Below, in pieces: positions 1 through 64,000 of a stretch of 64,000 nt of DNA. The notes under the pieces are model-generated. The model worked only from the letters and a program-made list of their open reading frames with translations, was not told the DNA's origin and did no database searches. Every line of letters begins with the position of its first letter. Within the stretch, counting starts at the first letter, position 1. A program made the position numbers and the translations under genes. Source of the stretch: Octopus sinensis (Eukaryota); contig NC_043010.1 in NCBI RefSeq assembly GCF_006345805.1, positions 60,884,001-60,948,000 of the forward strand. Direction: 5' to 3'.

Positions 1-303
1 TTGCGTATTTCCACTTTATTTGTACCTGAAAAGTTTTCTACTTTTTTCAGTTGCAAAGTCTTTGATCAGATCCTCAAAACTTAACTTTACATCACACATC
101 CACTTCTATACTTTATAGAAACAAGGCATCCTAAGGATTATCTTAGCAAACTTAAAGTCACCTCTTTTGTGCCACAAACCATTTACCATTTCCGTGGGTC
201 CCCCCACCCTTCCCTTGATGCTCTAAACATGTTTCTTTGACTTAATGGTTAATCCATCGTTGGTTCTTTGGTTCTTGGGACTTGACTGAATCTGTTGCCT
301 GGT

Positions 304-532
304 TTAACCCTTTCATTACTGTATTTATTTTGAGATGCTCTGTGTTTCTTTCAATTACTTTAAATATAACAAAGAATTTAGTAAAATAATTTGGTTATAA
401 TTAAGCTAATGTTAGGAACATAAATTGTGACAAAGGTTTGGGGAAAGATTTTAATTCAAAACTTATGAAAACAAAACATTTGTACTACAGAGCCAGAGGC
501 AGTTTCAGCCAGGTTGGTATCAAAAGGGTTAA
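304..532. mobile_element. piggyBac-like MITE, family P1, copy 1
   Basis: TTAA|CCCTTTCATTAC ... AAAAGGG|TTAA. TTAA flanks with CCC/GGG termini are the piggyBac hallmark. Homologous to 556-784 and 31853-32082. Confidence 0.75.
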
Positions 533-555
533 GAATTGTTTCTCTATTATATATT

Positions 556-784
556 TTAACCCTTTTGTTACCATATTTCTGTTGAGATGCTCTGTGTTTC
601 TTTCAATTAATTTTTAATATAACAAAGAATTTAGTGAAATAACTTAGTTACCATTCAGCTAGTGTTGGGAACATAAACTGTGACTAAGGTTTGGTGGAAG
701 ATTTTAATTCAGAACTTTTGAAAACAAGACATTTCTACTCAGAGCCAGAACTGGTTTCAGCCAGGTTAGTAATGAAAGGGCTAA
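556..784. mobile_element. piggyBac-like MITE, family P1, copy 2
   Basis: TTAA|CCCTTTTGTTAC ... GTAATGAAAGGG|CTAA. Same internal sequence as 304-532. Confidence 0.75.
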
Positions 785-1189
785 CACCCTACCCACCCCA
801 CACCTGGTGCTTTGGGTGACTTTAACAGACCCCACTCAATTACAAAACTCTAGGTTCTACCTTCTGACTTTGCCTAACTTCATTTGTCCCTTTCCCTCTG
901 TCACACAGACCCTAATTAGAGTCACAAACACAGCCATTCTTGATCTCATTCTGTTGTTCTTTACTTCTTCTATTCCTTTATTCCTGTACTTGTGAGCCCA
1001 ACTGGAGCACCAACTTGAAGGTTTTTGCCAATCGAAACAAGCCCAGTCCTTATTTGGAGCTTGAGGTTATTCAGTCAGCCTCTGTCCTCAAACACCCCTC
1101 ACACTCTGTATACACACAGACACACACATACTCACACATGTGTGTATGTAAGTGTATACATGTATATATAACTGGTATAGTCATGGACA

Positions 1190-1690
1190 CATCACCACCA
1201 CCACCACAACCATCACTACCACTACCACCACAACCAAACCACCACCACTACCACAACCATTACCACCACCACCACAACCACCACCACCACCGCCACCACA
1301 ACCATCACCACCGCCACCACAACCATCATCACCACAACCATCACCACCACCACCACCACCACCACCGCCACCACAACCATCACCACAACCATCACCACCA
1401 CAACCATCACCACCACCACCACCATCACCACCGCCACCACAACCATCATCACCACAACCATCACCACAACCATCACCACCACTACCACCATCACCACCGC
1501 CACCACAACCATCACCACAACCATCACCACCGCCACCATCATAACTGCCACCACTGCCACCACAACCCTGCCACCACAACCATTATCACCACCACCACCA
1601 CCACCATCACCCCACCACTGCCACCACAACCATCACCATCACAACCACCACCACAACCCCCACCCCACCCAGCCACCATCTCTACCTCCG
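1190..1690. repeat. CAC/CAA/CAT trinucleotide low-complexity repeat
   Basis: Degenerate (CAC)n with recurring CAACCATCACCAC units. It produces the His-, Pro- and Thr-rich pseudo-ORFs in the track. Confidence 0.95.
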
Positions 1691-1984
1691 TCATCACTGA
1701 TTCTGTCATTATTAATCTCTTCACAGCAAACAGATCTAAAATTGAAATATGTTCCTCTAAAATAAACATATCGGACACTCAATCACTCGTTTCAACCCAC
1801 CCTGGACCACCACCATTCTCTCGCATGTCACTCTCACTCCCACCCTCACCTCTCTGTATTATGAGTTGATTATCTAAATCTTAATCCACCTGTAGACTTC
1901 TATTCTTTCTCCTTATATACACAGACACATATATACACAATGTATATACACACACACACACAACTGCATGGACGACAGACGTTA

Positions 1985-2210
1985 AATGATGATGATGGTG
2001 GTGGTGAGGAGGAGGATGGGGGTGTTGTGGTGATGATGATGATGGTGATGGTGGTGATAGTGATGGTGGTGGTGGTGGTGGTGAGGAGGAGGAGGAGGAT
2101 GGGGTGTTGTGGTGGTGATGATGATGATGGTGATGATGGTGATGGTGATGGTGGTGGTGGTGGTGAGTAGGAGGAGGAGGATGGGGTGTTGTGGTGGTGA
2201 TGATGATGAT
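1985..2210. repeat. GGT/GAT/GAG trinucleotide repeat with about 80-bp higher-order units
   Basis: GGAGGAGGATGGGG(G)TGTTGTGGTG recurs near 2008, 2091 and 2171. Confidence 0.9.
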
Positions 2211-2800
2211 GATATACATCCATACATATACATGTGTATGCATGTCTGTGTGTATACATATACACACACACACACACATATATATGTATGTATATACATG
2301 TATGTTTATGCAGATAAGTGTATGTATGTGTGTGTGTCTGCGTCCTTCTCGGCTTTCCTAAGCCCCTCTCCACCACCACCACCACCCACCACCCACCACC
2401 CACCACTTGATGAAACACTAATAAATCGGTCACATGACCAAAGGATACCATCCCAGGGCAGCACTGACTGCAACACTACCAATGCCTTGAACCACCATAC
2501 AACTGTAGCCCCAACTACCACACCACTGGAACTTCAACAACTACACCACTGGACCTACAAAACTAAGCAGGTGTGTTCCTTTTACTTATTGCATCATTTT
2601 TACTGCAATTAACCTGATTAATTAGTGTAATTAGTTCAGTTATTTTACTTTAGTAACATTTTGCTGACCAAGTCTCAGATGTCTGGACATGGCTGGATTA
2701 AACTAGCGTTTTGTTATATTCTGCATAACAGCTCTACATCTGTCCATCCATCCATCCATCTGTCTATTTATCTATCTCTCTATCTATCTATCTATCTATC

Positions 2801-2835
<35 letters not shown>

Positions 2836-2852
2836 ACAGACAGACAGACTGG

Positions 2853-3250
2853 CAGTCATTTGACTGCGGCCATGCTGGAGCACCGCCTTTAATCGAGCAA
2901 CTCGACCCCGGGACTTATTCTTTGTAAGCCCAGTACTTATTCTATCGGTCTCTTTTGCCGAACCGCTAAGTAACGGGGACATAAACACACCAGCATCGGT
3001 TGTCAAGCGATGTTGGGGGGACAAACACAGACATACAAACATACACGCACACACACACATATATATATATAAATATATACATATATTCGATGGGCTTCTT
3101 TCAGTTTCCATCTACCAAATCCACTCACAAGGCTTTGGTCAGCCCGAGGCTATAGTAGAAGACACTTGCCCAAGGTTCCACGCAGTGGGACTGAACCCGG
3201 AACCATGTGGTTGGTTAGTAAGCTACTTACCACACAGCCACTCCTGCGCC
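2853..3250 (-). mobile_element. tRNA-derived SINE family A (head + internal microsatellite + 3' module), full length
   Basis: On the minus strand, the head GGCGCAGGAGTGGCTGTGTGG has A-box-like and GGTTCAGTCCC B-box-like motifs, followed by CCTTGGGCAAGT, a (TA)n/(TG)n tract and a 3' module ending in CAGTCAAATGACTG. Many copies occur in the window. Confidence 0.85.
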
Positions 3251-4408
3251 TATATTATATATATATAATATGTGATAATTAGTTGGTTGCCATAATAAAA
3301 CTTAGAGTTTCGGATGTCGGGACAGAATTCTGCTCTGGCATTTTGTCATTAAGACAAACAAAAATGCATGGCTCCTTGCTCTTTTGACATTAGATATACA
3401 AAGATTTGATAAACTGGTCCATAAATAAAACTGACCCCATATAACATGACAAGCAAAATCTGTAACAAGTCTTTCTTCCTGATACCTTAGTAGCTTCTAA
3501 GCTGAAGTGAAGACAGCATCTTCTCTGTCTATCTCCTTACCTTCTTGGAGATTTTAGGTAAAGTTATACTAATGCGTCCATCTGTTTTAATTTAATTTAA
3601 TTCTATGTCTTTGTGCAGCTGAGGATTGCTCTGCATTTCAAATTGATGTAATGATTGCATTGTTCAATTAAATGAAGTTGCTTGAAACGATCATTACCTC
3701 TGGATATCCTTGTTGCTTATTTATCAGTTAGTTTGTTTATGTCCCCATAACTTAGCAGTTCAGCAAAAGAGACCAAAAGAATTATGTCTTGCAACCTTTT
3801 CAATAGTTTTGAGAGTCAAAACTATTGAAAAGGTTGCAAGACGCAATGAAAATTTTAGAAAAATAAAAAAGAATAAAAAAAAAAGGTGGAAATTTTACCA
3901 GTGAGTGTGTTAAATAATAAGGCACCAAAAGAGAATGACTCTCCCCAGACAACAGAATATCCTATCACTGTTTTCCTCTATCAGTAGGGATGTATTTTGC
4001 CTTAACTTGCAGCTAGTGATGGGTACATGCTGCCGACAAAGCCTAATCGGGCAGAAATGTATACCTAGACATTTAAATAGTTGCTGCTGGACAATTTTCA
4101 CTTGCTACAGATGTAGTTTTGTGGTTTGAAACAATGCATTCATAAAGGATATCAGCCTTGGATGAATAATACACTTAATTTGCCTTGCATAGTGTCTCTG
4201 CATTAATTATGCTATACAGGTGCCTATTTTATTCTAATGCTGCTTCTATTGCATATAAGGAATTTTCATTCAGCCCAGCAGTTTATCACAACATCAGTGA
4301 TTTTTCAATGAGTTAGTCTATATCATTAGCAATGTACTTTGTCTTAACATGTTGTTAGTAGTGAATATATATATATATATATATGTATGCATATATATAT
4401 GCATTTAA

Positions 4409-4593
4409 GGCGGCGAGCTGGCAGAAACGCGTTCCAAGTTCAAATTCCGCCGAGGTCAACTTTGCCTTTCATCCTTCCGGGGTCGATAAATTAAGTACCA
4501 GTTACGCACTGAGGTCGATGTAATCGACTTAATCCCTTTGTCTGTCCTTGGTTGTCTCCTCTGTGTTTAGCCCCTTGTGGGTAGTAAAGAAAT
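4409..4593 (+). mobile_element. SINE family B (GGCGGCGAGCTGGCAGAA head), internally deleted
   Basis: A-box-like TGGCAGAAACG, B-box-like GTTCAAATTCC and body GGGGTCGATAAATTAAGTACCAG. Homologous to 8120, 47050, 53889 and 59925. Confidence 0.8.
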
Positions 4594-5333
4594 ATATATA
4601 TATGTATGCATAATAAGCATGGTCACATGTGTGTTAGTGTTTGTAGGCACTAATGTAACTTGGTGTAAATACCATATGATATTTAAATTTGTAAAGGAAA
4701 TTAACCTTCAAAAGGGATCCAAATTGGATAAAGTTAAAACTAATAAACACCAATAGATACATCGTTGAACACTGGAGTTGATATATTTACTAATGGTTCA
4801 TGGAAGTGGTACCTTTAATCTCATGAGATGGCTTATTCAACCATTCAGCTTTGTTAAGCAAAACTTGAAGTTGTCAGCATAAATTTTACAACATTCTCCT
4901 CCTCCTCCTCATGTGTGTTTTCCATGCTGGCATGGTTGGACAGTTCGACAGGAGCCAATGAGGCAGAGGACTACATCCAGCTCTACTGTCTGCTTTGGCA
5001 GGGTTTCTGTGGCTGGATGCCCTTCCTAATGTCAACCATTCCCCCCATGCATTGTAATTTCCACTAATTCTCCATTATTATATCCTTGTTTGCTTTTGTT
5101 TTACATTTATTTATGTTTTCTATTCAAAAGCGAAACCAGTGGTGTTGGCTCATTTGACATGAAGTTTCTGGCCCCTCAAAGATGAAATTACTATAAACAA
5201 AGGCTGTCTCCTGTCTTCACCCCAAACTACCTTACCCTGTACCCATCACTGCAGATGAATTACCTGATGTATTCTCCCTGGGGCTTCATGAGTGAAACCA
5301 CTCTCACAAAACTGTGTCCAACTTCATTGTGTC

Positions 5334-7637
5334 ATGTTCGCACTATTACTAGTGTTTATAAACCTCCAGTGTTACTTGTGTGTCGACTTAATATATTATG
5401 TGGAAGAAGGCGAAAAACCAAACACATACATTGGTGACATTGGAGCTGATTCTAAGCTGCTGAACAGCATCAGTGCCAAAGAAATGGATCTGATTCGATT
5501 CAGTCAGGTGGGGCAAGGTGTAACAGACGGTTCTCATTTCTTCCGAGTGTCAGAAAAAACAGGCAAGCTGTACACTACTCAAATACTAGATGCTGAGTCG
5601 ATGTGTGTTCAGAAAATAGAATGTTCCAGAAGTGTAGATATTGCAATTAAAAAAGCCGAGACATTTATGAAAATTCTTGAGATAAAAATATACGTGTTGG
5701 ACCTTAATGATCATCGGCCCCAATTTCCAAAGAGTAAAGTGAAAATAGAGTTTTTAGAGGATGACAAAAGGGGGAGAATAAGGAAGATTCCAAGTGCTCT
5801 GGATAAAGATATTGGGATATTAAACTCAAAGATAGACTATCAACTGAAGGTCAGTTCTAGTGACCCCTTTTCACTGACCGTGACCAAACGCCTGGATGAA
5901 ACAGATGAACTGTGGATTTCTCTCAAAGACAATCTTGACAGAGAAACAAAAGATATGTACACTATGCAGGTAATTGCTAAAGACCGTGGGGTCCCACCTA
6001 AAGAGAGTGTTCTGGATGTTGAGGTGGAAGTTCTTGATGTCAATGATAATACACCAGTATTTGCACAGAATGCCTACAACATTACTGCCATCAATGAAAA
6101 CTATCAGACTTCTCCGATTCTGGTGTTATCAGCGAGTGATAAAGATACGGAGAGGAATGGTGACATCACATACCATTTCAGCATCAACACACCAGAGAAT
6201 TTAAAATCGCATTTTGAATTGAATGAGAAGACAGGTGAATTGTTCTTGCAGAGGAAGTTTATTTCAGGACAGAAGCTGACACATTGGTTGTATGTGGAGG
6301 CAATTGATGGAGGCAAACCTCCTCTCAGTTCTATGGCTGCTGTTCTGGTGCGTGTCATCAATCAACTTAATCAACCACCAAAGATATATTTCAACTTTGT
6401 GTCGAGGGCATCAGGAAAAACTGCCATTATATCGGAACAGATCCGAGTCGGTAGTTTCATTGCGTACATTAAAGTGGAAGATGAAGATGTGGGTCAAAAT
6501 GGTGACATTGAATGTCAGATGAACCACGACAAATTCCAACTGGTAGAATTAGGTCCCAAGAAATTCAAAGTTATTATTAAAAATAAAGTTGACAGAGAGT
6601 TGAATGACTACTATGACGTCACAATCATCTGCCGTGACAAGGGTAAGCCACCTTTGCAGACCAAAGACAAGTTCTCAGTCATCATAACAGACGTTAACGA
6701 TGAACATCCAAAATTTTCCAAGAAATTCTATCAGTTTTGGACAAAAGAAAACAACCAAGCTAACATCTCAATTGGTGTCCTTAGTGCCACAGATGCAGAC
6801 CTCGGAGCGGGGGGACAGTTACATTTCTCTCTGTCTTCCAGCAATGAATCTAAGACACCATTTCAAATTTCCAAAGATGGGGTGATATCAGCAAAAGAAC
6901 CATTAGACCGTGAACAACAAGGCTGTTACAAGTTTGAAGTCGTGGCTTGTGATAAAGGGACCCCATCACTGAGCAGCACAGCAAGTATCAATGTCATAAT
7001 TACAGATGAAAATGATAATGCCCCCTATTTCATATTCCCCCCAAATAACCCCTTTCCCCTGGATATTTCCTACCACAACTCCAGTCAAAACAACATTACC
7101 ATTTTAAAGGCAAAGGACATAGACTGGGGTCAGAATGCTTTCCTTACATACAACATTATCTCAGGAAACAATCGAAGCTTGTTTGATATCAATCATTACT
7201 CAGGTTTACTCCTATTTGCCCGCCAAATCAGTGTCAACGATTCGGGTGTCCATGAGCTACAGATATCTGTGAAGGACAGTGGTACGCCTTCTCTCTCGTC
7301 TCTTACTAATTTAACTCTGACAGTGACCATTAACAACAAACAAATGAAATCAAAGACATCTGCTCAAAAACAAACTGAGGTAGGACTAGATTCAAGTTTG
7401 TTGGTCGTCATAATCCTGGTGGCTGTTGTGATGTCCGTATCTTTTGCAATTCCACTGACATGGTGCATTATTAAATGCAACAACAGGAACAATCAGCATT
7501 ATCACCGCAAAATCCGTCCATCAGATCAAAGTGCACCGGATCCAGATGCACATACAAGTGCAGCAACATGCAGACAACCAAACTTAGATGGAGTCAACTC
7601 TTCTGTTCTTCTTGAAACAACAGAAATTACACAACAG
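5334..7637 (+). CDS. Pcdh: Protocadherin exon 1: signal peptide, 6 cadherin (EC) repeats, TM helix, start of cytoplasmic tail
   Basis: ATG at 5334 (MFALLLVFINLQC); the track start at 5292 is a GTG. EC1 has a CX5C motif (CVQKIEC). Linkers are DLNDHRP, DVNDNTP, DVNDEHP and DENDNAP, with LDRE/VDRE motifs. TM is LLVVIILVAVVMSVSFAIPLTWCII. Perfect phase-0 donor CAG|GTGAGT at 7637/7638. Confidence 0.97.
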
Positions 7638-7829
7638 GTGAGTTGAAAAACTTGTCTAAGCTACCAATATCTACTCTCAAAGATAGAATATATGGTTCTG
7701 AATACTATACCCAACATACTCCCTAATCTTGGAACAATGTCAGACTTTCATTTCTCGTCTAAATTCTATACATTACATGCTTCTTACTGTTGGTTAAGCC
7801 AAGGTCTGCTCCAATTCTACACCAGTTAA

Positions 7830-8055
7830 CCCGATGTCATTCGGATTCTTTTCTACTCTAGGCACAAGGCCCGGAATTTTGGGGGAGGGACCAGTCGATT
7901 AGATCAACCCTAGTATGCAACTGTATTTAATTTATCGACCCAAAAGGATGAAAGGCAAAGTTGACTTCGGCAGAATTTGAACTCAGAACATAAAGACAGA
8001 TGAAATACGGCTAAGCATTTCACCCAGCCTGCTAACGATTCTGCCAGATTACCAC
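7830..8055 (-). mobile_element. SINE family B
   Basis: Reverse-complement homology to 8120-8340. Confidence 0.75.
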
Positions 8056-8084
8056 TCTATTATATCATTCTGATTGAGAGGTAA

Positions 8085-8117
<33 letters not shown>

Positions 8118-8119
8118 AA

Positions 8120-8340
8120 GGCAGTGAGCTGGCAGAAACATTAGCACGCCGGGCGAAATGCTTAGCGGTATTTCGTCTGCCGTTGCGTTCTGAGTCCAAA
8201 TTCCGCTAAGGTCGACTTGGCCTTTCATCCTTTTGGGGTTGATAAATTAAGTACTAGTTGCATACGGGGGTCGATCTAATCGACTGCTTCCCCCTCCCAC
8301 AAAAATTTCAGGCCTTATGCCTATAATACAAAGGATTATT
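8120..8340 (+). mobile_element. SINE family B, full length
   Basis: GGCAGTGAGCTGGCAGAAACATTAGCACGCCGGGCGAAATGCTTAGCGG ... GGGGTCGATCTAATCGACT. Confidence 0.8.
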
Positions 8341-8672
8341 ACACGTGTGTGTGTGTGTGAATGAATCTATATGTATAGTTGTGTGTGTTTATGTATGTGT
8401 ATTTATATCCTGTATATGTGTCACATGTATGTGTCTATCATGATGTTTTGTGCATGTATCTATGCATGTCTGTATGTGTACATCTGTGCATACATGTGTA
8501 TATCTGATTGTGTATGTATGTGTGTGTATCTGTAGATGTGCATGCATCTATGTGTTTGTATCTGCATGTGCATGTGTGCATGTGCACACCACTAAACTTT
8601 AGTGTAATTAACCAAGCCCTATTGCAATTCGACCCCTATAACTCAAACTTTATCAAATCTTATTTCCCCTAG

Positions 8673-8802
8673 ACCTGCGTACAAGAACTAGCCATTCCCC
8701 CTGGTGGCAGAGATGGAAACCAATTTAGCGTGAACACCCTGGCGATTCTGCCCCCAGATCAAACAGTTCAACTGAATGGTTCTGAGATCAGCTGTAACCC
8801 AG
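8673..8802 (+). CDS. Pcdh: Protocadherin exon 2 (cytoplasmic), predicted
   Basis: Acceptor tcttatttcccctag|ACC and donor CCAG|GTAGGC. The 130 nt are open in phase 0 (TCVQELAIPPGGRDGNQFSVNTLAILPPDQTVQLNGSEISCNP) and end in phase 1. Confidence 0.72.
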
Positions 8803-9443
8803 GTAGGCAGGTCTTCATCCCACACATGCATCCCCACATATTACCTAATGTAATGATGAAGATGAGGGTGGTGAAGGACGGTGGTGGTGGTGTGGTGGTG
8901 ACGACGACATACAGGGGTTGGCATAATTGACTGAAAACAATTAAAGGTGGTGCTCCAGCATGACCAGAGCCCAGTATCTGAAACCAATAAAAACAAATAG
9001 ATTGAGCTGTTAGAAACATCAAATATGATACCTTGTGGTATTTGTTCTGACTCCCTCCATTCTGGGTTCAAATCCCACCAAAGTCAGATTTGTCTTTCGT
9101 CCTTTCAGAGTTAATAAAAAGGAGATCAATCCAAGGTGGGACTTTAACAACCTCAAGCCAGATACCTTGTGGTATTTATTCAGATTCTTTGTAGTTCGAG
9201 TTGGAATTCTATTTTGGTTGAATTCTTTTATTTTATTCTTTTTTCTTTTCAGTCATTTGACTGTGGCTATGCTGGAGCACCGCCTTTAGTCAAACAAATC
9301 GACCCCAGGACTTATTCTTTATAAGCCTAGTACTAATTCTATTGGTTTTTATTGGCAAACTGCAAAGTTATGGGGACATAAACACACCAGCATCGGTTGT
9401 CAAGCGATAGTTGAGGGACAAACACAGACACACAAACATATAC

Positions 9444-9490
<47 letters not shown>

Positions 9491-9703
9491 AGATAAGAAA
9501 ATGGAGAAATACATCTAAATCAAATATCAATTACCAGATAATACTCAATCACATACTTTATTAAACCACCACATAAGAGACTGTAGGGTTAGATATAAAA
9601 AGCAGAACAAATCAGTGTACATAAAGGAATGTACATAAAAAAGTAATGTTGTATAATAAGTAGAATATATATAAAAGAAAATATAAATATAAGTATAGAT
9701 TAT

Positions 9704-9830
9704 ATCTTACAGCTGTTTCGGCCATGTAGATAAGTATGTCTCATTTTACCAATATTAGCCCTTTATGGTAGGTCAATATATAGATATAAATGAGACATTT
9801 ACAAAAATATCATAAGGCCTCTTCGGAGAT
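9704..9830 (-). ncRNA. Type I hammerhead ribozyme-like motif (Penelope-like element terminal repeat relic)
   Basis: Minus strand reads AUCU-CCGAAGA-GGCC...(long loop)...GGCC-GAAA-CAGCUG-UA-AGAU. Stems I and II, a palindromic stem III and a GUA cleavage triplet are in canonical order. The core is CCGAAGA rather than CUGANGA. Confidence 0.55.
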
Positions 9831-10764
9831 TATGTAATATAAAACAGTCTACATATATACCCACATGGGTGTGGGTGCATACCCATAATACAACATATAC
9901 ATATGAGTGCATATACTCACACTCCTATATATATAAGAATATACATATACATAATGATATAAGTAAATAATATAAATTAGTAAACATATATGTGTTCAAC
10001 ATCCAATGTCTCAGTTTTTCGACTTAATATTGTGATAATAAACATACACAAATTAGTACCTAGATGCAAATATACATAGTCAATAATACATTATATTGCT
10101 TCATACTAATTTCTAAAGTGTCATTAAAGTTAGCATCATTATCGTTGTCAATACCATTAATGTTATCATTCATAATATTATTAATAACGCTTACATTAGG
10201 ATCCAGAGCGGTATATATGTATGTCCGGGTTCCAGTTAGTAATTTTCCTTATGACATAAATATCATTATCTTCCGCACGGTTGGTCAATTGAGAGCTGCC
10301 TGACCTCCACCACAACGCACCAGCAAAACATACACATCCACATCTAACCCTAAACCTATATATATATGTATATATATATATATATATATACGACAGGCTT
10401 CTTTCAGTTTCTGCCTACCAAATCCACTCACAAGGCTTTGGTCAGCCTGAGGCTATAGAAAACATTTGCCCACAGTGCCACTGAACCCAGAACCATGTGG
10501 TCGGTAAGCAAGCTAATTGATCCCTTTTCCAGTTTAACATCATCACCTGGCATGTTGAGTACATTTGAAGGCATTTAGGTCAAGTTTTCAGTTGGAGGAC
10601 ACCTTCATCCTTCCTACCACTCTCACAGATCCTGTAAAGAATCAAAGGGTGCTGCCTTTCCTCCTGATCAAAAAGAAAGACAAGAAAAAATTCCCAGGTG
10701 TTCCTTACTTTATATTCTCACCTTCAGAGTCCCCTACTTTGTCCCTTTAGTTTCATCAGTGTAG

Positions 10765-11095
10765 TTGTTATCATCATTGCTTAACATCCGTTTCCATGCT
10801 AGCATCGGTTGGACGTATGACTGAGGGCTGGCGATCCAGATGGCTGCACCAGGCTCCAATCTTAATTTGGCAGAGTTTCTACAGCTGGATGCCCTTCCTA
10901 ACGCCAACCACTCTTAGGGTGTAGTGGGAGCTTTTAAGTGCCACCAGCACGGGGCCAGTCAGGCAGCACTGGCAACAACCTCACTCGAATCTTTTACACA
11001 TGCCACCAGCACAGGTGCCAGTAAGGCAACTTTGGTAATGATCATGCTCGAATGGTGTTTTTTACGTGCCACCGGCATGGGGGCCAGAGAGCCGC
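10765..11095 (-). mobile_element. RTE-type LINE 3' end / derived short element (family C, (GAT)n tail)
   Basis: Minus strand GTGGTTGGCGTTAGGAAGGGCATCCAGCTGTAGAAAC ... CATGCTAGCATGGAAACGGATGTTAAGCAATGATG. The family has more than 12 copies in the window. Confidence 0.7.
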
Positions 11096-11201
11096 TCTGA
11101 TGAAAACCTCCTGCTGCTCAACTGTAATCTAGGGGTCCACCTTACTGACAAAACATGTGGGAGGCAAAAAAAGACCCCTTTCTCCTAGTTTTCTCAACAT
11201 G

Positions 11202-11368
11202 TGGAGGCGCAATGGCCCAGTGGTTAGGGCAGCGGACTCGCGGTCGCAGGATCGCGGTTTCGATTCCCAGACCGGGCATTGTGAGTGTTTATTGAGCGAA
11301 AACACCTAAAAAAGCTCCACGAGGCTCCGGCAGGGGATGGTGGTGATCCCTGCTGTATTCTTTCACCA
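11202..11368 (+). mobile_element. tRNA-derived SINE head (separate family)
   Basis: GGAGGCGCAATGGCCCAGTGGTTAGGGCAGCGGACTCGCGGTCGCAGGATCGCGGTTTCGATTCCCAGACC. The D-arm and T-arm boxes are intact, but there is no acceptor-stem pairing and it continues into a non-tRNA body. Confidence 0.65.
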
Positions 11369-11457
11369 AAAGGCGGTGCTCCAGCATAGCCACAGTCAAA
11401 TGACTGAAACAAGTAAAAGAGTATGTAAGACCATGTTTTATTTCTTTTATTTTACAG

Positions 11458-11804
11458 AACATTCTATGGTGCCTTACACTGATGAGAACCCGAGAGTCAG
11501 AGCCATGAAAATTCTGCACCGGGCTTTCAGCTGCCCAGATGACCAAACGAACAATATCAGCTACCTTTACAAACTGCACCTGTCTCAGATCAGGGAACTG
11601 GCCATTTGCCAACCAAGCCTAGTAAGAGGTCCGAGCATCACTTTACATAATGAAAACCAAAGCATCGTCCCTCAGTCGAACGCCGAATCAGTCCAGTATT
11701 GCACACAGAATCAGAGATTATACCGTATCCATTCTGTCAGGCAGAACACACAAAAGACTTGCTACAAGAAACACTGCAACACTTCCACAGAACAAAACGA
11801 ATAA
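11458..11804 (+). CDS. Pcdh: Protocadherin exon 3 (terminal cytoplasmic), predicted
   Basis: Strong acceptor ttttatttcttttattttacag|AAC. Only the phase-1 frame stays open (EHSMVPYTDENPRVRAMK...TEQNE*), which matches exon 2. The stop TAA overlaps AATAAA at 11800-11805. Confidence 0.72.
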
Positions 11805-11856
11805 ACAATGACACAAATATTCTGAAATTTCACTTTGTTTTTCAAGGTCTGGTGAT

Positions 11857-12071
11857 TTAACCCTTTAGTGTTTAAACCGACCATATCCGGCCCAAATAAT
11901 CTACCTGTTTTCTGTTAAAACTGCCCAGATTTGGTATCTCACACCAACCTATAATGTCAATCTAAAAACAGGTGATAACATCATCGAAATCTTAAAGCTA
12001 TGATTAGCTTAAAACAATATGGATGAATAAATATTATATTTGACAGAATAATCTGAATGCTAAAGGGTTAA
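11857..12071. mobile_element. piggyBac-like MITE, family P2
   Basis: TTAA|CCCTTTAG ... CTAAAGGG|TTAA. Partial homologues at about 40610-40764 and 45655-45810. Confidence 0.75.
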
Positions 12072-12074
12072 ATG

Positions 12075-12255
12075 TTGAGCTGGTGATCATTGGGTCATAG
12101 GTTCAATTCCTGCACCAGGCAGCACATTGTGTCCTTGAGCAAGGCAGTTCATTTTACATTGCTCCAGTTGATTTCAACTGAAAATGAGTTGCAGTGGTAG
12201 CTGGGGCTAAACCCTGTGACAGACTCGTGTCCCATTTAATGAGGAGACATGTTTT
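12075..12255 (+). mobile_element. SINE family D (CORE/V-like central domain), degraded
   Basis: GGTTCAATTCCTG...CCTTGAGCAAGGCA...CTCCAGTTGATTTCAACTGAAAATGAGT...CCCTGTGACAGACTCGTGTCCCAT. Homologous to 32593 and 62460. Confidence 0.6.
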
Positions 12256-12339
12256 CTAACTTAAATACCTGCTACGTTTATTACACTAAAAGAAAAGCTT
12301 TACATTTAGGGCCCTGCCTCATTTTACACTGCAACTGTA

Positions 12340-12541
12340 TCCCTGTTTGATCATCAGTTCTGATTTGACCGATGCTGGTATGTTTACGTCCCCGTAACTT
12401 AGCGGTTCGGTAAAAGAGACCGATAGAATAAGTACTAGGCTTACAAAGAATAAGTCCTGGGGTCAATTCGTTCGACTAAAGGCGGTGTTCCAGCATGGCC
12501 ACAGTCAAATGACTGAAACAAGTAAAAGAGAGTAAAGAGTA
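12340..12541 (+). mobile_element. SINE family A 3' module
   Basis: GCTGGTATGTTTACGTCCCCGTAACTTAGCGGTTCGG ... CAGTCAAATGACTGAAACAAGTAAAAGAG. Confidence 0.8.
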
Positions 12542-12649
12542 TTAAAATTCGTTTTTAGTAATATTTTCTCAATAAGAAATGCGTGTCCGAGTTCCAATTA
12601 ATTATCTCCCTTGGATCATTTCACTTTCTGAGATAAAATTACAGCCAAG

Positions 12650-13050
12650 AAAGTCCGGGAGTTCTTTGAAAGACCGGACTCCTGCCAGAATATTGGTTTC
12701 ATATTTTGGCACAAGGCAAACAGGTTTCGGGGAAGGGCCAAATTGATTACATCGACTCCAGTGCTTCACTAGTACTTATTTTATCGACTCCGAAAGGATG
12801 AAAGGCATAGTCGAAACCGGCAGAATTTGAACTCAGAACGTATAGAAGCAGGAAATAGCTCCAAGCACTTTGCCCTGCATGCGAGTGCTTCTTATTTTAC
12901 TGCCCACAAGGGGTTACACACAGCGGGGACAGACAAGGACAGACAAACGGATCGAGTTGATTACATCGACCACAGTGCGTAACTGGTACTTATTTAATCG
13001 ACCCCGAAAAGTCGACCTCGGCGGATATTTCTGCCAGCTCGCCGCCCTTG
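12650..13050 (-). mobile_element. Two adjacent SINE family B copies
   Basis: Two reverse-complement bodies, at about 12650-12880 and 12895-13050. Confidence 0.7.
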
Positions 13051-13200
13051 CTACAGCAATCGTATTGAAAACAAAAACCAACACCCTGTGTTGTTGTTGT
13101 TGTTTTTTTTTTGTTTGTTCTTTGATGGGGGGAATTTACTGTATATATGTAAGAATGTGTGTATGTATATATATATATATATATATATACTTATATTCTT

Positions 13201-13236
<36 letters not shown>

Positions 13237-13238
<2 letters not shown>

Positions 13239-13920
13239 CATCATCATCATCATCATCATTTAGCGTCCGTTTTCCATGCTAGCATGGGTTGGACGGTTCA
13301 ACTGGGGTCTGGGGAACCCGAAGGCTGCACCAGGCCAGTCAGATCTGGCAGTGTTTCTACAGCTGGATGCCCTTCCTAACGCCAACCACTCCGAGAGTGT
13401 AGTGGGTGATTTTATGTGCCACCGACACAGGTGCCAGACGAGGCTGGCGAACGGCCACGCTCGGATGGTGTTTTTATGTGCCACCGACACAGGTGCCAGA
13501 CGAGGCTGGCAGACGGCCACGCTCGGATGGTGTTTTTATGTGCCACCGACACAGGTGCCAGATGAGGCTGGCGGACGGCCACGATCGGATGGTGTTTGTT
13601 ACGTCCCCAAAGCACGGAGGCCAGTCTATGCGGTACTGGCTACGGCCACGTTCGGATGATTTTCTTGTGTGCCACCGGCACTGGTACCACAAAGATACAA
13701 ATTCCATTTATGTTCATCTATTTTGATTTGTTTTGATTTGATTTGATTTTCACTTGCCTCAACAGGTCTTCACAAGTGTCACAAGAAGGAAGGTATGCAC
13801 AGGTGGACTGTCTACGTCGCCGGGTCTTCGGATGGTGTCTTTATGTGCCACCGACACAGGTGCCAGATGTGGCTGGCGAATCGGATGGTTTTCTTGTGTG
13901 CCACCGGTACTGGAACCACA
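13237..13920 (-). mobile_element. RTE-type 3' end element (family C) with internal 62-bp minisatellite
   Basis: (CAT)n tail at 13237-13260 and family C body. The unit TTTATGTGCCACCGACACAGGTGCCAGACGAGGCTGGC... repeats at a 62-bp period (13414, 13476, 13538), with further partial copies. Confidence 0.75.
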
Positions 13921-14289
13921 AAGATATATATATATATATACAATGCAGGTAGGGTATGCATGAAAGTGTGTATGCATGTGTGTACCTCTGTCTCCTTGTG
14001 TGTGCTTGTCTGAGTGTCTGTGTGAGGGGTTTTGCGACTATGTACCATGTCTGTATGTGTCTCCATATGTGTTTTTAAAAAAATGACTCTTCCCAGACAC
14101 AACAGTACATACATACATGTATGTATGTATATAATTTAGAGAGAAAAAAACCTCTATTAAACAATTCGATAATGAAACGTGTGCTGCTACAAACGAAAGA
14201 TTGCCAAAACCTTATTATAAAAATATATACATGCATGTGCATTTTCACTCAAGACAGGTATTATATCAATAAAAAATTAAAGTCGATAT

Positions 14290-15033
14290 TTAGTCAATAT
14301 ATTCAGCTTGTTGGTCAGCGATGGCCTTGTCCAAAACTGCCTCCACTTTCTCGGTATTAACTTCACACTCACAATATTCACTGAGAGCAAATAACAGCTT
14401 AGGGCACAGATCCTTTAGGTGCATTTTATGGGGCACCAGGTTAATAAAAACATAGCATTTTTTATCCAGTGGGGTTTCTTGAGCTTTAATATCAGTTTCC
14501 TCTGCATCCGATCCTAGATGTTTGGCAACTAATTTCCACGAATCATCATCGCTTATATGCTTCAAAATATCTCTTAAAATAGGGAAGTTCATTTCTTCGA
14601 TTCTTTCTGCTTTCTCAATAAGGCGGGCTAGGTGTTCGTTGTAACCTTTACACTCACCAGGAAAATACATTTCAATATACTTGTCCATAGCAGATTCAAC
14701 ATTTTTTCTGGCTTTCTCGTTAGCTTTTTCTTCATCGAAAAAGTCCACGACGGTTTGAATAGTTTCTTCGATGCTTCTTTTTCCCTTTTCGGGAAGGCTT
14801 TTCGCATAATAATCAACAGGTAGATAGGTAACATCATTAAAAAAGTCTTCAGATCTTTCTTGCAAATGTCTCTCTGCTTCTTCTACCAATTCTTTTTGCT
14901 TCTTTTCATCTTCCAATTCTTTTTGCTTCTTTTCATCTTCCAATTCTTTTTGCTTCCTTTCATCTTCCAAATATATTTTTCTTACTTTATTAAGTTTATT
15001 CTGGTATTCACGATTTCTCTTTCTCTCGCTCAT
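14290..15033 (-). CDS. Intronless 247-aa ORF: coiled-coil KQKELEDEK repeat plus death-domain-like C-terminus
   Basis: Uninterrupted frame from ATG 15033 (MSERKRNREY) to TAA 14290, with natural globular composition and a 27-bp internal repeat x2-3. The C-terminal DILKHISDDDSWKLVAKHLG...DI...KCY...LLFALSE resembles the death-domain W-K-x-L-A-x-x-L-G helical pattern. This is motif recognition only. Confidence 0.75.
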   Translation of the reverse strand: MSERKRNREYQNKLNKVRKIYLEDERKQKELEDEKKQKELEDEKKQKELVEEAERHLQERSEDFFNDVTYLPVDYYAKSLPEKGKRSIEETIQTVVDFFDEEKANEKARKNVESAMDKYIEMYFPGECKGYNEHLARLIEKAERIEEMNFPILRDILKHISDDDSWKLVAKHLGSDAEETDIKAQETPLDKKCYVFINLVPHKMHLKDLCPKLLFALSEYCECEVNTEKVEAVLDKAIADQQAEYID

Positions 15034-15045
15034 TGCTGCGAACAA

Positions 15046-16582
15046 GGAAATGAAATACAAAATTATAAAATATATAAAAGACGAATCGGAAACGATGAAG
15101 ACGAAACGTATTTACTTTGTTTAAGAAGTTCTCTTGTGTTTTAATAACCAGACGTTTTACCATCGCAACCACCCAACTAGGAAATAAAATACAAAATTAT
15201 AAAATATATAAAAGACGAATCGGAAACGATGAAGACGAAACGTATTTACTTGGTTTAAGAAGTTCTCCTTGTGTTTTAATAACCAGACGACGTTTTACCA
15301 CATCGCAACCACCCAACTAGGAATAAAATACAAAATTATAAAATATATAAAAGACGAATCGGAAACGATGAAGACGAAACGTATTTACTTTGTTTATGAA
15401 GTTCTCTTGTGTTTTAATAACCCACGTTTTACCATCGCAACCACCCAACTAGGAAATAAAATACAAAATTAAAAATATATAAAAGACGAATCGGAAACGA
15501 TGAAGACGAAACGTATTTACTTTGTTTAGAAGTTCTCTTGTGTTTTAATAACCAGACGTTTTACCATCGCAACCACCCAACTAGGAAATAAAATACAAAA
15601 TTATAAAATATATAAAAGACGAATCGGAAACGATGAAGACGAAACGTATTTACTTTGTTTATGAAGTTCTCTTGTGTTTTAATAACCAGACGTTTTACCA
15701 TCGCAACCACCCAACTAGGAAATAAAATACAAAATTATAAAATATATAAAAGACGAATCGGAAACGATGAAGACGAAACGTATTTACTTTGTTTATGAAG
15801 TTCTCTTGTGTTTTAATAACCAGACGTTTTACCATCGCAACCACCCAACTAGGAAATAAAATACAAAATTATAAAATATATAAAACGACGATCGGAAACG
15901 ATGAAGACGAAACGTATTTACTTTGTTTATGAAGTTCTCTTGTGTTTTAATAACCAGACGTTTTACCATCGCAACCACCCAACTAGGATAAAATACAAAA
16001 TTATAAAATATAAAAGACGAATCGGAAACGATGAAGACGAAACGTATTTACTTTGTTTATGAAGTTCTCTTGTGTTTTAATAACCAGACGTTTTACCATC
16101 GCAACCACCCAACTAGGAAATAAAATACAAAATTATAAAATATATAAAAGACGAATCGGAACGATGAAGACGAAACGTATTTACTGTGTTATGAAGTTCT
16201 CTTGTGTTTTAATAACCAGACGTTTTAACCATCGCAACCACCCAACTAGGAAATAAAATACAAAATTATAAAATATATAAAAGACGAATCGGAAACGTTG
16301 AAGACGAAACGTATTTACTTTGTTTAAGAAGTTCTCTTGTGTTTTAATAACCAGACGTTTTACCATCGCAACCACCCAACTAGGAAATAAAATACAAAAT
16401 TATAAAATATATAAAAGACGAATCGGAAACGATGAAGACGAAACGTATTTACTTTGTTTATGAAGTTCTCTTGTGTTTTAATAACCAGACGTTTTACCAT
16501 CGCAACCACCCAACTAGGAAATAAAATACAACATTATAAAATATATAAAAGACGAATCGGAAACGATGAAGACGAAACGTAT
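15046..16582. repeat. Tandem array of a 134-bp unit, 11 full copies plus one half
   Basis: Units start at 15046, 15180, 15320, 15452, 15584, 15718, 15852, 15986, 16116, 16249, 16383 and 16517 (partial). They are near-identical apart from small indels and a TAAG/TATG variant. There are no unique spacers. Confidence 0.97.
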
Positions 16583-16609
16583 TAACGTTCACAAATAGAT
16601 CATTATAGT

Positions 16610-17310
16610 TCAGATGTATATAGTTTTAGACAGCTTGGTGGGCCAGTGTACCTGACGACCACTACAAGTTTCAGTGACGTATGGAGGAGGGGTCGGTGTG
16701 TGTGGTAGTGTTGGGGGTGGTTGCAGTGGAGGAGCATCTGTTTTATATTGAACTGTGAATGTGGGAGATGTATGAAGTAGTATTGTATCAGTCTGTGTAT
16801 GCCTGCTTAAGCCTGTCTATCAAGACAGTTTCTCTTTTAGCATTAATGTCAATGGTATATAGTTTGTGTGCGACAGGACACAATAGGGTCCTGTATATGG
16901 AGGTGTGAGAGGGGTTTTCACAGCATCACTTCGTAGAAACACATGGGTCCAAGAATCAATGTCTTTTGGAACTGATGATTTAGAGATTTTGCACTGAAAG
17001 AAGTGACATAATATTTGTATTATAGTATGTATGCAGGTGTGTAATGAGAACAGTGATTTTGAGAATGTGTGAGATAAAATATCTTCGTTTATGAACCATA
17101 TATCTTGTGTCGAGGTGAATAGACATGTAAGTCGCACGTGGGAGATTGTGGGGAGAGCTACAGAGAAGACATGTGTCTTTGAGCAAAAGCTGACAGGAAC
17201 AGAGAACTTCTACCATGTAGCTCAGAGCAAGACTAATGTCTCAAAATAAGGTTACTGTATCAAAACGAGGCTAGTGTATTAAAGCAAAGCTAGATGCCTC
17301 ATTGATATGT
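16610..17310 (-). mobile_element. Decayed Ty3/Gypsy pol (integrase C-terminal) fragment
   Basis: VPKDIDSWTHVFLRSDAVKTPLTPPYTGPY (GPY/F motif) and terminal SGRQVHWP. Multiple stops and frameshifts. Confidence 0.8.
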
Positions 17311-17326
17311 TCGTCTGCTGTGCAGG

Positions 17327-17880
17327 TCATCATCATCATCGTTTAATGTCTGCTTTCCATGCTAGCATGGGTTGGACGGTTTGACTGAGGGCTGGCGAAC
17401 CAGATGGCTGCACCAGGCTCCGGTCTTGATCTGGCAGAGTTTCTACAGCTGGATGCCCTTCCTAACACCAACCACTCTGAGAGTGTAGTGGGTGCTTTTA
17501 CGTGCCACCAGCACGGGGGCCAGTCAGCCAGTACTGGTAACGACCTCGCTCGAATCTTTTTACACATGCCACCGGCACAGGTGCCAGTAAGGCGATGCTG
17601 GTAACGATCACACTCGAATGGTGCCTCTTACATGCCACCGGCATGGAAGCCAGTTAGCCACTCTGGCAACAATCACACTTGGATGGTGCTCTTAGCACCT
17701 TACTAGCATGAGGCACAAGTGCCAGTAAGGCGAAGCTAGTAACGATCATACTCGAATGGTGCCTTTTATATGCCACTGGCATGGAAGCCGGTTAGTCGCT
17801 CTGTCAATGATCACGCTCGGATGGTGCTCTTAGCACCCTACTAGCATGGGGCTCGGATGGTGCTCATGCCCGTCATCGAA
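17327..17880 (-). mobile_element. Family C (RTE 3' end) element with internal tandem repeats
   Basis: (CAT)n tail, conserved body and repeated GTAACGATCACACTCGAATGGTGCC units. Confidence 0.75.
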
Positions 17881-18474
17881 TTTGACTTTGATTTTGGTTT
17901 TAATTTCGATTTACATATTACTATGTAACATGTAGCTCTGCTACAAGTGTTTCGTGATTTCTTTTTTCTACATAGAAATAGCGTTAGCCTGCCCCTTTTT
18001 TTTTTCAATCCACAGCCCTTCCAATCTCACCTTGATTATTTCTGTTGGCTACAGATGAGAAAGTGTGCTGAAGACCTTTTCCTCACATTTGTAGTAGATA
18101 TTTACTCAATTCATCAATAAAATTATGTTAATAATAATAAAACCACGTTTCATTTCTGTCTTAGAGAATAAAGAAACTAAGACTAAACAATATAATAATT
18201 AAAATAAGATCAGGGATCACGCACGAAAGCAAATTTGCTCACGTGGATCACACACGAAATAGCACTAGCACAAACTAACTAAAAAGTAACCTAAAGTTAT
18301 TGCCCTTTAATTTGCAGATCACCCCACCCCCAAATTGGCACCTATATATATATATATATACATATTTTTTAATAATATATTATTATTATTAATATAAGGA
18401 AATTAGTATCCAAACTCATCATAAAGATATACCCATGTGAAAATACTTATTATATTAAAGATATATATAAATAC

Positions 18475-18858
18475 TAGCAGTATCGCCCGGCGTTGCTCAG
18501 GTTTGTAAGGGAAATAACTATAAAGCATTTTTAGAGAGTTATAGCCAAAAAATAGCAAAAAAATGGAAAAAAAATTATGGTAAATTTTTTTTGAGAGTTA
18601 GAAAAGGTCGAGTTGCGTCCCCTAGACAGTCTGTGGTTTGTGTTTCTGATTCTCGACCCCATGTCGAATTTATCGATTTTTTTCAGAACTGGGGGAACTT
18701 TTCAAAATTTTCGCTGCGTTAGTTTTGAATTATGACATTGGGCTATGTGTGTGTCAAGTTTCATCAGAATCGGTTGAAAGCCGTGGTCAGGGTGAGGGTA
18801 CAACCTAACAGACACACAGAAACACACACAGACAAACTGCCGTTTATATAGAGAGAGA
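18475..18858 (-). mobile_element. Non-autonomous Helitron
   Basis: On the minus strand it begins A|TCTCTCTCTATATAAACGG and ends GCAACGCCGGGCGATACTGCTAG|T. This gives a 5' TC, a 3' CTAG with a GC-rich subterminal tract, an A|T insertion site and no TSD. Confidence 0.75.
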
Positions 18859-18914
18859 TATATAAAAATATATGTAAATATGTATAGATATAAATATAAA
18901 GTATAAATAAATTT

Positions 18915-19071
18915 GAGCAGATCAACCCCAGGATTTATTCTTTGTAAGCCCAGTACTTATTCTGTCGTCTCTCTTTTGCCGAACCGCTAAGTTACAGGGA
19001 CGTAAACACACCAGCATCAGTTATCAAGCGATGTTGGGGGACAAATACAGACACACAAACATACACACCCG

Positions 19072-19103
<32 letters not shown>

Positions 19104-19268
19104 TACGATGGGCTTCTTTCAGTTTCCGTCTACCAAATCCACTCACAAGGTTCTGCTTGGCCCGGGGCTATAGTAGAAGATACTTGCCCAAGGTGCCATG
19201 CAGTGGGACTGAACCTGAAACCATGTGGTTGGTAAGCAAGCTATTTACCACACAGCTACTCCTACGCC
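18915..19268 (-). mobile_element. SINE family A
   Basis: Head, microsatellite and most of the 3' module. Confidence 0.8.
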
Positions 19269-19504
19269 TACATTCATATACGAAACCTAACTTTCAGTGT
19301 TGGCTCTAATTCCGATAGAATATCTGTAGAGATGACTTTAAAAAGTCATTGAGCCACACTGCTAACACAGGTAGATCACACTATTCACTTAAAAGCCTTT
19401 AATATAATTCTCAGTAGTATATGAAATGGTCGATTTGTTACTGTTGCCTTGGCATTAAGCAACAAGACATTCTTATTTTAATATCTTCAATATATTTATC
19501 AATG

Positions 19505-19845
19505 GAAATTGTAGTTGTGATCTCTGTGCTGGTGGCACGTAAAAAGCACCATCCGAACGTGGCCGATGCCAGCGCGGCCTTGACTGTCTTCCATGCCAGT
19601 GGCACGTAAAAAGCACCAATCCAATCGTGGCCATTGCCAGCCTCACCTGGCACCTGTGCTGGTGGCACGTAAAAAGCACCCACTACACTCACGGAGTGGT
19701 TGGCGTTAGGAAGGGCATCCAGCTGTAGAAACACTGCCAGATCAGACTGGAGCCTGGTGCAGCCTTCTGACTTCCCAGACCCTGGTTGAACCATCCAACC
19801 CATGCTAGCATGGAAAACGGACGTTAAACGATGATGATGATGATG
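19505..19845 (+). mobile_element. Family C (RTE 3' end) element
   Basis: TGGCACGTAAAAAGCACC repeats, GGAAGGGCATCCAGCTGTAGAAAC and a (GAT)n tail. Confidence 0.75.
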
Positions 19846-20140
19846 CTGATTTTCCTAATTTTACCTGTTTTCTTTCTCTCTTTTCCAATTGAAAAATTAT
19901 TTGGAGATAGTTGTGATTACCTTGAATGCGTCTGCTTAATAATAAGTATTGTCTTTGAAGGAAGTGAATAGGAGCAACTAGTCATACAGGACAGAAACTT
20001 CTCTGTCTTTTAACATCACAGTTTTGTATAAAAGGTTGACGTTTAGCACACTGTAGGTGCATCATGTCACCATATGAGTTTGGTCCCCTGTAATAACAGG
20101 ACTGGCTGGGGAAGAATTCTATAGAAAATGCAATGTACTA

Positions 20141-20535
20141 GGCGTAGGAGTGGCTGTGTGGTAAGTAGCTTGTTTTCCAACCACATCGTTCCGGGTTCAG
20201 TCCCACTGCGTGGCACCTTGGGAAAGTGTCTTCTACTATAGCCTCGGGCCGACCAAAGCTTTGTGAGTGGATTTGGTAGACGGAAACTGAAAGAAGCCCA
20301 TCGTATATATGTATATATATATATATATATGCGTTTGTGTCTGTGTTTGTCCCCCTAACATTGCTTGACAACCAATGTTGGTGTGTTTATGTCACCATTA
20401 CTTAGCAGTTCGGCAAAAGAGACCGATAGAATAAGTACTGGGCTTACAAAAGAATAAGTGCCGGGGTCGAGTTGCTTGATTAAAGGCGGTGCTCCAGCAT
20501 GGCCGCAGTCTGAAACAAGTAAAAGAGTAAAGAGT
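20141..20535 (+). mobile_element. SINE family A, full length
   Basis: GGCGTAGGAGTGGCTGTGTGG head through the AGTAAAAGAGTAAAGAG tail. Confidence 0.85.
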
Positions 20536-20729
20536 ACAAAAGATTAAAAAGAAGCCAGTACATTCTACAGCCCCCAGTAAAAGGGAAATAGGAAGATCAA
20601 GAAGGCAATGGTTGAACAACATGTAAGAATGTGTTTAGTGTAGAAAAAATTGTAAATAAATGATGTGAAATCCTTGGTCCTGACAGCCTCAGTCATATTT
20701 GTTGGAGTTAAATTTCATCATCATCATCA

Positions 20730-21100
20730 ATATATATCTCAGAGCAGCCAACTGGCTTCCATACCGGTGGCACGTAAAAGGACACCATTCGAGCGTGATC
20801 GTTACCAATGTCACCTTACTGGCACCTGTGCTGGTGGCATATGTGAAAAGATTCGAGCGAGGTCTTTGCCAGTACCGCCTGACTGGCCCCCATGCCGGTA
20901 GCACGTAAAAGGCTCCCACTACACTCTCGGAGTGGTTGGCGTTAGGAAGGGCATCCAGCTGTAGAAACTCTGCCAGATCAAGATTAGAGCCCTGGTGCAG
21001 CCATCAGGTTCGCCAGCCCTCAGTCAAAATCGTCCAACCCAAGCTAGCTTGGAAAGCGGACATTAAACGATGAGGATGATGATGATGATGATGATGATGA
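20730..21100 (+). mobile_element. Family C (RTE 3' end) element
   Basis: Conserved body and (GAT)n tail. Confidence 0.75.
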
Positions 21101-21285
21101 TGTCCTCCATGCATGTATTAAACAGGTCTCCTCTCATAAAATGTATCACTACTGATAGTTTTTTGTCATCACTTTCCTGTGATCAACCTGCATCACTTCT
21201 TCCTAATCCATAATGTAGATGGAAATCATAAAGTCCCAAAGCTAATGCTATTCTTCCTCTGCACATGCCCATTCCTAAAGCTTAC

Positions 21286-21364
21286 CTTGACTTCTTCTAT
21301 TCCTCTTTACTCTGGCCCTCTTATCTACCCCATGCAACAGAAGCCATCGAGGGTCCTTGGCTGA
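21286..21364 (-). other. Candidate orphan 79-nt exon
   Basis: Long pyrimidine tract ending ttttctctgcag|TCA and donor CAAG|GTAAGC. Only one frame is open (SAKDPRWLLLHGVDKRARVKRNRRSQ, phase 0 to phase 1). Confidence 0.4.
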
Positions 21365-23489
21365 CTGCAGAGAAAATGATGAAACAATAACAAGAAATGA
21401 AATGTAAAACAAAGGAAAAGACAAAGGATTTCTGAGAAACAATTTTTTTATGGAAAACAAAATTTATAACAAATTTTCATTGGAAGAGAAAAATAATTGT
21501 CTTCTTTGTGAGTTCTGCAGTGAACAGAAGGGAAAGTTTATGAAAACTTTAGTTTGCATTTGCTAAATCTTTTATTGATGTTGTAGACAGAACACTGGTT
21601 GCGTTGATGTAAAGATGAAGATAAAGAGAAAAAGATTCAGTCTCACCAACATTGGCATCTATTCAAAATTAATAAAACAACCTCAAACCCACCAAGAGTA
21701 AACAAGAGAGACACAGAGAGAGAGAGAGACAGGCAGAAATAAGGAAAATGCCACTTACATTTGAACACTATACAAATATTCTTTTAAAAAAACTTTTCTT
21801 TTTTAATTTTTCTAAATTTAACTGTTTAATTGTTACAGTTGAAAAAGTCTCAATGACTGAAACCGGTACTGAAATGTTTTTTATAAAATTAGTTTAGCAT
21901 TTTCTATCTTGACTTTTTTTCCATATATATATATAAATATATATACTGTAAGAAAGTTGGATCATAAACAACATTGTTATGTCTTTAATAGTGAGAGAAG
22001 TATTATAACAACAGCAGAAGGGGTATTATGCTCCAAAGACAGTTCATGAGAGTCAGCCAGGTATTTCCATAAAACAGATACCGTAGATCAGTAAACTCAA
22101 ACACTCTTTATCAATAAAGAAGGAATTCAATACAAAAGTATTGTGTAATCAGACAGCTGACATTAAGAAGGAAGCCGTTGCTGTATGGTTGGCAAAACAT
22201 AAGCTCATAAGCAATTCTATTCAGTGTCCCACTTCTAGATACCAGTGAAATATTGGAAATGTAGTGGCTACAATTTTAGCCAAGTGAGACATAAATCTTG
22301 TCTTTATTTTATAAGTGGAAACCACAACTGGATCTCATGCTGTTTATATAGAAAGATGTGGTCAATGAATCAATCAGATGTTGGGTCAGTACAGTGACCT
22401 TTCACACAGTACAGTGACATGAAAAACAAATTGATCAAAGAAGGTACTGTGGATATAAGTGTCCTGTTTGTCAATTTTGAAAAGGATGTTTTTAATGGTT
22501 TAACCAGAGGACAATGGATGTTTGCCGACCTTTTTGAGAACCTCTGAAACTAATGAGCGAAGGGAGGAAAGTATCCACAGACCTTAGATTTGGTTTGTTT
22601 GTATGAAAAAGAGTGGATGTCCCTGAAGATACCCAAGGACCAGATGGTAGTGTTAAACTAAGCAACATGTGAACTCTACCATCTAAGGATAGGAATGGTC
22701 CCATTAAGGGCAACCCACCAGTGTCTATTCACCAAATTTCCTTCACAAGGTTCTGGCCAACCCAAAGTTATGGTAGAACACAACTAAGACATCCCATGAT
22801 TGGATTGAACCTAAAACCAAGCAATCAGAAAGTGAACTTCTTAACCGCACAGTTACATCCGTACCCTTTCACTGCTGGGTACAAGGTTGTAGTGGGTACA
22901 ATTGTAAAACATTTAACTGAGATATCAAACATGGCAGTCTGTATGTCTCCAGTCAAGAAGATCAAATTCATTTCTGAATTAATAATTGTGCTCCAGCAGG
23001 GCACAACACATTTCTGTTGTCCCAACAATAACAATATTCTCACACACAACTTAGAAATGGCTTATAAAAAATACCACATCAAGTGGAACAGAGTTTATAT
23101 GAAGAGGAGTTTCTCTCAAAACGACAGACAATATTTTCCAACATCTTAACTGTTGTTAATTTGAATATTTGTACCACAAATTATTGGCATTTTAATGTAA
23201 ATTTCTTTTTTTGCCAATCTGTCATTCATTGTAAGTAATAAATTAATAAATTTACTTCATGTTTTTAAAGAATTAGTTATTTTGGACGTTTTTGCTTTAT
23301 ATATGCCGGTAAGAAAATACAGGTGTTTCCAAATTGCAGGGTGGGGCCAACACTGTCAAGAGGATTAATATATGACATTTGCATACACACATACATATGC
23401 ACAGACACACACACACCAAAAAAACATCCATCTATATACACAAACCCCTACATGATGAGATTTTCTCTTGGCTCAAACAAGAAAGACAA

Positions 23490-24520
23490 GACTTCTCATC
23501 ACAGACGTTGCTGATAACAAACTTTAATTACAAACCAGAAAAATAGGAAACCATTTGACATCGTTAAGGATTTGAAGCCAAAAGTGGAAACAGAAGGCTA
23601 AGTTTTCAAGTAATATAACCTGACACCTTGGCCAAAAAGCACAGTCTGTGTCAACAATGCGAAAATAACAGAACAATGGAGAGAGAAAAAAAAAGAATAA
23701 GGATTAGGCAAGTAAAACAAGGGAGATAACCACGACCAAGAAGCCCAATCGGCCAATAAATGTGTCAATTGGAGACCAGTGAAAATAATGGAGAAGACAA
23801 ATTGCCAGAGGAGTCGGCAGGCTTCAGGAGTGGTTTCTACAACCTCCACAGCATCAATAAACTGACTGAACCTAATGCGGAGAATTTGTCACTGTACTGA
23901 ACTGATTGGAAGAGTAAGTTGTGAAAGACATTTACATTTGCCTCGAGAAAGTAATCTCCATAGTAGCAGGAATATCAACAGACAAGGCAGAGGGAGTGAT
24001 GACATTCAGATAAAGAAAGGTGTGAGCCAAGGAGATACCACATCACCCAAACTGTTCACAACATTAGAAAACATTTTCAGACTGTTAGACTGGGAGAAGC
24101 AAAGAATAAATGTCAATGGAAACTTCCTACATTATCTCAGATTTGCTGATATCATAGAGATATCAGATAGTCTGTAGGATACAAAGGAAACGCTGAGAGA
24201 AACAGCTTAAATGTTTGGGGTTTTGACAGTTGGAGAAGACAGAGTAGAAATGCAGAGAAAACTGGCCGTATACCGACACAAGGTGAAAGGGAAAAGAATG
24301 GATGGAAGCAGATGATACTGTTAGCACTGTAGAAGACAAAAAGGAAATGGAAATGGTGAGGAAGCATCTTGGCTGGACAGTGACCCATTGGACAAAAATC
24401 ATCAAAGATAGGAAAAAATAAACAAGGAAACCATAAAAGAGACGGACCAATGGCAGAAGACCAGCATCAATTAGAAACATGGAGAGTCTGAAAAAAAACT
24501 AGCAACAAGATGAAGCTTTC
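23490..24520 (+). mobile_element. Decayed RTE-clade LINE reverse transcriptase fragment
   Basis: IKKGVSQGDTTSPKLF and LHYLRFADI (RT motifs), a QAGFR-like motif near 23815, and numerous stops. Confidence 0.8.
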
Positions 24521-26029
24521 ACCCAGCAGTTTATAGATGACAACTGGGTTTCTATGTCTGCTTATTTTTGTTTCTACCAATAAAATGGTCGTCACTAGTG
24601 TGACTAAAGGTACCCTAGGGCCAGTGAATGGGGTTAAACCAGGCAACAGATTAAATTTATCACCGAATAACAGGAATGGTCTCTCCAATGGGATGCCACA
24701 TGATTTCCATCAATTAATTTCATTCACAAAACTTTGCCCAATCCAGTTCTATGGTAGGAAGATACTTGTATGAGGTGCCGTGCAGAGGGATTGAACCAAA
24801 CACCACACAGATGCAAAGCAAACTTCGTAACCACAAATAGGACACTAAACAAGAACAAACACTAACGACTGTTGTTAGGTGGGCAATGAAAACACGGTTT
24901 TGATGACAGTCAAATTCCCATAATTATGCTTAGATTCAAGAGAATAATCTAAAGCTGGGCAGGAGCTCAGCTGCACCATAAAAGGGTTTCTTATGGGATG
25001 TGTAAGCTGATTACCTCTGCCAAACTTTTTTTTTTTTTGCCACACAGCATGGCACTGCGAAGCGGGGAAGAATATGAAAGAGAGTGTTCAGAACTGCAAC
25101 TGACCAAACTTCTCCCACCAAATCCAGTATGAGTTTGCTCCAGGAGCCAGTAGTTACTCGTTGCTAGAATCTCTGTGTCCAAACAATACAACAGAGTGGA
25201 GTAAAAGCAATCATCACATTACTTCCTACAACTCGTCCAGTTTGACCATATCCAGAAGGGGTTAAAACCTGTGTTGGACAGCACTGGCACTTTTATAGTA
25301 AGCAGCCAGAAAAAACTTCCTCGGAGGAGGCCAACTATACTTGTAAGGGGTGAGATGAGACAGTGAAACCAATCTCTCAGTAATCACAATTTGACCAACT
25401 TTCTGGGATTCTGATGTCACAATCAAAAAAAAAAAATGTACAAAAATAATGAAACTTATTTTATTATGTGCAGGCAAAAGACTTGACCCTAAGAACCTCT
25501 GGGACAGATGGGAGGATATTTATCCTCAAATTATAGACCTGCCCTGAATTCCTGAAATATAGTGGGTTACACTAAAGGTACCCTAGGGCCAGTGAATGGG
25601 GTTAAACCAGGCAACAGATTAAATTTATCACCGAATAACAGGAATGGTCTCTCCAATGGGATGCCACATGATTTCCATCAATTAATTTCATTCACAAAAC
25701 TTTGCCCAATCCAGTTCTATGGTAGGAAGATACTTGTATGAGGTGCCGTGCAGAGGGATTGAACCAAACACCACACAGATGCAAAGCAAACTTCGTAACC
25801 ACAAAACCCTGTTGGGGCCCAAACTTAAAAAGAGATGGTTTTGACCTGTCGGTCTTTTAATCTGTCTCTGTTATGTCTTCCCACATCCAATCAGTCATTT
25901 TCCCCATCGAAGAATTCATTGAAAAAAAATCAATAAATACATCATCAGTGTATATTTATTTACAGAAATATTGAAAGAACATTGCCACATCACTTTACAG
26001 TAGAAAGCTTGCAATAAGCCTTTTAAGAA

Positions 26030-26470
26030 GTAGCCGAGCGTGATCGTTACCAGCGTCGCCTTACTGGCACTCAAGCCCCATGCTAGTAGGGTATTAAGAG
26101 CACCATCCGAGCATGATCATTGCCAGAGCGGCTATCTGGCCTCTGTGCCAGTGGCACGTAAAAGACACCATTCGAGCGTGATCGTTACCAGCATCGCCTT
26201 ACTGGCACCTGTGCCAGTGGCATGTGTAAAGGATTCGAGCGAGATTGTTGCCAGTACCACCTGACTGGCCCCGTGCCGGTGAGATGTAAAACCACCCACT
26301 ACACTCTCAGAGTGGTTGGCATTAGGAAGGGCATTCAGCTGTAGAAACTCTACCAGATCAAGATTGAGGCCTGGTGCAGCCATCTGGTTCGCCAGCCCTC
26401 AGTCAATCATCCAACCCATGCTAGCATGGAAAGCGGACGTTAAATGATGATGATGATGATGATGATGAGA
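26030..26470 (+). mobile_element. Family C (RTE 3' end) element
   Basis: Internal repeats, conserved body and (GAT)n tail. Confidence 0.75.
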
Positions 26471-27059
26471 TCAGGCTAGACCCCAGTATTTAGTCAGATT
26501 TAGTGGTTTTGAGCCATTGTGGACGACCCTAGATGCTAGTATTTGATCAAATTTAGTGGTTTCATGGCTGTTTACATTGAATGCTAACAAAGCAGACAAA
26601 TTATATATATATATATACATATGTTGTACACAAACACACACACATTCTAAATATATATATACATGTACATACATACATAACTGAGATTCTTTAAAACTCA
26701 GTTTCAACAATGAAGACAGCCTATCACAGATGTGTTTTGTTATGTAACAAGCCAAGGAGCAAACTTTAATGATGAAACCCCCAAAGCTATCAAACCATTT
26801 GAGATCATTAGGTCAAGTATTACTAAGTCAGAGAGAAAGTACAACCATGCTGCCATCAGGGAAATGACTATGCTTCATATGCTGAGAAGAATTTGGTAAG
26901 AATTCCATGAAGCATGACCAGTGAAAACTACAGCTGCTCAAGAAGTGTAGTGTGATCAGAGACTGGCCAACAAGGAGACAGACATCACATGCATCAGATT
27001 GCCAGGGACAACAGGCACTCAGAGATTGCAGGTGGTGGGGCCTATGAAATACCCACAGG

Positions 27060-27385
27060 CTCCTTGACGTAGTTGATAGCTTTTGTTACCTAAATGATTT
27101 AATTAGCAGAGGTGATAGGTATTCTGTAAGCACAGTAGTCAGAGCAAGACCAGCGTGGAAAAGTTTAAGAAAGTACTACCTCTGCTGACAACAAGGGATT
27201 TTTCTTCAAACTAAGGGGCAGATTGTATGAAGTGTGATGTTGTGCAGTAGCAAAGATGTGGACCTTGAATGCAGAAGATTTGCAATGGCTAAAAAGAAAT
27301 GAAGCAAGGATGCTTCACCGGATGTTTATGGTTAGTTTGCATGTATGATGGAATACAAATAAGCTGAGAGACAAACTATATGAGG
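27060..27385 (+). mobile_element. Decayed RTE-type LINE ORF2 post-RT fragment
   Basis: Translates with breaks to VDSFCYL.DLIS ... KFRxxLPLL.T ... KGRLY ... RNEARMLHRM. Homologous to 37240-37400. Confidence 0.65.
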
Positions 27386-29268
27386 AATCAGATGTGAGGC
27401 ATAATATACTTATTGTGTGTGTGTGTGGTTAACAATTCTGGTATGGAATGGATGTGTCTGGTATACAACATCCTTCTCCCCCCCCCACCCTTCCCCTCTC
27501 ATATTTCTCCAAAACCAGTTCAATCTAAGCATTTGTCCACTCAGTCTGAGACAACCACTGCCAACAAGGATGACCACACATTCTCTGGCTAATTAGTTAC
27601 GATTCTAAGTCCCAGCTCCAATTAAAGTGTAGAAAGGAACCAACAAATATTGTGGAAGAGGATCAAAGACCAAGTCTGCAGAACTGTTAAGAAGAAAAAC
27701 TCTCAAAATATTACCCAACGATGTGACAAGCAGAACAACAGGATGGAAAGTAAAACTATAGTTTGTTAGCCTCAACAGGACAGAGAGGATTGATAGGAAT
27801 AGAGAGAGAGAGAAGTAGAGAGGGGGGAGTAGAGAGAGGGGAGTAGAGAGAGAGAGGGGAATAGAGAGGGAGAGAGGGGGGGGAGTAGATGTCAGTTAAA
27901 AAGTATTATCTGAGCAGAAACAACAATTTTAAACTCCTAAAGAATGCAACAAATAATTAATGGTTTGTTAATTGGCTCAGAGAGATGTCTGATGGTCAAG
28001 TGCACAGCTAAGGGTTTGTGACCAAGACACTTATCTCTCGAGTGGCTCAGTCTACTTAACTGTAAAAAGGTACCACAGGTAGGAACAATCCACTGTTGTA
28101 AACAGTAGCAACACTCTTATTGTGACTCTTCTTTAGCCCTAGGTCAGCCCTGATCGAGCAGACCCATAATCAACAGCATTCCAACCACGACCATCCTGTT
28201 TTATCTTGAACAACATTATTCAATGTGTCCTTTCTTAAGATAGTAGGATATGATTTGAGAGAGATGTTGGCTGTTACTTCAAGCAGGTCTATCTTGTAGT
28301 GCCCCTCTGTACAGTTTGGAGAAGGGTCAAGTCTGTGAAGCCAAATTTCAGGAACATAACCATTCCATGGAGCTGAAGTTGTCAGTTCTGCCCCAGTAAC
28401 GTACTGATTGATGGTCAAGAAAAGAAACTGAATGAGGGGACAGTTAATGGTGAGGTTAATCCCAGAAACATCATCAAAGTTGTCTAAGCTGTATAATTAT
28501 CAAGTTTCATACCCAGACAAAGTATGGAGGGTGGGGTGGGGGTCTAAAATCTATCAAATCATTTCAAAAGTTATAAGTTGAGATAAGTAACTGAGATTTG
28601 TAATGTCTCCCTTTTCTTAGAAACAAGCATAATTTTCTGGGGGCTTTTTTTTTTATCACATTGGCAATCAAATTAAATGTCTTTAACAATAGGTTGATTT
28701 AGTACTCAGTCAGGTCGATTCCTATAACAATTCCTAGATGCGAATGGAAGACTGCAGGTTACTGAGCCGTCAGGAATCAGTTCAGAATATCCCATCATAC
28801 GGAAATGTTATCAATAAACTGGTGTTTCATCCAAATGAGCATCTCTTGTAGAGTTCAAGTCTCGATGCATAACAGAGGAAATACTCACAGCCCGGAGCCA
28901 CTTGTCTCTCATTAAAAGAAGTACAATGACTGTGACATTAAAGTACTACAAAACTGAGTACATCAACACTTAGTACTACCATTATTGCTGTCTCTCCTCC
29001 AATGTCACTGACAGTCGTTGTGGTCTCAGGGCACAGTAACTCTGCTCCCTTTGTTCCCATTTTCCTGACTGATATAAAACCAAGGGCCACCCCTACTCCA
29101 TGGTGGGGTGGTCAGCAATAGGAAGGACCATCATTCTGCTGTGGAATAATAGCAATATAAAAAAAAACTTTTTGATCCTGCAAACATGGAAAAAAAATTA
29201 ATGTAAAACAGCAAAAAATTAAACATGAGAAAAAAAAGAGGAAGTTTGTGTTTGTTAGAGTTTGGGTA

Positions 29269-30900
29269 TCATGAGAGGTGATGGAGGACAAAGTCGGTCA
29301 AGCGTCCAGGTAAGTATTTGTGGTACTCAATGTTTGCTTGGTTTAAAACTCTGGCAGTGAGACACTGCAGGGAAAGAGGTTCTTTTACAGGAACAAGTTT
29401 AGCAGCATCAAAGACAATGTACGGTGATTCTTTGAGAAATTTTCCCAGAAACTGGTTTTGTGTTTCATGACACGCTTGGAGAATAATGTCTGTCGGCTGC
29501 CATTTTCCATGAAGCCTTAAAGAGATTGCAGGTTTACTTCCATCCGTGATGCCTTCCTGTTCAGCATGTGACTGTTCTGTCTGAGACAAAACCTTGGTGT
29601 ATCGATCAAGAACAGAACAGGAGAACCTCTGAAAGCTTACCGAATCCCATTTGTGTTGGTAATGAATGAGAATTTTGAGCAAGTTCACCACAAACAGTAA
29701 CAACGTTTCCCATGCATTCACCTTGTAAGAACTTTTCAAAGATCTTTCTTCACAGTTGCTGTTTTGGAGAGATTCCCAGTTGATGACGATATCACTAGCA
29801 ATCTGCCGCACAAGATTTATGACCTCCCTGAATGGCATCGAATAATGTTGATCTTTACTGTATATTTTCCAAAACACCTCCAACTCAAGTGTAACAATAT
29901 CAGGGCCCGTTACACACCTCATTCTTTGACAGGCTCGAAGTAAATGGCAATATATGTCCCATGCTAGTGAAACATTGCCGAGGTCGCACTGCAGCCATGC
30001 TGCATAACCTAAGGCCTCAAGTGACGTACAGCAAACCCCTAATACTTTTTCTGTCACCATTAGTGCAGGAAATTCAAAGACATCAATGTTGTGTTCAGCT
30101 TCATCAAGAGCTTTAATAAATATCTGTGTTGTGGTGCTGTCAAAGTACTGTTGTGGAGAATGTTGTGGGTAAGGAAAAGTTACCAGTAAATAGATGAGTA
30201 TTCTCCATTGCCAGTGTGTGGCAGCAAGCCGGAAACTGTTCTCACCGAGGCCATTGCATGTGTAAGGACTGAAGCCTTTCTGGAGGAGAAACTTAAACAC
30301 CTCTAAACTACCTTTACAGGCTGCAAAATGCAGGACTGTGTCACCCTTTGCATCAGTTGCATATAAATTAGCACCATTTGAAGAGAGGAGATCTACTAAC
30401 TCCGTGTTAAAGACCGATTCCATCAATGGAGTCACTCCTTTATGGTCAGCAAAATTAACATCAGAACCTCTTTCAATAAGAAACTTAACAATGTCCACGT
30501 TGCCACCCTTAACAGACATTTTCAGAGCAGTGCTACCCAAATGGTCTTTGACATTGATATCAGCTCCATAATCAAGAAGGATCTGTAACATATTCTTGCA
30601 GCGTTCTGATGCAGCCACTAAAAGAGGGGTCACTTGAGCATCATCATTATATATCACAGGTTGATCGACAGGAACATTGCATTCCTGTAACAAATACTGA
30701 ACAAGTTCCAAGTTGTTGTAGGAAACGGCCAGAAACAGCGCAGTGAATCCTTGGATCTTTCGGCTGGCAATACGTTTGCGATGTGGCATTTTAAGAGGGT
30801 CCAGTTTGGACTTCACACCAACCAGGTTACATTTCCTCACATAACGCATCACTTTGTTTGATATGGAAATAATCTGCTCTCCTGTAAGTTGTTGTGACAT
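29269..30900 (-). CDS. Ankyrin-repeat protein, Fem-1-like (CRL2 substrate receptor type), 543 aa
   Basis: About 6 N-terminal ankyrin repeats (TPLLVAA, TALKMSV, TPLMESV, TVLHFAA), a helical middle region and a C-terminal PLSLQCLTARVL BC/VHL-box-like motif. ATG 30900 follows the acceptor ttttttcag|GAAAG. The track's extra N-terminal 30 aa are mostly intronic. Confidence 0.88.
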   Translation of the reverse strand: MSQQLTGEQIISISNKVMRYVRKCNLVGVKSKLDPLKMPHRKRIASRKIQGFTALFLAVSYNNLELVQYLLQECNVPVDQPVIYNDDAQVTPLLVAASERCKNMLQILLDYGADINVKDHLGSTALKMSVKGGNVDIVKFLIERGSDVNFADHKGVTPLMESVFNTELVDLLSSNGANLYATDAKGDTVLHFAACKGSLEVFKFLLQKGFSPYTCNGLGENSFRLAATHWQWRILIYLLVTFPYPQHSPQQYFDSTTTQIFIKALDEAEHNIDVFEFPALMVTEKVLGVCCTSLEALGYAAWLQCDLGNVSLAWDIYCHLLRACQRMRCVTGPDIVTLELEVFWKIYSKDQHYSMPFREVINLVRQIASDIVINWESLQNSNCEERSLKSSYKVNAWETLLLFVVNLLKILIHYQHKWDSVSFQRFSCSVLDRYTKVLSQTEQSHAEQEGITDGSKPAISLRLHGKWQPTDIILQACHETQNQFLGKFLKESPYIVFDAAKLVPVKEPLSLQCLTARVLNQANIEYHKYLPGRLTDFVLHHLS

Positions 30901-31366
30901 CTTTCCTGAAAAAATAATAAAAATAATAATAATATTAGTGAGAGATGTTAGAAATAATAGTTCTTTTATATTACCAAATGGAAATAACAATTCCTTTATG
31001 TTATCATGTGGCTAATTGTCTTCTAATTAGGTTCTTCTAATAAACATCACAGTCTTAACCTTCAATAAATGCTAATTATGCAAATATTGATCAAAAACAA
31101 CCCCACAGTTAAATGTATGATTATGCCAGAGTTCCCAAGCAGATGGCATCAGTAATTAAATGAATCTATCAACATCTATAATCCTGATCTATTTAGAATG
31201 TAGACTCTTAATGACCAATTAATTATCAGTTAGTCAGTAAGTTTCTTTTATAATGAAATTTGTAGTCTAAAGGATTTTTAAGTATAATGACCTTATTAAC
31301 TTAGCTTGTATCTTAATTATCCACTTCTAAAAAACAAAAAGGGAAACAAAATAGCCAGCTGATTAC

Positions 31367-31510
31367 CCGTCAGCTTGCCAAACATACTGTTAATAGTGTT
31401 TTTACTTCCTGAACCAGCAATTACCCTGACAGAGCATGAAAGAGATCTTAGCCATTCACCTTCAACTTCCACAAAACTCATACGTCCTCTACCATTTTGT
31501 AGACACAGCT
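31367..31510 (-). other. Possible upstream exon of the ankyrin gene
   Basis: Donor ACGG|GTAATC at 31367 is phase 1 and in frame with the 30905 acceptor (...SMFGKLTG-KMSQQ). The 5' boundary is uncertain. Confidence 0.3.
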
Positions 31511-31852
31511 TGAAAACTATTTTAGCTGAAAAATTCCCGGCAAATCCAGTCTCCTTTTTTGCCAGCAACACAAGAAAACAAAAAGAACCAGCCATCACAC
31601 TCAACACTGGGAGTTAAACCACAACATCTATGACACGTAGAAGATGTGTCAAAAGATAGCAAAATGATGCAGAAACATACTTAGAGCCATCCCAGTTACT
31701 TTTGGCCAAAACATTGCAGTTCACACACAAGCATTATACAATCTGCATCTCACTTTGGGAGAGAAACGTTTTATTAGCAAAAGGGGTAACCACTCCCCAA
31801 CCCATTCTTACTCTGGCTCCTCTACTTCAGGAACATTCACCTCCACTGTTAA

Positions 31853-32082
31853 TTAACCCTTCCGTTACCGTATTTATTTCGAGATGCTCTGTGTTTCTTT
31901 CAATTAATCTTAAATACAACAAAGAATTTAGTGAAATAACTTTGTTATCATTCAGCTGGTGTTAGGAACATAAACTGTAACTAAGGTTTGGTGGAAGGTT
32001 TTAATTCAAAACTTTTGAAAACAAGACATTTTTACTACAGAGCCAGAGGCGGTCTCAGCCCGGTTGGCATCAAAAGGGTTAA
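31853..32082. mobile_element. piggyBac-like MITE, family P1, copy 3
   Basis: TTAA|CCCTTCCGTTAC ... AAAAGGG|TTAA. Confidence 0.75.
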
Positions 32083-32592
32083 CTCACGCAAGTAACAGAA
32101 GCTACTGACCACTTCAAGGGAACCGACTCAGTGTTTGAGAGAAACTATCTCCTGTGCACATTTAGTGTTTGTAACCCCTGTGCAGAGACCATATATCAAG
32201 TCTGTTTTCTCTTAACCTGCCAGTGATTCCACTACATTTCTTGTGTCCATAGTTTGCACTGGGTGCATTGTATGGAATTGTTACATATTAAACAAGTGGC
32301 TATTTCCTTGATGGAACCAGAGTTCTATCAATTTCCCCACTAATACGTTGCTCAGTTAACTCCTTCAAGACCCCTTGATTTCAGGTTTTACTTCCACACC
32401 TGGAATTTCTTTTTTAATTCTACAACAGATACAGCTGTAAAAATGTCACCAGCACAAGAGTTTCCACGGGCAGCAACTCTTGAACTTCTGTGACAGCGTT
32501 GAGGATTATGACAAATAGAAGGGGACTGACAACTAAGCCCTAATGCACTCTAACCTGCATGCAAAATTTGTCAGCCTAATATAGATAGAGTG

Positions 32593-32830
32593 GAGGCTTA
32601 GTGGTTAGGGTATCAGCACCATGATTGTAAGATTGTGGTTTCAATTCCTGGACCGGGCAACGCATTATTTTCTTGAGCAAAACACTTCATTTCACGTTGC
32701 TCCAGTCCACTCAGTAACACTGCAGTGGACTGGCATCCCGTCCAGCAGGAGAACACGCACACCATAGAAACCGGGAAACTGGGCCCATGAGCCTGGCTAG
32801 GCTTTAAAAGGGCGCATTTATTATTTTTTT
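32593..32830 (+). mobile_element. SINE family D (tRNA head plus CORE/V-like domain)
   Basis: AGTGGTTAGGGT...GGTTTCAATTCCTGG...CTTGAGCAAAACACTT...GTGGACTGGCATCCCGTCCAG. Confidence 0.65.
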
Positions 32831-33319
32831 TTTAATATAGATAGAATCACTATTTTTCTGCTGTCGTCTGTGGTGGCCGGCTCAAAATATATATTTAGTA
32901 TATTGAGTCAATTTCCTCAACTATGGCCCATTGTGACTGAAAATGAGTGGAGTGCGCAACATAAAAAAACCCATGTCATTATATTTGAAAGTAATTTGTC
33001 ATCGACAAGAAACTGGAAGACATGAAAATATTCCTTATTTTATGTTTAGCATTGTACAATATAGTTAAAAGTAATCAGTATCAGAACGATCTAGCCTAAA
33101 GGGTACCCTCGCTTTTGTGGGCCTGTGAGGATTACAAAGGGGAAGGGGAGCACAAATTACCAGGTTTAATAAAATTAAGGTGGTTTTAAATTTGACCGAT
33201 AACTTGGCAAAGAAAGAATTGATGCAAACTCAGTTGTGTCTTTTATTAAAGAGAGAGGAGAGCAAAAGACTTCATTAATATTGAGAATGGAGCTGGTATT
33301 TTGCAGAGTAACCTTACTA

Positions 33320-33590
33320 CAATCATCATCATCATCATCATCGTTTAACGTCCGCTTTCCATGCAGGCATGGGTTGGACGGCTTGACTGCGGACTGGCGA
33401 GCCAGGAGGCTGCACCAGGCTCCAATCTGATCTGGCAAAGTTTCTACAGCTGGATGCCCTTCCTAACGACAACCACTCTGAGAGTGTAGAGGGTGCTTTT
33501 TAAGTGCCACTGGCATGAGGGCCAGTCTGGCGGCACTGGCAACAACCACGTTCGAATGTTGTTTTTCATGTGCCAGTAAGGCGACACTAA
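33320..33590 (-). mobile_element. Family C (RTE 3' end) element
   Basis: (CAT)n tail and conserved body. Confidence 0.75.
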
Positions 33591-33649
33591 AGGTGGAAAG
33601 TATTTTGAATGATTAACCTATAACATACCCATTTCCTCTTATCTGATAT

Positions 33650-33859
33650 ACTCTTTTACTTGTTTCAGTCATTTGACTGCGGTCATGCTGGAGCACCGCC
33701 TTTAATCGAGCAACTCGACCCCAGCACTTATTCTTTGTAAGCCCAGTACTTATTCTATCGGTCTATTTTGCCGAACCGCTAAGTGACGGGGACATAAACA
33801 CACCAGCATTGGTTGTCAAGCAATGCTAGGGGGATAAACAGACACACAAACACACACAC

Positions 33860-33947
<88 letters not shown>

Positions 33948-34104
33948 GACGGGCTTCTTTCAGTTTCCGTCTACCAAATCCACTCACAAGGCTTTGGTCA
34001 GCCCGAGGCTATAGCAGAAGACACTTGCCCAAGGTGCCACGCAGTGGGACTGAACCCGGAACCATGTGGTTGGTAAACAAGCTACTTACCACACAGCCAC
34101 TCCT
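33650..34104 (-). mobile_element. SINE family A with expanded internal (TA)n
   Basis: Full-length copy. The internal (TA)n tract spans about 33870-33945. Confidence 0.85.
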
Positions 34105-34296
34105 GGATATCATTACATTGAACAAGAATCACAAGAAAATAATTCAATATTATATTTAACGACATACACAACACACTTTTTTTACAAAAACGAAGTCTCA
34201 AGAAATTGCCCTGGGTCCTATATGCAAAGTTGAATTTCTCGTCAGCTAATTTTGTCCCTGATATTCACTATTAATAGGCTTGATTTTAATCTAGAC

Positions 34297-34497
34297 CAGC
34301 AGTTCTCCATCACGGCTCCCAGGGCCGCATGGACCCTCAAGCATCCTTCCAGCTGACCCTTGTTCTCCCCCACCCTCTATAAATATAATAAATTGTTCTT
34401 TGATTCGAGCTCTTTTTTTTTATTTTTGGTGCGGCCTCCTAAAAAAATTAATAACTTGGATCTGGCCAGGATATAAAAAGAGGGTTGAGAGCCACCG
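34297..34497. mobile_element. hAT (Charlie-type) MITE
   Basis: Ends are CAGCAGTTCTCCA and TTGAGAGCCACCG. The left 8-bp flank ATCTAGAC fits the NTCTAGAN Charlie target preference. The right flank ATTTGGAG matches it at 5 of 8 positions. Confidence 0.55.
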
Positions 34498-35699
34498 ATT
34501 TGGAGGGTCTCTTCCTCCTAGCCTTATTCTATAATAACACTGTTTACTTAAACATTATTATCATTTCTTTTTATCACAGGTTTTGTTGGAACTCCTGAAG
34601 TCTTGCATGCGTAGTGGGCTTCCTACCTGCAGCCTACGGTACCATCCTACCCGTTCTTTTCAACTACCTAATCCTTTGCTAATTATTCTGGCCGTGCCAA
34701 GGAAGCAAACGTTTTGTAACAGTTCCACTGGACACTCTTTTCCAATTTCCTTGATATTCCTCTAGATGCTTTCTGATATTATTATTATTATTATTTGTAC
34801 TGCAAAAGAAGTTGTACAATCTTGCAGTAAATTACAGACCATCGTACAAATTCAGTACTGCATAGTGTTTAACAATTCATAGCGGAAACCACGTTAAAAT
34901 AACAAAAACCTGGAAAGTGAAAATTTTGTTTAAAACTGGCCCCGACAATAATGGTGAATGTAAAAATCTAACTTGGATTTACCGAAACTGTACAATGGTT
35001 TGTAATTTACAGCGAGATTGCTTTAAATATTATATACTTTAATGCACTACAAACTTTTTTCCTGAATATGCGCTGTTGAAATTGGGGTGCGCCTTATTGT
35101 GTCCGAACAGCTTTTATGTCACGAAGGACTGGAGTTAAAAAGCTGTGCACTTCTTTCTTTCTGATTACAAAGAAAAATTAAATAAAATTTATCGTCATAA
35201 TAATCTACATTTTCGAACACATGTGTAGATGAAGTAAATACGGAGGAAAGAAACTTGGATGGTGACCTAAAGTGTAGTTATGCCATCAATATTCTAGAGA
35301 TGGTCTTACTGAATTCTCATAAAAAGAAATAATATATTTCTTAATCTCTCAGAGAGATTTATGCCGTAGCAGCACGATAAAGTGATAGTATGTTGTCAAC
35401 TTAATGTGACAGTCCCATGAAAGGGAAGAATGCTACTGTTATTTAGCCCTAGGTAACACCGTTTCCTGTTGGACTTGATATCATAAAGAAGTTTTCAATA
35501 ACTTTTTGCTTAACAAAACATCTTTAATTACAGTTACCCAAATTAGTAACTATACAATCATCATTACGCACTTTAACAGAAGTATTTTTGCTGGATAACA
35601 AACGGAAATTATATGATGAGAGGAAACTAAAGTGAATACAAACAAGATCAAAAGTAAAATAAATTGGTCTGTGAAGAAGACGACTTCTTAATAAAGCCT

Positions 35700-36830
35700 T
35701 GAACCCCCGAAGAATGGTTCTTCTCTAAAAAAAGTTGTACTTTTACTTTCTCGCAACAATTCTAATTTGTCCGACTTTTAACCGGTTTAGAATTTTATTA
35801 ATACTCCGGCATATATCCTGCTCGTTTGTTTTCTTTTCTTTTCCAATTCTTTGATAAACACAAATACAAAGAGAAGAATAAAGAAACATCCTCGTCCACT
35901 TATTTGGCGGAACGAGTTCGATCTCTTCTGTTGTCTTTCGATTTTGCTTGAATATATTTTAAGATTTTCGTCAGAAGTTGGAGAGAATTGTTTAATATCA
36001 ATATGGTTTATTAAGAGCAAATAGATTTTATATATTTCCTCAGAGTTTAACAATTCCTGCCGGAAACAATGTTTAAATAACAAAAACCCAGAAAATTTTA
36101 AAAAACTGGAACCAACAAAAACGGGGAATATAAAAAATCTAACTTGGAATTACTGAAACACTGAAAAGAAGAGATTCCGGTTGTGCTAAAATCAAACTTT
36201 TTTTTCTATCCCTGCTTCTCTTTTTTTTATCGACAACACATAAAACGTCATTTGGAGAAAATACAATTTACAAAAATACGATTCTTACCTATTATATATC
36301 GTGTGTGTGTGTATTTTATTTATTTATATACATATATGTGTGTGTAATAGGGCTGTATATATGTATAGGGTACACGTTTTACCTACATTGAAGGATTCAC
36401 TTTTCCGTTTCGGGAATTCAGGAAAACCAAATTAGATTTTAAAATTCTCCTAATTAAGGCTCCTAATTTTAATTACGCCGCTTTCCTCATCTTATAATAA
36501 TTAATAATAAATCATTTAATAATATAAATAATAAATAGACATACCAAAAATGAGATCAGTTTGATCAAAGTGTTGAAGGCAATATGCTGTGTAAAAATGT
36601 CATTCTATTCAGAAATTAAGAAAACGATCGGTCGTCAAAGATAACAAAAACAAACAAGGATGTGAAGAATATTTACAGAAACGAACAGCCATCATTGAAA
36701 TCCCGACGTCAGTCGGAAACCGGTGTAAAGTTTCTCCTGTAAAATTAGTCCATTTTTTCAAAAGGCGTTTCCGCCTAGATTAACTGTTTTTCGTCCTTTC
36801 GGGGTCGATAAATAAAGTACCTGCGGGTAG
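35700..36830. promoter_or_regulatory. CpG-retaining, repeat-poor region; candidate promoter upstream of the ankyrin gene
   Basis: Visibly more CpG than the flanks, with CGACGTCA and CCGGAA/CGGAAA motifs near 36700-36725. It lies 5' of the minus-strand ankyrin gene. Confidence 0.3.
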
Positions 36831-37239
36831 TGAGAGTATCGACTAATTCCCCACTCCCTTGTGCCTATATTAGAAATACTTATCAAGCAGTTTGGACTCG
36901 CTCATTTCAATGTGTTTAATATCAAAAATCTAGTTAGAAATAATTACATGATGAGAGAAAGAGATTAGATCAATGACTAACGTTATTTTATTTCTTTCAT
37001 TCTTTCCAGAATAATAAAAATAATATTAGTCAGTATTTAATGTTGTCATTTCCTAACTGCGTATCTAATGTAAGCTATGAACACATAAGAGGGGCAACAG
37101 TATAACAAGAAGGTTAATAGCCTTTGTGTGTGGCAGGTGTGCAGGTACAATAGACACTAAGAACATACAGGAAATAGACTTCTTCAAATGTTTGCAGTGG
37201 GGACCCTTAAAAGTAATAGGTAGCTTCCATTAACTAGGT

Positions 37240-37655
37240 GATTGAGCTAGCAGTGGTGGAGGATGCTCTGAAAGCATAGTTGCTAGTATAAGAACAGGCT
37301 GGGCAAAGTTGAGAGAGTTTCTACCTTTGTTGGTAACAAAGGGCTTTTCCATCAGAAAGAAATCAGATTGTATGATTCTTTTGTTCAGGCATCTCCCAGC
37401 TGAGAGGGATTTGCCTTGCAAGTTACTTAACAACCCCACTGGTGTTGGTGCCATGTAAAAAGCTCCAGAGCTGATGCTATATAAAAAGCACCCAATACAT
37501 TCTGTGAAGTGGTTGGCATTGAGAAGGGCATCCAGCCATGGAAACCATACCAAAGCAGACAGTGAAACCTGGTGCAGCTCTCCAGTCTTGCCAGCCCCTG
37601 TCAAACCATCCAACCCATGCCAGCATGGAAGACTGATGTTAAATGATGATGAATG
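37240..37655 (+). mobile_element. RTE-type LINE 3' portion: ORF2 fragment followed by family C 3' end
   Basis: YLGD.ASSGGGCSESIVASIRTGWAKLREFLPLLVTKG, then GAAGGGCATCCAGC ... GATGTTAAATGATGATG. Confidence 0.7.
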
Positions 37656-38140
37656 CCAAAGTGTTTCAAATTTCTTTTTCTCCTGAGTCAGGTGAGGTCT
37701 TGCATTTCCACACATGGACTTACTAAACAGACACCACACTGAAGGCAATTTAATCAACTCTACCACACCATCTTCAGATCTCTGTGTGTTCTCTTTCAAC
37801 TGAGGTCAATGCTTCTGATACACTTCTTGGAAGGAACTCAGCAAAACAAGCCACTTGCTTCTTTTTTCTTTCTTTCCACAACTCATCAAATACAGAAAGG
37901 CCCAGAACATGAATAAAGAATTGCATGTCTTTACTGAAAGCATTCAAAGATGGTGACATTTATTCAGTGTCCTACCCTTCTGCATCGTTCCCACTGATCA
38001 ACAATCACACTGCTCCCCACCCAACCATATGGTTCCAAGTACACCTTGGGCAAGTGTCTTTAACTATAGCCCTGAGCTTACCAAAGTCTTGTGAATGGAT
38101 TTGGTAGACAGCCCATCACACACAAAAGCGCGTGTGCACA

Positions 38141-38171
<31 letters not shown>

Positions 38172-39280
38172 CACACACACACACACATATATATATACAT
38201 ATATATTGATAAAAAGATAGATAGATAGACAGACAGATAGATATGCATGTGTGTGTGTATAATAGAATGTAAATACATACATATGTATATGTATGTATAT
38301 ATGACAGCAGAACATGTACGGCCTGTGGAAAGGTGTGCCATTCAGTTGGAGGATTAAAAAGACATCAAAAGACTTCATACTGGAGCACCAGTTCCTTCTG
38401 CCACCCAGCACAACTGTGCATTATGCAATAAAATGTGCAAATCTCTGGTGGGGTTCAAGAGTCATATAAGGGCCTCTACTGCATCATCAATGACTCATTT
38501 CAGTGATTCTTTGTAGCAATAGCTTTGCTTGTATATGAGAAAGCAGCCACTATGTAATATGTGTATGTGTGTATATATGTGTATATACATATGATCTCAG
38601 GATGTTGGGCCTCATGGAGGAAATGACAATGGACCGAGATGTCTGGTGATATGAAGTTCTTGAGAAGACCCACCCACGTCAATGAAACTGAGTTCTAGAA
38701 GCGCTGTGTGTCCCACCCCCATGTAACAAGAAAACCACATCGTGCACTAGACTTACCTCTCACTCCCCAATCCTGTTCTCTTGGCCCTGTGCCACTCTAT
38801 CATTGCTCTCCGCTAGCTTTCAACCTGCGACAGTGCACCTGTTTCTATTTTCATTCCTGATCTCTCTCTCTCTCTCTCTCTCCAGCCAAGTAACCTTGTA
38901 CTTCCTCTACAGCAAGACCCCTGTTTCTGTCACTCTGCCACACTATAACCTTCCATCATCCGACACAAGATCACTTCCTCCAATGCCCCCACCCTCCAAA
39001 AGAGTTTTTTTTTTTTGTCTTGCAAGTACTTGGTGACCCTGTTAATGCAGGTGCCACTTAAAAGCACCCAGTCCACACTGTAAAGTGGTTGACATTTGGA
39101 AGGACACCCAGCTGTAAAAATCTTGCCAAAACTGACTTCACCTGTGCTTGTGCCACGTAAAAAGCATTAAGTCCACTTTGCTGAGTGGTCAGTGTTAGAA
39201 AGGGAATCTAGCTGCAAAATCCTGCCAAAACAGTTACAGAAGTCTGCCTGGCCGGCTCTTGTCAAACCGTTCCAACCATA

Positions 39281-39672
39281 GGCGCAGGAGTGGCTGTGTG
39301 GTAAGTAGCTTGCTAACCAACCACATGGTTCCTGTTTCAGTCCCACTGCATGGCATCTTGGGCAAATGGCATCCGGGCCGACCAATGCCTTGTGAGTGGA
39401 TTTGGTAGACGGAAACTGAAAGAAGCCTGTCGTATATATGTATGTATATGTATGTGTGTGTCTGTGTTTGTCCCCCTAGCATTGCTTGACAACTGATGCT
39501 GGTGTGTTTACGTCCCCGTCACTTAGCGGTTCGGCAAAAAAGAGACCAATAGAATAAGTACTGGGCTTACAAAGAATAAGTCCCAGGGTCGATTTGCTCG
39601 ACTAAAGGCGGTGCTCCAGCATGGCCACAGTGAAATGACTGAAACAAGTAAAAGAGTAAAAAAGAGTAAGAG
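39281..39672 (+). mobile_element. SINE family A, full length
   Basis: Head through tail. Confidence 0.85.
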
Positions 39673-40501
39673 TATGCCAGCATGGAAGGCAGACATTAAG
39701 TGTTGGTGGTGGCGGTGGAGGTGGAGGTGGTAGTGGAGGAGGCGGAGGAGGAGGAGGATGTATGCATATGTGTGTCTATGTCAGGTCACTTATGAGTTCT
39801 CTTATGAGTGTTCTGGTGACATGGAATTCAGTACAACCTGTTGCCTGGTCAGGTCATCCACTCATAATCTAGCACCACTGACTGAATATGAAGGTCAGTT
39901 TGAAACCAATGCCATGCGACCAGCTGATTCCAGTGATGCTGCAATTCTGCTGGACAAGTCAAGAATCCTTTCTCATACCAGAACTGATGGGGTCAGAGAT
40001 ATACTTACTTGCTACTATAATCTCACTTTTAGAATATTTGATTAATCTGCATTTAGAATTGGAAAGAAAATTAAATTTGGAATGAAGCAATCCATGTGGC
40101 CACCAACCTTTAACCGAGTGACCATTTCCTTTGCACCGTTGTATATATTGTTGTGTATTAGTTCTCCTGTATAGTTTAGTAATGGTGTTAGACAGAAACC
40201 AACTGTGGGCTGTAGTCCTTGATTCATAGAGATTCTCTGGTTTATCAGCTAAAATGTTTTATGACGGGGCATTGTTCAAAAGATCTCATGTAATTATTTA
40301 AAGCTACTGAAGGCTTTTTCTAAGAAGAAGAGTGGGGGAAATTCCATGATTTGAAAGTCAAATTTGTGTGTGTGTGTGTTTGAGTGGTGGTCACATTCTC
40401 AAAAAGATGTACCACCCAATCACTAATGAACCATATTTGTAGAAACATTTTGCTGCATGAAGGATTAAACCAATTTATTTTCCTTTTTCTAACTGACTTT
40501 T

Positions 40502-40533
40502 GGGTGGGGTGGGGTGGGGTGGGGTGGGGTGGT
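40502..40533 (+). repeat. (GGGGT)n microsatellite, G-quadruplex-capable
   Basis: Six or more G-runs separated by single T. Confidence 0.85.
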
Positions 40534-41114
40534 GAGATGAGACCTTCTTTAACCTATTAGTGTTCAGACTACTCAGAGAGGTGTAATGTTCATTAACATT
40601 ATTTTGGATCAACCATGCATTATCTCATAGCTTTGAGATTTGAAAGATGTGATTGTTTATTTTTTAGAAAGACATTGTAGGGTAAGAGTGAGAGTTCAGA
40701 TCTGAACATAAAATAGGTGGAGCATTTGGGTCAGATATGGCCTGCATGAACGGCAAAGGGTTAAGCCATTCCACACTAACACCAGTTGTAATGGAATTAA
40801 GCTTTATCAAAGATGTCTTAATCTGAGGGATAAATTGGAGATTCTTCAACTAATTGCAGCAACAAAGTTCCCAACCATGCTTATCAGTGGGTGAGTGGAA
40901 TTAATATTAATATACAAGCATATATATATGATTGCCTCATAAGGCTTATGTAGAGGGGAATGCTTCTTATCTTAAAATCTAAAGTGGTGTTCAAAATGTC
41001 AACTGTAGCTAGAATGAGGATGATTGTCATGTTTAAGCCATATTCCTTGCAGTGTCTGATTGCTAAAAATTACTATGTCATTCATTGTTTGCACAAACCC
41101 AATCTCTTAAGATG

Positions 41115-41480
41115 GGTGAACACTTCTTGAAAGTGTGCCTCGACTGGCTTCCGTCCCGGTGGCATGTAAAAAGCACCATCCGAATCGTGGCCGATGCCAG
41201 TGCCGCCTCGACTGGCTTCTGTGCCGGTGGCACGTAAAATGCACCAATCTGACCGTGGCCGTTGCCAGCCTAGCCTGGCACCTGTGCAGGTGGCATGTAA
41301 AAAGCACCCACTACACTCACGGAGTGGTTGGTGTTAGGAAGGGCATCCAGCTGTAGAAACATTGCCAGATAAGACTGGAGCCTGGTGCAGCCTTCTGGCT
41401 TCCCAGATCCCCGGTCGAACCGTCCAACCCATGCTAGCATGGAGAACGGACGTTAAACGATGATGATGATGATGATGATG
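41115..41480 (+). mobile_element. Family C (RTE 3' end) element
   Basis: Internal repeats, body and (GAT)n tail. Confidence 0.75.
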
Positions 41481-42386
41481 ATATATATATCTCCCTCCTC
41501 CAGCTGACAGTTTTTTTGTACTTTTTCATGATGGAAAAAACACCTTTTGTGGCCGTTATAACGAAATTGCTTTCTTATATCAGAGTAATAAGGCATTTCA
41601 ATAGAACATCTTTACCCCAGGGAATTACTGGGTACACCAGCTAGTATATATATATATATGTTTGTGTGTGTGTGTGTGTTTGTCTCCCTATCATTGCTTA
41701 ACTACTGATGTTGGTGGGTTTACGTCCCCGTAACTTAGCAGTTCGGGAATAGATACCGACAGAATAAGTATTAGGCTAACAAAGAATAAGATCCTGGGTT
41801 CGATTTGTTCAACTAAAGGTGGTGCTCCAGTATGGCCGCGGTCAAATAACTGAAACAAAAGAATGTGCATGTGTGTATGTGTGCATGTATGTGTATGTGT
41901 GTGTGAAAGTGCGTGAGAGTGTGCACATACTGTAACACACACCAATCTACTAATAAACAGTAATAAACAATTTGATAACATACACAGACACACACACACA
42001 CATATGTATGTATGCGTATATATGTATATATATGTGTGTGTATGTATGTATGTATATATATGTGTGTATGTATATATGTGTGTGTGTGTTTGTGTGTACA
42101 TCTCTCTCTCCACCCCATATACACATATACATTCGATCCGTTTTCAAAGGAATCTACTGCTCGTAGCTTAGTTTTTCCTTGGGGCTGGCCAGATTGGAGC
42201 AATCTCAAGATTAATCAGCTGAAATTTCGAGGATGACCCGGTTCTTGACTGAAGATTAAAGGCTTCGAATGACCCGTCTGTGTTTTTTGTATCATCTAAC
42301 TGGATGTTTTGTGTTCTTGTCCCATTTTGAATTTTTTGTATATATATATATAGCGGCATACGTACACTTTGTTCTCTTATATGTAA

Positions 42387-42422
<36 letters not shown>

Positions 42423-42527
42423 GAATGTGTGTATGACTGAAGATTGACGGCTTCGAATGTCCCGTCCGTGTTTTTTGTATCGTCTTCTAAATGTTTTACG
42501 TTCTTGTCCCAGTTTGTATTTTTCTAC

Positions 42528-42820
42528 ATCATCATCATCATCGTTTAGCGTCCACTTTCCATGCTAGCATGGGTTGGACGGGTCAACTGGGGTCTGTGAA
42601 GCTGGAAGGCTTCGTCAGGCCCAGTCAGATCTGGCAGTGTTTCTACGGCTGGATGCCCTTCCTAACGCCAACCACTCCGCGAGTGTAGTGGGTGTTTTTT
42701 ACGTGCCACCGACACGGGGCCAGACAGAGCTGGCAACCGGCCACGAACGGACGGTGCTTTTACGTGTCACTGGCACGGGGGCCAGCCGAGGCTGGCAACG
42801 GACGCGAACAGATGGTGCTT
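42528..42820 (-). mobile_element. Family C (RTE 3' end) element
   Basis: (CAT)n tail, body and internal repeats. Confidence 0.75.
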
Positions 42821-43213
42821 ATATAATAATATATATACACACATATATATTTATGTTTATATATATATACATAAATATATATGTATATATATATGTGTAT
42901 GTATATATATATATCGTTGACGTTCTCAAATGATCTTTGTACTTGTGATATTTTACTGTTTTTACCTCCATATCTTCGTGAGTTATTTTTGAGTAAACAT
43001 TATCTGAGAGAAATTTTCTTAAAGTAGTGGAAATGGCTAAAAAACTTTTTGGCTGCTATTTCTAGAAAGTTCAGTATGTGGCAAAGTAATTTATTTTACT
43101 AAGCCCTAATTATATAATGTAATGTTTTGAATTCGCCTTAAATGGTCCTTTTACATACTGAACACTACTTTGGTGAAATTGATTAATAACTAATTAGTTT
43201 TACCCTCAATTGT

Positions 43214-43253
<40 letters not shown>

Positions 43254-43314
43254 ATATATGTGTGTATATACATATTTATGTGTATATATATATTTAAAAA
43301 TATATACATATGCT

Positions 43315-43630
43315 ATAGCCCCGGGCCGGCCAATGCCTTGTGAGTGGATTTGGTAGACGGAAACTGAAAGAAGCCTGTTGTATATATGTATATATATATA
43401 AGTGTGTGTGTATATGTTTGTGTGTCTGTGTTTGTCCCCCCAGCATTGCTTGACAACCGATGCTGGTGTGTTTACGTCCCCGTCACTTAGCGGTTCGGCA
43501 AAAGAGACCGATAGAATAAGTACTGGGCTTACAAAGAATAAGTCCCGGGGTCGATTTGCTCGACTAAAGGCGGTGCTCCAGCATGGCCACAGTCAAATGA
43601 CTGAAACAAGTAAAAGAGTAAAAGAGTATA
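43315..43630 (+). mobile_element. SINE family A, 5'-truncated
   Basis: Half head, microsatellite and 3' module. Confidence 0.8.
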
Positions 43631-44019
43631 TACATATATACACACACATGTATGTATATGAATATCCTTTTGATATTGTCAGTCGGTTGAGTGTAAGTAA
43701 AAGAGCCGACAATTGTGTGGTGTTATTGTAGAATGAGTAAAAAGAAATAAAAAGCAGAAGATGACAGAAAAAGAAAAGAGTATTTTCAGTTTGTGGTTTG
43801 TGGAAGTCAGACTGTTGCATGTTGACATGCAAAACTGGGTTATTTCAGAAATGCAACTGGTGCAGTTCACACTGCAGTTATGCAATGTGTCTCTATTGAT
43901 TTTATTGATATTTCAAAATTGGCATATGTGGATGATCGGTGCAGTGATGTTGCAAGTGGCAACCTTCACACAAGATGCAACCTCTATATTCCGATTTCGG
44001 TAAACAGGTTAAATGGTAA

Positions 44020-44458
44020 ATGATTCGAACTTCACTGAAATTTGGGGAGGGGTTATAGTCGATTACATCGACCCCCAGTACTCGACTGGTACTTAATTTA
44101 TTGACCCCCAAAACGAAGAAAGGCAAAATCAAACTCAGAATGTAGTAGCAGATGAAATACTGCTAAGCATACTAACGATTCTGCCAGCTCACCACCTTAA
44201 TAATAATAATAATAATAATCATGATGATAATAATAATAATAATCCTTTCTACTGGAAGCAAAAGGTCTCAAATTTGGGGGGAGGGATTAAGTCGATTACA
44301 CCAACCTCAGTACATAACTGGTACTTATTTAATCAACCTCAAAAAGATGAAAGGCAAAGTAGACTTCAGTGGAATTTGAACTCAGAGCATAAAGATGGAT
44401 GAAATACTGCTAAGCATTTTGTCCAGCACGCTAACAGTTCTGTCAGCTCGCCACCTTA
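44020..44458 (-). mobile_element. Two SINE family B copies separated by (AAT)n
   Basis: Reverse-complement bodies at about 44020-44198 and 44235-44458. Confidence 0.7.
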
Positions 44459-47049
44459 ATAATAATAATAATAACAATAATAATAATAATAATAATAAAT
44501 AATAAATGCCCTGATGCAGTACCAGGCAGTGGCTCTCATGGCTTCTGATCTTAACTGATTGGAAGTGTTATCATGTACATTGTTTTGTCTTGGTATAAAA
44601 GATGGGCTACAGCAAATATTCTGCTCAATACCATGGATTTGCTTGTCAGTTGCTTGACCTTAACAAGTTGAGCATGTCCTTTGGTGGCTAATGATATATG
44701 CATCTCTGATCATGAGCAGAAGTAGTGGGGGAGCATCATAGCCATGTGTTGAGAGTAATTCTTTGGGGTTTGAATAATTCACCTATGGAAATAAGGGTGT
44801 TTTGTTCAACATCCTTAAACAACCCTTATTCGGGGACCTTTTGAGTGGGATGGGCTACTCGACTTGAAGAAAATTCTAACTGGGCCCCACCTGCAAGGTC
44901 ACATGTTGTTTATCTTGATATAAGATCCCCATGTTGCACACATATGGTTGTGATGCATGTGCCTGGGTACCCTTATCAGATGGGTGGTCATGATGGGTAT
45001 ACTGGGCTTCGTATATTTTACCCCAGTGTCACTTTGATGGCATGCACTGCTCTCTCACTCAATAATAATGGTTTCTAAATTAGGTAGAAGCTAGCAGTTT
45101 TGAGAGGAGAGGCTAACTGATTACACTGATCCCAGTATATGACTGGTACTTTCTTTTATTGACCCTGGAGGGATGAAAGGCAAAGATGACTTCTGAGTCA
45201 CAAGTAAATACTGCAAGGCATGTCTGATGCTCTACCGATTCTGCCAATCCACTGCAACAATGGGGAGAGGAATAAGAGGGTGCAGCAGCAGCATGTACCC
45301 CAGTATAACCTGTTGCCTGGCGACTAAGCCAGTCCCCATCCAATTAACTTGGTGGGGAGGGTCACTAGAAAAACCCAGCAAATCCTATAAAGGGTCACGG
45401 GCTAGCAAACCCTTCAGAGAATAAATACCAGGACAGGGTCTGGCATAAAATAACAAGTGGAAAGCAACCAATTTAGGGATATAACCCTAAAACCTCTATA
45501 GAGGTTTTAGGTATACTCTGGCTATAGACCCACGATACTCAGATAACACAGACAAAAAGTTTATCAAACCCTAATCTCTTTAAAAACGATTGGCTGTATT
45601 AATCCCTTGGCAGCCAGCTTCCTCCATCAAATGTATTTATTTCTTCACATTGTTTTGAATTAATCATGGATTATTTTGTAGCTTCAAGATTTCAATGGTG
45701 TGTTTGTAAATGTTTAGAATGACATTGTAGGATGGGTGTGAGAGGCTGGATCTGGTTTGTTTAAGCATAAAACGGGGAGAATATACGGCACCAGTAATGG
45801 ACTGATTAAATGCTAAAGGGCATATTAAAGAATCTAGTCTGGGATACTTGGAGAGAAGGTGGGACGGTCATGGCTGGAACAACTTTGATAAAAGGTCTGC
45901 TCAATCGGGGTCAACCTGGGGTTAAATAGCAGCAACCTATTGTCCACGTTCAGCAAATTAATAACTAATTTGTCACTTGATTTCCTTTCATAAACTTTTT
46001 CATTCCAGCAGTCGACACCAGGACTTACTTTGCTTTCTGATAGCTACAGCTGTTGTTGTTGGTGATGGTGGTGGTGGTGGTATAGGTGTCGTTGTTGACA
46101 TTCAAGTGAATTTGTTCAGCAAATGTCATCCTTGTTGCTGATGTAGACTGAAGGTGGTACATACACATATACATATGAGCACACACACACACACACACGT
46201 GCATATATCATCTTGATAACCTTATGTCTGGTTTTTACCAAACTGGCATAGAGTGGATGTGTGTCACCATCTCTCTCCCTTCATTTTTCACACACACAAC
46301 CACATACATATTTATATACACACACACATGCTAAAAACTGCATGCATTAACTGATTAAATGAGAAGCCATTCATTCTTAGCCACAGTTAATCATGTTAGT
46401 GATGGTATAACTGATGAGGACTAATAAGGTTGAAATGTCAGAGTTGTCTCACCTTACTGCCAGCATCAAACTCACTCTACACTACAATGTCCACATTCTA
46501 TTTTTTATCACATTTTAATTAAAAATTCCTGAGTTGCTTCCCTTCCCTTTTGTGACCAGAGTTGATCAGTAAAGTAATGATTTGTTCGTTTGTTTTTCTC
46601 ATCACCACAGATGTAAAATTAATCAAATGATTTCTTATCTGAATACGTTATGTTAGCGACAGTCTGTAATCAGTGTCTCAGGCCAAAGTTTGAGCTAAGC
46701 CATCAATTAGGCTGAAAATCAACATCAGTCGACATGTTTTCATGAACCAACAAAGGAACAATTACACAATCATTCAGTCTGCTAGAAAAAGCAGTCAAAT
46801 CTTCCTCAAATTACATTCTGACAGCTTAAAAGTAAAGGATACTCTATATAGTATAGTTTAGTTTCTGTCAACACATTTAATGAAAGGAGCATTAAATGCG
46901 TTAATTAGAAATAACAATGTGATGAGGAACAATGTTAGTCAATGACTAATATTGTTTTAAACCTTCCATCAAGAAAAGATGACTCTTGACATATTTCACT
47001 CTTATTATGACCTCCTCAGTAAGACATAAAGGGCCACTTGTCAATCATG

Positions 47050-47270
47050 CATCTATACACGTGTTAGCATGCTGGGTGAAATGCTTAGCAGTATTTCATC
47101 TGCCATTACGTTCAGAGTTCAAATTCTGCTGAAGTTGACTTTGCCTTTCATCCTTTCGGGGTCGATCAAATAAGTACCAGTTATGCACTGGGGTCGATGT
47201 AATCAACTTAATCCCTTTGTCTGTCCTAGTTTGTCCCCTCTATGTTTAGCCCCTTGTGGGCAATAAAGAC
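47050..47270 (+). mobile_element. SINE family B
   Basis: GTTAGCATGCTGGGTGAAATGCTTAGC ... TTAGCCCCTTGTGGGCAATAAAG. Confidence 0.8.
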
Positions 47271-48043
47271 ACAGATTGTTTTTTTGAGAAAGACAAGCAG
47301 CTGCCCATGTATGCAAGCCTCCCCTTATCACGATGCTGATGTTTATCCAAAGGAAAGGCCACCAACTTGGGCCATTACCACTCGGCATTAGTGTTGTTGC
47401 AGAGGTTACAGTCAGAACAAAAAGAACTCGTCTCACTTGGCACACCCATTATATTTAGTAACCAGTGCACGCAAAAATCTGGTGTGTACTCAGGAAAATT
47501 AACATGTGCATAAAAAAATTAGTGACCCAAAATAGTGGAGTAGTAGGAGTGGCCGTGTGGTTTAAGGAGGTTGCTTCAGAACCATGAGGTTTCAGGTTCA
47601 GTTCTGCTGTAGAGCAGCTGAGGCAAAAGATTTCTATTCGCTCCGAGTACACCAAGGCCTTGGGAATGAATTTGGTAGACAGAAACTGTACAAAACACAC
47701 ATACGCACACATGCAAATATGTGTGTGTGTCTATGTATATATGTATATGAGTGTATATATGTATATATGTATATGAGTGTATATATGTATATATGTATAT
47801 GAGTGTATATATGTATATATGTATATATGTATATATGTATATGAGTGTATGAGTCCATGAGAATATTTATGTTTTGCGATTGCAACAACAAGATTCTAGT
47901 ATTCTTCGTCATAATTTCTTTAACAATAAATCATCCTGTCTCTCTCTCTGAGATTTCAAAGAAGTGCAGAGTGCAACAACAAAGAAACTCCTTAGAAAAT
48001 TACTATTTGTAAATCTCTCAATGAGAGATATTCAGCAACAGTA

Positions 48044-48301
48044 CTTTGGAGTAAAGGTTGTTTGCCAACATAACATGGCAGTCCTGGTTTAGGACGAATG
48101 TTGCTGTAATTTAGCCCCAGAAGACATCAACTCCAGCTGGCTATACAACACAATGTGTGTCCTTATATTTTTGAAAATATAAGGACACAGATCATGTCAT
48201 ATAGCTAGCTGGAGTTGATGTCTCTTGGGGCTAAATTACAGCAACATTCGTCCTAAACCAGGACTGCCATGTTATGTTGGCAAACAATCTTTACTCCAAA
48301 G
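48044..48301. repeat. Near-perfect 258-bp palindrome (foldback element)
   Basis: Arm CTTTGGAGTAAAGGTTG...CCAGCTGGCTATA is mirrored by TATAGCTAGCTGG...CTTTACTCCAAAG. An inner hairpin reads TGTGTCCTTATATTT/AAATATAAGGACACA. Confidence 0.9.
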
Positions 48302-49481
48302 AAACTCCTGTTTGAGAAACAGTCAAGGATTAACAGCAGAAAAGAGCATCAAGATGTAAAACTATTCTTCAATATGTATTTGTGAAACTGATGCAAGTCT
48401 GGAAGAACAAACTGAACACGTCAACCACCACAGCCCATTACTGGACCTGACCAGTGATGCTACATATCTCTGCTCATACTACATATTGATTAGTTACAAG
48501 GAAATGTAATTTTCTGGCATTTTTACAACTTTAATATTTAGCATTTATGCTGTTTAAATATCTTCAAAACCATGTCAAAGAGACAGAACAAAATATTTTG
48601 CAAAGTAAATTTTCAATGCAGTATACCTGTGAAAACAGTAGAAGGATTGAATATTTACCCTTATAAGACAGAAAAAAGTTACAAGGGTAAACAGCCTAAC
48701 TTTCTGCTGTCCTTACGGTTATATTGTGTTTGAAATTTACTTTCTTGTTTGTGAAATAACACATTCGACAATTCCAAAGTTTGTTTATAAAATGACGTAC
48801 AATAAAATATTTTCTCAAATAATGAAAATGTACCCCTGGTGGAGCGTACGGCAGTTGTGTGACGTTTGCAGTGAACCACGGGTGGCAGATGAGATGGTTA
48901 ACATGTTACAAAAAGAAACTGTTATGCATTCAGCCTTCAGACACATTCGTGCCAAACGAGGTAGAACAGGAGGTTTTGGTAGACAGGCAACAACATATGA
49001 GAGGGGATTCGCTCACAGATACAACCTCACATCTCAACAACAGTGGCTTAGTTCAAGGCAAATGTGAAGAATAACAGGAAGAAAAAAAAAAGGAATTCAG
49101 AGAAGAGTTTTCTAGAGATTCTTCATTAAACACTATGGCATGTCTATGGATATCAATGTGTGTATGTGGTTGTGTGTGTACAGGTGTGGTTATGCTTATG
49201 TATATATGTGTGTGCGGGTGTGTGTGTAGGATATATATATTAATAATTATATATTCATATATATATTAAGTTAATAATTATATATTATATATATATATTT
49301 ACTAATTTAATGTATAAATTGCTTATTTCCATGCTGACTACCTGATAATTATCATTAGCGTGATTTTTATCTTTATTTAATGAATATATATATATATATG
49401 TGTGTGTATAAATATATGTACATAGACACATATATATATACATACACACACATATCTGTATGTAAGTATACATATACATAC

Positions 49482-49552
<71 letters not shown>

Positions 49553-50144
49553 TCATCATCGTTTAACGTCCGCTTTCCATGCTAGCATGGGTTATATGGG
49601 TTATATATATATACATATATATATACATATATATACATATATATATATACATATATATATATACATATATATATAGATATATTTATATATATATTTGTGT
49701 TTATGTATGCACTGTCATCATCATCATTCTATATCCACTTCTGAGGCTGGTATAGTTTGGGTGGTTTGGCAGGAACTGGCAAGTCAGATGACTGCACCAA
49801 ACTCAACTGTCTGCTTTAAAAATGGTTTCTGCAGACGGATACCCTTCTTAATGCCACCCCACTTTACAGTGTGTACTGGGTGCATATTTGTATGTATGTG
49901 TGTGTGTGTGCATACATATATATATATACACACACATATATACATTATATATATTTATCAATATATATGCATATATACATTATATATACATATATATATA
50001 TACATACACATTATATATATACATTATATATACATATATATACATACACATTATATATATACACATATATACATATTATATATACATATATATATGTACA
50101 TGTATATTTACATATCTACACACACGCACACATATATATGTATG

Positions 50145-50628
50145 TATAAATATTAAAGGAAATAGAGAAATACAATTGACATATTATATATTTATTATCA
50201 TTATAATATAATATGATTATACTATAAAAAGATATAGTATAACAAATATGTATCCTACAATTTGTTTCAATTCATATCCACTCGTGAATTTATAAAAATT
50301 CACTTTTAAGCATATGCGTCTCATCAGGGTTAATATTTGTCTAAAAAAAGACAAAAATTTCATGCAAGGACTGCTAAATCATAAAATGATTCAACAGTCT
50401 TTGAATGAAATGTTAAGACAAATATTAACCCTGATGAGACCCATATGCTTAAAAGTGAATTTTTATAAATTCACGAGTGGATATGATTCAAAACAAATTG
50501 TAGGATTGATATTTGTTTTAATTATTTATATTATATTATATCTTTTTATATTATAATTATATTATATAATAATGTTAATAAATTTTTATTATGTCAATTG
50601 TATTTCTCTATTTCCTTTAATATTTATA
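50145..50628. repeat. AT-rich foldback element, about 200-bp imperfect arms and about 70-bp spacer
   Basis: TAAATATTAAAGGAAATAGAGAAATACAATTGACAT ... ATGTCAATTGTATTTCTCTATTTCCTTTAATATTTA. The inner arms CATATCCACTCGTGAATTTATAAAAATTCACTTTTAAGCATATG are mirrored. Confidence 0.85.
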
Positions 50629-50917
50629 TATTGAAATTATACCATTTTAAGTTCAGATTTTTTCGCTACTATCTTGTGGTATTTAACTGAAGAACCAGTG
50701 AAAATTGGATGTTTTCCATCCCATTGAAGGAAAGTGTTTTTTCCTTGGATTGAATAATAATCATATATATACACATACAAACAGACGTATTAGTTTAACG
50801 CTCAGTGAAAAAGTCTTTAACGTTTCAAGCCTACGCTCTTCCACGGAGAAGAACACAGATGGAAACAAGGACAGAAATTAAAGAATGTGTAGTGGCTAGC
50901 GATCTATCATGTCAAAC

Positions 50918-50983
<66 letters not shown>

Positions 50984-51351
50984 GAAATGAGAGATGTGTG
51001 TGTGTGTGTGTGTGCTGTTTATGAACCATTACTGATAAACGGAAACTGTTAAGAAGTGTTGATACATTGAACTGTAAGTACAGCTTGTGTCCATTGAACA
51101 GAGGATAAATATGAACATTGTGTAGACATGAATGTGTGTATGCTATGCACATATATACATACGTACACACACGTTTATTTATTTACACACATATATATAT
51201 ATATATGTGTGTGTGTGTGTATGTGTGTGTGTACTTTTGTTATGAAGTCCCAGACATCTTAAACAATTATTTAAGAATCACCTCATCAATAAATGCTTCA
51301 GTGTTACACTTAAACTTACTTTGGAATTACCTTGGTTTAACAATACATATA

Positions 51352-51748
51352 GGCGCAGGAGTGGCTGTGTGGTAAGTAGCTTACTAACCAACCACATGGT
51401 TCCGGGTTCAGTCCCACTGCGTGGAACCTTGGGCAAGTGTCTTCTGCTATAGCCCCGGGCCGACCAAAGCCTTGTGAGTGGATTTGGTAGACGGAAACTG
51501 AAAGAAGCCTGTCGTATATATGTATATATATGTATATGTATGTGTGTGTATGTCTGTGTTTGTCCCCCCAACATTGCTTGACAACCGATGCTGGTGTGTT
51601 TATGTCCCCGTTACTTAGCGGTTCGGCAAAAGAGACCGATAAAATAAGTACTGGGCTTACAAAGAATGAGTCCCGGGGTCGATTTGCTCAACCAAAGGCG
51701 GTGCTCCAGCATGGCCGCAGTCAAATGACTGAAACAAGTAAAAGAGAG
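51352..51748 (+). mobile_element. SINE family A, full length
   Basis: Head through tail. Confidence 0.85.
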
Positions 51749-52025
51749 AAAGAAAGAGAGATATATAATGACCGTCATCATTTAATGTCCATTTTCCATG
51801 CTGGCATGGGTTGGATGGGTTTTGATGGAAGCTACCAAGGCCAGGAGTTCCACCAGACTCCATTGTCTGTTTTGCCATTGTCTCTACTGCTGGATGCCCT
51901 TCCTAAAGGCAACCACTTCGCAAGAGTGTACTGGGTGTTTTTTATACATGGCACCAGACCCAGTGCTTTTTATGTGGCACCCCTTAGCTGGGAGCGGGGA
52001 GCAGAACTGAAGGGCTTAGCTTTGT

Positions 52026-52951
52026 GCCAGTTGATGAGAGAATAAAAGTATAGAAGGGCAGTGATAAGTGTCTCCCTGTAGAGTAGAGACATGGTAAAGA
52101 AAGGAAGGTAAGTTAGAGACTCAGATCAAGAGAGCAGGTGATATACCATATTATAACATGAATAAGGAACCCTTTTTTGTCAAAAATTAGGTTAAAAAAA
52201 TATGGGAGTTTCTTATACATGAATAGTATTATAATCCCTTACAAAACCTTTTTTCAAAATTTTAAGCCCAAAAAGTTAGGGGGTTCCTGATACACTTTAA
52301 AATATGGTATTTCTTAGTTACAATAGTGACAACATGAATTTCTTCCATCTACTTGCTCTGTTAAAATATTCAAGAAAAATTATATTAATGTGTCCTACTT
52401 GTTAAAATTCCATTTATTTATTTGTGCAGCTGAAGATGACACTGTATTTAAATTGATGTAATGACTGCATTGTTCAATTAAATGGAGCCAGTTGATGAGA
52501 GAATAAAAGTATAGAAGGGCAGTGATAAGTGTCTCCCTGTAGAGTAGAGACATGGTAAAGAAAGGAAGGTAAGTTAGAGACTCAGATCAAGAGAGCAGGT
52601 GATATACCATATTATAACATGAATAAGGAACCCTTTTTTGTCAAAAATTAGGTTAAAAAAATATGGGAGTTTCTTATACATGAATAGTATTATAATCCCT
52701 TACAAAACCTTTTTTCAAAATTTTAAGCCCAAAAAGTTAGGGGGTTCCTGATACACTTTAAAATATGGTATTTCTTAGTTACAATAGTGACAACATGAAT
52801 TTCTTCCATCTACTTGCTCTGTTAAAATATTCAAGAAAAATTATATTAATGTGTCCTACTTGTTAAAATTCCATTTATTTATTTGTGCAGCTGAAGATGA
52901 CACTGTATTTAAATTGATGTAATGACTGCATTGTTCAATTAAATGGAGCCA
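52026..52951. repeat. 461-bp tandem duplication
   Basis: 52026-52486 is repeated at 52487-52947 with no differences seen. GCCA occurs at all three junctions. Confidence 0.92.
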
Positions 52952-53325
52952 CTTGAAAAGGTCGTACTGCATTACTACTTGATATCCTGTTGCTTATTTT
53001 GATTATATATATATATATATACACACACACATACATATGCATGTATATATGTTTGTGTATATATACATATATATATATATATTCATACACACACACCATA
53101 CAGGTGTGGCTTTGTGATGAGAAGTTTACTTTCTAACAAGGTTCCAGGTTCAGTCCCACTGTGTGGCACCTTGGGCAAGTGTCTTCTACTACAGCCTTGT
53201 CAGCTGATCTGGAAGATGGAAACTGAAGGAAGCCCATCATATAAATGTGTGAAGAGAGAGAGAGAGAGAAACAGAGTGAGGGAAAGGGAGAGAGAAGGTG
53301 AGAGAAAGACAGACAGACAGACAGA

Positions 53326-53356
<31 letters not shown>

Positions 53357-53830
53357 GCCTCCTTACCTAGAAACAGACTAGTGTTGGTGACAGGAAAGGC
53401 ATCGGGCTGCAGAAAGTCTGCCTCAACAAAATTCAATCCAACTCATGCGAGCAGAGGGAAGGGGACATTAAACAAATGACAATGTATATGCATGTATGTG
53501 TGTGTGTATGTATACACACACATACACATACATAGATTGCATATCTGCTTTGGACCAGCAAGAGCTGCAGTGAAGTTCTGATCTTTGTGGGTCTTAAAAT
53601 GTCTTTTGAGGCTTTCATTAGATTTACAGACCTTCTGGCATACACGGCATTGAAAGGTGTGCACAGGTATATACAGGCAGAGCAATTGGTTGGTGGAGGT
53701 TCGTTTTTCAAATCAGATATGCAATCTATGTGGGTGTCTTTCCAATACATTGTCTGGTTTAAAAAGCCACGATGGATCTAACGTGTAAGCACAAGAGGTG
53801 GTCAGACTCTGCAGAAGGAGTAGACAACCA

Positions 53831-53864
<34 letters not shown>

Positions 53865-53888
53865 AGAGTGATTTATACAGTTTCTTAT

Positions 53889-54116
53889 TTCTTAACTGCC
53901 CACAAGGGGCTACACACAGAGGAGATAAACAAGGACAGACAAACGGATTAAGTCGATTATATTGACCCCAGTGCGTAACTGGTACTTATTTAATCGACCC
54001 CGAAAGGATGAAAGGCAAAGTCGACCTCGGCGGAATTTGAACTCAGAACGTAGTGGCAGACGAAATACGGCTACGCATTTCGCCCGGTGTGCTAACGTTT
54101 CTGCCAGCTCACCACC
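53889..54116 (-). mobile_element. SINE family B, full length
   Basis: Reverse complement of the family consensus. Confidence 0.8.
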
Positions 54117-55735
54117 TTATTTGATTTATACAGTTTCTACTGAACAGGTCACATGGATGAAACAGCTCAAAACATTCGCCAATAAATGCAGTGTTTATGA
54201 AATAAAAGTCAATTATACAGTCACTGTGGAAAAAAATTCTATATGCCACGTGATATGTACTCACTTTTAAATAGGATATATACAGCAATGAATATGCTTT
54301 AATATTTACCAATGAAGGAAATCTAAATGTCCCCGAAAATTTTTTAGATGTCTTCCCTTCAACAATGTGTTTTTATAAATAAATAGTTTGGATACTCATA
54401 AATGAATGTGACAGATAGAGAAAAATATCTTACAGTCTTATAGTTTCACCAATGCACAAAGGCAGGTATGTAAAAAATTAACTGTACATTAACAAATGAA
54501 CAGGATGTGTATGTATGTATATATATATACACTCAACCAATATAAAATGTAAATTAACAAATGGTTATGGTGTATACATCAAAATTATGTGTTAGGGTAA
54601 TCAATGAGCAAATGTGTATGAGTGTGTGTGTGTGTGTGTGTAATATATATATGGTTATGTTTACAAATGGAAGGAGTACTCAATACATAAAGTAGAGTAT
54701 ATATTTATTGAAAAACAGTCTGGATTCACTCTGTCATTACTCAGAGTTTCAGTTATACATGTGAAGTATGTGACTCTCTGATAAGCTGAGTAATAAGAGA
54801 GTGTATTTACTATTTTTCAATACATATATATATACACACACACACACATGCGTGCATGTGTGTGTGTATGTGTGTGTGTGTGTGTGTGCGTGTGTGTGCT
54901 TGTGTGCGTGTGTGTACATACACATAGATAAATATATGCATATAAATACATACTCTATACATGTTACAGTGTGTATAATTGTATGATACATGCAACCGGT
55001 GCCTTCTGCAACAAACAAAAATGGCAATCTATAAAATAACAGTGAACTATCAACAATGCTTTGTTCACAGATCAATGAACATACAAGTCAGTAAACACAG
55101 ATTAATTAACACAAATCAATGAACACTTTCTATGTCCAATGGATGTGAATAACCTCCAATAAATAAGTCACCATTACGAAATGTCCAAATTCTCCTCATT
55201 CCATGTAGGGATCACGACAGTGATGGGTCCAGTCTTGAGGTCACCATAGTGATGGTTTCTATGGAGAGGTCATCATAGTGTAAAGGTCAGTGAAGTCTTA
55301 TGAAAGCTGCACAATTTGCACAATTTTACAGAGAATCCTGTTGTTATAATTATTAAATTAGGCAATTTAATTACGAATAACCGATGTTTAATTTTGTTAT
55401 TTTCTTTAATTTCATTATCATTATAATTATCCTCCTCCTTTTCTGCCTATTCTCGTTATAAGATTTAATGATCATGTTATCATAGTGTCATGGATCCGAG
55501 TGCCTACTGTCCCTTTTCTCTAACATTTCTGACCCTAACCCCTGGAGAATTCAAGGTACACAACCGTCACCCAATAACAACAACTACAATAACAACATAA
55601 AAAACCTGTCCCACATGTCCTTTGGATGGGATAGTGACTTAGAAAGCTGGTACCATGTCCTCACAGACAACATGTCTACGTTGGAAATGCAAAAGAAAGA
55701 ATGAAGAATGGTGAACAGGGAAAGAGTGAAGATGG

Positions 55736-56427
55736 CTAAGTCTGGGAATGGTTCATGTTTTTCATTTGCTTTCCCCCATTACAGCAATTGGTGACATTAC
55801 TATTCCATTTGGGGTACATTCTCGTACACATCTGGCAGTCATCCAGTATTTGTTCTGGACACATATTGCCAGCCATGTTTGAGTTCATGCAAGTGTTTTT
55901 CTGCGACCGAGACGACACATTCTCCGGAGGGCCGCGCTGACACATACCGTGACCAGTGGCTGGATTCATCGATAGATTCGAGGACATTGGTTGGTTGGAC
56001 AGCTGTGAGCACTGACACTGACAAATCGCCACAGATGGTGAGGCCATGCACGGAGCCTGGCAAGGAAGCATGCAGTTAGACGAAGAACACGCAGACAACG
56101 ATGACGAACGCTGACACTGGTTGTTAGCCGAAGTGTTCGACTGTTGAAACGTCGTCGACCGCTGTAAGTCCTCGCTACTATGGCTTCGTTCATGTTTTAT
56201 CATGTGCACCCTCTGAGGAAACCCTTTGCCACAGACTGTACAAATGAACGGCTTCTCTCCAGAATGAGTTCTTTGGTGAATGGTCAAATGTGCCTTCTGG
56301 GCAAAGGATTTATGGCATGTGTCACAGCTGTAGATTTTCTCTCCTGTGTGTGTACGATGGTGGTTGTTCAGATGGCTCCTCTGTGAAAATGATTTGTTGC
56401 ACGTAAAACAAGTATATGGTCGCTCCC
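55736..56427 (-). CDS. C2H2 zinc-finger protein, terminal exon (3 fingers plus Cys/Gln/Asn/Ser-rich tail)
   Basis: Acceptor ttctttctgtag|GG GAG CGA CCA. Encodes GERPYTCFTCNKSFSQRSHLNNHHRTH-TGEK-IYSCDTCHKSFAQKAHLTIHQRTH-SGEKP-FICTVCGKGFPQRVHMIKHERSH. Stop TAG at 55736. Confidence 0.92.
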
Positions 56428-57933
56428 CTACAGAAAGAAAGAGAAAGAAAACTCATAAATATTATGACAAAGTTCATACATAGATATGTGTGTGTGTGTG
56501 TTAAGACTAATCCTTCTGGTTGCATAAAGCACCCATGGCAGTGCCACATAAAAGCACCCAGCACACCCTGTAAAGTGGTTGGTGTTAGGAAGGGCACCCA
56601 GCCATAGAAACCATGCCAGATCAGACTGGAGTCTGGTGCAGCACCCTGGCTTGTCAGCTCTGGTAACACTGTCCAACCCATGGACAACAGACATTAAAAG
56701 ATGAGCATAGTGATGATGATTACATATATATATATATATATTACGGAGATGTACTTGCATAGCAAGTGACTTGATCTGAGATTGTGTGCTGGAACGAAAA
56801 CAATTGCAGTGTGGAAGGTGTTCATAAGCAAATTTAAGAAACACAGCACGAAGCTTTGTCAGTGAACAGGTTGCAGTCTCAAAGCAACGAAAATATTTTG
56901 ACAAATTAAATTTAAATGTTGAAGTGAATCTAACGGTTTTGTGTGTTTCTGAAATGGCTTATAAACACCTTCCACGCTGCAATTGTTTATATATATATAT
57001 ACATGAGGTGCATTAAAAAAATAGCCAACTTGTTTTTTCCTGCCAAAACTAAGGCCACATGGGCAAAATTATTTGTGTGGAAGGTGATGTCACTCTTCAT
57101 GTGTATGCATGAAAATTTTTGCGCCAGTAGGCTGCATCAGTTCCCAGCTGTTACACCCAGAGTACAGACATGTAGTATGCACTGGGTCGATATAATTGAC
57201 TTTCCTCCAATCCCAAAATTGCAGGCCTTGGACCAAAATTTAAAACTGATATTAAAGGATATTTCACACACACACACAAAGATGTATGGAGAAAGAAGAG
57301 CAATACATTGGATCAATTCCTGGTAAATATTTTGTCAAGCCCTTGGAACTGACTTCAAAAGGATTTGAACCCCGAAATAGAATGACTCAACTTGACTAAA
57401 TGAAATATCAGCTGAATAAACAAACATACCAACCCCTGTTGCGAGTGGATGTGGATCATGTATCTACACATGTTTATAGGGGCCAGGGTAAGAATTTGTT
57501 GAGGAACAGTTGCTCACCCATGCAGTCAAGTTTATCTTCCAACACCCCACCACCCCAACCACCACCACCATCATCATCACTACCACAGATGTTATCTCCA
57601 GGAAAAGGACCACCAACTGGGGCTGATACAGATTGACAATAATGTCACTGCAGGCAATGCTGTTAGAACATAAAAGGTCAGAACAGACACCACAAGGCAC
57701 CTCCAACTCTTTAGGGGTCCCACCAATCTACTTTCATGGTCGATACTCTTTTATCAGCCCCAAAACAATAAAAGGCAAACTTGACCCCAGCAGGATTTGA
57801 ACCCAGATAACAGTCAGAACAAATACCCTAACAACTCTGATGATCTGTCTTACATAAAGCATAAATCTCTAATAATTGGGTGCCCCTTATCAATTTGCTT
57901 GGGATGGGGACAGAAAAGGGTCTGTTTACTTAC

Positions 57934-58774
57934 CTGTGTGTGTTCTGATGTGGTTGCGTAAGTGAGAACGTTGCGCAAATGCCTTGCAGCAGAATGTGCA
58001 ATGGAATGGTCTCTCGCCTGTGTGCACTCGTTCGTGGTTGCTGAGGTGGTCCCGCTGTGCAAATGCTTTTGAACAGTAAGTGCAGTGATAGGGTTTTTCT
58101 CCCGAGTGAATCCTCGAATGAACTTTCAAGTGGACCTTTTGAGCAAAAGCTTTCGGACAAGAAGGGCACTGAAAGGGTCGGACCCCTGTGTGAGTCAGTT
58201 CGTGGTTTTTCAGGAACACTTTCTGAGAAAAGGTTTTCATGCAAAAACTGCAGGTGAAATGCTTCAAAGGAGCAGCGGAAGCAGAGATGTTCTGTCCGTC
58301 TCCGGTGCCAGAGGTTGCTGCTGCTGCTGCTGCTGCTGCCGCTGCAGCATGTTCATGGTTGCTAAGGTTTGCCTTCCGAGAGAAAGACTTACGACACACA
58401 TCACATTTAAATGGTTTATCTGAACTACTAGTTCCAGTGCTACCGCTGCTACTAATACTACTAGTAAGACCACTAACAACACCACTAGTGATACCACCAC
58501 CACCAACACCACCAATACCACCACCACCACCGCCGCCACCAATTGGAGTGGTACTGTCACTGTAGGCAACACTAGTTGACGTGTTTGACACTTGATGCTC
58601 CGCCGAGTCAATCGGTTGGTTCTGTGTGTTTGCAATATTTTTAGAATGTGTTTTACTTGCAGTGTGATGGTGGTGATGGTGACGATGGTGAGGGCTGGAC
58701 TGGTAAAACGCTTGGTTATGGATATCAAATTGAAACTGGTTACCCATCGGATACATGGGTTGGATTGAGTACAT
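57934..58774 (-). CDS. C2H2 zinc-finger protein, main exon (His/Gly/Ser/Ala tracts, 1 degenerate plus 4 canonical fingers)
   Basis: TGVRPF/SGEKPY/TGERPF linkers. Phase-1 donor ACAG|GTAAGT at 57934 joins the 56427 acceptor, giving about 510 aa. A possible acceptor at 58807 leaves 11 open codons before the ATG, so an upstream exon is possible. Confidence 0.93.
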
Positions 58775-59924
58775 GATGTCTGGTGGTGCTGACCGATGAG
58801 GCCGTCTCTAGAATTAATACTGCTGTGTATCTCGTTAGGCTTTTAAATTTGCAACAAACTATTTTCTTCAGGCTGGTCCTTCATTTCTTAAACACATCAT
58901 CATCCTTGTCTAGCTAACATCCCTAATTAATTCTGTATAAATGTACTGCTTGCTTTCAAATTACTAAATTATAACATGACTCTAAATGATTACGGAGTTC
59001 AATATAATGCTCTGTTAATTAATCATAAAGCTATAATTATGAAGAATATTTTGGCCAAGGAGCTGCTGCTAAAATCATTAGTTTACAAGTCTGTTTCAAA
59101 CTGTGTTTGCTTGGCTTAATCAAATGTTTAACGAAGACATGGTAACCCACCCCAGGAAAACCAGTTTCATTAAGCAACTACAAGAACAGGGAGAGAAATT
59201 TAACACAAATGCCTTGAAGATAAACTGTGAACTTCTCTGCACCACAAGTTACTGGTTATTATTAAGGGTCAAAGACAACAGATGCCTATATTATTGTAAG
59301 TTAAACAAGGAGAGATTGAAGCGGTGGAAATAGGGACTTGATAGGGAGCTGGTTCAATGACGAAAAGATGATACTGTAAATTATTTCTTCCAGAAAGCAG
59401 AAAATGTTATTTCGGGATCAGCGTTGGTGACATTTCTGACACATCTCTCTCTCTGTTGTTTAAGGCCATCATATCGGATTCACACTCCTTGTTATTCCTG
59501 TAAATATAAATTTAAGACATGACAGACAGATATAAAGCAAAAAAAAAAAAATTACAACAAAATCTAAAAAGAAAGTCACTTTTTTTCCATCTTGTGAACA
59601 CATATATGTAAATCTCTGCCTGGTTTTCGTATGTAAAATGGATCTCTGTTGGAATTTCCAGTCTTGAGGGCTCACTTGTCCAATCAACTAAACTCATTGA
59701 ATTACTAGGTAGCAGAGTATTCCACAGACATGTTTATCCCTAATGTAATACAGAGTCTCACAGTCACAACCTTATAATAACTTTCCGTTCCCCACAACAT
59801 GCTCTGTTTTAGCTTCCATTACACATCCATCTTCCTCGCTGCCCTTCCCAGCATTACTACTTTCGTCCCACTCCTGGTCCTCAACATCATTAGTTGATCA
59901 CAAATATGTGACCTATTTCCTTAT

Positions 59925-60143
59925 TACCCACAATGGGCTAAACATAGAGGGGACAAACAAGGACAGACATAGATATTAAGTCGATTACATCGACCCCAGT
60001 GCGTAACTGGTACTTAATTTATTGACCCCGAAAGGATGAAAGGCAAAGTCGACCTCGGCGGAATTTGAACTCACAACGTAACGCAGAAGAAATACTACTA
60101 AGCATTTCGCCCGGCATGCTAACATTTCTGCCAGCTCGCCACC
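59925..60143 (-). mobile_element. SINE family B, full length
   Basis: Reverse complement of the family consensus. Confidence 0.8.
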
Positions 60144-60646
60144 TTTTTGATCACAAATATTTATTTGATCACAAATATGTGACCTGCCTTTGTCATTCTG
60201 CTAAGATATCCATTTGTTCCAAGTCTGTTTCGGTGAGCCCCATATATCCTGCAATGTACCCATGATCTCTTTCATTCTCAGAGAGGGCCCTGTCCCTTCC
60301 ATGACTCACACTGCATTGCCTTCTTTATTATCTGGTCACACAAACAGTGGCATCTACTGAATTCCATCACATCATGAGGTAGACAGAGTTTTTACAATAG
60401 CACCCTACAGCCAACTCCTGTAAAACTTGTGGCAGATCAAGCCAGTCTCACAGGGAACCTGTTGGCATCCTTTTCTAGTCTCTGTCCCCACCCCACCCCT
60501 TCACTTTATATATGTGTCACACCTTGGATCAGTGTCTTCCACTATAACCCCAGGCCAACCAAAGCCTTGTGAGAGAATTTGGCAGATTGAAATTGAAAGT
60601 CTGTTGTGTGTGTGCATGTGTGGTGAGGTGTGTGTGTGTGTGTGTG

Positions 60647-60722
<76 letters not shown>

Positions 60723-61229
60723 ATGTGTGTGTGTTGACATCACACAGTTTTTAAAATAAGTGTCACTGTTAAACAGTTAGCATTGTTTCTTTTGTGACTT
60801 CTGCCAAACGTCACCGTAACTTAGCAGTTCGGCAAAAGAGACTGATAGATTAAGTACTAGGCTTACAAAGAATAAGTCCTGGGGGCGATTTCTTCGACTA
60901 AAGGTGGTGCTCCAGCATGGCCGCAGTCAAATGACTGAAACAAGTAAAAGAGTAACCATGGGAGAAATATAATCCAGGTTGGAAACAAATGGAGGTTGGT
61001 GACAGGAAGAGCATCCAGCTGCAGAAAATCTGCCAAAATAAACTCCATCCAACCCATACAAGTGTGGAAAAAGGGATAAGAACCCATTGATGATGGTCAT
61101 TATGTGTGTGTGTGTATAAATAGATGTCATTGTCATTATTGAGGGAAATTGGAGAGACAAAAACTGTGCTGAACCTTGTTGGGTGGGTGAAGCTGTTAAT
61201 CAACGCTGCAGACTTGCTACACTGTGAAG

Positions 61230-61752
61230 CTCTTTTCATTTGCAATTGCTCACACAAAGTTTATTGGCAAGAGCTCTAGGACCCACCAGTCGTACCAACA
61301 AGTTCGTCAATTGTTCAGAGACGATCCTACAAGATCAGTTCATGAATTTTTATGATGTTTTCATTCGTTTGGGAGGTTGACAGTCGCCCTGAATGAGGTT
61401 GGTCTCCAAGCAACAAGGGACCATTCTTAAAGCATGAAAAACCATCTGTAAACTTATGTTCTGCTCATGGCAGCGTTCTTGTAAAATGTTTGAAGCATGA
61501 CAACTGTTTCCCCAGCAGAAAACAGAATTTCACAGAAGTGCACTGTTCCTTCATTTCAGCCATCACAAAAATCAACAAACTGGGGAGAAACACTGCAAAA
61601 CAAAGATGCACCACATTGCAGTACGACTTCAACTGACAGCACCAGTTGGCAGACTGATGCCTGAGGATCACATCAAGTGAAGCGGAAGCCTGAACTACAA
61701 CAGGCCGGTCCCACAGAAAACGTTTCCGGTTACTTTTGGGTAACCCCTCGTA
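61230..61752 (-). mobile_element. Decayed mariner transposon: left TIR and transposase N-terminus
   Basis: TA|CGAGGGGTTACCCAAAAGTAACCGG terminus. MAEMKEQCTSVKFCFLLGK and a downstream DQPHSGRLSTS-like HTH region, with frameshifts. Confidence 0.78.
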
Positions 61753-61889
61753 TATTGTATTCTTTACATGAAACCAAATGGTAAGACCAGCTGTGATGGA
61801 TATTTAATATTATACATTTCAGATAATATATATGTTAGTTAATTTTTGGCTCAAAAAGCAAAAAGCAAGGCCATGTAGGGGGACATGGA

Positions 61890-62442
61890 GTTATGTACAG
61901 GGTGGTGTTCATGTAAAGAGTTCAGGCCACTTGTGGTCAAGGGAGACTTTGAACCAAGTGGTCGTCGGCATCTTATTCCACGGATCCGCAACCCGGACGG
62001 AGAAAGCCCCTCTCCTTCGATTGAGATGAAATCATCGCAGATAGAGCTTTTCGGAGTGACCCCACAGCCGACGCTCTGGAGCAGGAGTGAAGAACAGCTC
62101 CTTCGAGAGGTTACACTTTCCGCTTATGATGTTGTGAGCAAGAATGAGATCACCACGGCAGCGGCGTTTTTCTAGAGAATAAAGGTTGAGCGTCTTCAGC
62201 CTTTCTTCATAAGACAAATTCTTGAGACCAAGAACCATGCAGGTAGCCAGCTTCTGGACTCTTTCGAGATGCTGTATGTCTTTGAGGAGATAAGGAGAAG
62301 AGGCTTGAATCCCGTACTCCAATATGGGTCTCACCAGCATGACATAGAGCGGTAGGAATATGGCTGCTGCGGGCATTCCGAATGACCGTCGAATCAAAAA
62401 CAGAACTCCGCATGCTTTTTTGGCAGCATGGACGCACTGTAT
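61890..62442 (-). mobile_element. CR1-clade LINE ORF2 C-terminal fragment
   Basis: LYVMLVRPILEYGIQASSPYLLKDIQHLERVQKLAT...LSYEERLKTLNLYSLEKRRCRGDLI, then an FS.RV..PWN-like end. Confidence 0.88.
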
Positions 62443-62459
62443 ATATGTATGTAGATAGG

Positions 62460-62790
62460 GTAAAGGGTAAAAACCCCTTTTGGTCATGAATGACCATGGG
62501 GTTGCACCTGGAAAGTCACCCTCCGAGGCACAAGTCCGGGCAAGGTTGTTTTTATGGAAGACCAGCAGTCACCCATGCATACCAGCCTCCCCTCTCCGCA
62601 CCATTGATGTTATCCAAGGGAAAGGCAAAGGGGCCCCTGATACATCTTGGCACCTGTGACATCACAACTCATTTCTACAGCTGAGTGAACTGGAGCAACG
62701 TGAAATAAAGTGTCTTGCTCAAGAACATAACACACAGCCCAGTCCAAACTACCTCATGATTGTAAGCCCGACACTAACCACTGAGCCATG
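62460..62790 (-). mobile_element. SINE family D
   Basis: Minus strand CATGGCTCAGTGGTTAGTGTC...CTTGAGCAAGACACTT...CTCCAGTTCACTCAGCTG. Confidence 0.65.
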
Positions 62791-62799
62791 TGCTTTCAT

Positions 62800-62833
<34 letters not shown>

Positions 62834-63143
62834 TATATAGGTGTGAGTGTGTGTATATATATCATCATCACTTAACAGCCATATTCTATGCTGGCATGGG
62901 TTGGACATATAAGCATATACTTACACACACACACACTTTCTACACAACCTACATTTCCATCAATCTGCGTGTTTGTATCTTATAATTCAAGTAAACCATT
63001 CAGTAGTTAAAACACTTTGTGTCCTTTATTCCACCAAGATATCTCAGACCTTAGACGAGTATATCATCTCCCCCATGTCTGTATATCAAAACACCATGAG
63101 ACATTAATTGTTGGGGTGCAATTTACCTACACAGTAAGGGATG

Positions 63144-63182
<39 letters not shown>

Positions 63183-63440
63183 TACACACACTCATAGACA
63201 TTCACACATACATACAAACACGTTTGCATGCATATATTTACGTATGCGTGTGTATATGTATAAATAGATGCATGGACGGAAGTATGTGTATACATAAATC
63301 GGCCAAACACATATTAAGATCTAGGCAGATGCACACGGATTTATTTGCACGCACACGCTCAAACGCATATCTATCAATCTATCTATCTACCTGTCTGTCT
63401 ATCTATCTATCTATATCTATATACATATATATGATACACT

Positions 63441-63441
63441 T

Positions 63442-63531
<90 letters not shown>

Positions 63532-63545
63532 TAGATAGATATGAT
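63441..63545. repeat. (GATA)n/(GACA)n microsatellite
   Basis: Direct reading of the sequence. Confidence 0.95.
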
Positions 63546-63739
63546 AGATCGATAGCCACTACATACAGTTTTTTCTCTCCTTGTTTTTTCTGTGTCCCTT
63601 TCTGTAGAAGAGCGTAGGCTCGAAACGTAAAAGACTTTTTCTATTCCTGAGCGTTATACTAATACATCTGTTTGTTTTGTACAACACCTGTCTTCGTCTT
63701 TTGTTGTTTTTTTTTTCGTAAACTCTCCCTAGATAGATA

Positions 63740-63782
<43 letters not shown>

Positions 63783-64000
63783 AGAGACAGAGACAGAGGT
63801 GGGGAGATGGAGAAAAACAGAGTTACGATTCAAAAACCTCCAGTTGCAATTTACAAATTCTACTTTATGCAACGAGTTCTTTCTATCGTTTGTAAACACG
63901 AACGTTCATGAATTCTAAATTCCATAAAGACACACATATACATACATATTTATCCATCCATCCATCCACCTATCTATCTATCTATCTATCTATCTACACA

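What the first reader, a model, noticed from the sequence alone, without database searches (positions are those of the whole stretch)
14290..15033. Orphan intact ORF with coiled-coil repeat and death-domain-like C-terminus
This 247-aa frame is pristine among decayed repeats, intronless and CpG-retaining, and is unrelated to the three host genes. The last ~90 aa (ISDDDSWKLVAKHLG...ETDIK...LDKKCYVFI...LLFALSEYC) fit a six-helix death-fold pattern. An N-terminal KQKELEDEK x3 coiled coil could oligomerise it. Death-fold proteins act as immune and apoptosis adaptors, and viruses are known to encode death-fold decoys. It could be a mobile-element or viral cargo gene, or a young host gene.
Basis: partly seen in the sequence, partly recalled or inferred. 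Interest (0 to 1): 0.7.

Follow-up and report, generated by a model that had tools for sequence, protein, structure and literature searches.

The report
Octopus-only gene with probable death-fold domain
The ORF is a real, single-copy octopus host gene (already in RefSeq as uncharacterized LOC115219138) found only in octopods, whose C-terminal third probably forms a very divergent death-fold domain; it is not viral or transposon cargo.

Summary
The 247-codon frame is real: minus strand, 14290-15033, far longer than chance allows. The window is identical to the Octopus sinensis assembly GCA_006345805.1. The gene is RefSeq LOC115219138, "uncharacterized protein".

Relatives were found only in octopods: O. 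vulgaris, an unnamed species in Logan read assemblies (61% identity) and Argonauta hians (43%). Each genome has one copy. It always sits between the same ankyrin-repeat gene and a protocadherin. pN/pS is about 0.56. It is therefore a fast-evolving, lineage-restricted host gene, not mobile or viral cargo.

The KQKELEDEK x3 "coiled coil" is a 27-bp minisatellite expansion of this assembly only. RefSeq's protein and O. vulgaris have one unit; the other species have none.

The death-fold idea has weak but convergent support:
- Pfam Death reaches E = 0.046-0.049 (14 bits, below the 22.6-bit cut-off), in register, in the O. vulgaris orthologue only.
- A low-confidence AlphaFold model (pLDDT 65) has six helices.
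- Its best Foldseek matches in both PDB and the viral library are DD, CARD and PYD domains, none significant (best TM 0.55).

I put death-fold at about 0.65-0.7. Membership in Pfam Death is not shown.

A conserved, CpG-rich 134-bp tandem array abuts the start codon. Interest is modest.

The parts
14290..15033 (-). Complete single-exon CDS, 247 aa, including the stop. It is the O. sinensis gene LOC115219138.
   Evidence: ORF listing and sequence. The 20,744 nt around it are identical to GCA_006345805.1 CM016872.1. Orthologues are aligned. pN/pS is 0.56, P=0.0015.
14296..14586 (-). C-terminal domain, residues ~150-246. Six predicted helices; a probable divergent death-fold. It carries four invariant cysteines (C193, C210, C221, C223).
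   Evidence: AF2 helix boundaries agree between the full-length and the domain-only models. Pfam Death profile positions 4-52 of 86 align to residues 153-199 in the O. vulgaris orthologue at E 0.046-0.049. The Foldseek top matches are DD/CARD/PYD. Invariant columns are listed.
14587..14853 (-). Central conserved helical region, residues 61-149, with no recognisable family.
   Evidence: Conserved in all orthologues. It gives only inconsistent noise-level Pfam hits, nothing in the PDB profile search, and is not a duplicate of the C-terminal domain.
14854..15027 (-). N-terminal long helix, residues 3-60. It has a conserved basic ER-R-R-YQNK motif at its start, followed by a variable acidic/basic helix.
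   Evidence: AF2 predicts a helix over residues 3-60 with pLDDT 74-89. The motif is conserved in P0002 and P0003, while the rest is variable or absent.
14878..14970 (.). 27-bp in-frame minisatellite, 3.4 units, encoding KQKELEDEK x3. Its copy number varies.
   Evidence: TRF. The RefSeq protein lacks 54 nt (two units), and none of the 14 equivalent excisions has GT..AG ends. O. vulgaris has one unit. There is none in P0002 or P0003.
15041..16588 (-). 134-bp CpG-rich tandem array, 11.5 units, ending about 14 nt upstream of the start codon. It is presumed to be the promoter / 5' regulatory region of the gene.
   Evidence: TRF. Eleven spaced copies of the 36-nt core. CpG o/e 2.28. O. vulgaris has 4.5 units and the Logan orthologue at least 2, with the core 35/36 identical. 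The array is absent in Argonauta and elsewhere in the window.
29269..30990 (-). Ankyrin-repeat gene, a single ORF. It is the upstream syntenic anchor.
   Evidence: Pfam Ank. It is 79% identical to the gene in the same position and orientation next to the Argonauta orthologue.
5292..7646 (+). Protocadherin exon, convergent with the gene. It is the downstream syntenic anchor.
   Evidence: Pfam Cadherin, 1.5e-70. A cadherin gene lies on the opposite strand downstream of the orthologue in Argonauta, O. vulgaris and O. sinensis.

Best explanation
This is a genuine protein-coding host gene, single copy and with a single-exon CDS. It is O. sinensis LOC115219138. No relative was detected outside octopods, and the gene has kept its place between an ankyrin-repeat gene and a protocadherin since before Octopus and Argonauta split. 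It evolves fast but under purifying selection. The protein is all-helical and has no catalytic domain. It consists of a short conserved basic N-terminal motif, a helix of variable length (lengthened in this assembly by a 27-bp minisatellite), a conserved central helical region of unknown fold, and a C-terminal ~95-residue six-helix bundle that is most likely a highly divergent death-fold (death-domain-like) module. Inferred mechanism, not shown: like other small death-fold proteins, it would act as a non-enzymatic adaptor or regulator. Its C-terminal domain would dock onto the death-fold domain of a partner, with the N-terminal helix contributing self-association. Transcription is presumably driven from the conserved CpG-rich element that is tandemly amplified right up to the start codon.
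For: Real gene: the ORF is longer than any in 200 simulated windows. The frame is intact in O. sinensis, in the Logan species (61% identity) and in Argonauta (43%). pN/pS is 0.56 overall (P=0.0015) and 0.47 in the C-terminal domain (P=0.0055). Host gene: there is one contig per protein cluster. The order ankyrin gene -> this gene -> cadherin on the opposite strand holds in the window, O. vulgaris and Argonauta, and the ankyrin neighbour is 79% identical. Restricted: an exhaustive phmmer over 1.84 billion representatives and two searches of the 5.8-billion set found only octopod proteins. Likely transcribed (inferred): the RefSeq model omits 54 nt that cannot be a GT-AG intron, which points to transcripts of a shorter allele. 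Death-fold: Pfam Death is the only family hit by the O. vulgaris C-terminal piece, with two different boundaries, at E 0.046-0.049, aligning residues 153-199 to profile positions 4-52 of 86. Divided over the 24,736 models, that E-value is a per-model p of about 2e-6, because Death was the family named in advance. Two AF2 runs give the same six helices. About 11 of 49 Foldseek PDB matches are death-fold, including the TNFR1 DD (TM 0.42/0.49), a PIDDosome DD chain, NLRP3 PYD, ASC, NLRP1 and APAF-1 CARDs, and top of the list a redesign of the APAF-1 CARD. The top two BFVD matches are CARD proteins, the best with TM 0.55/0.56 and probability 0.85.
Against: No death-fold match is significant by the usual standards. 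The Pfam score is 14 bits against a 22.6-bit cut-off. The window's own protein and the Argonauta protein give no Death hit. Noise hits at E 0.04-0.1 are common for pieces of this size: 4 in 10 shuffled sequences and 8 in 4 central-region pieces. PDB sequence and profile searches found no death-fold chain. The best Foldseek E-values are about 0.5 and the model is of low confidence (pLDDT 65, pTM 0.49, alignment of 4 sequences). The DED hit in one orthologue is out of register with the Death alignment. Four invariant cysteines are not a death-domain feature and might indicate a different fold, such as a metal-binding one. The O. vulgaris assembly has one frameshift in the N-terminal part, so the N-terminus may be dispensable or that copy may be decaying. 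The adaptor function, the partners and any immune role are pure inference.
Confidence: 0.55

Rival explanations
1. It is a real octopod-restricted host gene, but the C-terminal helical bundle is not a death-fold. It would be a lineage-specific all-alpha domain, possibly stabilised by its four invariant cysteines (for example by binding a metal), with a function unrelated to death-fold signalling.
For: All death-fold scores are below threshold. Noise hits at the same E-value are frequent. The model is of low confidence. C193, C210, C221 and C223 are invariant across a 43%-identity comparison. Small helical bundles attract one another in fold searches.
Against: The sub-threshold hits are not random. 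The family named in advance is the one that appears, in register, and death-fold proteins head the lists of two independent structure libraries. By contrast, shuffled sequences and the central region hit unrelated, mutually inconsistent families.
Confidence: 0.3
2. It is a cargo gene of a transposable element or an integrated virus, such as a viral death-fold decoy.
For: The CDS is intronless, CpG o/e is higher than in the surroundings, and the gene sits among repeats. A ~75-nt inverted repeat pair flanks it at 12389-12463 and 18925-19000. The closest structural matches in the viral library are viral CARD proteins.
Against: There is one copy per genome, and the flanking genes are the same in Octopus and Argonauta. 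The inverted pair is two copies of a dispersed ~175-bp SINE-like repeat that has at least 12 copies in the window. No transposase, RT or viral gene lies beside it. There is no relative in 2.9 million viral contigs or among 15 billion proteins outside octopods.
Confidence: 0.02
3. It is a chance or decaying ORF with no protein product.
For: There are no Pfam domains. Evolution is fast: 43% identity against 79% for the neighbouring gene. The O. vulgaris assembly has one frameshift. pN/pS is fairly high at 0.56.
Against: The length is beyond chance. The frame is kept in three lineages even though synonymous sites are saturated against Argonauta. pN/pS is significantly below 1. Long invariant blocks remain, such as the VFINLVP and FALSE-CEC stretches.
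Confidence: 0.03

Closest known systems
RefSeq XP_036365263.1, 'uncharacterized protein LOC115219138' (Octopus sinensis), with its orthologues CAI9733426.1 (O. vulgaris) and GAB1604154.1 (Argonauta hians)
   Same: It is the same gene. The window is identical to the assembly that carries this model, and the model spans the same start and stop.
   Different: The RefSeq protein has 229 aa and lacks two of the three 9-residue units encoded in the genome. None of the database entries carries any domain or functional annotation.
Death domain family (Pfam PF00531), for example the TNFR1 death domain (PDB 1ich) and the PIDDosome DD chains (2of5)
   Same: The domain has the right size (~95 aa) and six predicted helices. 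Residues 153-199 align in register to helices 1-4 of the profile. The W-K-L/V-x-A-K/R-H-L-G stretch sits where, from my recollection of the family, death domains have a similar motif. These are the best DD-type structural matches.
   Different: The score is below the family cut-off (14 against 22.6 bits). TM is 0.38-0.49. The window's own sequence gives no hit. Four invariant cysteines are atypical for the family. No receptor, kinase, ankyrin or other partner domain is attached.
Small death-fold adaptors such as FADD, CRADD/RAIDD, EDARADD and TRADD (named from established knowledge; none came back as a sequence hit)
   Same: A protein of about 200-250 residues, without an enzymatic domain, with a death-fold module at the C-terminus preceded by another protein-interaction region. 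This is the architecture proposed here.
   Different: There is no detectable sequence relationship. The N-terminal and central parts are not DED, CARD or TRADD-N. The distribution is limited to octopods, whereas those adaptors are widespread in animals.
CARD domains, including viral ones: Clandestinovirus 'MAVS' A0A8F8PK68, equine herpesvirus 2 E10, APAF-1 CARD 1cy5 and its redesign 6jcc
   Same: These are the best overall structural matches of the predicted C-terminal domain: TM 0.55/0.56 in BFVD, and top rank in PDB for the CARD redesign.
   Different: They are not significant (E about 0.5) and share 17-18% identity. There is no Pfam CARD hit. The gene is chromosomal and syntenic, not viral.

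Membership tests
Death domain (Pfam PF00531) / death-fold superfamily | Sequence match to the family profile at or above the curated cut-off (22.6 bits) | tested here: not met
   The best score is 14.2-14.3 bits, E 0.046-0.049, and only for the O. vulgaris orthologue's C-terminal piece. There is no hit for the window's protein, P0002 (DED only, E 0.09-0.1, out of register) or the Argonauta protein.
Death domain (Pfam PF00531) / death-fold superfamily | Pre-specified-family test: is Death the family that emerges from all of Pfam, and is the alignment in register? | tested here: inconclusive
   Death and DED are the only families hit by any C-terminal piece. Death positions 4-52 of 86 align to residues 153-199, which leaves room for helices 5 and 6. 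Shuffled and central-region controls hit unrelated families at similar E-values. The result is suggestive, not proof.
Death domain (Pfam PF00531) / death-fold superfamily | Compact bundle of six antiparallel helices, about 80-100 residues | tested here: inconclusive
   AF2 predicts six helices at 141-157, 165-172, 179-183, 188-197, 206-220 and 227-246 in two runs, but pLDDT is 61-65. Foldseek's best matches are death-fold proteins, yet TM is 0.33-0.56 and E is at least 0.48.
Death domain (Pfam PF00531) / death-fold superfamily | Homotypic binding to another death-fold domain, or oligomeric assembly | not testable with these tools
   No interaction data are available. No partner was identified.
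Transposable-element or viral cargo gene | Multiple copies or variable genomic position | tested here: not met
   There is a single copy in the window and one contig per protein. The neighbours are the same in O. sinensis, O. vulgaris and Argonauta.
Transposable-element or viral cargo gene | Element hallmarks around the gene (terminal repeats of its own, transposase/RT/integrase or viral genes), or viral relatives | tested here: not met
   The flanking inverted pair belongs to a dispersed SINE-like family with at least 12 copies in the window. There is no such ORF nearby. There are no relatives in viral contigs.
Taxonomically restricted (lineage-specific) gene | No detectable homologue outside the clade, with conservation and constraint inside it | tested here: met
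   Only octopod hits were found among 1.84 billion representatives and the 5.8-billion set. The frame, the synteny and pN/pS below 1 are conserved. Unannotated cephalopod genomes could not be searched by tblastn.
   There are three units only in this genome sequence, one in the RefSeq protein and in O. vulgaris, and none in P0002 or Argonauta.

The most novel reading that the evidence does not exclude
This would be an octopod-specific innate-immunity or cell-death adaptor. It would be a fast-evolving death-fold protein born in, or diverged beyond recognition within, Octopoda. Its expression would be governed by a conserved CpG-rich cis-element that has been tandemly amplified up to the start codon (2 to 11 or more copies, depending on species), so that dosage or inducibility varies between species and individuals.
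Probability: 0.2. Interest if true: 0.5.

Novelty: new member of a known kind. Interest (0 to 1): 0.3.

Why it matters
Very little is known about cephalopod innate-immune and cell-death signalling, and lineage-restricted genes are usually left as "uncharacterized". If the C-terminal domain is confirmed as a death-fold, LOC115219138 would gain a testable domain annotation. It would also add an octopod-specific component to death-fold signalling. It would be an example of a death-fold module too divergent for Pfam. The promoter-abutting, copy-number-variable tandem array and the in-frame minisatellite make the locus a small natural case of repeat-driven variation in both regulation and protein length. 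None of this overturns current understanding, so the finding is a modest annotation gain rather than a new kind of system.

Tried and rejected
1. Viral or mobile cargo. I rejected this on synteny, copy number, the lack of viral relatives and the SINE nature of the flanking inverted pair.

2. The 134-bp repeat unit being homologous to the 5' end of the CDS, which would mean the array arose from the gene's start or the reverse. The alignment score was below that of shuffled sequences, so I rejected it. Only in O. vulgaris does one unit include the first bases of the CDS, which is a later higher-order duplication.

3. An internal duplication, that is, a tandem death-fold like DED+DD. hhalign of the central against the C-terminal alignment matched only the 10 residues that both alignments share.

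4. The 54 nt missing from the RefSeq protein being an intron. None of the 14 equivalent excisions has GT..AG ends.

5. PDB sequence and profile searches of the whole protein, the C-terminal domain and the central region. These gave only chance hits, such as the designed ThreeFoil protein.

6. Foldseek of the full-length model. It was uninformative at pLDDT 61.

7. A third database search, with the C-terminal profile at E <= 10, meant to pull in annotated death-domain proteins. It returned only the O. vulgaris protein.

8. Identifying the species or library type of the Logan runs SRR11869384 and SRR11869391 from the literature, and looking for any paper on LOC115219138. Nothing turned up.

9. 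Rfam over 12500-18500. There were no matches.

10. An N-terminal bZIP or NLS reading of the basic motif. There is no Pfam support, and the motif is only partly conserved in Argonauta, so I make no claim.

Full report
**1. The observation**

A 744-nt frame runs on the minus strand from the ATG at 15033 to the TAA at 14290-14292 and encodes 247 residues. In 200 first-order Markov simulations of the window the longest ATG-ORF averaged 134 aa and never exceeded 211, so the frame is not a chance product. The KQKELEDEK repeat is a 27-bp tandem repeat at 14878-14970 with 3.4 copies and 95% matches. CpG o/e is 0.73 in the ORF, 0.47 in the window and 0.42-0.58 in the ORFs of the neighbouring genes. tblastn finds no second copy in the window.

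**2. What the window is and whether the gene is known**

The protein has only a handful of relatives.
- A word-indexed search of 5.8 billion proteins found two.
- An exhaustive phmmer over 1.84 billion cluster representatives found two real ones plus one spurious repeat protein.
- A profile search found the same set.

The relatives are:
- CAI9733426.1, "hypothetical predicted protein" of Octopus vulgaris.
- XP_036365263.1, "uncharacterized protein LOC115219138" of O. sinensis, which is in the same 90% cluster.
- A 230-aa protein at 61% identity, from two Logan read assemblies of unknown species.
- GAB1604154.1 of Argonauta hians, 43% identical in the alignment.

The 20,744 nt around the gene are base-for-base identical to GCA_006345805.1 chromosome CM016872.1. 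The window is therefore O. sinensis, and the ORF is LOC115219138. None of these entries carries a domain or a function.

**3. Host gene, not cargo**

In Argonauta the orthologue lies downstream of an ankyrin-repeat gene on the same strand, and upstream of a cadherin gene on the opposite strand. The window has exactly this arrangement when read on the minus strand: ankyrin gene 29269-30990 (-), the ORF, and protocadherin 5292-7646 (+). The O. vulgaris and O. sinensis records show the cadherin in the same place. The ankyrin proteins of the window and of Argonauta are 79% identical over their full length.

Each protein was seen on one contig only. An inverted repeat pair at 12389-12463 and 18925-19000 does flank the gene. 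However, it consists of two copies of a dispersed ~175-bp SINE-like repeat that occurs at least 12 times in the window in both orientations. No relative exists in 2.9 million viral contigs. The mobile-element or viral-cargo reading is thus not supported, and the misjoin or contaminant worry is answered by three independent assemblies.

**4. Constraint**

Against the 61% orthologue, pN/pS is 0.56 over 227 codons (binomial P=0.0015 against neutrality) and 0.47 in the C-terminal 108 codons (P=0.0055). NG86 gives dN 0.23 and dS 0.46. Synonymous sites are saturated against Argonauta, yet the frame is intact. The gene is 43% identical between Octopus and Argonauta, where its neighbour is 79% identical. 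It is a fast-evolving but constrained coding gene.

In the O. vulgaris assembly one single-base length difference in a homopolymer run interrupts the long frame in the N-terminal part. The deposited model therefore starts at another ATG in a different frame. Whether this is a sequencing error or real cannot be decided here.

**5. The "coiled-coil repeat"**

The three KQKELEDEK units are encoded in the genome, but the RefSeq protein (229 aa) has one. It spans the same start and stop, so 54 nt are left out. None of the 14 equivalent 54-nt excisions has GT..AG ends. The simplest reading (inference) is that the supporting transcripts came from an allele with one unit. O. vulgaris has one unit. The 61% orthologue and Argonauta have none.

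AlphaFold does predict a long helix for residues 3-60 (pLDDT 74-89). Most of it is this variable insert, however, so a conserved oligomerising coiled coil is not supported. What is conserved at the N-terminus is a short basic motif (ER-R-R-YQNK).

**6. The death-fold question**

*Sequence tests.* The full-length proteins give no Death hit in Pfam. Scanning the C-terminal pieces alone gives two families in all of Pfam.
- Death (PF00531) is hit by the O. vulgaris piece at E=0.049, 14.2 bits against a cut-off of 22.6. Residues 153-199 (window numbering) align to profile positions 4-52 of 86. The hit is reproduced with other boundaries at E=0.046.
- DED is hit by the 61% orthologue at E=0.09-0.1, out of register with the Death alignment.

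The window's own piece differs from the O. vulgaris piece by one residue (T instead of I in the predicted third helix) and gives no hit.

*Controls.* One reversed and nine shuffled versions of the sequence gave 4 hits at E 0.04-0.16, all to unrelated families. Four central-region pieces gave 8 such hits, also to unrelated families. An E of 0.05 is therefore noise level in a blind search. It carries weight only because Death was the family named in advance, which corresponds to a per-model p of about 2e-6 before allowing for the roughly 30 related pieces scanned and somewhat optimistic E-values. PDB sequence and profile searches found no death-fold chain.

*Structure tests.* The full-length model (pLDDT 61) and the domain-only model (108 aa, 4 sequences, pLDDT 65, pTM 0.49) give identical helix boundaries, with six helices between residues 141 and 246.

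Foldseek of the domain model against PDB gives no significant match; the best E is 0.54. About 11 of the 49 listed matches are nevertheless death-fold:
- rank 1, a redesign of the APAF-1 CARD;
- rank 2, the TNFR1 death domain (TM 0.42/0.49);
- NLRP3 PYD, ASC CARD, a PIDDosome DD chain, NLRP1 CARD, APAF-1 CARD, the pyrin PYD and the zebrafish ASC PYD.

Against the viral library, the top two matches are CARD proteins. One is a Clandestinovirus protein named MAVS, with TM 0.55/0.56 and probability 0.85. The other is equine herpesvirus 2 E10.

*Judgement.* Three weak lines converge. I put the probability of a death-fold at about 0.65-0.7. Membership of Pfam Death is not demonstrated. Four cysteines (C193, C210, C221, C223) are invariant from Octopus to Argonauta and are unexplained by the death-fold reading.

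**7. The rest of the protein**

The central region (residues 61-149) is conserved but matches nothing. Pfam gives only inconsistent noise, the PDB profile search gives chance hits, and it is not a duplicate of the C-terminal domain.

**8. The upstream array**

A 134-bp tandem array occupies 15041-16588 and ends about 14 nt before the ATG.
- It has 11.5 units here, 4.5 in O. vulgaris and at least 2 in the Logan orthologue. It is absent in Argonauta and elsewhere in the window.
- Its CpG o/e is 2.28.
- The 36-nt core of the promoter-proximal unit is 35/36 identical in the Logan species, although synonymous sites of the CDS differ at 35%. The core is therefore a conserved non-coding element, presumably part of the promoter (inference).
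- Each unit also has a TATA-like A/T stretch (read).
- The unit is not homologous to the start of the CDS.

**9. Mechanism and comparison with the known**

*Shown:* this is a conserved, single-copy, syntenic, lineage-restricted coding gene for an all-helical protein without a catalytic domain.

*Inferred:* the C-terminal six-helix bundle is a divergent death-fold. The protein then works like the small death-fold adaptors (FADD, CRADD, EDARADD and TRADD, named from established knowledge), by docking onto a partner's death-fold domain. It is not a sequence-level member of any of those families.

*Rivals:*
- A non-death-fold helical domain (0.3).
- Mobile or viral cargo (0.02).
- A non-functional ORF (0.03).

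**10. Verdict**

The finding amounts to a plausible domain annotation for an already catalogued, octopod-restricted uncharacterized gene, plus two copy-number-variable repeats at the locus. Novelty: new member of a known kind. Interest: 0.3.

Noticed in passing
window 15041-16588 (also L004 9312-9938; L001 1-240): A 134-bp CpG-rich (o/e 2.28) tandem array ends about 14 nt upstream of the gene's ATG. It has 11.5 units in O. sinensis, 4.5 in O. vulgaris and at least 2 in the Logan species, and is absent in Argonauta. The 36-nt core is 35/36 identical across species whose synonymous sites differ by 35%. Each unit has a TATA-like stretch, and on the other strand GAAA-type half-sites that remind me of IRF/ISRE elements (recollection only, untested).
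   Followed up: partly
window 14878-14970: RefSeq's protein for this gene omits 54 nt (two 27-bp units) of the genomic ORF. No GT..AG excision can produce it. This points to a repeat-number polymorphism between the genome individual and the transcript evidence.
   Followed up: yes
L004 9900-10100 (O. vulgaris orthologue): One single-base length difference in a homopolymer run interrupts the long frame in the O. vulgaris assembly. The deposited 206-aa model begins at an ATG in another frame. This could be an assembly error or a real N-terminal truncation.
   Followed up: partly
window 14360-14460 (residues 193-223 of the protein): Four cysteines (C193, C210, C221, C223) are invariant from Octopus to Argonauta, in a domain that is otherwise about 49% identical. 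This might be a metal or redox site and is not typical of death domains.
   Followed up: no
window 12389-12463 and 18925-19000; also about 2853-3000, 9232-9397, 20371-20536, 33651-33813, 39492-39668, 41704-41858, 43456-43629, 51584-51753, 60808-60952: A dispersed ~175-bp SINE-like repeat has at least 12 copies in both orientations. Two of them form the inverted pair that brackets the gene region.
   Followed up: yes
window 29269-30990 (-): The ankyrin-repeat gene is encoded by one uninterrupted ORF, as is its Argonauta orthologue (79% identity). The region thus holds three neighbouring genes with single-exon coding regions: the protocadherin, the finding's gene and the ankyrin gene.
   Followed up: partly
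window 13405-13597 and 17564-17852 (related copies about 19438-19803, 42574-42933): Tandem repeats of 62-65 bp and 138 bp, from one dispersed family, lie on both sides of the gene. Their translations recur in many spurious ORFs of the window.
   Followed up: no
window 62032-62487 (-): A 151-aa ORF resembles, from my recollection, the C-terminal tail of a non-LTR retrotransposon reverse transcriptase. It gave no Pfam hit at E <= 0.001.
   Followed up: no
window 55736-58774 (-): These are C2H2 zinc-finger ORFs (Pfam zf-C2H2, zf-H2C2_2), with poly-Gly, poly-Ala and poly-His tracts. They fit the known expansion of zinc-finger genes in octopus.
   Followed up: no
window 940-2600: Long His/Pro/Thr-rich pseudo-ORFs in several frames are produced by CAC/CCA-type microsatellites. 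They are not genes.
   Followed up: no
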